Source of the DNA: Callorhinchus milii | Lineage: Eukaryota | Length of the DNA: 64,000 nt | Assembly (NCBI RefSeq): GCF_018977255.1 | Contig: NW_024704755.1 | Location: 7,812,001-7,876,000, forward strand | Direction of reading: 5' to 3' | Part shown: positions 1 through 64,000 of the stretch, one piece after another | Layout: each line of letters starts with the position of its first letter | Position numbering within the stretch: position 1 is the first letter of the stretch | The notes under the pieces: model-generated | Told to the model about the DNA's origin: nothing | Seen by the model: only the letters and a program-made list of their open reading frames with translations | Database searches by the model: none | Program-made: the position numbers and the translations under genes

Positions 1-471
1 AAGAATCAGAATTTGTAGGAAACTATAGTGGGTTTTGTGGAGTGTTATTTTACCGGGTAGTTAAACAGTTAAGTGCTAGTATTTGTGATTTATACAATTT
101 AAGTGAGATTTTTATACACCAGCACTTTTACTGTACAATACTTACAGGAGCAAAATACTAATGCCCAATAAACCGCAAGTCTGTAGCTGAAATTTTACAA
201 TGAACAAGAAGCTGCTATCTCATGAGAAAGGACCAGCCAGATATTATCTCTTGTACACCAAATAGATTTCATACTTCATGTATCTTGATAAATAGCTGTC
301 ACATGGTGGTAATCACTGTTCACAAATATTATTTAATAGTTGATGATATAGGAACAGTACATACTCTTCAAATAAACATATTTGTTGCAGCTTGTGAGCT
401 ACAAGCAAATAGATACTCAGTAAACAAGTTCTCAAAGAAGTAAAAAAAACAATAAGTCAGAATCACCTCAC

Positions 472-3400
472 CTCAAATAAACCAGGACAAGGATGAGGTT
501 TACTTGCAAGATTTTCCTCCTCCAAAACGCTGCACTCGCTAGCATCGCTGTATGTTGCTTCCTCGTAACTCAGTGATCGTAAGGTGCACCGCCTATCTTC
601 AAACTCAGCTGTGCTGCTCTCACTTGTGTCACTGCAAACGCTGTTTTCCCGGCTGCGTGACTTTAGAATAGATTTACGAGGAAAGTATTCTCCATTTACA
701 ACGTCGACAAACATTCTACAGGAAAACAATGCAATTGTCAGCAACTGAGAATCATTGAAGCTGCATAACTTATTTAGATTAACTGATTTTAAAGCATTGT
801 GAAAAAAAAGCGATGTTTAGAAAAGGTAGCTGACTAGAAATACCGATAAATATCTGTAGGCGATTTGATATTTGCCAGTTCCGGATTTGAGTTTCCATTG
901 CCATTGCTATCGCTGTTTCTCCTCTTACGTTTGGCCTCTTCCTTCTTCTCACTGAATTTCAGGGTTGTGTTCCTGCCTGTGTTTATCCTTACCTGAAAAT
1001 ATCAATTTCCAAAGACATATTGAGAAACAAATAATCTAAGTGTTCAGCATCAACAAAGCATACTGCAGCTTATTAAGTGGAAAGCTATTACAAACAGAAC
1101 CTCCGGGTAAAATGTTAACCTTTCATCTCTTTGCTCAGAACAGTACATGGAATATTTCTGAATATCTCAGTTGCTATGTCGATTATTAAGGAAGGAAAAT
1201 GTATAAATGTACTCTGAATTACAATTTTTTAAAGCAAATTCCTCACAGCATTCAATTACTTAAATCAATGGAGTTAGGACATTACAAGCACCATTAGCAC
1301 AAAATAGTTTTTCTGCTCTTTTTTCCCCCAACTACTGGAGTAAGGTCACATGGCTAAATTAAACTACTGAAAAATACCAAAGGAGATTATTATAGTTAAA
1401 CAGTAACAATAAATATATGAACTAATCCAGATTCAATCTGAATTAACATCATACGTTATTAAAAACTGAAGCGGCATCAGCTTTTATTTAATTCCAGCAG
1501 TATAATCTGAATTTTCAAAATTTAGGAAATGGAAAAAAGCTTTTGATCAGAATCTACAGTTTTCAACAATGAACTTGAAAGCTTTTTTTCTATAAAACAA
1601 AACCTGTCCTAAATTAGAACCAAAAGATCATTGGGTGGATATTTATTCTTAATAACTGAATAAATATCCAAATGCGAACGCAAATGGTTCCTTCAGTATT
1701 GTTGGTAGTGCTCAAGGAACCATTTCTAAATATTTTATTAAATAACATTAAATTAATGGCACCCAATATGGCAATGTCATGTATATACAGAATTCTACTC
1801 AGCCCCATCCACTGAAATTAAGTGCCAAAATCAAGCTTTCTGTGCAACGTTATTTTATTGTTAAGTAATACTGTTCCAGATTCCAGCAGTACAAACAGGG
1901 TGTAATACTTGTAGAGAAGAATATTTGGAGAAAATAAAAATGACAAATTATAAATACTTACCCTTTTGGGTTCCATCGTATGTGTAAAGTGTATTGTTGG
2001 CACATCATCATCATCCCCAGTGGCTTCATTGACATTTGCCTCCTGACTGAGTCTGTGTTCTAAGCCATTATCCTGGGTGGGAAGCAAACTTAGCGTTGCA
2101 GTTTCTTCTTGATCAGTATTTTCATGTTTAATTGGAAGATTGTTCATATTACGTACACCATCCATCTTGGGCTTTACAATTTTCATCTGTTCGTCCTCAG
2201 AAGAGCTATTGTCTCCATTATTTCCATCAGCTGCATCAGACCTTCTGATTCAAAAATTAAAGATCACAATGCTATTAACTTGCTTGTCTTGTTGAGTTTT
2301 CCCTCAAGCCAATCGTTTCTAAGAATGTAGCTACAAGAATTATTCAGTTAACCTTGGCTCCAGGTATAGTTGAACCATCTCTGAGAGTCAAATGTACAAG
2401 TAGTTCAAAGTAACATCATAATCAGACGTCAATGCAATAAGTCTGGAGCTGTTTTACTTGTGTGCCATTGAAATAAATATAATTATAATACAAAGTTTCT
2501 GGCCTTCAATCTATAGCAGTCTAGACTAATCAGCAAAAGACCTGTTATCAACTAAAGGGAAACAATTTGTTTTCCACTTTACAAACTAGAGTGAAAATGT
2601 GCCCATTTCAAATCAAAATTGGGAAGAAACCAAAAATTCCAACTTCTTTTTGTCTTCATTGTGAATACAATAGATGCACAAACAAATTGTACATTTTTAT
2701 AGCAATGTCAGCATCAACAATACAGTAATGTGCATTATAAGCATGAAGTGCTATTCAACCTGTTCACTGGCTTTTTTTAAACTGCAATATTAAACACTGT
2801 ATGCTCTTTGTTTTCTGTATCAAGCTAATACAAGTTAATGTATAAACTTAAATACAATACAAGTTTCTATTTAAATAAAAAAATTTAAATACAATAAATT
2901 TAATACAAGTTTCAGTTAATGTATCCAACAGGAGCTTGTGTGCAATTGTTTTATCTCTATTCATTGTGGTTATTTTGAATTATCCGGAAATTATTCCATG
3001 TTGTGGAGCAATTTTATTGGCAATTTCAATTCAAAGCCCAAACCAAGCAGGAACGGGCAATTCACATTTTTCAAAATATTCAAGTTGATCTACAGTACAT
3101 TTAAAAAATATGTAGAAAAGTAATTTTAATTGTAATATCTGATCTTTCAATCTTGTGGAAATTTCGGTAGCAGCTAATTAAACATAGTTGTTAACATTTG
3201 CATTTGACGAATTAAGCAGTAGGGTACCTCAATAGGAAAACAGATGTAAACTTGCATATGAATAAATATGTACTCAAATTGTATATTTTTTGATCAATAA
3301 TTACTGACTGATCAGCTATACAGGGAAAATTTGAGTTTACATTGGCTTCCGCATAAATTATATGGATTTGAAAATGAAATCAGAACTGAAATCTCATTCA

Positions 3401-6400
3401 AGCTTTGAAAATACCTTAATTGACAATTTGACATTGCCAGCTCAAAATTATTTTGGAGGGATGGGATGGAAAATGTCAGAAAGTAATAAAGATTTGACAA
3501 GTTGGTTCTACTTTGATTACAAAGTCTTGTAAACGTATACCTACAGTAAACATAGACCAACAGATAAATGTCAGTTAAAAGGCTGTAATTCAATCAAGGC
3601 ATTCAGATGACTTCATAAACCACAACAGCAAAAGCTCAAGTGATTTGTGATCTGAAATCTGAACCCATTGATATGATTAAAACCTTTAATTCATCCCTTA
3701 GTATGTTACTTAGTATAGTGTATGCCTTTTTTTAAAAAAAAGCAAGTTTCTTTACTGGTGGCCCTTGGGGTAGTGAATTGTGGTTGATGGCAGTGACAGC
3801 ACAACAAATCCGATATTCATCTGCTGAAGAATAGCTGTATCGTGTGATGGCTTTAGTGGTATTGCAATTTCTCTGGAATGTTACATGCTATTCAATATAT
3901 ACATATCAAATTATAATGCATTGAACTCAAATGTGCAGTTGGTTTCGACACTTTTAAAAATACAACTTTGAAAAAGTTGAGCATTTCTTCAATTACCGAT
4001 CCATGAATTGATGTCCACAATTCCCTACTCACTGAGTTACCAATATACAGAGTGACTCAGGATTTCACTTTGAGGAGATCAAACCTCATACACCTCTTAG
4101 TGGCAAAAGCCTCAGAGCATTTAGTGCATGGTATGGGAGACTCAATTGCTGAAGGGAAGAGAAATTATATTTACTGTGGGTCCTTTGGAATACGCCTGTT
4201 TTAGTGGAACTCAAAACCTAAACCCACTCACATTATATTACCTAAGCATGTGATTTTCCTAACTTTATTCCAAACAGTGGCTTTTAAAAGCACTGCTGCT
4301 AAAATCAGTTAATGAAACTACTTGGATCCAAACTTATAGAACCAATAGGGACCATTTCAAGTCCTTCACAACTATGATAAAACAAGCTCAAGCAGACTAA
4401 AAAAGAAACTCAATGGGGAAAACTGGATGTGCAGTGAATTCTTCCTTGGGGTCTCAATTCAAATCCAACCTAGTGTGAAATAATAGAAGTTTCTGTAATT
4501 ATTGTGAAAGAGTTACACTGTCCCTGGCTGCAGAAGGTAGAAAAGTGTTCATTCTCTCGGACAGATATTCCTTACCTTCATAAGTACAAAAAGCTTTCAC
4601 AACTTAAACACTTCCACAATACCTCCTTTGTACAAGGCATTTTCATCAGTGTCCCAGGAGAACTTAAATATATACCAAAAGCCCTGGGAGATTGACCTAC
4701 AATGACAAGGAATTTGAGGAGCGGTGGGAGGAGGATTAAGTTCAGAAGCTGGCATATACAGTTGTAACATTTAATAAAATGAAATGATGACAATTTTTTA
4801 AAAAACACTGAAATTACCTCATCTTTATTTCACTCAATAGGCAGAAATTTAGCGCACTAACATGTGGCCTGACAGTGCTCAATGAGATTAATTCATAGAT
4901 AGGGAAGCATACAGCAGTCATCGTAGAGATAGCCTTGAATGGTATGTCTATCATTGAAGTTTAGATCAATTGTAGAAAAAAAGTTAGTTAATTCAAAAGA
5001 CCTTACTGTTTGTGTGATAGTATTTCAACCATTGACATTTACCTATCAATTTCATCCTGAATCTTCTCCTGTCTTTCCAGTTCATCCAGCCTGGCCCACA
5101 ATTCCCCTTCAGTAAGCACAGTTGTTTTTGACTTGCAATCATCTCTACTGTCTTCCAGTTCTGCTACAAAAATATCTTTGGGCATAAGGTTTGCTGTTGG
5201 CTTATGAGCCTTTCTGCATTTTCCTGGAATGTCAAATTTTAAAAACACAACGGGTCGATTATAATTCAATTTTTCAACATGTCAAATACTTAATCTTTTT
5301 CGTTTCCAATTTGGAAAATAATGTTTTCTCACTGTAACAATGAGCAAACAGTTCATTTTAGACATGATAAATGCTTCAGCAATTTTCAAACCTAAAATGT
5401 TAACTCTTAACTCTTTGAAATCAGAGTTCAAATGATCTTTTAAAAACTGAATTATGTGGGGGGGAAATAAACACACAAGAAGGAAGAAGTAATTTTGTCT
5501 GACCAATTGTTCAAAATAGGTTACAGATTGCTAGTTTAAAGTATTTGGTTTTGGGGAGAGTATAATTATTATTTATAATTGCAGTTATTTATAGCCGAAA
5601 TAATAATAAAAAGAATCATTTTATGCAACACTGAAAAGATATATATTTCGAACTGGAAACATTGTTAAATTATTGACTGAATGGTCTTTATTTCCTTCAA
5701 AATCCGAAGTCTGAAGAACTTCCAATACTTTCAATGTGAATTTAGGGTCTAATACAAAAATAAATGCTTTAATAAAGGCCCCAAAACACTAAAATGCACT
5801 TTAATGTTGAGATGGCTACACTATTCAATACAAAATAGTCATCGATCCTAATTATCTTCAGCCATGTGATTGCAAGCACGAGATTAAAGCAATTAATAAG
5901 CAAAACTCAACCTGAACATAAAATATAAAATCAGGATATGCATTACCTTCCCTCCCTCTTGGGGGACTTGTCACCTTAGTTGTGGTTCAGAGTTCAAATT
6001 GATAATAATTGTTTTTATTTTAAAATTAAATTTAAAAATTAATATGAGAACTACATATCTCTTTCAATAGATATGGGTTTATGCAGTTTAAAATAAACAG
6101 AACAGAAAACAGATTTTCAATACCTGCTGAACTTGGGTCTTCATGTTTGAGATCTTCATTCTGAATTTCCTCATGTATTTCTACAATATCTTTCCTTTCC
6201 TATATTTGAAAATAAATAGTATTTAATAAGTTTTAAATAAGTCAGTTTCTTTGGCAGCAGTTTGATAACCATCCACAAAATGTCACCCACAAAATATACA
6301 GTCAAGCTACCTTACAGTATATCCTGTGAAGTGCCTTGAGACGTCTTGACGACATAATCAAATATATAGTCTTGACGACTATATCAAATATAAAGATTAT

Positions 6401-9400
6401 TATTATCATCATCATCCACCTCCATAATGCTGGAGTCACCTTTACAGGGGAGCTCATGACATATTGTACTCAGCAATTACAAGAAAAGGTTGCAGGCTCT
6501 CTGATTAAATGGAAGAAAAAAGAAAAAAAATGAAGACTAGACAGGAATATATGTAGAAAACAAGCATAGTTTTAAAACTTTCTAAACACCAGATCATAAG
6601 ATATGGAAGATAATTATGGACAAATAATAAAACTACATTAAAAAAATGTCCCATTAACCTTCAAGTAAATTCATTTGTAGTGCAATGTTTGCACTTATTT
6701 TGATTATATTAAAGCTTCAACATAAGATCCTTGAAAAATAAAAGGACAATAAACTACAGCATTCCTAAAAGTGCCAAGTACTAGTTTCAAATCAATCTGT
6801 CCCATTTGTGAATATTTTCCACCACACCAAACAGAACGTAAGGGAGCAAGAATCACAAAAGGTCTTTCAGCTTTAACAGTAAATCTATGTTAGCTGAGCC
6901 TAATAAAATTGTAATAACTGCACATGAAAATTACCACATACATCAGCCACATTCTGGAGATCTTCAGTGAACTTGACCCTAGATTCAAAGTTCTTCACTA
7001 CTTTCTGCAAATCATCTAGTGCTTTTTGCACATCTAAAAGGAACAACATTGATTTAGCAATATAAAGAAATCCATCAAAATATACATATTACATTAACTA
7101 AGAGAAAATTAATAGTTTAAATGTATAGCAAATTTAAAATAAGGTAATCCTGAAGAGACAAGCAACAGTGATTTATGAGAAATGTTACCCAAGCAAAACG
7201 AATGACACCTAAGTTGTAGACCCACATCCTACTAATTCTACATTCTCACAGGGATTTTTTATTACACACACTTTATTAATCTAATATGAGATCACTGCCT
7301 CTTAAAAGGCAGAGCATCACAAACTATAATTTCAGATGATGGGAGGGAGGATAAAAGAAGGATATTATTCAATGAACAACTTTATACCCACATGTTTTCA
7401 AATAGTTGATGTTCTTATTTGGCACTTCAATGTTACAGGGGGTCTGAGGTGGTCTAAGTCATCCATGAGAAGGCTTAAACACCTTGCCAGAAGTGCCTAC
7501 CCAGTCTTACATCTGAAGAATTACTTGTGAAACTATACCCTTGCTTTCAGAAGAGGAATATAAAACTGGACTATTTGAAACACTACTCCTGCAAAACAGC
7601 ACAACTGAAACGGAACTTACTAATTCTCATACAAGAACTCACAACATTCAAAATGACCCAAGATCAAATACAGGTACTATGAAAATTGGTTGTTCATGGG
7701 AGCTATGTAAATGCAATACATCTCGACAATGAGAAAATGATACTGATAACAAATATCCATACATTATGCAGAGAATGAGAAGGTAGACATATAATGAGAT
7801 GAAGCAATGTGCCTTTTAAGCTTCCTGAAAACCTTGCCAGCATCTTGGGATTATTACACCTAATGTATGGAGAATAGAGAATGAGGGATGATTTTTGAAT
7901 AGAGAATGAAGGATGATTTAGAAGCAAAAATACATTTTGGTGGATGATATTGCATTTCTTAAATTCATTCATCAAAATTATGGTCTACCTGCTATACATC
8001 ATTGCTCATTGTAATATCTGTAATACCCATAGTATAATTAGCAAGAAAACCTAATATAGGAATGGTAATCAAAGTATGTAACAGGATAATAAAGGTTATG
8101 TTATTTAAACAGGGGAGAATCTAATTCCCACTTTTCACCCCCAGAGAAGAAACTCCTAGTGCACTAAAGGAAAATAAGATTTCATTAACAAGCAGGAAAT
8201 TGAAAATGCATGCATTAAAATGACTGCATAAACAAAGGGAAATGATGGTGTAAACAATTCATAAAATTATAAAGCCTTGAAGTTTGATCTAGATCAAATT
8301 TCTGCAACAATTAGGCATTTTACACAGCAGCAAATTGGTATGGTTGCCATAGCAAGGCTAAGCCCTGAAGCCATATATCTTTGATTCTGGAAAGGTCAGA
8401 CTTAGACAGCCTAATAACTCAAGAACTGTTTGACAGATTTCAACCAAGCATGGTCAAATAATAATATAAAACCATGTCTGTGGTTGTTAAATGCTGGAGG
8501 TCGGCAAAAAGGTTAAGGTTATGGAATGTTTTTGCTTAACTCAGAAAGATAATATGAATAATTATGTCTGGATCTAAAGCACAATTTAGGTGAGAGGTTA
8601 AGGTGCAGCATTTTTCAATAACTTTAATAAATGTTAAGCAGCCAGCCAAATCACTGACATGATACACTATATTAAAGTGAATCTGAAAGTGAACAAACAT
8701 TACACAAAGACAATGGACTAAACAAATCCCATTTAAAAGATACAAGTATAAATAGAGCGTGCACTAGTTGGGCCGACTAGCCCGTTTCTGTGCTGTAATG
8801 TTCTATGTAATTCTATGTAAAGTAAGCTCTTCCAATAGCTCAATAATTCATCCAGTGAGAATTTGGTTCATGCAGACCAGTAATGTTGCAGATGCAATTC
8901 TGATCTGCAATTAATTAGATGATTTCAGTCAAGTCGTCGGGATACTTCATAGGATAGGTTAGTGTAGTGACTGCTTTCGCAAGCAATCTCAACAACAACA
9001 ACAACAAAATGACATTTATAGAGCGCTTTTCACGTCGGGAGGACACTCCAAAGCACTGGACAGTCAGGTGTCGGGGCCCGAGCATGGGGGAGGGGTGGTA
9101 TAGGGGTGAGGGAAGGCAAAGAGGTGGGAAGGCGACCAAAGGCACGGTCGAAGAGAAGGGTTTTGAGGCTGGCCTTGAAGGAGGCAAGGGAGGAAGCGAG
9201 GCAAAGGGACCATGGGATGGAGTTCCAGAGTGTGGGGGCAGATTGGCTGAAAGCCCGGCCACCGATGGTAGGGCAGGTCGGGTGGGAGATGTGGAGCAGG
9301 CCGAAGCCCGCTGAATGAAGGGAGCAGGTAGGTTGGTAGGGAGTAAGCAGGTCAGAGAGGTAGGAGGGGGTAAGGCCACAGATGGCCTTAAAGGTGAGGA

Positions 9401-12400
9401 CGAGGATCTTGAACTCGATCCTCTGGGGGATGGGGAGCCAGTGGAGTCGGACGAGGGTGGGAGTGATGGGGTCACGGAGCCTGGCGCGTGAGAGTACACG
9501 AGCTGCGGAGTTATGGATGACTCATCAGCACCTTACACAAGCAAGGTCCTAAACAACCATGAAGCAAATTTTCAATTTAGGACAGGCACTGGTGTCAGAA
9601 TTAAATAATGTCAATACAAATGTTAAGCTTCCACTCAGTTGCATTATTTACTTTTAAAGCAGCTCAATGTGGATTTATTCCCTATGCACAGATTCACAGC
9701 AGTTTCCTCGAAAAACAGTTTTCTTTTAATGTGCTCAGCTCAGTTTTCCATGAGCGAAACATGTCTCAAGCATTGTTCCAAAACAACTCATCAATGAAAT
9801 CAATTATTTGTCAACAGACTGAACAAAACCATTCTCTGTGCAAAGTGTGAAACTACAAGCACTTCACTTCTCCAGATAATGAATATGAAAGTTATATTTA
9901 ATCAAATACAATTACTATTGTTGCCATATTTTACAAAACAAACACTGGTCAAAACATTTAAGCAATCATTGTCTATAAACTGAGGGACAGCAAGTTTTTG
10001 CCCACATTAATTCAATCAATTCATTGAGGTAATCAAGTAACTGATTTTATGATAGCACTTGGTACAATAACAAAACCTTCATCACAGATGGCATATAAAA
10101 ATAAACTGGTGAATGTCAGGTGAGAAATGGAAAGAATCCCTTGACGAAGTCTGAAACGAGATCACACCCATGATTTTTTTTGCTCCAATTTTTGATCTAC
10201 AGTGATGTGCAGACAATGTGAAACAAGGTAAAAATAGATAATTGCACAGCTTATATAAAAAAGACAATTTAAAAATACATTTAGAAAAATAATTATTTTT
10301 AATACACATTAAATTCAAGCTGAAAAGGGACGTAGGTATACAGGACTAACTTACGCTTTTTCCTGTGCTCTACCAGATCGGAAGCTTGCTTTGCAGAACA
10401 CTTTGCAAACCAGTTGTCACCCAGTAACACAGTGACTTCATTTGTATGCACTAGCTGTCCAGGCATAAATGCAAGTGGACCAAATGGCACCTATCATAAA
10501 AACAAATTAAAACATTTACATCAGGAATTCTATGCTCTGTATACATTTAATTACATTTTGAAAAAATGCACATTTTTTTTACTAGGCTGCAATATGAATA
10601 CTTAATTACAGTAATAATCTGCTTAAAAGAGTCCCATTTTGGTTAATATATCTACCCCTCCCATATCTGGCCAGGTAGAAAAAACAAACCTTTTTAGTAC
10701 CTAGGTTGAAATGTCTCAAATTGCTTCATAAGAATTTACTGTTGAGTATATTTTTGTAGGCAAACACTATAACCGGTGAGGTGAATAACTAATTTACCCA
10801 GATGATTGTTGGCCAGGACAACAGGAAAACCTCCCCTGTCTTTTCAAACAAAGCCGTGGAATATTTAATGTCTATTTGAAAACATGAATGGAACCTCAGT
10901 TTAATAACTCCCAAAACAATATATATTTAAAGAGCGCCTTTCACGTCAGGAGGACATCTTATAGTGCAATGAAAGGCTTAAACCCACTACTTTCCAACTC
11001 AAAATGCTACCAACTAAACCAGCTGACACCTAACCACTTTCATCCTCATATTCAGAATACAAATGCTTGTCATCTTATGGGTGATTCTTCCCTCAAGCCT
11101 GGACTCCATCCACACTGAAACAACCATTCCTGTTTTTCTCTATTTTATCTCCATTACAAAGGTCATTGTTTCTTTGAACTTTTTTTTGTCCGTTCCAAAT
11201 TTCATTTGTGGGGTTACCAATGTTTTTGTTAAACAAATGAATATATAAATAAACAATGTCATAGCATATTTTCAGTCCTGGCAGTTTTCTTAGAGATAGG
11301 AGTTGATTGTGATCTAATTAAATGAGTTTCAGTTTCAATGGTAACTTTTTAACCCCTCTGAACATCTGAAACCAACCTCAGTTAAACTAATGAAACCAAA
11401 ATACCATCAAGTGTTTTAGTTTAATATCCAAAAGTGTCATGTCAATAAAAATTAAGACAGAAGTTGGCAGCTAGAAAGTGACATTATATTTAAATTGTTA
11501 ATAACCAAATAAATGCAATTAAAAACATTTGCACAGAATTCTACACTGTGTGAAACAGTTCAAAATTAAATGCTTAAAAATAACTAATAAAAAATGACAT
11601 TCACTTAAAAGGATGAATGACACTAATACTTTCCTGATCCTGCAAAATAAGGTGGGAGAGAAATGTGCTTTTATTGGAAATATTAGAGCTAGTTGGAGCC
11701 TACTCAACAGTGCCAATATATTAAAACGAATGAGCCACTGTCTGTATTTTGACTTTGTCATAGCTCCATCAATATGTTCGCCAAAAGCTATGAATCAGAC
11801 ATCCTCCAAGATAAAATTCATGGTGGGAGTTTGTAAGACACTGTGTAATCTATATACTCAGTTCCCAGAAACCTAAAAGCTGTTAAGGAAAGTCTGACCA
11901 TATCCGCAAAACTAATAGATTAGCTAGCACACATTCCTGGAGAGGTAACCCTAATATTCTTCAGAGTTTTCAGAAAAAAAGGCATTTCTTCTTGATCTAA
12001 AGATGAAGCCATTATTGTCTCTGAACAAAAGAAGTTCATCTCAGTAACCAATGAGGCATGAGTCAACCGAATTATGGCTTCAATCAGGGATAAAAGTATT
12101 GCTGATTTCTCATTCAATTTGGAGTATCATGTAGACGATTCTAAGCTTTTCAGATTGCTTGTGAGCAACTGTGATGAAGGAAATATAAGGTAGTTTGGCC
12201 ATATTCTGCAATATTATGCACCTACACCTATTATGCATGCAATTACAAGGGCACGTAATTGATAATTCCCTGGAGTGTAACTTACTCACATAAAGAAAGG
12301 CCATTTAGGCAAAGCACCAGAGGGAACCTGTGGAACCAAACTGCCAGCATGTCATCCTTTAGGAAAGGTAGGTAAAATATTTGCACATAGAAACACTCAA

Positions 12401-15400
12401 GCCTCTTCAACACAACGTCATAAGCTGCAGGAAACTCGTATTGTATAATTTCTCAAATCTACCAATGGGAGGAGGGGAAGAAATAAAAAAAATGACAAAA
12501 TTCATACTCACCATAACATCATAGGACAGTTTGTCAGGCAAAGTCTTTAGTCTTTCTTGAAGTGCTTCATAGTCACTCTGCACCTTATTCCTAAGCGGTG
12601 AACAGTTAGTTAAATGTTGGCGATTTTATTTTTAATTGTTCAAACATTTCACAAAATGCATACAAATAAATAATTTTAACAATGTAATCTCTGTATTATT
12701 TGCTTTCAAGAAACACTCAACACTTGCCATTCAATGATAAGACCCAACGAACTAATGTGTTGGTTCATCTGCTTTATAGAATGTAACTATATACTTAAAT
12801 ATATACTCATACTACCTTCACAGAACCTTGAGAGTCTAGGCAACTATTCTAACTTAGTCAACACTGTTATGATGGGATAAACATCTACCGAATGCTCTGC
12901 CACTCAGAAAAGCAAAAAACAATAAAATTCCATTAAAGAATTTACAAGAGCACTCTAGCAATCAAACAGATTGCATTTTAGAAATTAATCAAATTACAAT
13001 TTCAACTTACTATCACTGTCAAAAATCAATTCATAAAAATTAGTTTTTAATTTATGGTTGACAGTGATGATACTGGCCTCACACAACTGACTGCAATCTG
13101 GGAACAAAGGAAGCGATACCAAAAAAAACATCATAGGTTGCAGGCGGTTATCTGTTAAGTGGAAGAGATGATATTTTTCCTGCCACATATTAAATGATGG
13201 ATGTATATAGGGAAATAAACAATGATTATGAAATTTCAGTCGAAAAAAAACTTATAACGGAAGGGAAAGGTTTGATTGTAATCCAGGCTCCTGTACTTGC
13301 TTTGCAGCAATAAGGGCCTACAATATAATTATGATTTGAGCAATAATTTCATTTTATTAAGGGGGGGGGTTATTCCACAAATTATGCTTTCATCAATTCA
13401 CCAAACAAAGATGCTTTGGGGATGATGTTTGCAATATGGCCATTCTTTATTTGTGAAATAGCATGAAGCAGGCTTGATTATTCAGGACTGAGGACTCTAT
13501 AATTGAGATATATCTTATCCTCACCTGATATCCATCCATAACTAGGAACTGGGACATGGACACCGGCTGATTTTCCCCTTTTCCCACTAAACCACTGCCC
13601 CAAATCAAATTTGAAACTGCAACTTGTGGAACATTGATATAAACACTTATGTTCATTTTTGTGTTTTTTAAAAAAGTAATGAAAAGAGACACAAGATTAA
13701 ACACCTTTTTTTCTGAACACAAATGGTTTTGCTGGCTTTACTATTCTCAAAACAAGAAATCAGTCATCAGCAATTACTCCCTTCAGCCCCACTTGCTTGA
13801 AGTCCTCGGTAAAATGAGTTTAGACCAACAAATTCATGCTATTTTGTGCTATTTCTGAGCCCCAAAAGATGGTTACTGTGCAAAGCGGGACACAGACAAC
13901 TAATGCCTCTCGTTTCAGCCTGTTGCTAGAGCACATTGGTAAGATGGAAAATAAATGTACTCAACAACGGGTCACACTAGATCTAGCTTGATAATTATTT
14001 TTCAGTTGAAGGCAAATCATTTGTTTACCATAAAGCCTGCATTACTAATTATCAAATAGAACTAATCATTTTTTCTTCAATAAACTGACAGGAAATAGAA
14101 TTTGATAGAGTAACAATTTGGTACAGTGACCAATTTACGCAAGATTTGTTTTTCAAAATCACTGTTGACTTAGATTAGTTATTCACTTCTTTTTATTGGA
14201 TAAGTGATATCATACAATTTACACAACAGATAAATGTTACCAAAATGTTGCTGCTGAACCTTAAAAACATTATTAATTCTAATATTTAGGATAGGCAGAT
14301 TTACTGGAACATTTGGACTTACCAGTGCTGAATTTTTTCGTTGCAGCTTGAGACTACCTGTTATTAAAATAGACAACTGCTCATGAAAAGCAATGTCGAG
14401 AATTCCAAGTACTGTAAACATGAGTGCAACATACAAAACAATTGTGAAGTAAATTTATCAGAATAACAAAGGCATTTGGAAACAAAGTTACTTTTATATG
14501 GAACAAATTTTGCTTGGTGACATAAAACACTGTATCATACTTGGAAGGCAAAGAAAAAGTCCACATTAAAATCCCCTTTTAACCTCTGTTTGCATCCTTC
14601 ACTTGATTTATAAAAGGGGAGAATGGGAACCTACTAAATCCTCGTTCAATCTATAGATATAAACATCTGTATTCACAGAATCTATCATTTCCTTTACCAA
14701 AATAACATGTTTTTCTTTATATTGCATTTTATAAATCGGTCATGGAAAATATTAAAATACAAACATTTTGTAATCCAAAATATATTCGGAAATCTTCAAG
14801 TTTTGGGGATCAACCAGGTGTCTGATGCATGCAGAAGCCAATTATCATACTTTAAAAATATGTAAACCAGAGAGTTCTATATATGCATGGAAATGCACGG
14901 AAATGCCCATATATTAAGGAAATTGCACTTTCTCTCTTGAATCATCATATAGGGCTAAACATATATCGGACTTCAAACACAAATGAAAGGTCATTTTTGG
15001 ATGAAAAATAAATTCTCACTATGACCTATTTATTAATAAATGTGGTCTTACAGAAGATTGCAGATTCAGAGGACAAACCAATAAAAGTAGTTGAAAACAA
15101 AATAATTACATAATTTATTGCGTTACATAATAGCGTTGCTCGGAATATTTGAATATAGAGGAATCTTGAAATAGACAAAAACAGATAGGTTTATGTATGA
15201 ATCAGAAAAGATTTAATACTATATTGTTCAGCCTTAGCTGGAAATTACTGAAACCAACTGCAATTCTTTTCAAAGCAATGAATATTTACCAACATAAATA
15301 CCTTAAGCAAGATCGTTGAAATCATTCCTACACACTATTGTTGTAAATCTTTGTTGAGGAAACCAAAGATATATGCTTGCAATTTGGTAGGATAAGTACA

Positions 15401-18400
15401 TAATATTCCTGATTGTCATTTGACTTGGTCAAGGTCTCTGGTCAAGGTCACAAATGACATCCTGACCACGTGTGACCAGGGCTCCCTCTGCCTCCTTGTC
15501 CACTCCGTCACTTTTGACACTGTGGACTATTCAATCCTCCTCCACCTCCTCTACTCCCACCTTAACCTCCAATACTCTGTCCTTGTCTGGTTCAGGTCCT
15601 ACATTTCACACCGCCTCCACTTCGTCTCAGCAAACGGCTCTCCTCCTGCCCCGAACTGTGTCTCGTGCGGCGTTCCTCAGGGCTGTCCTCAGTCCCCTCC
15701 TCTTCACCCTCTACATGCTCCCCCTTGGTGACATCATCCACAGACACAGGGTAAATTTCCACATGTATGCGGATGATACCCAACTTTATCTCTCTGCCTC
15801 CATTCTCAACTCCAGGACTACTGGCGTCCTGACAGATTGCCTGTCCAGCATCAAGTCCTGGACAAGGGACAACTTTCTCCAGCTGAACGTCAAGCCTGCA
15901 AGACCGAGGCCCTCCTGCTTGGCTCACACCAGCGCCTCCGCACAGACGCCGGCGGCATCAGCCTCCACGGCTGCACACTCAACCTCACTAAGCCAGTCAG
16001 GAACCTGGGTGTCTTGTTTGACCCTGAACTGTCCTCTCCCCCACATCCGCGCCATGATCGGTACTGCCTACCACCCACCACCTCCGCAACATTGCCAGAC
16101 TCATCATTGCCTCACCCCTCAGACTGCCGAAACCCTTATCCACGCATTCGTCACATCAAGGCTCAATTATGGAAACTCCCTCCTCATCGGTCTTCCCAAC
16201 TCTTCCCTTCACAAGCTGCAGATCATCCAAAACTTTGCAGATCATGTACTCTCGCGCATCAGGCTCTGTGACCACATCACTCCCACCCTCGCCCGACTCC
16301 ACTGGCTCCCCATCCTTCAGAGGCTCGAATTCAAGATCCTCATCCTCACTCTGACCTGCTGACTCTCTACCAACCTGCCTGCTCCCTCCATTCAGCGGGC
16401 TCCGGCCTGCTCCATGCCTCCCACCCGACCTGCCCTACCATCGATGGACGGGCTTTCAGTCTCCCTGCCCCCACTCTGGAACTCCATCCCAGTCCCTTCG
16501 CCTCGCTTCCTCCCTTGCCTCCTTCAAGGCCGGTCTCAAGACCCTCCTCTTCGATCGTGCCTTCAGTTGCCTTCCCACCTCTCTGCCTTTCTTCACCCCT
16601 ACCTCATCCCTCCCCCATGCTCGGGGCCTGACCCCTGACTGTCCAGCGCCTTGGGACATCCTCCCGACGTGAAAGGCGCTCTATAAATGTCATTTTGTTG
16701 TTGACTTATCTAAATAAAACACTATTAATAGATAGTTTTTTTTAACTAAATATTCCCAAAAGAAAACATAGTCATTGGTTTAAATATATTGTATGTGTAA
16801 AGGCCTAAACTATAACATGACCATTTTCAAATTTTCCATAAGTATCCAACCGATAATTTTTCAAATAATTAAAAATGTTTTGTTTTGAAACTAGCCAGAG
16901 GGGCCATAGTGATCTTCTTTGGTGCTGTCCATTCCCATGAATAACACAAATTTGGAAATTATGTAACTTTGTCCATAAACAAGTTTGTATGGAACAGAAT
17001 AACCTTTTCATCTTCAAATTACTGTGCTTGCATGTGTGATTTTTAGTCAATTTCGCATTGTTCTGAAATAGTTGCATGAATGGAAATCTTTTATCAAACC
17101 TAGATTTGTTTCTGAATGGATTTTATGATTTCTTCCCTTTTCCAGTCAAGTTGGCAGACAAGTCATCCGTCCCATATTTCTGCCAATACCTCCATCTCAA
17201 CAGGCACTGAAAGAAGCATAAGAACAACCAGAAACTGCTCGTCTGTTCTCCCTTTCTTGCTATGATGAAGTGGCAATCCAAACATCTTCAGATTAGTCCA
17301 ACAGTATCATTTGCTCAGTCTGATTGCATATTAACACTGGATCTGAACAGGACTATTGCAATTTCTCTAGATTATTTGGGGAAAGGGGGAGAGCTCTTTG
17401 TCACTAAAATCTAAACAAACAAATAAAGTAAATTGGAACATTAGGCTGAAACCAGAATTTTGTTGAGCTTTTTTGCTTCAGAATCAAATACGATTTTAAT
17501 CTGAAGATTTCAATTTAGTATTTCTATGATTAAAGTTCCACCATTAGCCTCTGGGGAGCGCCAATGCACAATGTTTGATATTCTTTAACAATGTTGTGTT
17601 TGCTACTGTAAACCCCACTTATAGAAAACCGACATAGAATTCAATATCTCCCAATCCCTTGGTTTAATATTGTTTTCCATTCATAGCAACTCTCAACTAC
17701 AAGAAACAAGGTGGTCAGATAAAACCAGTGTTTTTTATCCAGTCGACATTTGAAGTTGGTACTAATCCGTACTGCAGGTCGCTGAAAGGAAAGTATATCA
17801 GATTATGAATTGACAATTTTCCAACCAACTGGGAGAGTGTGTGTGTTTGTTGCTGATCCAGGTTTTTCGATATCAGTATCAGTAAATAAAGCTACAAATT
17901 ATATAATTTCTGACCATAGCATCAATTTCCGAGGGATCTAATTACAGTATAAATCACTTCAGTTTACTTCCAGTGAATGCCAGTTCACTTCAGTTTTAAC
18001 TATTACTAAAAAAACACACTTTCTCATAATGGATTTGGGATCTCATGAAAAATGTGTTTCCTAACTGTGCAATTATGACTGCGATAGTGCTCCACTGACA
18101 ACAACATCCAATAATTGAATTGAAGGAGAAACTGTAATGTTAATAACAGATTAGAGGAACTTAACCTCAAGTTTTAAATTGCATTGCTAACACACTTCAT
18201 AGCCACCTAAGCAAAGATAACTGAAGATAAGTCAAAAAATGTATTTTTGTTTAATAAAAAAAACGTTTACACGCTATTCCACACAATTTACCTTACATGT
18301 CATTTCTAAAAAGTGTTGTTTTAACCCGCTTTTAAGATCAAAAATAGACACGGCCTCTGTTGCACTATTGTTGAACTCATTCCATTTAACTGTTAATGCA

Positions 18401-19137
18401 GATTTTTTGATAACGTTAGATATTTAGATGTTATAACGATTTTGTGTGTGTGTGGGGGGGGGGGGGGAGACGGTCCTCTGTTACTCGCTGGAGAGTGGGG
18501 TGGGGGGGGGGGATGACTATCTAATGATTAATGACGGAAATACTAGGAAGGATTTTAAATAAGAACGGGCCCCCGCGGTGTGGGAAGTTCAAAGAGCAAA
18601 CGGGAGTGATCGCAATCCGTGTGTGTGTGTGTGTGTGTGTGTTTTTTGGGGGGTGGGGGGGAAACAACAACTTCTCCGCAGCTCCAATGTCGGAACCACC
18701 TCCACTCTTTGCACATTGGAAGTTTGCTCCTGCGGGAGGGCGGAAAGTTTTGAGGGATTTTAAGGGGCAGGAAGGGGGGGCTCGTGTGCGAGGAAGGAGT
18801 ACGTGCTCAAACGTGGGAGGAGAGGGGGGGGGAGGTGAAGAGGGTAAAGGATGGTGGCGGTGGTGGTGTGTGTGTGGTGTGGGGGGGGGTGTGGGGGTGT
18901 TCCCGACAGGAAAGGGAGACATTAATTAGAACTGGTTCGCGGGGGCTTCCTCGCGGGAAAGCGTTTGAACTGAGGTCGCGCGTCCCAACGGCTCAGCCCT
19001 GCCTTCAAACGCTCGGCCTCGACCCCGTGGTGACTCGGACTCGCCTTTACCTTGCGGTGCTCCTCCCCGAGTCGGGCCACTTGGTGCGAGCGAAGAAGCG
19101 CTTGGCCGGCGCGGGGCCGCTTCTGCGAGTCCGCCAT
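472..19137 (-). CDS. URI1: URI1 (unconventional prefoldin RPB5 interactor), multi-exon, 3' end outside the window
   Basis: Coding exons (minus): 19137-19051 [29 protein letters not shown]; 14357-14323 [12 protein letters not shown]; 12590-12512 [26 protein letters not shown]; 10490-10355 [36 protein letters not shown] (prefoldin alpha domain); 7033-6942; 6199-6124; 5223-5043 ([13 protein letters not shown]); 2244-1962 ([13 protein letters not shown]); 992-844 ([24 protein letters not shown]); 715-472 ([22 protein letters not shown]). All introns are GT-AG with compatible phases, and the gene is syntenic with CCNE1. Confidence 0.96.
8990..9520 (-). mobile_element. 5'-truncated L2-clade LINE 3' fragment with (TTG)n tail
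   Basis: Reverse complement matches the 3' part of 15420-16703 (LHWLPI...EFKIL region; CTCCCGACGTGAAAAGCGCT tail). Confidence 0.85.
15420..16703 (+). mobile_element. L2-clade LINE, RT C-terminal half plus 3'UTR, frameshifted
   Basis: [53 protein letters not shown]; ends in ...GGCGCTCTATAAATGTCATTTTGTTGTTG. Confidence 0.92.
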
Positions 19138-19700
19138 CTCCTCGCGAGCGGCGGGTGCAGTGCGTGTGTGTTTGTCTGTCTGTCTGTCTGTCTGTCTCGA
19201 CCGACTGACTTGTTTTTCCACAACTTTCCCCCTGGGGAGGAGGAGGAGGAGGAGAGGGGGTGGGGGTGGTGAGGGGGGACGACGACGAAAAAAAAACACC
19301 TCAACAACTGCGAGTCCTAAAGAAATGTTTATGGAGGTGTTTCTCACTGCAGCCCCGGAGCTCCTCACTCCTCGTACGCACAGAGGGAGCAGTTGACGTT
19401 GTCATCCAGGCGGTCGGGGCGGAACACATTTCACACTCGCATTATTCCTGCTTCGGCCCCGAACGGTTTAGAATCGAAGCTCAGCTCCGCTCGCTCCTCG
19501 GCACCGCCAACAGCTCCGCGCCATCTTTGCTCTCTCTCTCTGTGTGTGCGCGCGCGTCTGTGTCTGTGCGCGTCGCTGTCGCCGAGCATTCTGGGACGGC
19601 AACACCGGCACCACAACAAGCGGCAGCTCCGGCCTCAGCCACAGCACATGGGGCGGACAGCCTCCACACCCCCACCCCCACCGAGAGTCAGCCTCACCCC
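18930..19700 (-). promoter_or_regulatory. URI1 CpG-island promoter/5'UTR with YY1-type AAGATGGCG motif (~19520-19528)
   Basis: High GC and CpG density around exon 1; CGCCATCTTT on the + strand. Confidence 0.75.
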
Positions 19701-19822
19701 CCCCACCCCGAGAGTCACCCCCCCCCACCCCGAGAGTCAGCCTCCCCCCCCCCCACCCCGAGAGTCAGCCTCACTCCCCCACCCCGAGGGTCAGCCTCCC
19801 CCCCCCCCCCCCACCCGGAGAA
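19670..19822. repeat. C-rich ~20-bp minisatellite (CCCCCCCACCCCGAGAGTCA-like, ~7 copies); mirror copy at ~20405-20560
   Basis: Repeat units read directly from the sequence. Confidence 0.85.
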
Positions 19823-21007
19823 TCACCGTCAGCACAACACCCGTTAGCGTTGCACTTCGAGAGCCCCTGTTTTTTTTTGACAGCCCTTTCCGATCGCCTC
19901 CTGCCAGAATCTTCCCATTTCCCAGCCTTCTCCCATCACAGCCTCAAGTTTTCTTTATATATATAGAGGTTAAACATGAAAATATTTAAAAATACAACAA
20001 CTCTCGCATTTATTTTTATATGCATACATATATATATATATATATATTACCCTTCGTGTAGGGATCGTGTCTTCAGAAAGAGTGCTGCACGAGAGCAGAG
20101 TTGGGTGGTGGGGGGTCAATAAATGAGAGATCACAATTGGAAATAACAGGATCAACCCCTCCTCCTCCTCCTCCCACCATCACCTCCTGTTTAATCGGTT
20201 TAGAGTTGCAAAGAGCAAATTCCAGGATGAGACAGAGATACCCATGACATTTTTCTGGACCAGAAGAGCAAAGAATTGATGACTGGGGGGGGGGGGGAAG
20301 AGGTCAGGACAACTGGACATATTGTTTTTAAAAAAAAGATGCTTTAGGTTGAGCGTGAGAGGAGGGAGGCGGATGTTGTGCTGACGGTGACACTCGGCTA
20401 GAGGGGGGGGTGGGGGGGGGGAGGCTGACTCTCGGGGTGGGGGGGGGTGACTCTCGGGGTGGGGGGGGTGACTCTTGGGGGGGAGGGTGACTCTCGGGGT
20501 GGGGGGGGAGGGTGACTCTCGGGGTGGGGGGGAGGCTGACTCTCGGTGGGGGTGGGGGGGTGGAGGCTGTCCGCCCCATGTGCTGTGGCTGAGGCCGGAG
20601 CTGCCGCTTGTTGTGGTGCCGGTGTTGCCGTCCCAGAATGCTCGGCGACAGCGACGCGCACAGACACAGACGCGCGCGCACACACAGAGAGAGAGAGAGA
20701 GAGAGAGCAAAGATGGCGCGGAGCTGTTGGCGGTGCCGAGGCGCGAAGCTTCGGTTCGGGGCCGCAGCGGGAACAACGCGAGTGCGGAAACGCGTTCCGC
20801 CTCGACCGCCTGGAGCGACGAGGTGAGGCGCTCCCGGGGGCTGCAGCCCTGATAACACACCCACCACAGACATTTCTCGAGGACTCGCCGTGGTCGAGGT
20901 GGTTTTGTTCGTTCGTTCGTTCCTCCCTCTCTCTCTCCTCCTCCTCCTCCTCTCCGCCGGGGGAGACGAGTCAGTCAGAGACACAGACACCCGCCGCTCG
21001 CGAGGAG

Positions 21008-21108
21008 ATGGCGGACTCGCAGGAGCAAACCCCGCGGCGGCCGAAGCGCTTCTCCGCTCGCAGCAAAGTGGCACCGAACTCGGGGACGGAGCACCGCAAA
21101 AGGTAAAA
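21008..21108 (+). pseudogene. Degenerate inverted copy of URI1 coding exon 1
   Basis: ATGGCGGACTCGCAG...GGAGCACCGCAAAAGGTAAAAG aligns to the reverse complement of 19137-19045 with several indels and substitutions. It reads MADSQEQTPRRPKRFSARSKVAPNSGTEHRKR* and keeps a donor-like AG|GTAAA. Confidence 0.8.
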
Positions 21109-23609
21109 GTGGGGACCCCCCCCCCCCCTCGAGTCCCGGAGTTGGCACCCGTCGCCCTTCGAAACGTTTTGGGGCCCAACGATTTGGTGTCCCCAAGAGC
21201 CGCCCGACACTGAAAAGTCTTGCATCGGGATTTTTTTTTTTTTGTCGTACGTTTTGGTTCCGGATTCGCAGATAACGATCGAAACAGTCACCGGTCGGGT
21301 TCTCCCCCCTTTTTTTTTGGTTCCCTTTTAAAAAAAAATCAAGCGTTGACGCGAAACCTATTGGTTGCGCGACTTTCCAGCCATTGAGGAGCGATGTTCG
21401 AAGCGTTGTCACACAAGAGTTCAGGGGAAGGACGAGAAGGCGTTTCGTGAACCAGGCAACTCCCAGACCATTTTTTTCCCAACTTTCCTCTTGGTTGGAG
21501 GGGGGGTGGAGGGGAGGAGGGAATAAATTAGATTAAAGTAGACAGGAATTACAGAAGTCAGAATGATTTGGTCCTCTTTTCTCCTCCTCCCCCGCAAGGC
21601 TGCCACCTCCAGCTCGGTTTCCTCAGTCGAAAAGTGCTAATAGACGTGCAGATTATAAATTTGTGTCCAAGTTGTCGTAGTTTACAGCTTTGTGGGTTTT
21701 TTTTAAAAAAAATGGAATCTAAAGCTAATCCATTACTCGCCAAGTCGTTTAAATCGGTGCTGAATTTAATCAGACACATTTCTTCGGTATTGCTGATAAA
21801 GTGTAAATTGGAGCTACGTTTGTGCTCTCAAATACAAACTTGTCGACAACATAAATTTGATTTAAACCAGTCTCAAATGGCTATTGCTTGTTGAACGGTT
21901 TCATTTTTTCCCCCCCAAATGTGGTGGACATTTTCTGAATACGGATACTAACTTAAAAAGATTGCACTGCCAAAAATGGACACTGCTTAGTTTAATGAAA
22001 CCTCTATGGTGACTCAAAATTAATAACATCACTGTTTAGGCTTTCTAGGTAAATCTTTACAATTCTATTCATTTGCAATTGATTTTTATTTTTCCACAGT
22101 ATCCAAATAGTGCTCCATTTATACATCAAAGAAAGTTGACAGCAATAACAGGATTGTGAAGTTGTTACTTTCTTTACTTATATCCAGCATTTTATTCAAA
22201 TCAGCTGATATATTTTTTAAAAAATCTTTTGCATTCAAAAAGTGAAAAACGTGCCTCCTTTGGCTTAGAATTACTGCAATACCAGTATTTTTTTGGTCAG
22301 TTCAATATGTTGTGGGACATATCTGCCTTGGTGCCTTATCAAATTGGTGGGGGGTCGATTGAAATTTGCAGGTTATGAACAAGACTAATTAATCATTGCA
22401 CATGGTGCTTTGGCTATACATTGGCCCTGTGTATATACATACTGTCTGCCCACTTGGAATTATGATGCCATCTGGAGTGTAGAGGTTTACCAGGAATAGA
22501 ATCTGCTGTTGGAACAGGTGTTCATTGTGAATGAGTGGATGGTCAATGGTGATCATTAGGATTTATGCTTGTACATAAATCAGTCATGTTGCCAAGTGCA
22601 ACATTAAATTTTGCTTTGCTACCACTGTAAGTTCCTGTGCTGTGTCATCTGACATGAGGCTTTAAAACCAGACCAAAAGCAGCTCTTTATATGACACCCC
22701 ACTGCGTCAAGGCCTCCAGCATCTGCTTAAATCTATCTTCTAGTTTCAAAAATGTCCCGACTTTTCTTTCTGCATGGTGTGCATTCTACAATGCACCAAC
22801 GTTGCATTCCATATTTTAATTTAAGACTTCTCCAAAACTTCTTTCACCAGTAATTTGTGTTTTCCTGAACTGTCCCTTGTCAAAAATTCACTTCCACAAT
22901 GGATGTCAAAAAAGCTGCAAAATATACTTAACAAAATCCATATATTTTCCATTGTTTAACTTGACTGATTCATTCACCATGTGTTGGGAACCGTTATGTT
23001 CCTTATACACGTTGAATCAAACATTGTGCGGATAATATTCTCAAAACTTGTTTCACAACTATTCAAATTTACCAAAATGTTGGGGCTTCAGCTCTTGTCC
23101 CAGTTTGTGTTACAAAGATGTGCGTTTATTCTGCATCAAGTAAATAGAATGGCTAACTTGATCTTATTAGTTTTCAACATTGCTTGTTCGGTATCAATTT
23201 ACTGTACTAAGCAGAAATTAATTGCAAGGTCCTTTTATTAAAAAAGACTTTTACTTCTCCATTCCCTTTTTGATTGTTTTCATGCATCTTTTTGCCAGGT
23301 AAGGTTAAGTTGTGATGGCCAAGTTATGCCTAAATAGCACCTGCTACTGTCAGCAAAAGTATTTAACATAACAAAAGCCTTATTGAAAGAACAGCTGCTG
23401 GTGCAGTTTAAGTTGAAAGCCTACAACAGTGTGTCTATGGGGAGAAGCTTTCTCCAAAACTAATGATTTAAAAACCAACTCTTCTGTTCTGCAATTAAAG
23501 TACAAATGTTTAGAAGATAAGATGTGCTCATCACATTTAGCTAACAAGTACAAATTAACCAACTTGGTAAATTACAAAACCATATCAATTTGTATTCTCC
23601 CCCCCTATT

Positions 23610-23890
23610 TTGGTGTCAGCCTGGCTCAGTTGGTAATACTCTCACTTGAGTTAATTTGTAGGCTTATGGCCCACATCAGGACTTTGAACTCAGTCTAGGC
23701 TTACAGTGCTGGGAAGCATTTCCCTCCTCACACTTGGTAAAATCCCCAATTTATTGCTGTGCACAATTGGCTGCTGCGTTTCACCCACAAAATAGTCAAT
23801 TTAATTCACAGTATATTCTGTGAAGCACTATTAAGACCTCTCAAAGATGTGATCAGGTGCTGTATCAAATGCAAGGATTATCATCTTTAC
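23610..23890 (+). mobile_element. Decayed tRNA-headed SINE with L2-type tail
   Basis: TGGCTCAGTTGGTA head; ATTGGCTGCTGCGTTTCACCCACAAAAT body; TGTATCAAATGCAAGGATTAT tail. Related tails at ~6320-6410, ~42020-42150, ~51100-51240, ~53590-53680 and ~61230-61290. Confidence 0.6.
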
Positions 23891-25625
23891 ACTATTAAAC
23901 ATTCTTGGAGTAAGCCAAGCATCCTCAAAATGGTACACAATTCTGCTGAATCTTTAAGCATCCCATTTATCTCCTCTTTCTTCCGCTCCACACAATCTAA
24001 AATGAACAATTCAAGGTAATCAAGACTAACATCCAGATGTTGGCTAAATCTAATAGAAATTTTGCACTTCTATTGACATCTCATTGACTTAATTTGATCA
24101 ATATTCCATTTTGTTTTCAAAAATCAAATTCAAAGGTGTCCTGCATTTTATTGGTTCTTCCCTAAAACAATTCATAATACAATTTGAAGTTACAAAAATC
24201 TATTTCCTTCTTCCATATAGTGTGTAGTCAAGACATCTATTAACTAGGCAAGAAAGTTCACAACACTCAAATCCTCTGGGGAATAATGCCTAATTACATC
24301 ACAACATGTTCCAGCTTAGCAACTGCACAAATCCAGTTACTTGATCTCTCCTACACAGATGGAGTCCAAAAGGCATGCATAAATTCAGAGTAAGAATTAA
24401 ATTTTAACAGCTGCTACGGTGCAATCTGTTTTCAGTACAAAGTTGAATGGAATGTTACCAAGATGCAAGTATTTATTGCAAGGAGTGAATGCGAAAGCCC
24501 TTTAATACATTGAGCAATAAGATGCTTTATTTACAGCAGTTTGAAACTTGCTAGAAAGATTTTGCTTACAATCAAAGGTGAGGGCAAATTTTATAATTCC
24601 AAGTACTCTACAAATAAGAGCACTAGAAGTACAGGAATCAAATGGGTATATAAAATTTAAATCAGATGTTTTATCACAAATGCAAGCAAAGCTAGGTTTC
24701 ACTCTTCATGAGACACTCAAGGCTTGAATATGCTTAGCGCATTTTGAATGAAGATAACTTGATCAAAGATTGACCAAGTCAGCGTTTCTACAAAACGGGT
24801 ACAAAGCAACTTAAGTGAAAATGGATTGGACAGTAAGAGTGGTTGTATTACCTTCAATTTGTGGAGTTTCAGTTGTTAAATGGGGAACAAGGAAGCTTTA
24901 AATAGTGAGTCCATATCATTGAGGCACCAAGGTGAGGTTCTACTGTACTTTCAAGCAATATACAGTACATAGGAGCAAGGCACTCATGGTTGCTTCACTG
25001 TAGTTTGTATGCCCACTATGACAACAAACTTTTTTTAAAAAAAAGATAGATTGTTGAGGTGGAACAAATGAGATTGTACCTCAAATAGAACTTTGAATTA
25101 TCCTTCAGAACACATTATGATCACTCCACTTCCTATGAAAGATAACCAGTTCTATCCATGAACTTAATTTTCAAGCTACCAGTATGTAGAATTCTTAATT
25201 TAGTACCCTGACCATCCTCAAAGATGCGTTACGTCAATAGTAATCATTCAATGGAAATAGATATCTTATCTACAAGGTTAGGACATCAGCTTCTCAAAAC
25301 TAACTTTGTTTACAAACGAAGTCATGTATTGCATATCTTATGAACACTGCAACTGCTCAATGAGTTCTGAATAGGAGAGAGCCATTGTCTGGACATCTGT
25401 AATCCTGACTGTTCTATTCTTCCTACTAGAAAAAAAATGGAGGGAGGGATTACCCACAGAAACTTTGTCAAATGGAATTAGCATACAATCTTGACAATGA
25501 ATTAATTACTTATCACTCACATTCAGCAATTGCAACAAAACCAAGTGCCAAACTTCAATGACAAAATCACAATCCAGATGCACAAATATTTTGTCCTCAG
25601 ACAGCATCTTTATTTAAAATACACA

Positions 25626-25711
25626 TAGCAGCATTTAGGTGACAATTTCATAAACAAGTACTCTGCAACCTTACCATTCATTATACCAAGAGCCACCCTC
25701 CCTTAGCAGCA
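25626..25711 (-). promoter_or_regulatory. Two miR-15/16-family 8mer sites (UGCUGCUA) in the CCNE1 3'UTR, upstream of the AATAAA at ~25610-25615
   Basis: TAGCAGCA on the + strand at 25626-25633 and 25704-25711; CCNE1 is an established miR-15/16 target. Confidence 0.75.
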
Positions 25712-26004
25712 TTCAGAATACTTGGAAAGTATTCCATTTGGTTGGTGTTCTTGGGAAGTTTCACTTTAAGTTTAAAAAAATCAATATTAAAAACAAAGTT
25801 ATACAAGTAATGTGTTTTTTTAAACTGCTGGAATTGAATGACACTACCGCTGCAAGCATCAGATTTCAGGTCATTGTCTGCAGCAACCAAGGGTAGATCA
25901 TTAAGAATAAAGTCCATTTACAGTTCAACATTTGTTGAATTAAGGCTTACAGTCAAAATTCGACTTCCAGGTGTAAAACATTCACCCAATTTGTCTTCCC
26001 ATTC

Positions 26005-29000
26005 CTATTGCAAACGTGCATCAAGGATAGGTTTTTTACTGCTTTGTGGTGGGGTTAAAACACCAGAAGGCACAGGAGAAGTCCTGCTTAGTTCAGATAA
26101 CAAAGCTTGCTTTTCTTGAGCTTTATCCTAGAATAAAGGAATAAAATTAGAAATGCATTATTTCACTTAGGATATTTATTAGTTTTGGTTAGTAACTTCG
26201 TGGATCACTAGACTGTAGTATTAGTGAAGTTTGAAAACTAGAAGACTTCCTGACTGTAAAGCAAAATAGTCATGAATAAGATGACTTGTCCAATGCAATT
26301 CACAATCATAGCATTTGTAGTCAGCTTGGAGTCAATTGCATTGCTTGTGAAACCTCCCTCAGGTGAAGTCAGGGCTCTAGCATTATTAATACCACCTCAA
26401 CCGATTTATACAGACAGATCTTTGAAAGACATTACGTATTAAGTTCATTCTATCGGCCTGTACAGTAAAAGTACTAGAGAGTCCGAACCTTCAGTCGCTA
26501 CTTTAACATTGATTAGTTTAATACATCTACACCCATGTGTGACTCACCAGTAAGAACAGGCTGTTTGAGTGAGTCTGTATATTGTGTACATCTTCCACTG
26601 CTATGTCTTTCAACTTCTTCAGTTTTGTACTTCCCACTTCTCTTAGGGCCATAGCAAATGGAACCATCCATTTCACACATGCTTCTATTTCATTCCATTC
26701 AAAACCTAAATGTCAAATAGTCATTATCTTTCCACTTCTCATAGCACCTTATATTCTAGTATTGGAAACATTCTACCACATGCAATATAATCACATTGAC
26801 TACATTTGCATTTACAAATCTGTCATTACCAATTAATACTGCAGAAAAGCTTCCAGATAGGTAGGCAATGCTATTACATGATGCAGTACTAAGCTACAAT
26901 CTGCTTAAATGTGCCAGGGTACAGCATTAATAACACTTCAATTTGCTTTAGTACCTCTGCGATTCATGGGTGGGGGAAAAAAGTTCCCATTCCCAATCAC
27001 TGGCCAGCAGCCTTGCCCAAATGTATGGGACAGGATTAGACTTTGTACAATGTCTGCTGACTTTCTCTCTCCCATCCCCACATGAATAGCTAAAGCTCAC
27101 ACATTTCTACTCAGCAGTAAGATAGCTTCAGGAATGGAAGACAAAGACAGCCTTCAGAAGTTGTAACTGGTCTATACCTGAGACTTTGCAGATCACTTCA
27201 CATGACGAAAAGTGGTACAAAGCTGAAGCTGCTATTAATCCATATGTAAACTCTAAACACTTGAGATCCAAGATACAGAGATCCAAAAGCTGTTGGGGAA
27301 AAAAATTGGGTTAATTTCAATATCATATATAAAATTAAATTTAAACATGCAAGTAACTGAATTGCACTTGTAAATGTATGAATTTGAACCAATGTTAAAA
27401 ATTTATGTAGCTCCCTTCACCTGGATAATATCTGAGCACTTAACCACATTATATGGGAGCTATATAGAGACCGAGTTGGCTTAACTTGAAAGTGGTACTG
27501 AATAAAGATTACAGCATCAATAAGTAGGATTGTACCATTCTTGCACAACTCAAACACAGTGCTCAGGAATTTGATATGTAGATTCTTTTTTGCAGCTCAT
27601 TAGTTGTGAGCAAAACAGACCATAATAATAGGGCATATTCTGGCACAGTGGTTACTGGATGGGGCACAACAGTTTTTCCTACATTAGGATGTGAGTTTAC
27701 AGTTGTTCAGGCAAGAAGTCATGGAGGATAACAAATAAGGCAGAGGAGAATGGCAATTACACGATCCCCAACAATGCAAATCAAATTGAAGGCCCCTACC
27801 AGCCAATTGAGTTCTCTTTTCTCTCTTCCATGCCCCACAATCACTAAGCAAAAAAAAGCATTACCACCCTTCAAACATTCTCAGGCAGTAGATATGAAAT
27901 CTGTTATCTACTCGTGAGGCAACAACCCATAGATACCCAGTGAAGCATGTCCTAGTTTAGATACTGGAAATATTGGGAGATACAATGAGGTGTAGATGAA
28001 TTCTAACATTTCCCCATAACTATTGATTTGACAAGAAAATGCTCTGCCAAATCTGCAGCTCTACTGATGTGGAAGCTTTAAGACCCCTTCAAGACAAGCC
28101 TGAAACAGGCAATTTGCTGCCAAACCTTCACCAGAGCTGACTTCAACTGGCCAATAAATGCACAACAGCTGGTAAAGATTATGGATCATTCTGCCTCTTG
28201 TCTATTGGTTAATCAGAGTCACGGCCTCAGTAACTATATGAAGTAATTGAAGCAGAAAAGCAAACAAATGCTGTACTAGATTTCAATTCAATGCAGTATT
28301 TAAAGAATAAGCAAATGCAGTGGAATATCTGAAGATATTTACCTCCATTATTTGTACAAATACTTCCTGAGGATATTGTGGTACCAGCACTTCATACATT
28401 TCTTTCAAATATGCAACTTGCATGTAGATGTTCAGCCACGACACAATAGTTATGGGACACAAACTCCATTTCAGAGCCTAGAACAGAATACTGTACTGTT
28501 AATTACTTGCCAACAATATTACCAGTGATCAGATACAGATCATAACTTGCTCTAGGTCTGCTATTCCAGCTTAGTTTCTTTTTCAAACTTAAGTTTGCTT
28601 TATTGGCCAAATTTGTATCTCTTGTATTGGCCACATTAAGGGCAAACCTGGAAACAGTAGTCATACAGTTCAATATGGTACCTTTAGAATAATAAGTTCA
28701 GTGTCAAGGATTTCATCTTCTGTGCAAGCACCATCTGTAACATAGGCAAACTGGTGCAGCTTTGGTGGGTAAATTTCCTGCAACAAAAATGCACAATTAA
28801 GTATACTTCAGTTGCATGAGAAGTGTAAGATAATTAAAGAATCCAGCAGAACCAATCATTCTCCTACCTCCAGTTTTGCAGCGATAAACAAAGCTGAAAT
28901 GCCAATAAGTTGAAGGCGGGTTTTCACAACATTTTGCTGTGTTGCCATAAATCGGTCAAAGAAGTCCTGAGCAAGATAAAGTGTCTCTCGATGTAGTTTA

Positions 29001-29016
29001 TAGACTTCACAAACCT

Positions 29017-29047
<31 letters not shown>

Positions 29048-32000
29048 GAAAGGAAAAAGAATTTTAATTTCTGTAAAAAATCCTACTAGATTTTTTTGGT
29101 TGAGTATAGTACTTGCACTGTATAGATAAGAGGCATCTCAAAGTTAAGTCAATAAGTTTCCCTCCCACCCATATATATTCCACCCAAGCCAAGTAAGAGA
29201 ATAGCTATTTGGGTATCCAAATAGTGGCCATCTGGCACAAATTCTAAACAGCAGCCTGCTCAGTACAAAATGCCAACTACTATGCGAGTGAACAAAGCTT
29301 CTGAATACTACTTACAATTTGGTATAGCGCTTTTCGTATCAGGAAGACATCTTAAAAGCACTTCACAGGATTTAATGTAAAGTGGAAGTGAATAAAAGAA
29401 TTTTATTGGGCGATTGCTCGCCAAGACACCGGGAGAAACTCCCTTCGCTTGAAATGCGTCCACTGGAGGGGTTCAGTTTATAAGACTTGAAATGGCTGGT
29501 CTTCATGGGAGAAGAAGAAAGTGACCAGCTATGTTTAGTCTTATGTAGAAGACTTTTCTTAAAAGAAATGGGTGGAGTATTAGATCAGGATTATCAGTCT
29601 TCCCACTTAAAGCCAGTAGAAATCCATAGTCTGGATTGTAAAATGGTTATCACTACAACAGATTTCTACAAGTATACAAAGATTTTATTTGAGTATTTAC
29701 CTCCATTAGCCAGTCTAGAAGAATAGCCCTCATTTTAGGTTGCAAGAGTGGATGTTTCTGCAAAACATCTTTGTCTCGTAGATATGTTTGATCTTTCTTC
29801 ACAAGATTATTCCAAACTTCATCTCGATTTGCCCAGCTGTTAAAACAAAAGGGCACAGATTAATCATTGAACACAACCAAAAGCAACTGTTCCCAGCCTC
29901 CACTCAGTTTGAGACCTACAACATTGAAGCAAACCCAGTGCATTTTGAGAACAGATGAATGTAGACTTACCCCAATATTGGTAATGGTGAAGCTCTAGTT
30001 GGTGTGACAAAGACATTTTTGAATCTGTACTGCACACAACTGTCAGTATTCAATGTAGCCACACCATCTGGATGTTTTTGGGGTGTTGGAATGAGCCTAC
30101 ATGGACTTGTACAGTTGGGATCAGTATTCCAGCAAGCCTGAAATTAATAAATTGGATACAAGCTGTTTACTACTATATTTGTGGTTTGGGGCAAGAATAA
30201 GAATGAAAAATGCACTTGTGTCTAACTCCCCCCATATTTTCATAAAGCTTACTACTTTGGTAAACTTGAAATGGCAACATGGGACAGAGAGAACATTTCA
30301 CCCACTCCCTGGGATTGTTACCCTCAAGAAATCCCACTGGAGGAAAAAAAACACGTCAAGTGATTATTTAGGGCAAGGCAGTAACCCAACTATTCAAGAG
30401 GGAACTCTGCAACCAGAATTCTCTGCATCTTGTCAACCTCCCTCATTTATATTCTCAATCATTTCTCCACTCATCCACCAATGCAGGAACATTTTCTTAA
30501 TTGCAGCCATGCTTGACCTCCAATTTATTTCCACCAATAGCTAATTCTACTATCCTCAGTCACCTGCAGTGCATTTTAGGACTCCACCCTCCACCCCCTC
30601 TTCATATCCATGCTTCCCATTGATGACATCTGCAAACATGGGAGTTAATTTCCACGTTACACAAAATGACACCCAAAACTACCTTTCTTCCTCCCTGGAT
30701 TCCTTGACATTCTGACTTCCTGTCTCAGAATTAAGCCTCACTGTTTTTCAGTTAATGGATAATCCAAAGCCATCTTCCATAACTCCTGCCAACATCTTCA
30801 TGCTCTGAATTCAACTTACTCAATCTTTCCAACTCAATGAACCTTCAGTTCAAACCCTAATGACTAATCTTCACCATCTACTTCTCACCTGTACTAAATG
30901 CTACATGCCCATCACCCTCACCAACCAATGTTGAAGGTTCTCACCCATAAATCCCTTCATACCTTTGTACCTTCCAATTTCTGATCTTCTGTTAGCTCTA
31001 TCTACTCAACTAGGTCTCTCTCCTGCATGTGTACACTATGAATGGGAAGGTCCCGGGGAGTGAGTAAGTAGGGTTCCCTTGCTGCTGAGGTGGCTCCACA
31101 GCAACATACTGGCCAACAGAATATCTGATTGACTCAACCCTCTCTGGTGGTCTCAATAATCCAGGTCCTGAGTGAGGTGGGTCTGACATCAAACCTTTTA
31201 AATGCTGAAAACCCACCACACTCAGGACTTGAATTATTGAGACCACCAGAGAGGGTTGAGTCGATCTGACATTCTGTTGGCCAATTTGGCTCAATTTTAG
31301 GAACTGGAGGGACAGATCAGTCACAGGGATTCTTCCCACTCAGCTCCTAATGGGGCCTTTAAGCCAAGGCCCCATTAGGTAAGATAGCCCAAGTTGCACT
31401 CATTCATAAATTGTGAGATTTTAGCTGGTTAAATAGCACTATCCCAACATGTTAAGGTCCCCAAGCTTGGCTCTTGTCAACCAGTGCCAAATGCTCTCAG
31501 AACTAGATAAGCATGGTGTGTCTCTTCAGGGAGAGTGCACATTTCTACTGCAGACACAGGGAAATGTGGGAACTGACTGATTTAGAAACTTAAAGAAACA
31601 TAAAGCACAGTGGTTTCCACATGGGTCGGACATCCATCTTGCCAAACTATGATGAAACCCATCAATATTGCAAACATTATATTATATCAACATTTGCAAT
31701 TTTGATACCCAGTTAACCAACTCCACATTTTCAAAAAATATCTTGATTGAGTTACAGAAAGTGAAGTTACCTGTGTGTCGAATGTTTTCTTTGTTTGCGC
31801 TTCTGTAACTTCATCAAAGTCCTGTAAACACTTGGGATAGAATATATTTATTACTAAATCTAGTATTGGAGTAGTAGGAAAAATAGTATGTGGGGGGAGA
31901 GGGGGGGGGGGAAGGGAGAGGGGGGGAGAAGAGAAGAGACAAACTCACAATGGCTACATCTGCTTTTCGCTTTCTGGATCGTAATAGTAGCCCTTTATTT

Positions 32001-32178
32001 TCTTCAGTCTTTGCTGCCTTATCTTCTATCCTCTCACTGGAAAAAAAAGTTTTAAAAAAACGTGCAAATATTACACTGGAGGCATTAGGCCTGAAGTGGG
32101 CATTGCCATGAACCCGCACAGGACCGAGTCTGAGGGGAAATAAATCAAATGTTGTTGTAATTACCTTTTCCTCGGCAT
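26005..32178 (-). CDS. CCNE1: Cyclin E1, complete multi-exon CDS
   Basis: Coding exons (minus): 32178-32165 (MPRK), 32036-31949 ([11 protein letters not shown]), 31830-31771, 30137-29971 (LIPTP...SPLPIL), 29836-29701 ([11 protein letters not shown]), 29014-28868 ([23 protein letters not shown]), 28777-28682 ([18 protein letters not shown]), 28477-28343, 27289-27178, 26705-26548, 26127-26005 ([15 protein letters not shown]7 degron, stop TAG). Position next to URI1 and C19orf12 indicates E1 rather than E2. Confidence 0.96.
30590..30980 (+). mobile_element. Highly decayed L2 fragment in a CCNE1 intron
   Basis: Residual similarity (GTTAATTTCCAC...ATGACACCCAA) to the younger L2 copies. Confidence 0.5.
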
Positions 32179-32239
32179 CTCGTTGAGAGTAAATCTAACT
32201 GAAGGCGCCCTGTGATGGAGAGAAGATAAATTTGGGTTC

Positions 32240-33620
32240 GCTGTGAATGTCGCCCTCAGAGGGTCGGGGCGCGGGCTGCTGAGCGCGGGACGGGAACCGG
32301 ACGACTCCTGGGGCCCAGTCACGTTATCGTTAATGCCCGCGATAATCCCGGACCCTCCCCGGCGCTTCCCTCTCACAAAGGGGCTAATCCAGTGGGTACC
32401 CCACTCGGTCCGGGCCGTCTTTTACCGCGAAAAAAAACCCCACAGCGCACACACACACACACAGAACAGACAGACACACACACACACACCAGCGTCTCTC
32501 TTTTCCCGCTCGGATCGCAGCCCGAAAGAAGCCGAAGCCGGGATCGGGTCAACCCGGGATGGGGGGTGGTGGGGGGGTCGCTTTCATCCCATCACAAATC
32601 ACCCATCACAGGTCGCGCGACCCCTTCGGGGAGAGACTTACCGGGAGACCTCTCTCCGGGGGCGGCGAGTGATGACAAGGAGGGGGCGGCCGAGAGACAG
32701 GGGCGGCCGGGGGTGGTGTCGAGGAGAGGGAAAGCCACCCTGAGTGTGTGGGAGGGTGGGTGAGGGGGGAGAAGGAGGCGGCGGGACGTGTGCAGGTACG
32801 CGGGATCGCTCTCTTTCCCCGCTCGGTGCTGCCGCTTCTTTATAAACGCCACCCGGCTCGACCCCTGTGCGCCTGCGCCACGGCTTTAAACAGCTGGCGG
32901 CATGGACAGAGTCCAAGCGCGTGGCCCCGCCCATACCCAGTAGCCCCGCCCATACCAGGGCCCGAGCTCACCGCGCATGTCCCCCGCCACGGCCCGAGCG
33001 CACTGCGCATGCCCCCCGCCCCGGCCCGAGCGCACTGCGCATGCCCCCCGCCACGGCCCGAGCGCACTGCGCATGCTTCCCCCCGCCCGCCGTGGCCCGA
33101 GCTCACTGCGCATGCCCCCCGCCAAGTCTGGCCTCTGGGGTCTGCGGGACGAGGGAGGAGCCGCGATCGGGCGCGCAATTGTCGGCCGTTCACTACTTCC
33201 CCGGGATGTAAACAAGAGCTGGGCCGGAGCTCGCGAACCCCCGTCCCGGGGTCCGATCTCTGGTCCCTGGCTCCGCGCGGGCCTTGATACCATCTCACGC
33301 TAACCACAGACACTGATGGGTGGGGGTGTGGTGTGGGAAACTCTGCCGCCACTCGCGGCCTACGGTCAGGCCCCGGGGGAGGCGGCTCCGGTTGATCAAT
33401 AATCGTCAGAAATTTGGCGCCGAGTATTTCCTCCCTCCCTCCCTCCCCCGCCCCCCACACCGCGCGCGAAAAAAAAACTGAGGCCTACGGCGGGGATCCG
33501 ACAGTGAAGCCATGGGGTTGGCGCAGCTCTCGAGTCGCGTGAGATGTGCAGTGATCGGGATGGTTCATGTCAAGGCCCTGCCTGGTGAGCGCGGCCTCGG
33601 GACCACGGCCCCCAGTACCC
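32240..33620. promoter_or_regulatory. CCNE1/BtpA-like bidirectional CpG-island promoter; probable CCNE1 non-coding exon 1 ending at 32642
   Basis: TATA-like TTTATAAA at 32839-32846; minus-strand donor CGG|GTAAGT at 32642/32641; E2F-type sites TTTCCCGC (32502-32509), TTTGGCGC (33413-33420) and GCGCGAAA (~33464-33471); divergent ATGs at 32178 and 33512. Confidence 0.8.
32959..33124. repeat. Five tandem ~32-bp units GGCCCGAGCGCACTGCGCATGCCCCCCGCCAC
   Basis: Units read directly; each has an NRF1-like TGCGCATG and a GC box. Confidence 0.9.
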
Positions 33621-36600
33621 GCACTGCCTGTAGCTGATCTCTCTCTCTCTGTCTCTCTCTCTGTGCCCAGGGTCTCCTTGCAGCCACTTGCCCGTGTCTG
33701 ACATCACCGAGGAGGCCTGTCGGGAAGCTGCCGTGTATCTGAGTGCCGGGATCGTACGTACTTCATTCAGTTCACCCCGTTTAGCAAACCGCTTCGATCC
33801 CACTCACAGGCCCAGACCCTCGGCTTGTGTCACGCGTTTTGTTGTCTCTCCCGCATTTTTAATCGGGAACGCAATTAGAAACTTGTTACAGACCATTGTA
33901 ACTTTAATGTCAACACCTCTCAGTGTTAAATATATCATTAGAGGAGTTACTGATACCGCACTAGTAGCCTCTTCACCCTCTACACGCTCCCCCTCGGTGA
34001 CAGCTTCTGCAGACATGGGGGAAATTTCCACATGTATGCGGATGACACCCAACTCTATCTCTCTGCCTCCACCCTGAATTCCAGGACTACTACTACTAAT
34101 AATAATCCTTGCATTTGATATAGCGCTTTTCACGTCGGGAGGACGTCGCAAAGCGCTTCACAGAACACACTGTAAAGTGAATTGACTGTATAATGTCCCA
34201 CAAACAGTCGTAGATTGAAAATGACCAATTTATTATTGTTTTGGGTTTTGGAGGGATTATTATTAGGCTCTGTGTGGAGTAAGGAAACTTGCCCAAGGTT
34301 TCGCCCTGTGCCTGGAATTGAACGCAAATCTCTCACGTGCAAAGCGAGTGCTCTAACCACTGAGCTACAGGACTACTGGCGTCCTGACCGACTGCCTGTC
34401 CCACATCAAGTCCTGGACGAGGGCCAACTTTCTCCAACTTAATGTCAGCAAGACCGAGGCCCTCTTGATTGGCTCGTGCCAGCGCCTCTGCAACTCAGGC
34501 GCTGGCAGCATCAGCCTCCACGGCTGCACACTGAACCTCACTAAGCCAGTCAGGAACCTGGGTGCCTTGTTTGACCCTGAACTGTCCTTTCTCCCCCACA
34601 TCCGCGCCATGACCGGCACTACCTACCACCACCTCCGCAACATTGCCAGACTCATCATTGCCTCACCCCTCACGCTGCCAAAACCCTTATCCACGCATTC
34701 GTCACATCAAGGCTCAATTATGGAAACTCCCTCCTCATTGGTCTTCCCAACTCTTCCCTTCACAAGCTGCAGATCATCCAAAACTCTGGAGAACATGTAC
34801 TCTCGCGCATCAGGCTCCGTGACCACATCACTCCCACCCTTGCCCGACTCCACTGGCTCCCCATCTCTCAGAGGTTCGAATTCAAGATCCTCGTCCTCAC
34901 CTTTAAGGCCATCCATGGCCCTACCCCCTCCTTCCTCTCTGACCTGCTGATTCCCTACCAACCTGCCCGCTCCTTCTGTTCAGCGGGCTCCAGCCTACTC
35001 CATGTCTCCCGCCCAACCCGCCCTACTATCGGTGGCCAGGCTTTCAGCCTCTCCCCCCCCACACTCTGGAACTCCATCCCACGGTCCCTTCGCCTCGCTT
35101 CCTCCCTTGCTCCTTCAAGGCCGATCTCAAGACCCTTCTCTTCGACCATGCCTTTGGTTGCCCTCCCACCTCTCTACCTTCCCTCACCCCTACACCACCC
35201 CTCTCCCATGCTCGGGCCCCGACATCTGACTGTTCAACGCTTTGGGATGTCCTCTCGATGTGAAAGGTGCTCTAAATATAATTTTGTTGTTGTTGTAGCA
35301 GTAGAATTTGGCTTTAATGATCCTGCTTGTGATTATCGACCCAATCTGACCAGACCTAGAGTTCATATGTACCTTGTCCCCAAATGATCAGTGAGTTTGG
35401 TCGTCTGAATCAGAAAGGCAGAACACTATTAATCTACCACAGTTACCTTCAGTGGTTAATAAATAACCTTTTTATTTGATATTGTGTCTTTCACGCTGGG
35501 AGAATGTCGCAAAGTGCTTTACTGTACTTCACTGTAAAATGTAGTGTATGTATAATTGGAGATCGTATCCAAATCAAGCACAACCCAAATCCGCTGTATA
35601 ATACATGCATGGGTGGGTGGGAGGCACGATAGAGAGATGATTCCATGTCGCCTGTATGATTAAAGAAACTGAGCATATTCACGTTTGAGTAAGTACTGGT
35701 TATAAGTCCCAATTCACAATTTACTTTTGGGCAATGAGTTTTAAAAAAATGCTTTGGTGGTGCTAGAATGAAAGGAAATGCTCTGTGAGAATTTTGGGTG
35801 TCTGCAGCATGTTATTTATTGCTTGATTGAAATAGTAGCCCTAACTATAATTCTTATTACAACTGTGGATGTTAATTCAACGGATCTAGATTCCCTCTGC
35901 TATTGTAAATCCTTCAACCCAATTCTCCAGATTTAATCATCATAATGACCATTTATCTTTCATTTAAAATAATAAATAGAAGTACAACAAACTACTCTTA
36001 TCATGGAACACATAGAAAAAACAGTCACATTGGTAGGTGAGAAATAAGTTTTTGAGATGAATCGGAATTGTTTATTTGATTCTAGGATGGACTAATAGTG
36101 GAAAATATGCATGATCTTCCTTACACAATGACCATCGGTCCAGAAGTGACAGCTACAATGTCAGCTGTTTGTACTGCTGTAAGACAATCCTGTCCCAATC
36201 TTCTCCTGGGTGTCCAGATCCTTTCTGCGGCCAACCATCAAGCAATGGCAGTTGCTCTTGCTGCTGGTCAGTACACTGTAAATATTAGTCTCTCATCAAG
36301 TGTAGGTACAGAAAAAGTATATTTACAAGTTGTATAACTGTTCATTTTGAAGCCTCACTGTTGGATGGGTATGAACCAGTTGAAAACTAGTGGCACAATA
36401 AAAGGATTTGGATGTTTAAACTTTGGATAAATAGAGTAAGCTTTGTCAGTGAAACGTTATATTCTCTTTCCTAGGTTTCAATTTTATCCGAGTTGAGGGA
36501 TTTGTGTTCTCGCATATTGCAGATGAAGGTCTTCTAAATGCATGTGCTGGTGACCTTTTGAGGTACCGCAAACAAATAGGAGCTGAGCACATTCAAGTTT

Positions 36601-39600
36601 TTACTGACATCAAAAAAAAGCACAGGTAAATATTGTCATAAGTACATATAATGTCTACCTTTCTGTCAGCTGTAAGTCTTTATAAAATGTGCAGTCCACC
36701 ACTTATGTTTTCAGTACAAGCTTGATATTGTAGATGTCTGGTGAATTATTACAATACACTTTACATTTATACAGCAGCTTTTGCATCGATTGATCATCTC
36801 AACACTGTTGGGTGGGTGTTGAAATGGGTGGGAGGGGAAAGATGACTGAAAGCGCGGTCTTAAAGAGATGCACCTTGAGACAGGCTTTGCATGAGGTGAG
36901 TGAGTCAGTAGGACTCTGGAATGGAGTTCCAAAGAGTCGGGGCAGAATGTTTGAAAGCCCGCCTGCTGATACAATTGAGATTTAATAACTAGATGGTTGT
37001 GGTGTAACAGAAATCTCAATTCCTGTCTACCACGCAAAATTGGTATGATATGGTACAACAAAACTGTTTGTCGGTTACTTGTTATTTGGTTGGGATCCTT
37101 TATCAAGTCAGATTATAACAATACATCTTACATCATTGGATCGTCTCACAAATGTGTCAGCTGAGGTACACTGTAGAAGACCATTGTGCAGATAACACCT
37201 CAAGACTTGAATGGTTTTATTGTATACCAATTGACAAGATTATTTGCTGGAAGCTTTATCGCAAGTGCATACTATAGGTGATGGTACTCCGTCTTAATTT
37301 TCTGACCACAACTGTAAAGATGAGGTTATCAAGACTGCAGGATAAAGGAGTTTGTTGGAGTTGGGGAGTTCATAGCAACATCTGCGTCCATAAAATAAAA
37401 CATCAGCATAGTGTGTGACTGATCTCCTTTTCTTTCTCACTTGGGGTGGAAGACAATTGAACAAGTGGACATCTCCACAGACCACATTACTGTTGCTTTT
37501 AATCAACTCAGCAGGATATATGCTTGAGTGAAGTAGTCTGCTTTCTCTGCCACCCCCATTTTGATACTAGCAAATTTGTTCCAAGGTGTGAATCTAGCTC
37601 CTCAGCAGCTAGCCACACACTTCTGTTACAAGGTAGCAGAACTGTCAAATACATTATCTAAGCCACTACAAGAAAACTATTCTGTCTCCCAAGAGAAATT
37701 TGGCTTTAGCGCCAAATTTCTACTGACAATTGGAAAATCAGCTAAATTTGGATCATTCTGGGTTTTAAGCTATGATTGTTCACCCCTGGTTGGCCATGTA
37801 TTGGCTGCATTGTTTCCAGGAGCAGACTGATTGGACATCTGCTATAAATGTCTGATTTTCTTGTGATTCTGCACCTACGGATTCTGAATAGAGATCCATT
37901 TTTTCTAACAGTTGGTAAGACATTTTGGAAAAATGCAATAGGCTTGAAATACAGCCCAAGAATTACATCTAAGCAGCCCTCAGTGTAAACTGGGAGATCA
38001 AATTCAATTAAATTACTGTGATATAAAATACTGATAATTAGCAATAAAAACACTGTATAAGTTTGTTTTTCAGTGCAGAGTCCTGTGGATGTTTTTTGTG
38101 AAGTTATGCACTGAATGTATTAATGCATTACTATTTGCCTGTTTTTTGACCAAATGCAACAAGCACTTCCTCAATCAGCTTTTCTCAATAATGGATCCAA
38201 ACTGTTCAGTCATTAACATTGCCTTTGTTTCTAGAAGTATCAACAGGATCCTGAAGTTAAGTTCTGCCTCAGACAAAACAATGACTCGTGCTTAACGTGT
38301 TATCAGATTTTCTTTTAGCTCAATTATTCAATTTTGAGATCTATTATTCCTTCCAATCAGGTCTATGTTTATCTGAGCTGATACAGCTACTTGGAAAGAA
38401 TGCAAATTAACAATAGTCTTGAGGTAGTGCTGTTGCCAATAAGTGTAATAATTCTTTATTTTTCCTTTCCATTCTTTTTCATAGTTCCCTCTGCACTAAA
38501 TAATGTTTACTAGTTTTGGGAGCGCCTAAGTGACTTGCTCTCATGCCTCTTACCAGTGCCACATTGTAACCAGCCATTCAGAGTTATACCCAATACAGGG
38601 GTGAAATATTTCAAGAGCTCAGTGTGGGTAATGGTTAGATTGAATAATGACCTGGAGATCTATCATCCACCAACATACTTCCCTACCCTCTTTCAGATTC
38701 CTGACATTTTAAAGAAAAAATGATTCAGGCAGAATTTTTCACAGTGCCATATCTTTTTTGATGAGAAGCTCAAAGTACAGTTGCTTTGTTTTTGCAGCTC
38801 ACACGCTGTGACATCAGATATCAGCCTCCCCGAGACTGCCAAGGCTGCTGAGTTCTTCCTGAGCGATGGTGTCGTCCTGACGGGAACAGCCACTGGAATG
38901 CAGGCAGACCCTGAGGAGCTAAAAGGTATGGAATTCTGAGTGGAATTGCTAATAGATATCACAATACAATTTATATTTATATCGTGCCTTTCACATCAGG
39001 AGGACATCTCAAAGCACTACTGATGTCCTTATGGACATCCATTAGGTACCTTGTGCAAAATCCCAAATTTATGTTTAATTGGTGATTTATAAGTTCCCAA
39101 AGGTTCAATTGTTTTGCATGCTGCCCAGAGTGTGTAGCTGTGAAATATAAATGCTGATAGGATGTTCGGCTCATTTACATCATCAGTAAGTTAAATGTAG
39201 TTCAGCATACTCCACGGGGTATTTTTAATGTTAATGTTAAAATATTGCCTTAGTACTGGTTGCAATTATTGTAAAGGTAGTGCGTATTATTGAATGTGGA
39301 ATACCACCTTTTCCAAGCTGCTTTGCTTTTTATACAAACTACCAATTCCTAAGACATTGGCAGCACATCAGATTACACATTAATTCATAAAAACATGGAA
39401 TCTGATGGCACGTGGTAGATGGGCTGATGTAGGTTACCCCCTATAGTGATGCAATGAAAAGGATAACGAGTGATTCTGTCATTCTATTCATTGGTGAATT
39501 CGGTATTTAATGGGCTCCTGTAATTCTCTCTGTACACGATTTTACAAATAGTTAACAACCTATAATCTTCCAAAGATGATTTCTGCAACAGTGATATGAG

Positions 39601-41442
39601 GTGGTTAGAGTTACAACTAAAACGAAAACTGCCGGTAATCAGTTTAATACTGAGGCCTAGGATTAGTTTTTGGTGTAATTTCCAGTTAAAATGCACACAG
39701 TAAAAAATAACTTGCAACAATACCCTTGATCCTTGGAGAATTTTGAGAAGACAGCACATAATGAAGCTGTTTTTGCTCGACAGTGATCAAAGGCCTAATT
39801 AACAATGGCCTACTTTTACTTAACTAGGAATGGCAAAGTCTAAACTTGGAGCTGAATTATCTATGGATTACATCTACACGGGTTTAAGAAGATATACACA
39901 TACAAGGGAGCAGCAACATTAATGAGTTGTGCCCTGTCTTCATAACAGGCTGCACTCAAAGCAATTGCTTTTATAATGTATCCTATCGGCGTTCCCAATA
40001 CTCGGATTCCTTTGTGTCCAACAGCACAATATTATTCTCTGAACGTCAAAAGCTAGGTTAAGAATGTAAAGCTGGTCACACTCTTTGCTCAGCGATCACT
40101 GAACTGGTTCATGTTGCCTACCCTGATGCCCCCATTCTCTGGATCTCCATCCCAGAGTCCCTGTCTCAAGACATACCTTTTGACCGCGCTTATGGTCATC
40201 TTGACCGTCTCCTTTCACTCACCTCCGGTGCCCAGTCAGGACTATCAAGCTCTTTGAGATGCCTCCCCAACATCAACAACAACAAAATTACATTTTTGAA
40301 GCGCCTTTCACGTCAGGAGGACATCCCAAGGGTTGAACAGTCAGGGATCAGGACCTGAGTGTGGGGGAAAGGTTGGATGAGGGAGGGCAGAGGAGGTAGG
40401 AGGGCAGCCATAGGTACGGTCAAAAAGGAGGGTCTTGAGTCATACCTTGAAGGAGACGAGAGGGAACAAGGCGAAGGGATTGTGGGATGGAGTTCGAAAG
40501 AGTGGGGGCAGAGAGGCTGAAAGCCTGGCCACCGATGGTAGGGCGGATCGGGCGGGAAACCAGGAGCAAGCTATGAAAGGTGCTATATAAATTGTATTAT
40601 TGATGCTGAATAGCTGTCATGAGTAGAAATATTCAGACTTAGGATGTTAATGTTTGTGTCATTTGGCTACTACTTGGTTGTGCAGCTTTTTCAGAAACCA
40701 TTTTATTCCATATTTTGAGACGTTCAATGAATTTAACACGTTATACTAACACAAATTACCTGACTGCATGATACAGTCGAGGAGCAAATATTTAGATAGA
40801 TAATTGCCTGCTTAAGAGAATTACAGTGAATGAGATTTCTTAAACACTGCACCCATGAAAGTATTACTCCAATAAAATGAAGAGAATTCACTGCAAGAAA
40901 AGAGCCTGTTGTTCTAGTGACAAATGATCTGAATAATTTGCAGCGTTGTCCAGCAGTGACAGGACTACCTCCCAGCCAGATGGTCACAAGTCAGAATCCC
41001 AAGAGGGGCTATCTATGATTCAGAGATCACTGTTTGTCAGCTGATAGGTGAAACAACTGACAGTTACCAGCTGGAAATCTTCAAATTATGAAACATTCAA
41101 GCAAAGGGAAGAGAATAACCATATGCCAATTGTCAAAGAATCCACAAAATATTCAGGATATATACGGATAGGTTTAGTATTGTGATGCATATCTTGGAAT
41201 GCACAGACTGAAAAGGGGTGTAATATCATTGTCTTTAATATTTTCCTGCAGAGGTTAAACAGGCTGTAAGAATTCCAGTTCTCATTGGCTCTGGTGTGAC
41301 CCATGAAAATCTGGAGCACTACACGGATGCAAGTGCTTTGATAATTGGGTCCCATTTCAAAAAAGGAGGATACTGGGCTAATGAGGTGGATTCTGAAAGG
41401 ATAAAGAAGTTTATGGAGAAGATGCATCACCTGAGAGCATAA
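33512..41442 (+). CDS. BtpA/SgcQ-family TIM-barrel protein (268 aa), 6 coding exons
   Basis: Exons 33512-33584 ([25 protein letters not shown]), 33671-33753, 36086-36266 ([13 protein letters not shown]...LLLGVQIL), 36475-36625 ([16 protein letters not shown]...DIKKKH), 38798-38925 ([11 protein letters not shown]), 41252-41442 (PVLIGSGVT...[12 protein letters not shown]). Total 807 nt, open frame, GT-AG introns. The motifs IGMVH-x-x-x-LPG, ENxxDxP, FIRV, DxxxKH, vTGxxTG and GSGV are hallmarks of BtpA/SgcQ. Confidence 0.92.
33965..35300 (+). mobile_element. L2-clade LINE fragment (same family as 15420-16703) in BtpA-like intron 2, interrupted by a SINE
   Basis: [10 protein letters not shown] at ~34030-34060; resumes at ~34370 colinear with 15815 onward; (TTG)n tail at ~35285. 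Confidence 0.9.
34092..34371 (-). mobile_element. tRNA(Ala)-derived SINE with L2-type 3' tail
   Basis: Head CCTGTAGCTCAGTGGTTAGAGCACTCGCTTTGCACGTGAGAGATTTGCGTTCAATTCCAGGCACAGG has A box, TGC anticodon loop and B box. Tail GTCCTCCCGACGTGAAAAGCGCTATATCAAATGCAAGGATTATTATT. Flanking CAGGACTACT at 34082-34091 and 34368-34377. Confidence 0.85.
40040..40620. mobile_element. Two opposed L2 3' fragments (+ ~40040-40270, - ~40273-40570)
   Basis: Both resemble the L2 3' end; the (AAC)n tail of the minus copy is at ~40274. Confidence 0.7.
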
Positions 41443-44140
41443 AACTTCAGCACTTATTGTTGTAGCATATAACCCAATGTAATCCATTTCAAGTGATGAA
41501 CAGACTTAGCACCAGTGTTAGTGTGGGCACAGATTTTCACTTAATGCTTATGAGGTTCTGAATTTTGATGCTTTGATGTGATGTGATTGTTCTTTTAACT
41601 TAAACTATAATGTATGTAAGCAGTGTATATAATTCTCATATTTGTACTTAAAGACTGCTTTTGATCAGACACAATGAGTTGGATTAAATGCTGATACCTA
41701 AGAGTCAAAGGTATAAGTATAAATCGTGAAACTGTATGTAGCCAATCCAACAATTGAACAGTTGATGTAAATAATTATCACCCGATCTATGATGTGATTT
41801 ATTGCATTTAGAAAGCTAAAAAAAAATTTGCCCTCAATAAAGAAGTCATACCCTTAAGAAACTGGTTTTATCATTCAGGTAAGAATGTAATGTACCCATC
41901 AACCCCTCCCCTGCTTAAACTGCAAGCAGTTGTACAATTCATTTTGTTTAAGAGCTGCCATGATTATGCACTGCTGATGCTGACCTCGATTCACCTGCTG
42001 TATATCACAGTAAAATCTCCGTAGTAATATATTCTTGCATTTGATATAGCGCCTTATCACATCTTCGAGACATCTCAAAGCGCTTCACAGAATATACTGA
42101 GCTTGATATTTTGAAAGTGAATTGACTATATTTTGTGGGCGAAACATCAAGCTCATAAATCACAAAGGTTTTGAACGGTTCCATCATCAATTAAGCACTG
42201 AAAGACAACTTTCTGTTTGCATATAAATTTTATTTAGTCAATTACCAAACTTTTACAAGAATAACAATCAACTTTATTTTTACATCTCTTGTCAATTTTT
42301 ATATTTTAACTTGCATCAGTAAGATCTAGTGAAACAGTGCCTCTTTAAAATGTTTGTCAAGAATCAATCTCTCCCACTTATTTTATGGCACAGCATGCAC
42401 ACCTATTATAAAGTATGCAACTACATGAATGAAGTCCCAGCTGCTCTTTGTAAAATAGAACTGTTTTTTATATTTTGAAACTGGCCCATTCAAGTAAGTT
42501 TAAAAACATTGTAACAGTTGAAGGCTTTTTTTGTTTACATTTTACAAACTAAAGTTTACAAATAATTACAGGCAACAAAATGGCCCGTCTACTCAGTATC
42601 TATTTTACTGCATTTACTTTGTCAACTCTTCACTTTGTTAAACCATCTTCTGAAGCTAGTCATTACTTCTGGATGTAGTGTGTTGAGCACTGATAGCTCT
42701 CTAGCACCTCAGCCAAGTGGCTATTATGTGGGAGCCTCGTCAGTGAGTGTTTAGTCATTAAAGATATAACAACAAAGTCTGCTCTTGTCCCCACTTAGTA
42801 CGTGCACATCTATTACGGATAGCAATTGATATTGAGCGTCTTAAGTGATTTTTGCTCCTTTTTCAGTCCAGAGATGTTAAGGTCCCGCTGCTGCTCTGGT
42901 TGAGATGGGCTCGGCAATGCCTGGCAATTTGAATGCAGGCCCTTCCTGAGCTATGTGGCTCTGCATAACAGGAAACATTTTTTTCTTTGACAGGAGGTAG
43001 GTTAATAGATTTTTGTCAGTGACTTACTAGGTCATTACAATTTCTGACATTTTGTCAGTAGCGGAAAATATAACAGGTGCTGAGTTTGTGATTGCGCAAC
43101 TTAATACTGCTAGACAGAAAATTAACAATGTTCTTTTTAATGCTTGGCTCATCACCTTTTTTTAATTAATTACTTTGTGTCACTGAAACGCCAACAAAAC
43201 AAACAACATCTGAAAAGTACTATCTACTGCATGAAAAACTAGTCTTGTCTCCCCCATGACATTATTTGGCAAGATAAATTGATAATGTTAATATTACAGT
43301 AATATAGCTATTAACAGTTTTATTATTGTAATGTTGATTGTTTGCGACATTACAAGCTTGAATGTACATAAAATAGGAGAACAGAGAGCCTGGCTTGAGT
43401 CAACCAAACAATGATGGACTTTGTTGGACAAAATAGTCTTGTTTCTAAAATGTATGTTGTTATACGTACTCTGGAGCTGCTTGCAGTCTAAGAGTTAATA
43501 ATCACAACAATTGCATGTTTAATACTCTAGTTGGAAGTATATCCCTGGAGCAATAATGGTTGTTATAATGTGGCACACACACACATCCTGACCATCTGTA
43601 AATACCTGGAATTCTTAATGCATATAGTACCTTTGTGGCTCTCGGCAGGCAACAGTACAGTTGGTTCCACAGGGAACAGGTTATCATAAATAGTACAATT
43701 TTAGCTGCACTAAAGTTCCTAAGGTTACTGATGCATTCCTCTGAAACCATGTTTAAGGTTACTGCAGAGGTTGCCACCTTCAGTCAAGTTTTCATTGCAT
43801 GAGGTCTCGCTTTGCACAACTTTATAATGCCATGTCTCAAATTAACATGTAATGTTAGTTTAGAAGCAAATACAGATTTTGTACTGTTAGTATTGAGTAA
43901 ATATACAGGTTTTAGCATAGAGATACTACAACCCTAAATGCCATTGAGTATGACAAATGGAGGTTGATGTCATTATTTTATACTGTATGACTTTGAAAAG
44001 TATACTAAATAAGCTTTGCTCTACCGACAGTATTCTATAATCTAAAAGAGTTTAAAAACTTTAAGCCAAGTTACTTAACACTCCGAATTTACCACTGCAA
44101 TTCAATACATTGTTATGTAGGCAGTCTCCTATTCCCTGAT

Positions 44141-47100
44141 TTAATATTTATGATTGCGCTGACAGGGTTGTTTGAAATGTCCAAAGTGCTTTTCCTTGGC
44201 AAAATAGCGTTTTCTCGCTCTGTTTTGCCTGCGAAGGTGATTGCAGCTCAGTTTTCGCCTCTCTACATATAATTTGGCACATTGCATGAAATGGATATGA
44301 CTGGTATGTTCGAGAACACTATCCCGAATCCTGAAAGCAGACACTCTTCGTGGGACATACTGCACAATCGGAATGACCCTGGATAGAAAAAAAATAACAT
44401 TTAACTTGCCACTTGTTTTACTATGTCAAATGTTAATACTTTGAAGTGAAGTACTATTGATTATAGCACTCTAGGGTACTAACATACACTGCTCAAGACA
44501 CTGACATACTTTCTCTGCAATGGACACACCGATCACTTACAAATGTTCTTTATAATTCCCAAAGGTAGTTTGACAGTAAAAGAGTCCCATTTATTAAAGT
44601 ACAGTCTTGCTTGCTTTTTTGTTTATGCAAACAATTTATTAGATATCTATAAGTCACTTCTTCTGTCTCTGTATTGGAATGAGTTATACTCTTGAAATGT
44701 GATATTAAGAAACATTTATTGTTGAAACATTCTAGTTCTCTTAGATATTCTCCATAAAGACATGATGAAATTCCCTGTAATGTTAACATATTCACAACAT
44801 TTCAACATTTGAAAGTGTGCTTACCTTTCAAAGTAGCCTTGTAAAATATCAGATTATTTAAGTGCTTTAAAATACCTGACATTGTTCATGGTCTTAAAAT
44901 AATAGTAATAGCACAGTCCAAATATGCTTCATGAAAGTTGATAGCATTCATTTGATGAACGTGAGTAATAAATAATAGTAAAAATATGCTCAAAACACAT
45001 AACTTTTTAAACCATGGTTGTATTCACTTCAAAGGAATACTTGTTCTGATTATACTATCATGGAAAAGAAGCAAGCGTCAGCTAGCGTATTTATAAATCT
45101 CGATGCTGGAGACCAAGGATATTACAATGTTGCACAACAGATGTCACTTTTGTAGCCCAGAAGGCAAACCATTGTCGTCTGCTGTCAGAACTGTGAGTAA
45201 TTTAAAATTACCTTTGGGTTATAATGAATTGCCTGGAGCAAGAGAATATTGTTATACACAGTTATTCATGTCTCAAGAACCAACAGAATAGATATAATAA
45301 TGTCAACAAGGGCCTAAGCATGAAAACTAATTTAACTGTGTGCCACACTCAACTTCTCAGTTTTTCTCGAGATGTAAGATGCACAACACTAGTGGCAGTG
45401 AAGAAGAGATGTGAGCTGTGAGGAATCGGTTTAATGGGAGAACTCTTAAGAAAACAATAAGTACAACTTAATACAGCTATACCAGCTTATAAAGCAGGAC
45501 CCAAGGAGAACGCATGGCCAGCTTCCCACATCACTACGGAAGCAGGAAGCGACATTGGCGGTAAACTAATGGCTTGGAAATCATCCATTTTTAGTGCAGG
45601 GAGTTAGCTTTCTGTGCATATGAACAATGCAGAAGTATTGTACCAAGTTATAAGGCTGGTTGCGATTTTATTGACCCCAAGCTGACACATTGTCATGAGG
45701 CTCTACTGTAATTGTAATATAAGTGCATATTCGAATGGAAAGATTAAACTTAAAAACAATCTAAAATTATATTACACACTTGGGAGTTTGCCCCTCCTCC
45801 TCCGCTGCAGATTCTTCTTCACTGTCCTTGTTTTTGTTTTCCAGGGAGTACACAGACATGCTCGGGTGTTCAATTAGGAGATTTTCCAGGGGATCAGTTG
45901 GTACATTCACCACTGGTTGTTGGCCTGTAATAAAGCAAGACTTTGAGATTAGCCACTAAGTTAAACACAAGGTAAACTGTCTTCTTTGTCATGTATCACT
46001 GCAGATTTATATCAGTTTGCAGATTCTGTTAGAAATTCTGCTTCTGTGCTAAAATGTCAAATGGACAAATGTATGTTGGAAATTGGTTACTTCCCTCAGA
46101 ATATTGAATGTTTTGTGTAGACAATGGTAATAAATTCTGATAATCTACAGAGTCTTATGTTTCTTAATATGCTAATATAATTAATATTATATTCGAATTT
46201 ATACAACATAATTTATATAGGGTCTTTCACATCGGGGTACACCTCACTCCTATGGCATTTCTAACAACATTTTAAAAAGTCTTTAGTCTGGTGTAAAGAA
46301 TATTTTACAAAATTATGATAGGCCATGATGCAAAATTGTCATTGCTGATGGAAGGATAGCAAGGGAGTAGACAGACTAAGACAGAAACTGGCAAACAACC
46401 CCAAAAAAGAGAATCTAAAAATTAAGTATAAATTGAAACCGGAAAGGTGGAAGGAGTATTATCGTCATTTCACAATTTATAAATTAATCAACACAGCCAT
46501 TAAAGTTGCAAATCACATATCTCATATTGGAATTTAAAGGTGTAGAGCTGGGATATTTATTTAAATATTTATTGAATCAAAATTCTAGATTACGAGTCTG
46601 GAAATATTACCATTTCGGTTAAGTGAGTCATATATCTTACTGTGGCCTAGTTCAGGGTTTAAACCTAAATCAGGTCAAAATTACAAGTCTTGCGTTGCTG
46701 CAGGATTTGTAGTTCTTTTCAGATATTTCCATATGAGCAGAAAAGAACTACAGTTTCCACAATACATAGCTTTCAACATTAACCGTACTCCTCCTGGTGG
46801 CGTGTTTAGATCAGACTGTCCCTGTAATAGCTGCTGACTCCTCATTTTTCCTAATCTAGATGTCTTAAAATGGTGTAAGATTGATACCTTACAGCCTGCA
46901 GTTCTGGCATTTGTATCAACCCGTTGCTTCTGCAGTTTGGATTTAGTGGGAGAGGTTTTTCTATTGATGTCTTGCCACGAGAGTTTAATTTGTTTCCGCT
47001 GTACTGCTCGGTTCAGTTTGAGTTGCTTTGCTAAATTTTCAGCATAAAGTTTGCACAATGATGCAGCAAAAACTTGGTCAAAATTCTTCAACAAAGAACT

Positions 47101-48000
47101 AATTCTTATGAGAGAATCTTACAACTGAAACCATGCCAATATATACTTTGGTTTCGCAGTTTAGTACTGAGCCATACAGAGGATCGCAGATGTGACTGTA
47201 ACTGCTTGTTGTATTAAAACAACTTTGATGTACATTTGAAATTAAAATAAAGACAAACAAAGGGACAATGAAATGAAAGCCAAAAATAAAACGTTTCATA
47301 TCACCAAGGTCAGAATCAAATAATTTATTTCTATTGGGAATGTTTCATTTTGCCAGATCTCTATATCAGTGCAACCTCAACTCCACTACAAAAAGCCATT
47401 CTACAAGCTGGAATATATACTTAGCCTTTGTGGTAAACTTCTTAGGGGTCACTTTGACTAAGAGCTTAAGAGGATAGCTAATACCTATTACTCTCAGCTT
47501 TGAGGTAACACCCATATGCTTTTGGCAATGTATAAAGAACACAAAATAATATTAAAATACTGTTCAAATTAAATGAGGTACAGCTCAACCTAATCTCATA
47601 ACATTTCAAACTGCTGCCTGGGTAAGTCTCGGAAATATTGTTATAGTTTGTATTTACAACACTAGGCCAGTGAAGATTTACAAAAACCACAGTGGGGACT
47701 TAGTGAATAAATCATTTATCTCATATCATAATGCACTCATAACTTATTCATAGTTAAATAAATATTGTTTCTATCAGGTCCCTGTGAGGGATTGCACAGG
47801 TACATCTTAGCTGAGATCACCTGTGCAAATCCTTTGCATACAAAACATATTACACAAACACCTTAAAAAGTACCTTGGATATCTACAATAATCCAGTCAT
47901 CTTCTTCACTCTCATACAGCATGTGGTTCAAATCACTGATGCTTTCTTTGCTGTCTTCATACGTCTCATTGAGAAAGAAACTGGCGAGTTTTCCCAGCAT
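44141..48000 (-). CDS. TP53INP1/TP53INP2 (DOR)-family protein, 169 aa, 3 coding exons
   Basis: Exon 48000-47874 MLGKLASFFLNETYEDSKESISDLNHMLYESEEDDWIIVDIQ (acidic LIR W-I-I-V); exon 45924-45780 GQQPVVNVPTDPLENLLIEHPSMSVYSLE...; exon 44378-44141 ...ERRKLSCNHLRRQNRARKRY...KQPCQRNHKY*. Lengths 127+145+238 nt, phases 1 and 2 are compatible, and there is an in-frame upstream stop. ENLLIEHPSMSVY and LRRQN...QPCxR are family signatures. Confidence 0.9.
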
Positions 48001-49989
48001 GATGGACAAATGTACACAATGCCTTGTATCGGGTCTCCACTGTAATTTGCTTCCAACAAAGGTTTACTGTCAGCCAGTATTGTTACCTTTATTCCTATTA
48101 AAACATATATAGAATCCAAGTTATGCATTATAAACCGGGAAACTGTACTGAAATCCTTGGCAGTTTAATTGCAGCTCTTGCATCTATCCCGGCAAAGACC
48201 TGATTACTTCAAACCAGCAACCTAAAATTTTTAAATATAGAATGTTTTAAACCATCAGAATTCAAAAATATCAAACGCTGATCTTTAGTTGGCTGCAAAT
48301 CTTCATTATCCTCTAATGGGATTTAAAAAATATACCACAAAGCTTACAGGAAAGGATAGAAAGGATGATCTGAAAAGATGAAGGAAATCCATCATTAATC
48401 AGCTATGAAATCCATTCAGACAATTTAAGAAAGAGGATTTTATTGGTGATGATTATTTACAATCGATCATGTTACTGGTGTAAAACCTTTTGCACCAATT
48501 TCTACCACATCACTAATTATCCAGAGCTAGATTCCTCTTGGAGTATTTCAACGCCAGTACCACATGGCTCTTAAGCAGACAGGTGTACTGAAAAACTTCT
48601 CAGTAAGAGTTTGGATCAGTATTACCCATCCTCACGAATGGAGTATTATAGAATCTTTATTGCACAAATGGAGGACATTCAGCTCATTGTAATGTTTGCT
48701 GGCTCCTTGTGGCCCACTGGAGCTATCCAGTCTAATCCCATTCCTTGTAGGATATCAAAGGCATATATTCTGAATGCCTTCTAAAAATAAGAAATGTGCA
48801 CTGGCTATTAATGCAATATTAAAGGAAATGTTCAGCTTTATGTACTTAATTTTTTAGTGCGAGTTTGATTGTCTCATAGAATTATACAGCATAGAACGAG
48901 GCTATTCGGCCCATCGTGTCCGCACCAGCCCTTGTAAAAAGAGCTATCCAAATCAATCCCACTCCCCCGCGCTCTCCTCACAGCCCTGCAAACTCGTCCT
49001 CCCCCAAAATAATGATCTACTCAGAGAAACGGAATCTCTTTTTGAATCACGCCATGGGATCTTTAATATCCACCCGAACAAGCAGATGGGACCTGGATTT
49101 AACATCTAATCTGAAGACCCAACGAGTGACTTGAACACACGACTTAAAAGTACAAACAACCTGAAGCGCTCTTGCTTAATCTGAGCTGCCGTGTTTCGAA
49201 GGCGAGATCGAAACCGAAGTCTTGTCTTGTGGACACGAACTATCCCGTGCATTGTCCATAAAGGGAAGGAAGTTTCTTCCAGTGTGTAGACCAACAATCC
49301 TTGTGATTAAAAACAGTGCCACAGCTATTTGTGGGGCTTTCCTGTCTGCAGGCTGTTGCATTTGCTCACCAAAATAGTTCCCACGCTTGATACCAAATTG
49401 CCTGCGAAATACTTTTGGGGCATCTTTACGTGATAAAAGACTCTCTCTCTCTCTCTCTCTCTCTCTCAAAATAAGGCTAAAAGTCTTCTTAATTTAGAGG
49501 CAATCATTTCCTGCCCAAACATCCCATAACATTTTGCCTGAATTAAGTGGCAATGTTGCAACACGTCACGTAATGTTTACAGATCAATTGCACGACTTCG
49601 TTGTGTGTGTATATATAGATATATATAGATACATATAGATATAAAAAATTCTTTCGGTGGCCTAAGATTAATGCTATTTAAAAGTGATACAAGACACACA
49701 CACAACAACAACAACAACAAAAATATGTTGTGACTCCTGCGCTGTGGATGTATCGTCGGCGGTGTATCCGATTTCACAGCGGAGGGGAAAACGAGACATC
49801 AGCTGTTCAGACTGTATTCTGACTGTACTCTCTTAAAATATGACCTTCATCTCTCTCTCCCCACAAAAAGAACACTCCCCTTCCCCAATTCCACCCGAAT
49901 ACCCCAAATGACAGCCACCGATCCTCCTTTCCCCACAAAATGACTTTCCCCGAACTTGGACGACACTTTGGCTGAACTTGTCCCACCAC

Positions 49990-50440
49990 TTTGAACCAAC
50001 CCACACACACACACACCCACACCCCCACCCACACCCCCCAAACCCCCCCACCCACACCCCTCCACCCACCCACATCGCCCCCATCCACACACACCCCAAA
50101 CCCACCCACACACCCCCCTCCCACCCCCCAAACCACCCACCCCCCAAACTACCCACCCCCACCCACACATCCCCACCCCCCCACCCACACCCCCCAAACC
50201 ACCCCCCCACCCCCACACACCCCCAAACCACCCACACCCCACCCACACCCCCCAAACCCCCACCACCACACCCCCACCACACACACCCCAAACCCACCCA
50301 CCCCCCCACACACCCCCCCCCCCACCCCCCCAAACCACCCCCCCCACCCACACACACCCCAAACCACCCACCCCCAAACCACACACCCCCACCCCCACAC
50401 CCCCCACCCCCACACACACCCCCCAAACCACACCCCACAA
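49990..50440. repeat. C/A-rich low-complexity tract (G/T-rich on the minus strand)
   Basis: ~450 bp almost entirely C and A (CCCCCCAAACCACCC and CACACACCCC units). Confidence 0.9.
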
Positions 50441-50482
50441 ATAGTGGCAAATAAAACTCTCGCAATCCAAACTCTTTCTCAC

Positions 50483-51130
50483 CGATCAGTGGGGGTCGGG
50501 TCGGGGCTCTCAGGACGTGTGGAAATCTTGAGACAAAAACTAAAACTAAAGTTCAATCTCAGGGACGTGGGTTTTGCAGAGACCGAACAATTCCCTCCGA
50601 CAACAAAAGTCCTCAGTTTTACCGGTTTTTTTTTTTTTTTGAACGTTTTTCTCAGTCGTCGGCGAAGCGGAGTTATCGATCTCTACGAAAGCTTCTGGGA
50701 AACGCGCTGTTCGATCTTCTTCTGGTCGCGAGTTAAACTGCTCCGCAGACTTGTGGTTGCGCTTCTGGTTTGATCAGCTGTTTGCGGAATCGCCAATGTC
50801 TGTCTGTCTGTCTGTCTGTCTCCTCCTCTGAGAGGCACAGCCCCCCCCCCCCCCCCACCCACCACCCCCACCCACACCCCCAAAAAATAAAAGCATCGGA
50901 AGTTCATCTGTAGGTTATCTTCAAGTTGATCCGTGGCTCCGAGCTGACCTCTACCGTGCGGACGAAAGATGTCGTGTCCCGGGGCGAGGCACTTCAAGGC
51001 GGCTCGTAATCCCTTCAAGAATCAATCAATCAATCAATCAATCAATAATAATAATGATGATAATTTGGTCGTTCGGTCCACCACGAGTGAGACGCTGCTG
51101 TGCGCAAATTGGCTGCTTGGTTTCGCCCAC
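50483..51130. promoter_or_regulatory. CpG island, probable bidirectional promoter for the TP53INP-like gene (-) and C19orf12 copy A (+)
   Basis: CpG-rich; minus-strand donor CG|GTGAGA at 50483/50482 could splice to the acceptor at 48221; plus-strand donor-like CGA|GTGAGA near 51086. Confidence 0.65.
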
Positions 51131-51319
51131 AAAATGCACAGTCAATTCACTTTGCAGTATTTTCCGTGAAGCGCTTTCAGACATCTCAAGATCATGATTA
51201 AAAGGCTGTATCAAATGCAAGGATTATTATTATTACTAAGCGGTGAATATTTACCATTTAAGGCTGTAATTAGGTTCAATGAATAAACCATTTATTTCCT
51301 TGAACATTGTATTGGAAAG

Positions 51320-51416
51320 TATCTGGGTGTGGTGGGCAAATGGTAAGAAGAGTAAACTATCTGGGTGTGGTGGGCAAACGGTAAGAAGAGTAAACTATCT
51401 GGGTGTGGTGGGCAAA
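51320..51416. repeat. 38-bp tandem repeat, 2.5 copies
   Basis: TATCTGGGTGTGGTGGGCAAA(T/C)GGTAAGAAGAGTAAAC starting at 51320, 51358 and 51396. Confidence 0.9.
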
Positions 51417-52778
51417 GAGAATCATATTGTCCAAAATAACCCAAAAGTACAAAGTACAGTAACAGTGCACCTGATATTTAAAATGCTGTTATCAGAAATG
51501 ATTAGTTCAGTTTCTTTTTGAAACTGAAACCACTCAGGATGTTTTGAGACAGCTGGAACCATCAGTTTAACAAAGGTAGCTCTTTATTCATTTTCCTTGT
51601 CAATTTTGGCGTAAAATATGTCGTTCTTAGAGTCAAATCTGTTGATGCCAGAGAAAGAAATTTTGGATGTGGGCAGAGAAAGATCAGGGAATTGGGATTG
51701 GAGTAGATCATGTGGAGGAGCTGTAACTAGTACAGGTTAAGTACTTCAATGCTCTCTACACTCTTGGGTCAACCATAGCAAGAGTAGATGTGGCGTAAAA
51801 CTGCATCATCCAAAACTAGCATTGTGCTTAAATAGCAACCTCACAAGAATACTCCTTTGTATTTTAGCAATACTATAGCCATTGCTGACTTAGACTTCCC
51901 TTTTATACCTCCCAAGCTTTAAATACATTTTTTCCCCTTTTTCTTTTATCCTCACTGTGTTGAAATAAAATTCATTGTCTGTGTGCTTTATTTTCGGTCT
52001 CAAAACTTCAAGATTGGAACTTCTTATTTCCCTCAAACTTCCCTTCCTCCTGCAGGCTTTTAAACTACAAACTTGGTGTAGCTTAGTTTCTTTGGCCAGT
52101 GCTGGAGCCTTCTTAAACTTTAAATTTAGTTCTGATAAGACAACTCTTGGGTAAACAAACCAAGATTTTCAATGTCAGCTCCTTAGTTTTGTTTAATATT
52201 AAATACCATTTGGATACTGGTTTGTTGGAACTCTGTATATATGTAAGCAGATGTTTCAGTAGCCTTGTTGCTTGGGATCTCAATACTGCCTCAATTGAGT
52301 AAAGAAATAAGAAAGTACAGCAAAATGAAGTTCTAAATCAAGCAGATTGATAGCAGGAATGTATCTAATTACTCCAGGTATAAATATCTTAAAGCAATAA
52401 TTAGTTTGGTAGCCATGGTATGATAGAAATCCTTTTTGTTAAGGGAGGATAAACTGGAAAATCTGATTCATATTCCCATCAGAACTGATGATGCAAAATG
52501 AAACCAACATTGAAACCAGCAAATTATGCAATAGTCTCTCCCTACGTGTTTTTCAAGTTGAAAGTGTACAATTGATTTACTTCACTGTCTGGTCTGTATT
52601 TCTATCTATTGTGGAAGAACTCTTTTTTAAAAAACAGGCAGAATTGGTTTCTCGTGCTGCTGCTGCTACAATATTGTAATTTAAAGTTTAAGAAGTCTTT
52701 AGTACTGAACAAATAATACAACTTGTTATAACTGACAAGAACGTATGTGATTTTTCAGGATCCTACAGCTAGCCAAAG

Positions 52779-53981
52779 ATGCCTGTGGATGTCAATGAAA
52801 TCCTTCACTTAGTGTGTCACATTTCAAAGGTGAAGAAGATTCATGTTGCTGTAAAAAGTTCTGGGAAGGGAGCAATTGTAGCTGGTGCCTGCGCATTTTT
52901 TGGTGGCCTGCTTGGTGGACCATTTGGCATAGCAGCTGGTAAGTAATGTTTAATTATTCTTGTAAAAGTGTCAATTTTATTACAGTGATATCTACAGTGA
53001 TATAAGCAGGAAATAGGAAAATTATAGTGGCAGTATTGCTGAGACTTACCAGTATATAAGCATTGTCTAACACCCAGTGTCTTGGGAACCACTGATCTCT
53101 TTCTGTGCTGTAAAATTCTCAGATTCTGATTCTATGATTTTTTCAATCTCTGTCTGAAAGACTTTGAATTTTACTGTTGTGATTCACTGATTTTGCTTCA
53201 TTCTTGTCAGGTCACTGAGAGCTGTTTGTTTTTGAGGTGTTTCATCTGACTCGAGAGATTGACAGAAATCAAATGTAAAATTTCCTGTAGCAAGTTTAGC
53301 TGAATGATGGTTGTCTGTACTTTCATTTCAAAACCAAAGTTAACAGCCATAGTCAGCCGTACTGCCTTATGAATCTCTAGATTACATTTGAATCAATATT
53401 CATGTTAGAGAGTCATATTTTGCTTTGCTAATGGGTTATCTGGACTTGAGCTACAGATCAACCATGATCTTATAAAATTGTGGTACAGGCTCGAGGGGCT
53501 GAATAGCCTACTCCTGTTTCTATGTTTCTATCAAGATCATTTATAAAAAGCTAAATCCAAAATATTCAATAATAATTACAATCTTTGATGGAGTGTCTTA
53601 TCATGGTCCTTGAGACGTCTCAAAGCTCTTCACGGAATACACTGTAAAGTGAATTGACTGCATATTTTGTGGGCGATACAAAATTGAGTCTCGAAATATA
53701 TTTGTTCTTCCCCAGGTGGTGCAGTTGGTGGATTGGTGGGTGCCTGGATGACCAGTGGACAGTTTAAACCATTGCCTCAGATTCTTATGGAACTGCCACC
53801 AAACCAACAGAGGATGCTATCTGCTGAGGTGCACAAGATTATCAAACATTTGGATTGGACTGATGCAGTACATCTCGTAGCGTTAGTGATGAGAAATCCT
53901 TCCCTGACTCAGTTGGTGCTTCAGACAGCATTAAACTTCTTCTCACAGCAGTTTGATGCTCAGATAAAATATGAAGATTGA
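52779..53981 (+). CDS. C19orf12: C19orf12 homolog, copy A (141 aa)
   Basis: Exon 52779-52938 MPVDVNEILHLVCHISKVKKIHVAVKSSGKGAIVAGACAFFGGLLGGPFGIAAG; exon 53716-53981 GAVGGLVGAWMTSGQFKPLPQILMELPP...LDWTDAVHL...AQIKYED*. Glycine-zipper transmembrane region; 160+266 nt. Confidence 0.93.
53445..53530 (+). mobile_element. CR1/HER1-type LINE (or HE1 SINE) 3' tail
   Basis: CAGATCAACCATGATCTTAT...GGCTCGAGGGGCTGAATAGCCTACTCCTGTTTCTATG; related tails at 8755-8820 (+) and 48876-49000 (-). Confidence 0.6.
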
Positions 53982-54649
53982 CATCTTTATGCCGAGTGTT
54001 TCTTTCAAATCATTTGTCTGAAACAAAATCCATAAACTACCTTTTGAGTTCTATAACTATGTGTATATTAACAATGTATTTGCATGACATCACTAGACAC
54101 ACAATAATAACTGATGATTGGGAGTATGTTGGATGCAGGACAGGTGATTTTCTGTCACCTAATGGAGCCACCTTATACTGGAAGCATTTTCAGTCAATGT
54201 AGACAGTCAGTGCTCCAATATAATACAGTGGAGGGGTCATGTTTCCAGTCTAATTTATCATTTTTGCACTAATAGCAGCCTTGCATCCTCTCTTAGTGAA
54301 ATTGCCAGATGGGGATTTCAGATCCAAATTGTAGGTATCTACATAACAACAACGACAAAATGACATGTGTATAGTGCCTTTCACGTCGGCAGATCATACT
54401 GTGCAATATGTAATTCTGAATATACTCTGCATTGTACCAAAACCTGAAACGCACTTTTTTAAGGGGGTGGGGGGGGGGGGGGACCAGACACAATATCACA
54501 AATCTCCCTGATCTAACATGTCTGTGCTTCAGTTTGACATGCATTGACACCGTGCACATGAGAGGGAAGACTAGTTTTGCAGTCGAACAAAAAAATACAG
54601 CAAATACAGTATAATCTAAATTGAAAAAAAAAGCAGCAGCAGCAGAGAG

Positions 54650-54788
54650 TGGTTTCTGTCGTGTGATGGTGCGCTTTGCAATTACGCTTTCGACATAAAC
54701 TCCACTCGAACCTCTCAGGTTTCTCTGTCTCTCACGGTGTAGTTGGTTATATATCTATATATATATACACACACATACCTACACATGC

Positions 54789-54821
<33 letters not shown>

Positions 54822-55300
54822 CAAAGGGAGGGGTGTGATGGGGATGTGGCGTTTCGGGGAAAGTCTACTCGGCAGCGATTGGAGAGGAAAAAGAAAGTCA
54901 GGAGAAAAACACGCGATAGCGAGTGCGCCTTCACTGACACAGCTGTGCGGGCGGTGCGGTGGATCACTGCAGCTGCAGTGCTGTAGTCCGGAACCAGAGG
55001 CAGCACCGACCAAAGTCCTTCTACCCTGAGCTCAGCAGCCTCGGGCGGTGCAGCCTTACACCAGGTACCCCCCCCCCCCCACCCCCCCACCCCCCCACAC
55101 ACACACACCCCACACACACACACACCCCAGAGAGAGAGAGAGAGAGAAAGCCTGAAAGCACTTCAGTCGCGATCATGTTATTTTCCACCCCCCACAGTGT
55201 CGTATGTTACACGAGTGTGTGTGTGTCTGTGTGTGTGTGTGTGTGTGACCAGTCCTGCACTGGAATGAGCTTTGCAATGGTAACGGTAGGATCCGGGCTG
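54650..55300 (+). promoter_or_regulatory. Small CpG-rich region, probable promoter/non-coding exon 1 of C19orf12 copy B
   Basis: Local CpG enrichment, donor-like CAG|GTACC near 55064, microsatellite flanks; lies upstream of the acceptor at ~56965. Confidence 0.55.
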
Positions 55301-56035
55301 ATTTAATGGAGGAAAAGGCAGGCGGGGGGTGGGGGGTGGGAGCTCACTCTGAGAATGTGAATGAGAGGGGGTTGCAAATGAGAGAGGCCTTTCTGTCTGT
55401 CTGTCTGTGTCTGTCTGTCTGTGTCTGTCTGTGTCTGTCTGCTCGATGTGTTGCTGCTGTTTTGAGGCTATAAACTGGAGGAATGGTGCAGATGTTTGGC
55501 TGATTCGGTTTCACTCGAGGCTGAGCGTTTGGATTCGGTTTGGAGTGTCTTCTGCTTTTAAAGGGACACACAGTGGCCTTCCCAGGTGCTGACTGAGCCC
55601 TTTCCTTGTCTATTTGCCAAACACACACACACACACACACACAAGCGATGGCAGTGATATTGGAAAAGCTCCATTGTTTCTGTGGAGCCATGTCCATTAC
55701 ATCATGCAGACAAAAAATAGCACATGTCTATGTCTCTTCCCTCTATCCTCATTGATGGTGAAATGGATACTTTTTCGTCGCTTGGTTTACAAAGTGTTTT
55801 CTACTGATTATTGCATTTTTTTTAAATAAAACCTTTTTTGCATTTTAAAAGACGGATTTATTAAACACCATGGTCCCTTAGTAAATTATGTGTGTGTGTG
55901 TGTGTGTGTTTAGCAAATAGAAAAGGCTGGAATAATTTGCAAAAGTCAAAGGGAGTTCAGAATTGTGCCTTTTGGCAAAAGCTGACAAAATACATAGTCA
56001 TTACATATTACAATAAACCCTGTGAATTGTAATAT

Positions 56036-56790
56036 GTCCTGCAGCTGAATGTGGACAAGATGGAAGCCATACTCTTTGGCTCCCGTCAACGTCTTCACTC
56101 CTGCGGATCTAAATTCGTCAACCTCCCTGGGCTCCCCCTCAGATTCACCGAACCAGTGCACAATCTAGGCGTCTGGTTTGACCCCCAGTTGTCTTTCCTC
56201 CCCCACATCTGGTCCCTGAACAGGACCGCCTTCCTCCACCTCCGCCATATTGCTTGCCTCCGACCATACCTTACCCCAAATGTAGCCGAAACCCTTGTGT
56301 ATGCATTTGTCACATCCCGCCTGGATTACTCAAACTCACTCCTCACTAGTCTCCCCAGCTCCACTATTCAAAAAAATCCAGCTCATTCAGAACTCTGCTG
56401 CCCGCACATTGACCCGGATCAAACTCTGTACCCACATCCCCAGAGTTCTGGCCCAGGCTTCACTGGCTTCCCATCACCGAACAGATCGACTTCAAGATCC
56501 TCACACTCGTGTTCAAATCCCTTCACTCCCTGGCACCTCTCTGACCTCCTCAGCCCCCAATCCACCACCCGGCGCCTCCGCTCGACTGGCACCGGCCTCC
56601 GGCTTGTTCCTCGCAACCTCTGCTCCACCATTGGAGGTCACAGTCTCAGCCACTACTCCCCAAAACAGTAGAACACTCTCGCTCAATCCCTCCGCCTTGC
56701 CACCTCTCTCCCCTTTCTCAAGTCCCGCCTGAAAACCTTCCTTTTCGATGCTACCCTGCATGGTGGGCGTTATATAAGCGCAAGTTCTTG
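56036..56790 (+). mobile_element. L2-clade LINE 3' fragment, diverged subfamily
   Basis: NLGVWFDPQLSF, AFVTSRLDYSNSLL, LHWLP, DFKIL motifs with frameshifts. Confidence 0.85.
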
Positions 56791-56985
56791 TAGTTGTGCA
56801 GTGCTTCGATACATGAAAGCTGCAATATCAAATGCAAGAATTATTATTGTAGGCAAAAAGAAACCTGAAAGGGGGAGAAAAGTGAATACATTGATGCCAT
56901 ACAGTATAACGATAATAGCAATCTGCTTGCAATGATGGAAGTGATGAACATGTGTGTGATTACAGGATCCTTTCGCTCACCGAAG

Positions 56986-58569
56986 ATGCCTGTGTATCCC
57001 AATGACGTGATGCACTTGGTGAATCATCTTTCACAGGTGGAGAAGATACAGGTTGCAGTGAAAGGGTCTGCAAAGGGAGCAGCTGTGGCTTGCATAACAG
57101 CGTTTGCTGGCGGGCTGTTCGGTGGGCCTCCCGGAATTGCAGTTGGTGAGTGTTTGGACCCCGGTTCAAAGGGACAAAAAAAACATTTGACAAACCCCTG
57201 TATTAGTTAAAAAACAATCACGTGACACAGAGTGCTCTTGGGCCTAGTCTTGGTGTTCACAAAGATATTGTAGGTAGAATCCATAAAAAAGACAAAGTGT
57301 GTGTCGCCCTATATGTAAATCAGACATGGAATTAGGGCCATTCAATGGCTATTGTGACTATTCAATGATGGTGAAAAGGGACAGATCTGAGAGTTTTTAC
57401 ATCACACAATGATAAGCGTACCTGGATCCTTTTAAAAAAGGACAGTAGTCAAATTCATTGTGTTGTCTTACTATTCCGCAGTAAATAATATGAGCATATA
57501 GAGAGCTTTCAGACACTTTGTCCCCTGCTCTCTGAAACTCCTCAAATGCCTCCATCTCATACCTACCCTCTCAGCATTCCAAGCCCTTCTAAATATCTAC
57601 CTCATTGACAGTGCCTTTGGTCACCTTCCTCATATCTGACTGTGCCTTAATTCGTCTCACTCCTCCCTTCTATCTCCTTCCTTGCTCGGGCTCCCACTCA
57701 GTTTCTGTGAAGTGTTTTGAGCATTATCCCGTGTCAACAATTCTATAAAAGCAAGTTGTTTATCCGTGTCATACTCTACTGGGTGGGACCCACGTATACC
57801 AGAAAGGTCTCGGGTTTAATTGTTTGTTTGTTTAAGCACTCCCAAGATGCTACCCTGGAAGAAGGGCACCATATAAATGCAAATTAGGATGTTGTTTATG
57901 GCAACATAACTAACCTCAGCCACTTTGAGACCAGGGTCACAGTAATTGGCCTCAGGGTTTGGGATAGAAAAAAACAGCTTCATATCCTGCCTCTGATGAT
58001 TACCCTCTGACCCCTGGTGGAATGTGATTGTCAGGAGAAAATCAGATCAAGCTTCTCAGCTGTGATATGCTCTGAATTGCCTGTTGATACTTGTTGCCCA
58101 GCCTCATACATTGCCTGGTTCTGATACATTACCCAATCTCGTACATAAAGTGTAGCCTCGCAGCGAGAGACCAGACAGTTCCTTACCTCACACACTAGCA
58201 AGGAGCATTACCTTCAGGATAGGCATGAGGAAGCTTGAGAATAAAATCAATGTTAACTATTCATTTTAAATTTGAAAAAAAATGTCTGTTTGCCCCTCCT
58301 CAGGTGGTGCGGTTGGTGGATTGCTGGGTGCCTGGATGACCAGTGGACAGTTTAAACCATTGCCTCAGATTCTTATGGAACTGCCACCAAACCAACAGCA
58401 GATGCTTTTGACCGATGTGCAAAATGTTGTCCGGCACCTGGACTGGACTGACGCAGCACAGCTCATCGCATTAGTGATGGGAAATCCCACACTAAAGATC
58501 CGGGTGCTACAAGCAATCAAATTGTTTTTTCTAAACCAACTCAATGCCGAAGTGCGATATCCAGAGTGA
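56986..58569 (+). CDS. C19orf12: C19orf12 homolog, copy B (141 aa)
   Basis: Exon 56986-57145 MPVYPNDVMHLVNHLSQVEKIQVAVKGSAKGAAVACITAFAGGLFGGPPGIAVG; exon 58304-58569 GAVGGLLGAWMTSGQFKPLPQILMELPP...LDWTDAAQL...AEVRYPE*. Same exon sizes as copy A. Confidence 0.93.
57500..57760 (+). mobile_element. Decayed L2 3' end
   Basis: GCTTTCAG...CTCTGAAACTCCCTC...GTGCCTTTGGTCACC...GTGAAGTGTTTTGAG pattern. Confidence 0.5.
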
Positions 58570-61500
58570 AATCTACATAGATTCCGCGTGCCTTTGCCCA
58601 TGAATCTCAATGGCGGTAGGTTGGTTGCAATCTGGAAAATAATAACTTTTACCAACATTAATTCAAGCCTTTGTGAAGGATATAATTTGGCCTTAGAACT
58701 ATGTTGACAACTGGCAGATGACATGAAGTGTCAAAACTATTTAAATGTTCATTTATCCCCAGAAGCAATATTCCTAAATAGCTACTGTAAATTTATAACC
58801 ATGGTATTCTCTCATTGACATACATAATGAAATGGAATCATACTAACTATCTAAACAATAATATAGGTTTCTTAAGGCCTGTTTGACAGTAATTAGTATT
58901 TACGGTACAAAGGTGCTGTTCGAAAGAATTTGCCAGGCAACGATGTAATGATGCACAATGGACAGATCCATGCTGGCAAACTTGTGACAGAAGAGACCTC
59001 AGACTCTCTGAAAGTAAAAGCACTACACAAATGCTCCCCTTCCCACACCTCCTTGTTAATTATAATGATTAAAAAGTGCATTCTGCATTGGGAAGTACAT
59101 CATTCCTCACTGTAAAGAAGGCAATCCTGTTCCAACAACTAACACTAATTCTTAAAGAATATGCTGACAAGGTGAACATAGTGTCACTGTACAATACACC
59201 GAAAGTTTTGAAGCGTCACTCCTGTTACATGGGTCCCAGAACTAAATGGAAAGCAGCCAGCCAACAGCACCAGCAAAGCCAGATAAGTGGCGTCTCTAAC
59301 AAAGAATGTCACAACACAGGAATAGTAGGTTACCAATACTATCAACAAAGTGACCAGTGCAGGGATATTAGATTCCAATGTAGACCCAGCTAAGCAGCAA
59401 AAATAGTTTGATTGAGTGTGATAGCAAATTTCTGGCCATTTCCTACATGGACGAGTAGCAGTGATGAGCCTCTACAACCAGACCTGGGTCATCCACCAGC
59501 TTCAATAGATCATCAGGGATCTCAGTAGGTACACCAAATCCGTCTGGCCATTGAAGAGGCATTACTGCATTCACTGCAGGCTCCAACTAGCGGGCCATGC
59601 AAGAGCAGTGTGTGTGGACATTGGTAGAAGAATTTGCTTGCTTTTAAAATAGGTTTTGTAATTAGGAAATAAAACTGAAGCTGGTCATCCTGCATTTTAC
59701 CATATACATGCTGTCCCACTTTGAAAAGCAATTCCATTTTGAAGCCAAGTAAGATGCAACGACAATTAAAATTTATTGCAGTGACAAAGGAAGAAATCAA
59801 AGTGCCTCTTTACGACTGATCAGCTCACAATCAGTGTCCAAGAAAGTGAATTTCTGCAGACGGGACATTTTATAAATCATTTAAAACGTTTCAGAAATGT
59901 TGTGACAAGAAAAGGGAATGCCACTGACAGCCACTATTCGTTTTCAATGATGCTTAAATTTGGAATTTAACATTTTTTGGTGATAGAAGTCTTTAAAATG
60001 TCATAATCATGTATCAAGTTTACAAGTCATTATGGTGAATTAATCTATATAATGTGTATCAGCTATCTTAGCACTGTTATTGAGCCTTAGTCAAGTGTTT
60101 GAATTTGAAGTAATAGCACTTAGTGAAGTGTTTGAATTTACAATATTCTTGAAGCAATTTATGTAGGAAATAAACAATTTGAAGAGTTGTCGGGAGTAAT
60201 CTTTTATTTTATGTTTTTTGGAAAAGAAGTGAGAGTTTGATAGCGCAGAATCATTTGCTAAATCTAGCAATGACAAGGTAGCAACTGATCAACAGAGAGC
60301 GCTTTCATTTGATAATAGGAGCAGACTTTCTAAAAGGAGGTGGTCGCCATAAGGAAGAACTTTAAATAGAAAGTACTTTATAATATTTCTCATAGCACAA
60401 CTTTAAAATAAACTTGTCCCAGCCAAGAATTGTTCTTGCAAAAGGTTTCACCACAGAGTCTTACTTCATAACACTCCCTCAAAGCATTCATTACTGTCGG
60501 GTAAAGGTTTCTTATTTTCCACAGCAAAATGAGTGAGATCAGCTTAAAATAAAACCAGAGGCTCTTGCTCAGTGCATTGCATGATCTGTGCAAGAGGCAA
60601 CACTCAAATGACACAGCGCCAGTGCAGAACCTATCCTCCCAGGAAATGTCAGACATTGTCGAGGAGCTTTTCGGAAGCAAGTTATTTTTGGTAAGTGAGC
60701 TTTCATTTTTAAATCTCGTCGGACACATAAGTCCATCAGAATTTGAAAGCTGAAAGTTTTTCCCCTTTTAATGAACTATTGACAAAATAAAATCAGTTCA
60801 TACCACGAAAACTGGCCCCAATAATTCTGAGCACAGCAGGTCCTGGAGTGGCCTGGGAGAGGAACATTAAAGATGTTCTTTAATGTTTTCAAGAGAATAG
60901 AATGATCGCCTCACTCAAGTGGATATGAAACAATTTGGAGCCTGGGTATTGTGGTGTAGGAGGTTTAGAGCACTAGCATCGTGTCATGGAATGGTAGGAC
61001 TTGGATTTGTGTTAAACAACTCATAACTTCACAGAATAGCTAGCCTTATATCCACTTTATAATATTAGTGGTTCAGTTCATTTTTTGCCTCTTCGTGCGC
61101 CACAATTAATGTAATGCTAGACTTCCATTTCCAACATTTTTTTGGTTCCTCAAATGCCTCAAGTGCATAACTTGAAGCACTTTGTGTTGTTATCCGAGGT
61201 GAAATAACATATACAGTATATGCAACAAAAACAACAAACTACATTTGTATAGCGCCTTTTATGTCAGGAGGATGTCCCAAGGTGCTAAGCACTGGCACAC
61301 TGTGCCATGCAAGTTGTTGTATAACATCTTACCAGCAAAGCAGAGCAACTTGATTATCTCGTTTTTGCTAAACACATTAAAGATGATGGAATTTAGAGTG
61401 AAGGTCATGAGACATAGAAGCACACAATGAATGACTGAATTTTCAAATCTACAAAGCAAAGTGGATGCCAGCGAGACTGAGCTTATGTATTTAAATGTAG

Positions 61501-62486
61501 AAACAACTTTCATGTGGAACATGAACAGAGTAGATCTGAAGAAAATAATCAAGCGTCATTCAGCTAAAACAGATAGACATCTTCGAGAATATGTTGATTT
61601 TCTTGTTTTAAGTCTGTAACCAGAGCTAGGGTTCAATATTGATGTTGGGTCATAGCTCCAGCAGTTTCTGGTTGAATTAGCATCATAATGGAATTAGCAG
61701 TAAAAATCAGTCATTTTTTCTGAGTTTCCACAGGAATCTTTCTTCTGCATATTTCATTACTATAAAAACATCCTTAGGGTCAAATATAACTTCATGCATC
61801 TCTGAAAGGTAAGGAAATATCATTGCCTTCATCATTTCCCCCTTTCACAGCATGAATAAAGGAAACATTAAGATTTTCAAAGTCAGGCTTGAAAGTTTAC
61901 TAGATTATTCTCCTGTTACAGTTCGGGTTATAAAAAATATAACCTGACTGTGCTGGTTGTGTAGCCAGATTTGACCAAACCCACTTATTTTAATTGTATA
62001 CATGTAGAACTACTGTTTATTCTCATTTACCATGAATTAAAGCGACTCTCTCACCAATTACTGTGCAATGAAATCTGCAGCACTCAGCCCGGTTTCACAG
62101 ACTGCATTAGTTAGACTTCAGCACCTCCCATCAACTACTACATTTAAGTCAAACATAACTAATCTGCCGAACCGTAACGAAACAGCAACCCATCTGAGAA
62201 TATAATGCATAATCTGAGGAGTCAGTCAGTACTTCCAACATTCTCCAAAACGTACACCCATCACAATTCATGTGCTGAACCCAAACACATCTACATGTTC
62301 AAAAGCTAAGTTTAAAAAAAAGTAAATGAGCAACGTATTTGATTTACATTTTTAAACGAGAACCTCAACTTTAGTATAAACAATACTGGTTTGCTTGGTT
62401 TACTTGCACAGTTGTTTTAAGGTCATTGTTCCCAGGGGTTACTACTGTGGATGGGAAAACATCTTCATTCGACTTTATGGGATGTA

Positions 62487-62595
62487 CAGGGTGACCATAA
62501 AGTCGTGACACGATTACAATGTCTAATAAGTCTTAAAGAAATTGTATATTTGTGTTAGATGATAGGATAGTTACCATGACTTTTTGATCACCCTG
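62487..62595. mobile_element. ~109-bp Tc1/mariner-type MITE
   Basis: Left TIR CAGGGTGACCATAAAGTCGTG vs right TIR (reverse complement) CAGGGTGATCAAAAAGTCATG, 18/21 match; TA on the left flank, CA on the right. Confidence 0.65.
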
Positions 62596-64000
62596 CATAT
62601 ATATGTGCCCTTTCTCCTATTTTGTACTGTCATCCATTTTTACTCATTATCTCGTTTTATTTACTCACTAATGATTCTTACCAGAATGCAGTGATGAAAC
62701 TCTCCTGTATCAAAATAGTTTTTTTTAATGTTGTACCAGATTTCAGTCAGTTGGTGGCACAGCAGAGCTGTCCTGCACACTCAAAGCACACTGAAGTACA
62801 TTTGTAACTGAAGTGTTCAAATGTACTTCAATGCCACACAGTGGAAAAAAACGAGCACTACAGTAGTTATCGCTGGACAGGAATAAAAGAAAAGAAAAAT
62901 ATTGTAGTTTGAAGGAGGACAGTAATCCAGTTTGTAAAATGGCCCCACCTTGGAGTTTAATTATTAAAATTTTATGATGTTATGGAATTTGTTCAAATTG
63001 AGGAAACTCCAATACTGGAAGAATCAAATGTTTTCGTGTATTAACACTCTGTGAGGCCTATTATTGCTTAAACAACGTTTTTTTTTGCAGTGTGGCCAAA
63101 TGCAGACAAACCCCTCTCTGTCCCAATTCTGCACTAACTCTCACATCAGAGGAAGACTGTCCACCACTTGTGTGAATGTTTCAGATTTCCAGATACATGT
63201 CACAAGACTCCCTTGAAATGACTGATAGAAACCTTTATCCATCAGTTTGTGCTGGATTCAAATGAATGTCTAGAGGTTAAGGAACACTGCAAAATAAACA
63301 TGGACACCACTCAGTCTTCCTTTCTTGAAGTTTGTTTCTTAAGTTCATTTTAGGTTTAAATTGAGTTTGATATATTTGTTTAAAAAAAAGTGAAATTGTA
63401 TCACTCGTGGGTGGGATCTCATCTGGGCGCATCCAACCAGTTTCATAGTAAATGGATTTTTATGTTGGTTTCCACTGTGCTGATTCAATTGGATGATTAA
63501 AATACTCGCGCAGTTTAGGGTGTTATACATGTTTTCATATAAACCATTTCGGCATGTCAAATAGTTTTTCACAAGGATTCCATCACAGTTTTACTGAGAT
63601 TAAATGGTCTCTGGTCTGAAACACAGTATTCATTCAAACTGGAAGCGGCGACTTCTTGGTAGCTGCAGTGATCAAGCAAAAAAGTTAGGATGGTAATGTT
63701 AGCTTAATATTTTAGAAAATAATAACTAACACCGTTTTGAAATGAATGAATTTTATTTTTGACCAAAATGATTTCAGAGAAATATAACATATTAACATTG
63801 TTGCAGATCCACAAACACATAAAAATATAATGAATATATTGTGAATATAATTACAATTTGTCTGAGCAAAACAATCAACGCTCGACAAGCCCAAACTTTC
63901 ACCTTATTATGTGCGATAAGTAACCATTATCTGATTAAAAGCTTTTTACCTGATACGTTTATTTACAGCTTATCCAAACTACTAGGTTTTTATAGCTTTT

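Follow-up and report, generated by a model that had tools for sequence, protein, structure and literature searches.

A probable inverted duplication of the URI1 promoter and first exon in Callorhinchus milii, with a promoter core probably homogenised by gene conversion and a second promoter that may fire outward

Ordinary bidirectional promoters consist of one common promoter region rather than two copies of the same sequence. Gene conversion between head-to-head paralogues has been described for SIGLEC11/SIGLEC16, in which a 5' block that includes upstream sequence was homogenised to 97-99% identity beside a more diverged block, and in which a non-functional allele can be the donor (PMC5701461). 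GSTT2 and GSTT2B are inverted duplicates with CpG-island promoters, and conversion is reported to have spread a promoter mutation there (PMC3375281). At divergent gene pairs in Caenorhabditis, palindromes made of small inverted repeats around short unique spacers have upstream arms more than 95% alike in each species, a likeness credited to active maintenance (PMC1803023). At staggered-break inversion breakpoints in Drosophila, single-copy DNA comes to flank the inverted segment as two inverted copies, sometimes with partial-gene novelties as a product (PMC3355041). Lastly, in the U1-PAS account of lncRNA birth, a U1 site past an upstream-facing start, together with scarce poly(A) signals, would stabilise antisense RNA (PMC6172195).

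The locus described here lies in a 64-kb stretch of C. milii DNA (the window, meaning everything that was analysed) and would be like these systems in the features just given. SIGLEC11 and SIGLEC16, however, are whole genes about 9 kb apart with converted coding exons (PMC5701461), whereas here a promoter and an exon 1 lie 0.5 kb from their copies and the block of identity is confined to the promoter. The GSTT2/GSTT2B duplication is young, spans 29 kb of whole genes and is 99.4% alike in humans (PMC3375281); the present one covers 0.8 kb, is partial and is strongly stratified in identity. The Caenorhabditis palindromes involve two complete genes and three species (PMC1803023), unlike the present locus, which is described from one species and pairs a gene with a broken first exon. 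The Drosophila inversions are large (PMC3355041), whereas the candidate inverted segment here is 526 nt, and the U1-PAS model invokes gradual gain of motifs (PMC6172195), whereas promoter and donor would here have come together by duplication. As read from its sequence, the locus works like the cited conversion cases without being a pair of genes, since only a promoter, a first exon and a splice donor were copied. No prior report of this locus, or of a promoter-plus-first-exon layout, was found among the titles and abstract openings listed from the open-access literature. Our preferred reading, to which we assign a probability of about 0.5, is a real, lineage-specific inverted duplication whose core has been re-homogenised by conversion and whose right-hand promoter most likely fires outward to produce a non-coding RNA; the lineage is best read as holocephalan.

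Self-BLAST of the window aligned positions 19046-19843 with 21107-20370 in inverted orientation (75.4% identity over 845 columns, E 5e-169), that is, a left arm of 798 nt and a right arm of 738 nt about a spacer of 526 nt. The sequence-only reading, made before this analysis, had described a palindrome of about 2 kb with arms of about 800 and 740 bp, a unique spacer of about 525 bp and a (TA)n run inside it, and these dimensions agree closely with ours; the TA runs are located at 20028-20047 and 19956-19965. With the repeat finder, as with self-BLAST, the arms appear as paralogous, inverted and divergent sequences flanking one spacer, and a 175-nt block at 98% identity (19530-19704/20523-20697) adjoins a 51-nt block, also at 98%. 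The spacer has no internal symmetry (score 33, with a shuffle mean of 29 and a maximum of 51), and the 64-kb window holds no second copy of it, except for a 35-nt TA-rich patch, and no further copies of the arms. There is not a single N among the letters of the window. The features of the locus are as follows.

14323-14357, minus strand: URI1 exon 2, the sole candidate to pass the filter, which fits shark URI1 after the exon-1 lysine
19046-19843, minus strand: left arm, holding the genuine promoter and 5'UTR of URI1, its exon-1 coding part and the first 5 nt of the donor
19051-19137, minus strand: URI1 exon-1 coding part, colinear with shark URI1 N-termini and joining exon 2 in frame
19138-19490, minus strand: 5'UTR of URI1, which has diverged from its right-hand copy
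19491-19704, minus strand: left proximal/core promoter, with a GC box (19651-19656), a ZNF143/Staf-like site (19597-19580), (GA)n and a YY1-like site (19527-19519)
19667-19812, minus strand: G-rich minisatellite of 6 units with G-quadruplex-type motifs
19844-20369, no strand: unique, AT-richer spacer (GC 43%, CpG o/e 0.42), with AATAAA at 20118 (+) and 20014 (-)
20370-21107, plus strand: right arm, in which self-BLAST found the promoter, 5'UTR, exon 1 and donor copied in inverted orientation
20407-20562, plus strand: right minisatellite, 7 units in another order of unit types
20526-20746, plus strand: right promoter core, the same as the left at 209/211 columns, with a GC box (20571-20576), a ZNF143-like site (20630-20647) and a YY1-like site (20710-20718)
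20747-21007, plus strand: copy of the 5'UTR, shorter by 92 nt, with CpG kept at 6-7 sites where the left has TpG/CpA
21008-21102, plus strand: frameshifted URI1 exon-1 coding copy of 95 nt (87 nt in the left arm), altered by 7 insertion events and 6 substitutions, with no deletion
21103-21108, plus strand: retained 5' splice site GTAAAA, at which the homology stops
21108-21500, no strand: unique CpG-rich flank (o/e 1.10), with a CCAAT-like site at 21366 (-) and an E2F-like site at 21356 (-)
25609-33400, minus strand: cyclin E-type gene (Cyclin_N, E 7e-16, in the exon at 28868-29014), its 5' limit being approximate

The YY1 and GC-box sites, and the CCAAT-like and E2F-like sites of the flank, were called by their consensus sequences. 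The rule for ZNF143/Staf binding sites (SBS) places CCCR at positions 3-6 and C at position 12 (PMC3082894). The window contains seven matches to this pattern, two of them the core sites, and just two YY1-like motifs, one in each core. The promoter motifs would place the start sites near 19530-19545 and at about 20700, and two starts at about 19535 and 20700 would be some 1.2 kb apart, as compared with about 1 kb or less for divergent lncRNA and bidirectional CpG-island promoters. The intact motifs of the right core may simply follow from copying by conversion.

Judged by sequence, the functional copy of the URI1 promoter and exon 1 is the one in the left arm. Its exon-1 frame has 29 codons and a phase-0 donor at 19050, and the peptide aligns without gaps to the URI1 N-termini of Heterodontus and Pristiophorus (18/33, counting four residues beyond the exon). 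The remaining URI1 exons lie leftward of the left arm on the minus strand, and the exon at 1959-2240 (-), the single match among 71 candidates, is 100% identical to the C. milii URI1 entry in UniRef. The earlier assignment of the gene to URI1 is thereby borne out, as is the proposal that the inverted duplication takes in its promoter, 5'UTR and exon 1. The order of genes in the window is URI1, the cyclin E-type gene and two copies of C19orf12 at 52.7-58.5 kb (+), in agreement with the vertebrate order C19orf12, CCNE1, URI1; by this synteny we take the cyclin gene to be CCNE1. Its 3' end (AATAAA at 25614) points at the right arm from a distance of 4.5 kb. In a Pfam search with 13 queries, namely the two exon-1 peptides and 11 further ORFs, one matched (RVT_1, at 15466-16359), and an Rfam scan of the entire window matched a tRNA-like element at 34307-34373 and no family near the palindrome.

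Identity between the arms is strongly stratified. The proximal promoter core (about 215 nt) is identical at 209/211 aligned columns and the 5'UTR at 222/251 (Fisher p 2e-6). Under the first of four parameter sets, 15 deletions totalling 102 nt and 7 insertions also separate the 5'UTR copies; over the four sets, the 5'UTR has 29-36 substitutions and 15-22 indel events. The step in identity at 19491/20746 is sharp. An indel-rich, diverged outer 5'UTR beside a near-identical core is thus found as the sequence-only reading had described it. The near-identical inner core of about 170 bp that it also reported corresponds to the 175-nt block; however, the identity extends over about 215 nt, and the innermost 140 nt or so are the minisatellite, which is 93-94% alike between the arms (127/135) and differs in the number and order of its units.

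In the coding part, the arms agree at 86/92 positions, and the substitutions include four transitions. The right copy is longer than the left, which aligns without gaps to shark URI1, and the insertions are therefore assigned to the right lineage. The right-copy ATG frame is open as far as the donor, which is uninformative because the left exon is likewise free of stops in all three frames. In a phmmer search against 1.84 billion representatives, the 32-aa right-arm peptide had one match (E 1e-5) without an aligned stretch; a protein product of the right arm is not supported. A low-power profile search with the other five right-arm frames gave 0 matches among 8000 candidates scored, and this blank result is no argument for an assembly artefact. 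Five residues before the end of the exon, C. milii URI1 has a Gly; among the 70 named vertebrate URI1 sequences that, out of 110 named homologues, extend far enough upstream, this site is Arg in 65 and Gly in none. The right copy has the same Gly codon, so the copy is either younger than the Arg-to-Gly change or was homogenised after it.

If the duplication is real, we lean towards the right promoter being transcribed, as suggested by its CpG island, its motifs, its donor and the paucity of plus-strand poly(A) signals. The CpG o/e is 1.13 in the right outer arm and stays high in the flank, compared with the lower spacer value and a background of 0.18. In vertebrates, a high CpG o/e results from long freedom from germline methylation, and the CpG-rich right arm with its unique flank of about 400 nt would thus have escaped such methylation for long. 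Between 21560 and 25600, AATAAA occurs 0 times on the plus strand and 8 times on the minus strand (shuffle means 4.4 and 3.8; p 0.015 for the plus-strand count), and the excess on the minus strand may serve termination of the cyclin gene. The plus strand also carries more T than A over 21108-24000 (skew -0.079, binomial p 0.001), an interval picked after looking. A skew this extreme occurs in 1/245 overlapping windows, and its sign flips below the cyclin 3' end; a comparable skew is found upstream of the cyclin promoter and none in URI1 intron 1. An apparent asymmetry of U1-like sites (10 vs 2) was discarded because overlapping patterns could recount one site, and it is lost in a per-site count (10 vs 7, p 0.21). 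Plus-strand acceptors at 22188, 23620, 24221 and 25430, and one at 22100 picked by eye, gave short peptides only and no firm exon.

Among the alternatives, the one that survives best accepts both the duplication and the conversion and regards the right copy as a functionless passenger, giving at most an unstable RNA and being CpG-rich beside the URI1 island. The scan of candidate acceptors defined no convincing exon 2 downstream of the right donor, a plus-strand AATAAA lies at 21522, 420 nt beyond the donor, and the U1 asymmetry is not significant; all of these are consistent with a passenger, as are a right-arm peptide that no database protein matches over an aligned stretch and motifs whose integrity conversion alone would account for. 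Yet the CpG-rich zone runs about 400 nt past the end of the copy and is parted from the left island by the CpG-poor spacer, plus-strand AATAAA is depleted across 4 kb, and the donor is kept exactly at the end of the homology. We therefore consider an inert right copy unlikely, although it deserves some weight. Also tentative, and slightly harder to sustain, is the proposal of a twin promoter, in which a single event copied the promoter, first exon and U1 site of a housekeeping gene backwards and so made a stable divergent non-coding gene toward the CCNE1 3' end, conversion locked the two promoters together and the exon copy diverged by insertions; conversion may then even have leaked into URI1, the shared Arg-to-Gly change being its trace.

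The duplication itself is, on present evidence, likely to be present in the genome. Fold-back chimeras that arise from missed adapters have little or no unique sequence at their centre, whereas the arms here enclose 526 nt of unique spacer. Read error would be expected to leave single-base indels and no bias towards transitions or CpG sites; the differences in the 5'UTR do not follow this spectrum, whereas those in the 95-nt coding copy are partly compatible with it. A plain raw-read foldback is unlikely, in line with the earlier judgement that the spacer and the substitutions speak partly against a foldback artefact. Transitions make up 16/29 of the 5'UTR substitutions, and CpG-type differences number 6-7 where 1.3-2.5 are expected (p 1e-4 to 0.03), all of them with CpG on the right and TpG/CpA on the left and 0 in the reverse direction. 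Deletions in the 5'UTR reach 25 nt; under each of three assumed models of long-read error, 0/400 simulated copies had a deletion of at least 9 nt or 16 transitions. In addition, the minisatellite units differ between the arms, the right arm continues into unique CpG-rich DNA and then into the cyclin gene in the expected order, and no similar mirror copy accompanies the CpG island at 32-34 kb or the one at 50-51 kb.

Nevertheless, a fold-back or chimeric long read, an unpolished gap fill, or a real right arm whose divergence is partly consensus error would account for some of the observations. The C. milii long-read assembly, from which the window probably comes (IMCB_Cmil_1.0), is described as built from PacBio CLR reads with FALCON, Quiver and Pilon, followed by PBJelly (PMC8302630; PMC12952989), and gap filling by PBJelly with corrected reads is the last step described (PMC8302630); an artefact is conceivable on these grounds. 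Moreover, the UniRef entry for C. milii URI1 lacks exons 1-2, so the site has no independent sequence cover. The coding copy, with insertions and no deletions, looks like CLR error, and this insertion-only pattern appeared in 0.5%, 6% and 14% of the long-read-error simulations. It is odd for neutral decay; repeat pairs in the window have 25 indel events per 270 substitutions, as counted over five non-independent pairs. Partial consensus error within a real right arm is possible. Taken as a whole, this family of explanations appears quite improbable.

Provided that the duplication is real, arm-to-arm gene conversion has probably kept the core alike. The sequence-only reading had named conversion as a cause, and it gives the best fit to the contrast between core and outer arms; as in known conversion duplicates, a near-identical block adjoins older, diverged paralogous sequence. 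Under the alternative that both promoters are active and purifying selection maintains the core, the conserved block would be expected where it is, in the motif-bearing region from about -170 to +40 of the inferred start. Selection alone is hard to credit, however, because the 99% identity holds over about 215 nt with non-motif bases included: 140 aligned columns in a row, among them those between motifs, are free of substitutions. The minisatellite within the core is likewise highly alike. We regard selection without conversion as improbable.

Folded as single-stranded DNA, the inner 1.28 kb forms one long stem of -550 kcal/mol, a value for the native sequence only. A stem-loop of this kind is possible in the folding model, and transient single-stranded stem-loops would be the likelier substrate for conversion, perhaps helped by the G-quadruplex-type minisatellite near the inner ends. 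For yeast inverted repeats, a steep drop in breakage and in fork arrest is reported beyond spacers of about 8 bp (PMC8053094). This spacer dependence makes extrusion from the duplex unlikely across 526 nt, and the cruciform that had been suggested is not favoured; the centre is neither perfect nor spaced by only a few bases, and local extrusion could be limited to the (TA)10 run. Formation of dsRNA, suggested along with it, fails for the two outward RNAs, which cannot pair because both carry the same sense sequence, but could occur in a transcript that crosses both arms. Such a transcript would meet one AATAAA on each strand of the spacer.

The homology between the arms ends 5 nt into the splice donor. 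A comparison of the right flank (21109-26000) with the left (12501-19044) gave a best BLAST E of 0.26 and global z values from -0.9 to +0.7; in local tests beyond the donor, 1/16 reached p 0.03, and homology past the donor was rejected. An intron copy that had diverged by as much as 25% in substitutions and 10% in indels was detected in 300/300 simulations, and detection faded at 30-35%. Two explanations fit: a breakpoint at the donor itself, or loss of the intron copy while constraint or renewed conversion preserved the exon copy. Since no homology continues past the donor up to 26000 and the exon-1 copy is frameshifted, the palindrome does not comprise two complete genes. The point at which homology ends and the insertion-only makeup of the right coding copy (7 vs 0) were both absent from the sequence-only reading.

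This abrupt end, considered with the power of the simulations and the step in identity at 19491/20746, is what a two-step origin would predict, in which an RNA-templated copy of exon 1 was made first and one-sided repair later copied the promoter beside it. However, five intronic bases are present, two rare events are needed, and the loss of a longer intron copy, or a constrained exon next to an intron diverged by more than about 30-35%, would explain the end equally well, which leaves a two-step origin very unlikely. A transposon with terminal inverted repeats (a MITE or foldback element) was rejected because the arms are URI1 sequence and the 64-kb window contains no other copies of arms or spacer.

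In the preferred reading, a single inverted duplication followed by conversion, the starting event would have been either template switching or micro-inversion of the spacer through staggered breaks; both fit the layout, and it is from this layout that we infer the mechanism of formation. The proximal promoter, 5'UTR, exon 1 and donor of URI1 would have been copied in reverse 526 nt upstream, and the coding copy would then have decayed through frameshifts. Conversion between the arms, probably through stem-loop pairing of single-stranded DNA at replication or repair, would have re-homogenised the promoter core repeatedly, with the consequence that the promoters of URI1 and its copy would evolve as a single sequence. 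Transcription from the right promoter would run outward, and the copied U1 site would allow a non-coding RNA toward the CCNE1 3' end.

Should the palindrome be artefactual, its sole importance is to caution users of a reference assembly that widely serves as the slow-evolving vertebrate outgroup; should it be real but inert, it amounts to a small lineage-specific rearrangement. A real and active palindrome would offer a compact natural example of how a divergent non-coding gene can arise from the copying of a promoter and first exon, with conversion tracts that stop at the boundary between promoter and UTR. It would then serve as a testbed for the shares of conversion and selection in a 2-kb palindrome and as a test of whether a copied U1 site suffices to stabilise antisense RNA.

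The C. milii URI1 entry in UniRef (A0A4W3J5Z3) starts within exon 3 and is without exons 1-2, both of which were found in the window. Exon 1 contains a Gly codon (19066-19068, minus strand); among 70 named vertebrate URI1 sequences, 65 have Arg at this site and none has Gly. This codon is common to the gene and to the right copy, the inverted duplicate of the URI1 promoter, 5'UTR, and exon 1, and it may represent a lineage change, conversion from the right copy, or a consensus error. Immediately beyond the right arm, a unique CpG-rich block contains CCAAT-like and E2F-like motifs (21340-21370), and may represent a promoter element that is either separate or ancestral.

The CpG island of the neighboring cyclin E-type gene includes a 32-nt tandem repeat of about five copies (32955-33124), each with an NRF1-like motif of the GCGCATGC type. 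An intron of this gene contains a self-complementary, MITE-like element of 174 nt (31110-31283; 84%), and the polypyrimidine tract of one acceptor is represented by a run of 30 G (29017-29046), possibly a homopolymer over-call.

Elsewhere in the window, a tRNA-like Rfam match (33.5 bits; 34307-34373, minus strand) adjoins a LINE-like repeat, copies of which are present at four locations:

34365-35292, LINE-like repeat adjoining the tRNA-like match
15810-16703, other copy
8995-9520, other copy
40274-40572, other copy

The copy at 15.5-16.4 kb includes a reverse-transcriptase fragment. A 41-nt inverted pair (55604-55644 and 55886-55926; 93%, separated by 240 nt) has a (CA)n/(TG)n core. C19orf12 is present as two tandem copies on the plus strand (52739-53899 and 56946-58487), which are 70% to 84% alike at the DNA level.

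What the first reader, a model, noticed from the sequence alone, without database searches (positions are those of the whole stretch)
44141..50800. Intact third TP53INP/DOR-family autophagy adaptor beside CCNE1, a likely ohnolog of TP53INP1
Seen: three spliceable exons give a 169-aa ORF with an acidic LIR (EEDDWIIV), the ENLLIEHPSMSVY box and the C-terminal LRRQN...QPCQRNHKY motif. Known: mammals have only TP53INP1 and TP53INP2; TP53INP1 lies near CCNE2 and PLEKHF2 at 8q22, while the paralogous 19q12 block (CCNE1-C19orf12-PLEKHF1) has no TP53INP gene. Inference: this is the CCNE1-linked whole-genome-duplication copy, retained here and lost in mammals, i.e. a largely uncharacterised LC3/GABARAP-binding protein.
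Basis: partly seen in the sequence, partly recalled or inferred. Interest (0 to 1): 0.85.

Follow-up and report, generated by a model that had tools for sequence, protein, structure and literature searches.

The report
Third TP53INP gene beside cyclin E1
The elephant shark carries an expressed third member of the TP53INP/DOR autophagy-regulator family next to cyclin E1, an ancient fish gene that land vertebrates seem to have lost and that papers on this family do not mention.

Summary
On the minus strand, three coding exons (48000-47874, 45924-45780, 44378-44141) with GT..AG introns give 169 aa. Exons 2 and 3 hit Pfam DOR. Both junctions appear in contigs of 4 of 4 runs from two studies. The product equals RefSeq XP_007887581.2 of Callorhinchus milii, named "si:ch211-260e23.9 isoform X1", so the gene is already annotated.

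C. milii also has TP53INP1 and TP53INP2 on other contigs. A tree of 70 proteins gives three clades: third 100/100, INP1 99/95, INP2 95/95. Each holds cartilaginous and bony fishes, so all three genes predate jawed vertebrates. Of the 120 best relatives, 117 are fish members of the third clade. The only 3 from a lungfish or tetrapods are TP53INP2 isoforms.

The gene lies between cyclin E1 and two C19orf12 copies. It keeps the acidic LIR, the PLENLLIEHPSMSVY helix and a basic C-terminus, but lacks the SWF[VI]TPPPCF segment. It is a fixed "short form".

Whole-genome-duplication origin is likely but not shown, and the sister clade is unresolved. LC3/GABARAP binding is inferred. Papers describe two vertebrate genes only.

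The parts
50483..50731 (-). Non-coding first exon (5'UTR). Its 3' end is at 50483 (CG|GTGAGA donor). Its 5' end is at least 50731, and the true start was not mapped.
   Evidence: A loose end at 48095 in 4 of 4 runs. A 17-base piece of its letters maps once, at 50491-50507 (0 expected by chance). The donor was read. The X4 contig of 616 letters has 249 letters beyond exon 1.
47874..48094 (-). Exon carrying the start codon. The acceptor AG is at 48096-48095, the ATG at 48000, and the coding part is 48000-47874 (42 codons plus 1 base).
   Evidence: contigs lie on 47873-48095, with the joint to exon 2.
47881..47913 (-). Region 1: the acidic LC3-interacting region ESEEDDWIIVD (residues 30-40). The core W36-I-I-V39 fits both the LIR and the GABARAP-interaction-motif consensus.
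   Evidence: W36 and E30 are invariant in 29 third-clade proteins. The motif definitions come from passages of PMC5538626 and PMC3314686.
45780..45924 (-). Coding exon 2 (145 bases), entered in phase 1 and left in phase 2.
   Evidence: Pfam DOR E 1.2e-13. Both flanking joints are in 4 of 4 runs.
45848..45892 (-). PLENLLIEHPSMSVY (residues 54-68), the helical half of family 'region 2'.
   Evidence: E56, L59 and P63 invariant. LLIEHPSMSVY is present in 128 of 153 third-clade proteins in hand.
44141..44378 (-). Coding part of exon 3 (78 codons plus TAA at 44143-44141). The exon continues as 3'UTR.
   Evidence: Pfam DOR E 1.5e-5. Contigs run from 44378 down past 43600.
44207..44302 (-). Basic C-terminal helix, residues 117-148 (...KLYVERRKLSCNHLRRQNRARKR...), aligned with the NLS-bearing part of TP53INP1/2.
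   Evidence: It is the only long helix in the AlphaFold2 model (that stretch has pLDDT about 66-69, the whole model a mean of 54.6). Alignment. The NLS role is inferred from passages of PMC12752491.
44144..44170 (-). The last nine residues, QPCQRNHKY. They occupy the position of the 9-aa cytoplasmic retention motif of TP53INP1/2. The clade's commonest form is QPCQRLYNY, and the chimaera form is derived.
   Evidence: Motif role from passages of PMC12752491.
43600..44140 (-). 3'UTR, shown down to the edge of the laid stretch. One contig of 2269 letters has 1490 more letters beyond 43600, so the UTR may reach about 42110 if it is collinear with the genome.
   Evidence: table 8 (records 1 and 9). 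No AATAAA was seen near 42110, so the end is not fixed.
42951..42960 (-). Start of an alternative last exon (acceptor tgttatgcag|). Joined to exon 2 it reads K-A-T-stop, which is RefSeq isoform X2 of 93 aa, lacking the whole C-terminal half.
   Evidence: A loose end at 45780 in X4 and X5 maps at 42939-42960 with 1 mismatch. Sequence. P0023 ends ...GQTPKAT.
26008..32000 (-). Neighbour: cyclin E1 coding exons (approximate span).
   Evidence: Exon-like open frames. Cyclin_N hits with E 1e-8 and 8.8e-16. All 10 listed PDB matches for each of two exons are human cyclin E1, with E about 1e-18. The PDB copy showed no cyclin E2 to compare, so 'E1' also leans on the C19orf12 linkage.
52773..58566 (+). 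Neighbour: two tandem C19orf12 copies (52773-52943 with 53688-53978, and 56869-57207 with 58276-58566), head-to-head with the third TP53INP gene.
   Evidence: Pfam C19orf12 PF20721 on all four pieces, E from 2.8e-10 to 1.2e-23.

Best explanation
This is the elephant-shark (Callorhinchus milii) orthologue of the fish gene now labelled si:ch211-260e23.9. It is a third, ancient member of the TP53INP/DOR family, called T3 here.

Shown:
- It is an intact, spliced, expressed gene of four exons, three of them coding, encoding 169 aa.
- T3 forms its own clade beside TP53INP1 and TP53INP2. Each clade holds cartilaginous and bony fishes, so the three genes already existed in the last common ancestor of jawed vertebrates.
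- In this window T3 lies between cyclin E1 and C19orf12.

Inferred, likely:
- The triplet arose in the early vertebrate genome duplications. T3 travelled with CCNE1, as TP53INP1 did with CCNE2.
- T3 was later lost on the lineage to tetrapods.

Inferred from motifs:
- The protein is an intrinsically disordered ATG8-binding adaptor.
- Its acidic W-I-I-V motif docks on LC3/GABARAP proteins.
- The PLENLLIEHPSMSVY helix cooperates in autophagy and co-activator functions, as in DOR.
- The basic helix and the C-terminal nonapeptide set nuclear versus cytoplasmic location.

Anatomy: T3 lacks the SWF[VI]TPPPCF segment of the long TP53INP1/2 forms. Its phase-1 intron 1 sits where DOR has its optional internal splice. 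T3 therefore corresponds to a permanently 'short-isoform' family member.
For: - Gene model and motifs.
- Family: Pfam DOR on exons 2 and 3.
- Identity with RefSeq XP_007887581.2 and the names of its orthologues.
- Splicing: both coding joints in 4 of 4 runs from 2 studies, plus a 5'UTR exon and an alternative 3' exon.
- Separate C. milii TP53INP2 and TP53INP1.
- Trees: T3 100/100, INP1 99/95, INP2 95/95 over 225 columns. The same three groups appear with 161 shared columns: 100, 95, 95 SH-aLRT. Within T3 the branching is chimaeras plus elasmobranchs against coelacanth plus ray-finned fishes.
- Distribution: 117 of the 120 listed relatives are fish T3. The other 3 (lungfish, caecilian, turtle) are TP53INP2 short isoforms.
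- Linkage: Cyclin_N and cyclin E1 matches, and two C19orf12 copies.
- Motif conservation: W36 invariant in 29 T3 proteins. SWF[VI]TPPPCF is in 0 of 153 T3 proteins.
- Intron phase: the DOR internal splice is phase 1 (passage of PMC3314686), as is intron 1 here.
- Disorder: mean pLDDT 54.6, with one helix at 117-148.
Against: - No outgroup sequence was in hand, so the root and the sister of T3 are unknown. A midpoint root groups INP1 with INP2, which does not favour a special tie to TP53INP1.
- Human gene order and orientation are recalled. Passages of PMC10729861 only place NDUFAF6, INTS8, TP53INP1 and CCNE2 together at 8q22.1.
- The runs are 'RNA' by the tool's guess, and contigs cannot give strand or expression level.
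- Absence from tetrapods rests on the best 120 of 392 hits from predicted proteins, not on genome searches.
- The chimaera C-terminus (QPCQRNHKY) departs from the clade's QPCQRLYNY, so the retention function may differ.
- A zero-spacer p53 response-element scan found nothing near the gene. There was 1 match in the window, at 17280, against 2.43 expected, so p53 inducibility is unsupported.
- No binding or localisation was tested.
Confidence: 0.8

Rival explanations
1. T3 is a translocated or fast-evolving orthologue of TP53INP1 or TP53INP2, not a third gene.
For: Sources often name clade members 'TP53INP1', 'TP53INP2' or '-like'. The length of 169 aa equals that of TP53INP2 short isoforms, for example P0184 at 169 aa.
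Against: C. milii has a separate TP53INP1 (P0286) and TP53INP2 (P0184/6/7) on other contigs. T3 is split from both with 100/100 support and 100. Other species also carry all three, for example Chiloscyllium plagiosum (P0029, P0175, P0285) and Pristis pectinata (P0050, P0178, P0306).
Confidence: 0.02
2. T3 is a real third paralogue but came from a small segmental duplication of a CCNE-TP53INP block before jawed vertebrates diverged, not from whole-genome duplication.
For: The tree only dates the split to before the chondrichthyan-osteichthyan divergence. Only a few linked genes were examined here.
Against: Recalled, not tested: the CCNE1 and CCNE2 neighbourhoods share further paralogue pairs such as PLEKHF1/PLEKHF2. 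TP53INP2 sits on a third chromosome region of the same paralogy group. That pattern fits genome duplication better than a local copy.
Confidence: 0.13
3. The gene is transcribed but decaying or non-functional in chimaeras, a relic on its way to loss.
For: The terminal nonapeptide is derived in the two chimaera sequences (QPCQRNHKY and QPCQRNYKY) compared with QPCQRLYNY in 72 of 153 clade members. A 93-aa isoform lacking the C-terminal half exists.
Against: The frame is open with canonical splice sites. Identity is 91% to a second chimaera-like protein, up to 61% to shark proteins and 49% to coelacanth (63% to Heptranchias and 48% to Latimeria by BLASTP). The invariant W36, E56, L59, P63, R141 and K160-Q161-P162 are all kept. 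The end branch is short, at 0.045.
Confidence: 0.05

Closest known systems
TP53INP2 / DOR, especially its short splice isoform
   Same: Same Pfam family. Both have an acidic LIR in region 1, the PLE[DN]LLIEHPSMSVY helix, an acidic tract, a basic C-terminal helix and a QPCQR.YNY-type end. The short isoforms (166-170 aa, for example P0184) have the same length and the same phase-1 junction position as T3 (passage of PMC3314686).
   Different: T3 is a separate clade. Its short form is fixed, not optional: SWF[VI]TPPPCF is in 0 of 153 T3 proteins. The LIR core is W-[VI]-x-[VI], against W-L-I-[IV] in TP53INP2. It fits the GIM consensus in 97 of 130 T3 proteins against 0 of 124 INP2 proteins. T3 is one residue shorter before the QP of the C-terminal motif.
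TP53INP1 (SIP/TEAP)
   Same: Same family. The LIR core W-I-L-V also fits the GIM pattern, in 78 of 88 proteins. Human TP53INP1 is placed at 8q22.1 with CCNE2 (passages of PMC10729861). That mirrors T3 beside CCNE1 here. The matching order and orientation are recalled, not tested.
   Different: TP53INP1 proteins are long (about 235-330 aa) and carry the insert. That set was fetched with the insert as query, so the count of 96 of 97 holds by construction. They form a separate clade. p53 inducibility defines TP53INP1, and no p53 element was found near T3.
Zebrafish si:ch211-260e23.9 and its RefSeq/Ensembl orthologue set
   Same: RefSeq gives the C. milii protein this very name. Shark, bichir, herring, salmonid and perch-like fish orthologues carry it too.
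   Different: Nothing differs in kind, since this is the same gene family member. The clone-based name hides its identity, and many orthologues are labelled TP53INP1 or TP53INP2. The only paper in the library with this name lists it in a table of PFAS-responsive genes.

Membership tests
TP53INP/DOR family (Pfam PF14839) | Match to the family profile above the curated cut-off | tested here: met
   Exon 2 scores 51.8 bits and exon 3 scores 25.4 bits, against a cut-off of 25. Exon 3 is only just above it. The full-length database twin P0001 carries PF14839 in the precomputed column.
TP53INP/DOR family (Pfam PF14839) | Region 1: acidic stretch followed by a W-x-x-[ILV] LC3-interacting motif | tested here: met
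   ESEEDDWIIVD. W36 is invariant in 29 clade members. Definition from passages of PMC3314686 and PMC5538626.
TP53INP/DOR family (Pfam PF14839) | Region 2, helical half (PLE[DN]LLIEHPSMSVY) | tested here: met
   It is identical in the consensus of all three clades.
TP53INP/DOR family (Pfam PF14839) | Region 2, first half (ESWF[VI]TPPPCFTA) as in the long isoforms | tested here: not met
   Absent from the product and from 0 of 153 clade proteins. The DOR short isoforms lack it too, so this does not exclude membership of the family.
TP53INP/DOR family (Pfam PF14839) | C-terminal NLS-type basic stretch plus conserved terminal nonapeptide (cytoplasmic retention motif) | tested here: inconclusive
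   The basic helix is present. The end, QPCQRNHKY, shares 6 of 9 positions with the clade's commonest QPCQRLYNY. Its function cannot be read from sequence (PMC12752491 passages).
TP53INP/DOR family (Pfam PF14839) | Binding to LC3/GABARAP proteins and a positive effect on autophagy | not testable with these tools
   Needs pull-down or ITC and cell assays.
TP53INP1-type p53 target | p53 response element at the locus | tested here: inconclusive
   The zero-spacer consensus with up to 2 mismatches gave 1 match in 64 kb, at 17280, against 2.43 expected by chance. None is near the gene. Spaced half-sites and distant elements were not scanned.
Vertebrate 2R ohnologue of TP53INP1/TP53INP2 | Distinct clade whose members span cartilaginous and bony vertebrates | tested here: met
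Vertebrate 2R ohnologue of TP53INP1/TP53INP2 | Location in a paralogous chromosome block (CCNE1 block against CCNE2 block) | tested here: inconclusive
   The CCNE1 and C19orf12 linkage is shown here. The CCNE2 side rests on a human paper passage and on recall.
Vertebrate 2R ohnologue of TP53INP1/TP53INP2 | Duplication dated after the invertebrate chordates, with a single pro-orthologue outside vertebrates | not tested
   No invertebrate or cyclostome sequence was obtained. PMC3314686 reports one gene in invertebrates (passages).

The most novel reading that the evidence does not exclude
After the vertebrate genome duplications, the two splice forms of the ancestral DOR gene were divided among the copies. 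TP53INP1 kept the long form only, TP53INP2 kept both, and T3 became a dedicated short form. The T3 W-[VI]-x-V motif makes it a GABARAP-preferring adaptor. Tetrapods could discard T3 because the TP53INP2 short isoform covers its role. A possible relic of the lost long-form segment (W-L-I-S-K-S-C-F-I-T-G) survives in frame at 45955-45925, just upstream of the exon 2 acceptor. Some published fish 'DOR' data, such as the salmon and trout clones that are only 28-29% identical to human DOR, may in fact describe T3.
Probability: 0.25. Interest if true: 0.6.

Novelty: new member of a known kind. Interest (0 to 1): 0.45.

Why it matters
The papers I saw treat this as a two-gene family in vertebrates. 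PMC3314686 says so outright (passages). PMC12752491, from 2025, treats only TP53INP1 and TP53INP2 and cites Sancho for the duplication (passages).

A third gene as old as the other two is present in sharks, coelacanth and ray-finned fishes including zebrafish. This has three consequences.

- Fish knock-outs of tp53inp1 or tp53inp2 may be buffered by it.
- Sequences labelled TP53INP1, TP53INP2 or '-like' in fishes are partly mis-assigned. Sources use all of these labels inside the third clade.
- T3 is a natural 'short-form only' version of the protein. It offers a clean way to ask what the SWF[VI]TPPPCF segment does, and whether LIR subtype sets LC3 against GABARAP preference.

It is also one more ancient duplicate kept in the elephant shark that I did not find in tetrapods. 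It would not change how autophagy is understood in mammals.

Tried and rejected
- Exon 1 alone gives no family hit. The only match is DUF7939 at E 0.25, below its cut-off.
- The feature and structure look-alike search added nothing beyond DOR-family clusters. The Atlas's own model has pLDDT 0.52.
- AlphaFold2 on a 29-sequence alignment gave a low-confidence model (mean pLDDT 54.6, pTM 0.19), so I ran no fold search.
- Rfam found nothing in 41500-52000.
- The p53-element scan was negative.
- P0013 was tried as a possible TP53INP1 seed. It proved to be crocodilian TP53INP2, 100% identical to P0219 and P0221 over 74 aa, and was dropped.
- P0010 (529 aa, repetitive) was a weak hit and was left out of all counts.
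- URI1-like open frames at 466-744 and 1821-2186 gave no Pfam hit.
- Findings look-ups for TP53INP and CCNE2 met nothing. Others gave no related locus.
- No AATAAA was seen at the presumed 3' end near 42110.

Tree rows: 70 of the 380 proteins in hand were chosen by hand to span taxa. Left out were isoforms, fragments, most teleosts and most tetrapod TP53INP2.

Motif counts cover 379 of the 380 proteins, and the retrieval was biased. The TP53INP1 set was fetched with the insert as query. Most of the TP53INP2 set was fetched with a short isoform, and some came with the insert query. Only the T3 count of 0 of 153 is informative.

Searches behind 'not in print':
- 'TP53INP3' found 3 papers. In all three passages the term refers to human TP53INP1 or a human probe.
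- 'ch211-260e23.9' found 1 paper, in a table of genes.
- 'inducible nuclear protein 1-like / 2-like' and 'tp53inp1-like / 2-like' found 2 papers. I did not read either occurrence: one is PMC3314686 itself and the other a honeybee paper.

Supplements of PMC3314686 (Table S1, Figure S1) were not seen. They would show which fish sequences that study used.

Full report
**What is in the sequence.**
The model lies on the minus strand.
- An ATG at 48000 opens a coding stretch that ends at 47874 before AAG|GTA.
- Exon 2 follows an AG at 45926-45925, runs 45924-45780 and ends before GTGTGT.
- Exon 3 follows an AG at 44380-44379 and runs 44378-44141, with TAA at 44143-44141.

The pieces translate to:
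- MLGKLASFFLNETYEDSKESISDLNHMLYESEEDDWIIVDIQ
- QQPVVNVPTDPLENLLIEHPSMSVYSLENKNKDSEEESAAEEEGQTP
- VIPIVQYVPRR...LRRQNRARKRYFAKEKHFGHFKQPCQRNHKY

Pfam was run exon by exon. DOR (PF14839) scored 51.8 bits on exon 2 and 25.4 bits on exon 3 against a cut-off of 25, and exon 1 gave nothing above cut-off.

**It is transcribed and spliced.**
Fourteen runs of one organism were listed for 44100-48100. I laid four of them (X1 and X2 of study P1, X4 and X5 of study P2) on 43600-49500. All are Logan contigs, and the kind 'RNA' is the tool's guess.
- Both joints, 44377/45779 and 45923/47873 (CT..AC on the plus strand, cut movable by 1), are present in 4 of 4 runs.
- Intron sequence is also covered, at lower depth, in some runs.
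- A loose end at 48095 occurs in 4 of 4 runs. A 17-base piece of it maps once, at 50491-50507.
- There the sequence reads ...CTGATCG|GTGAGA. So a non-coding first exon ends at 50483 and is joined to an acceptor at 48096-48095.
- A second loose end at 45780 (X4, X5) maps at 42939-42960 with one mismatch. This is behind an acceptor, tgttatgcag|.
- Joined to exon 2 it reads K-A-T-stop. That is RefSeq isoform X2 of 93 aa (P0023).
- Contigs cannot show strand or level, so expression is shown only as presence of spliced forms.

**Identity.**
HMMER with exon 3 alone against 1.84 billion representatives gave 22 proteins at E up to 0.001, 3 at up to 1e-10 and 1 at up to 1e-30.
- The best hit, P0001, is 169 aa and 99% identical.
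- Its cluster holds XP_007887581.2, 'si:ch211-260e23.9 isoform X1 [Callorhinchus milii]' (P0024). [quoted passage not shown]
- P0024 has the same sequence as the window's product.
- P0001 differs by Ser115Asn. That is the 44301 C>T variant seen in run X2.

So the window is elephant shark, and the gene is already modelled in RefSeq.

**A third gene, not a displaced orthologue.**
Three searches gave the comparison set.
- With P0001 as query: 392 proteins at E up to 0.001 among 443 candidates, of which the best 120 were listed.
- With a shark TP53INP2 short isoform (P0015): 790 of 1196 candidates, 120 listed. These include C. milii TP53INP2 (P0184 169 aa, P0186 239 aa, P0187 192 aa; contig of 15,161,263 bases).
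- With residues 93-136 of P0186, the segment shared by long TP53INP1/2 forms: 1261 of 1274 candidates, 120 listed. These include C. milii TP53INP1 (P0286, 235 aa; contig of 125,603,275 bases).

The third gene lies on a contig of 18,121,395 bases.

I built a maximum-likelihood tree from 70 of the 380 proteins in hand, chosen by hand across taxa. It used 225 columns with IQ-TREE LG+C20+F+G4.
- Each label falls on one side of a branch: third clade 29 rows at 100/100, TP53INP1 18 rows at 99/95, TP53INP2 23 rows at 95/95.
- Inside the third clade, chimaeras plus elasmobranchs (97/84) oppose coelacanth plus ray-finned fishes (96/88).
- The TP53INP2 clade holds chondrichthyans, coelacanth, lungfish and tetrapods. 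The TP53INP1 clade holds chondrichthyans, ray-finned fishes and one frog on a long branch.
- With only the 161 columns filled in at least 85% of rows, so without the insert, the three groups stay at 100, 95 and 95 SH-aLRT.
- No outgroup was in hand. A three-clade unrooted tree has a single shape, so it cannot say which clade is the sister of the third. The drawing's midpoint root groups TP53INP1 with TP53INP2.

**Distribution.**
- Of the 120 proteins listed, 117 are closest to third-clade references.
- All of the 117 that carry a source name are cartilaginous fishes, coelacanth or ray-finned fishes. One (P0162) also carries a second, ferret label in nr, which I take for a mislabel.
- The unnamed ones are at least 55% identical to a teleost reference.
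- The other three are TP53INP2 short isoforms: Protopterus P0155, Rhinatrema P0160 and Pangshura P0161.
- No tetrapod or lungfish member was seen. This suggests loss on that lineage, but it rests on predicted proteins and on the listed part of the hits.

**Neighbours.**
- Minus-strand open frames between about 32000 and 26000 read as cyclin E. Two give Cyclin_N (E 1e-8 and 8.8e-16).
- Two further exons match only human cyclin E1 chains in the PDB: 10 of 10 listed for each, E about 1e-18.
- On the plus strand, two tandem C19orf12 copies lie at 52773-53978 and 56869-58566 (PF20721).
- From recall, human 19q12 has C19orf12, then CCNE1, then URI1 with nothing of this family between. Human 8q22.1 has TP53INP1 directly upstream of CCNE2 in the same orientation.
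- Passages of PMC10729861 place NDUFAF6, INTS8, TP53INP1 and CCNE2 together at 8q22.1.
- The parallel arrangement supports a block duplication.

**Anatomy of the protein.**
The alignment of the 70 proteins and a 29-member clade alignment show the following.
- Region 1, E-x-E-[ED]-G/D-x-W-[VI]-I-[VI], has W36 and E30 invariant.
- No third-clade protein has the segment of about 70 residues that ends in ESWF[VI]TPPPCFTA in long TP53INP1/2 forms (0 of 153).
- PLENLLIEHPSMSVY is conserved in all three clades.
- It is followed by an acidic tract and a basic stretch, RRKLS..L.RQN...KR.
- The end is F-KQPCQR.YNY. Here it is QPCQRNHKY, and QPCQRNYKY in a second chimaera-like protein.
- Intron 1 is phase 1 and sits exactly where TP53INP2 short isoforms rejoin (P0184 against P0186). 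PMC3314686 states that the DOR internal splice is phase 1 (passage).
- The LIR core fits the GABARAP-interaction motif [W/F]-[V/I]-X-V (PMC5538626 passages) in 97 of 130 third-clade proteins. A few of the 130 are false regex catches.
- It fits in 78 of 88 TP53INP1 and 0 of 124 TP53INP2 proteins.
- AlphaFold2 with the clade alignment gives mean pLDDT 54.6 and pTM 0.19, with one long helix at 117-148. This is as expected for a disordered adaptor.

**Mechanism, by inference.**
Passages of PMC3314686 report the following.
- Region 1 of DOR and TP53INP1 binds all six human LC3/GABARAP proteins tested, through the W and I/L positions. It overlaps an export signal.
- The acidic residues heading the region 2 helix are needed for nuclear exit, autophagosome formation and co-activator activity.

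Passages of PMC12752491 map an NLS in the basic C-terminal part and a nine-residue cytoplasmic retention motif at the very end, in both TP53INP1 and TP53INP2.

The third gene keeps all four elements. The most likely working model is therefore a short-lived, disordered protein that sits in the nucleus in fed cells. Under stress it is held in the cytoplasm, where its LIR binds ATG8 proteins on forming autophagosomes. None of this was tested. The derived chimaera C-terminus may alter retention. A p53 element was not found near the gene.

**Known or new.**
The gene model exists in RefSeq and UniProt under a clone-based name or under the TP53INP1 or TP53INP2 labels.
- In the paper library, PMC3314686 states that vertebrates contain two genes and that the elephant fish has two (passages). 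PMC12752491 repeats the single-duplication account.
- Searches for a third member found only three slips in human contexts and one table entry. One further pair of hits I did not open.
- PMC3314686 used salmon and trout 'DOR' clones that are only 28-29% identical to human DOR. Whether those are third-clade genes cannot be told without its supplement, which I could not see.

**Verdict.**
This is a real, expressed, ancient third family member linked to cyclin E1. It is annotated, but the papers I searched neither recognise nor study it. Interest is moderate. It corrects the two-gene picture of the family, explains the mixed naming in fishes and offers a natural short-form variant with a zebrafish orthologue to work on. 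It is, however, a further member of a known family, in a genome where this scan's first readers have flagged several other candidate extra duplicates (unchecked notes).

Noticed in passing
window 45925-45955 (minus strand): In frame with exon 2 and directly upstream of its acceptor, the intron reads W-L-I-S-K-S-C-F-I-T-G. tblastn aligns this to the WF[VI]TPPPCFTA block of C. milii TP53INP2 and TP53INP1. A TAG at 45958-45956 closes the frame upstream. It may be a relic of the lost long-form segment that now serves as the pyrimidine tract, or it may be chance.
   Followed up: partly
window 52773-53978 and 56869-58566 (plus strand): Two tandem C19orf12 copies of two coding pieces each, all with Pfam PF20721 hits. 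The first lies head-to-head with the third TP53INP gene, about 2 kb from its first exon.
   Followed up: partly
window 42951-42960 (minus strand): The stop codon of the 93-aa isoform (TAG in the window) reads AAG in the contigs of runs X4 and X5. In those animals the alternative exon would read on further.
   Followed up: no
window 44301: A C>T difference in run X2 changes Ser115 to Asn. It is the same variant as in UniRef V9LCA0 (P0001).
   Followed up: yes
window 48919-49115: Summed contig depth of 1341 and 3021 in runs X1 and X2, with many different loose ends on both sides. This is a dispersed repeat inside the 5' intron that is present in many transcripts. There was no Rfam match.
   Followed up: no
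window 49999-50438: A CACCC-rich degenerate tandem array of about 440 bases in the same intron, next to the first exon. It produces the long low-complexity open frames.
   Followed up: no
I did not examine it. From recall, it is also missing from the human C19orf12-CCNE1 interval.
   Followed up: no
window 15420-16362, 34465-34950, 56033-56729: Open frames with reverse-transcriptase-like motifs, fragments of one kind of retroelement in three places. The third lies between the two C19orf12 copies.
   Followed up: no
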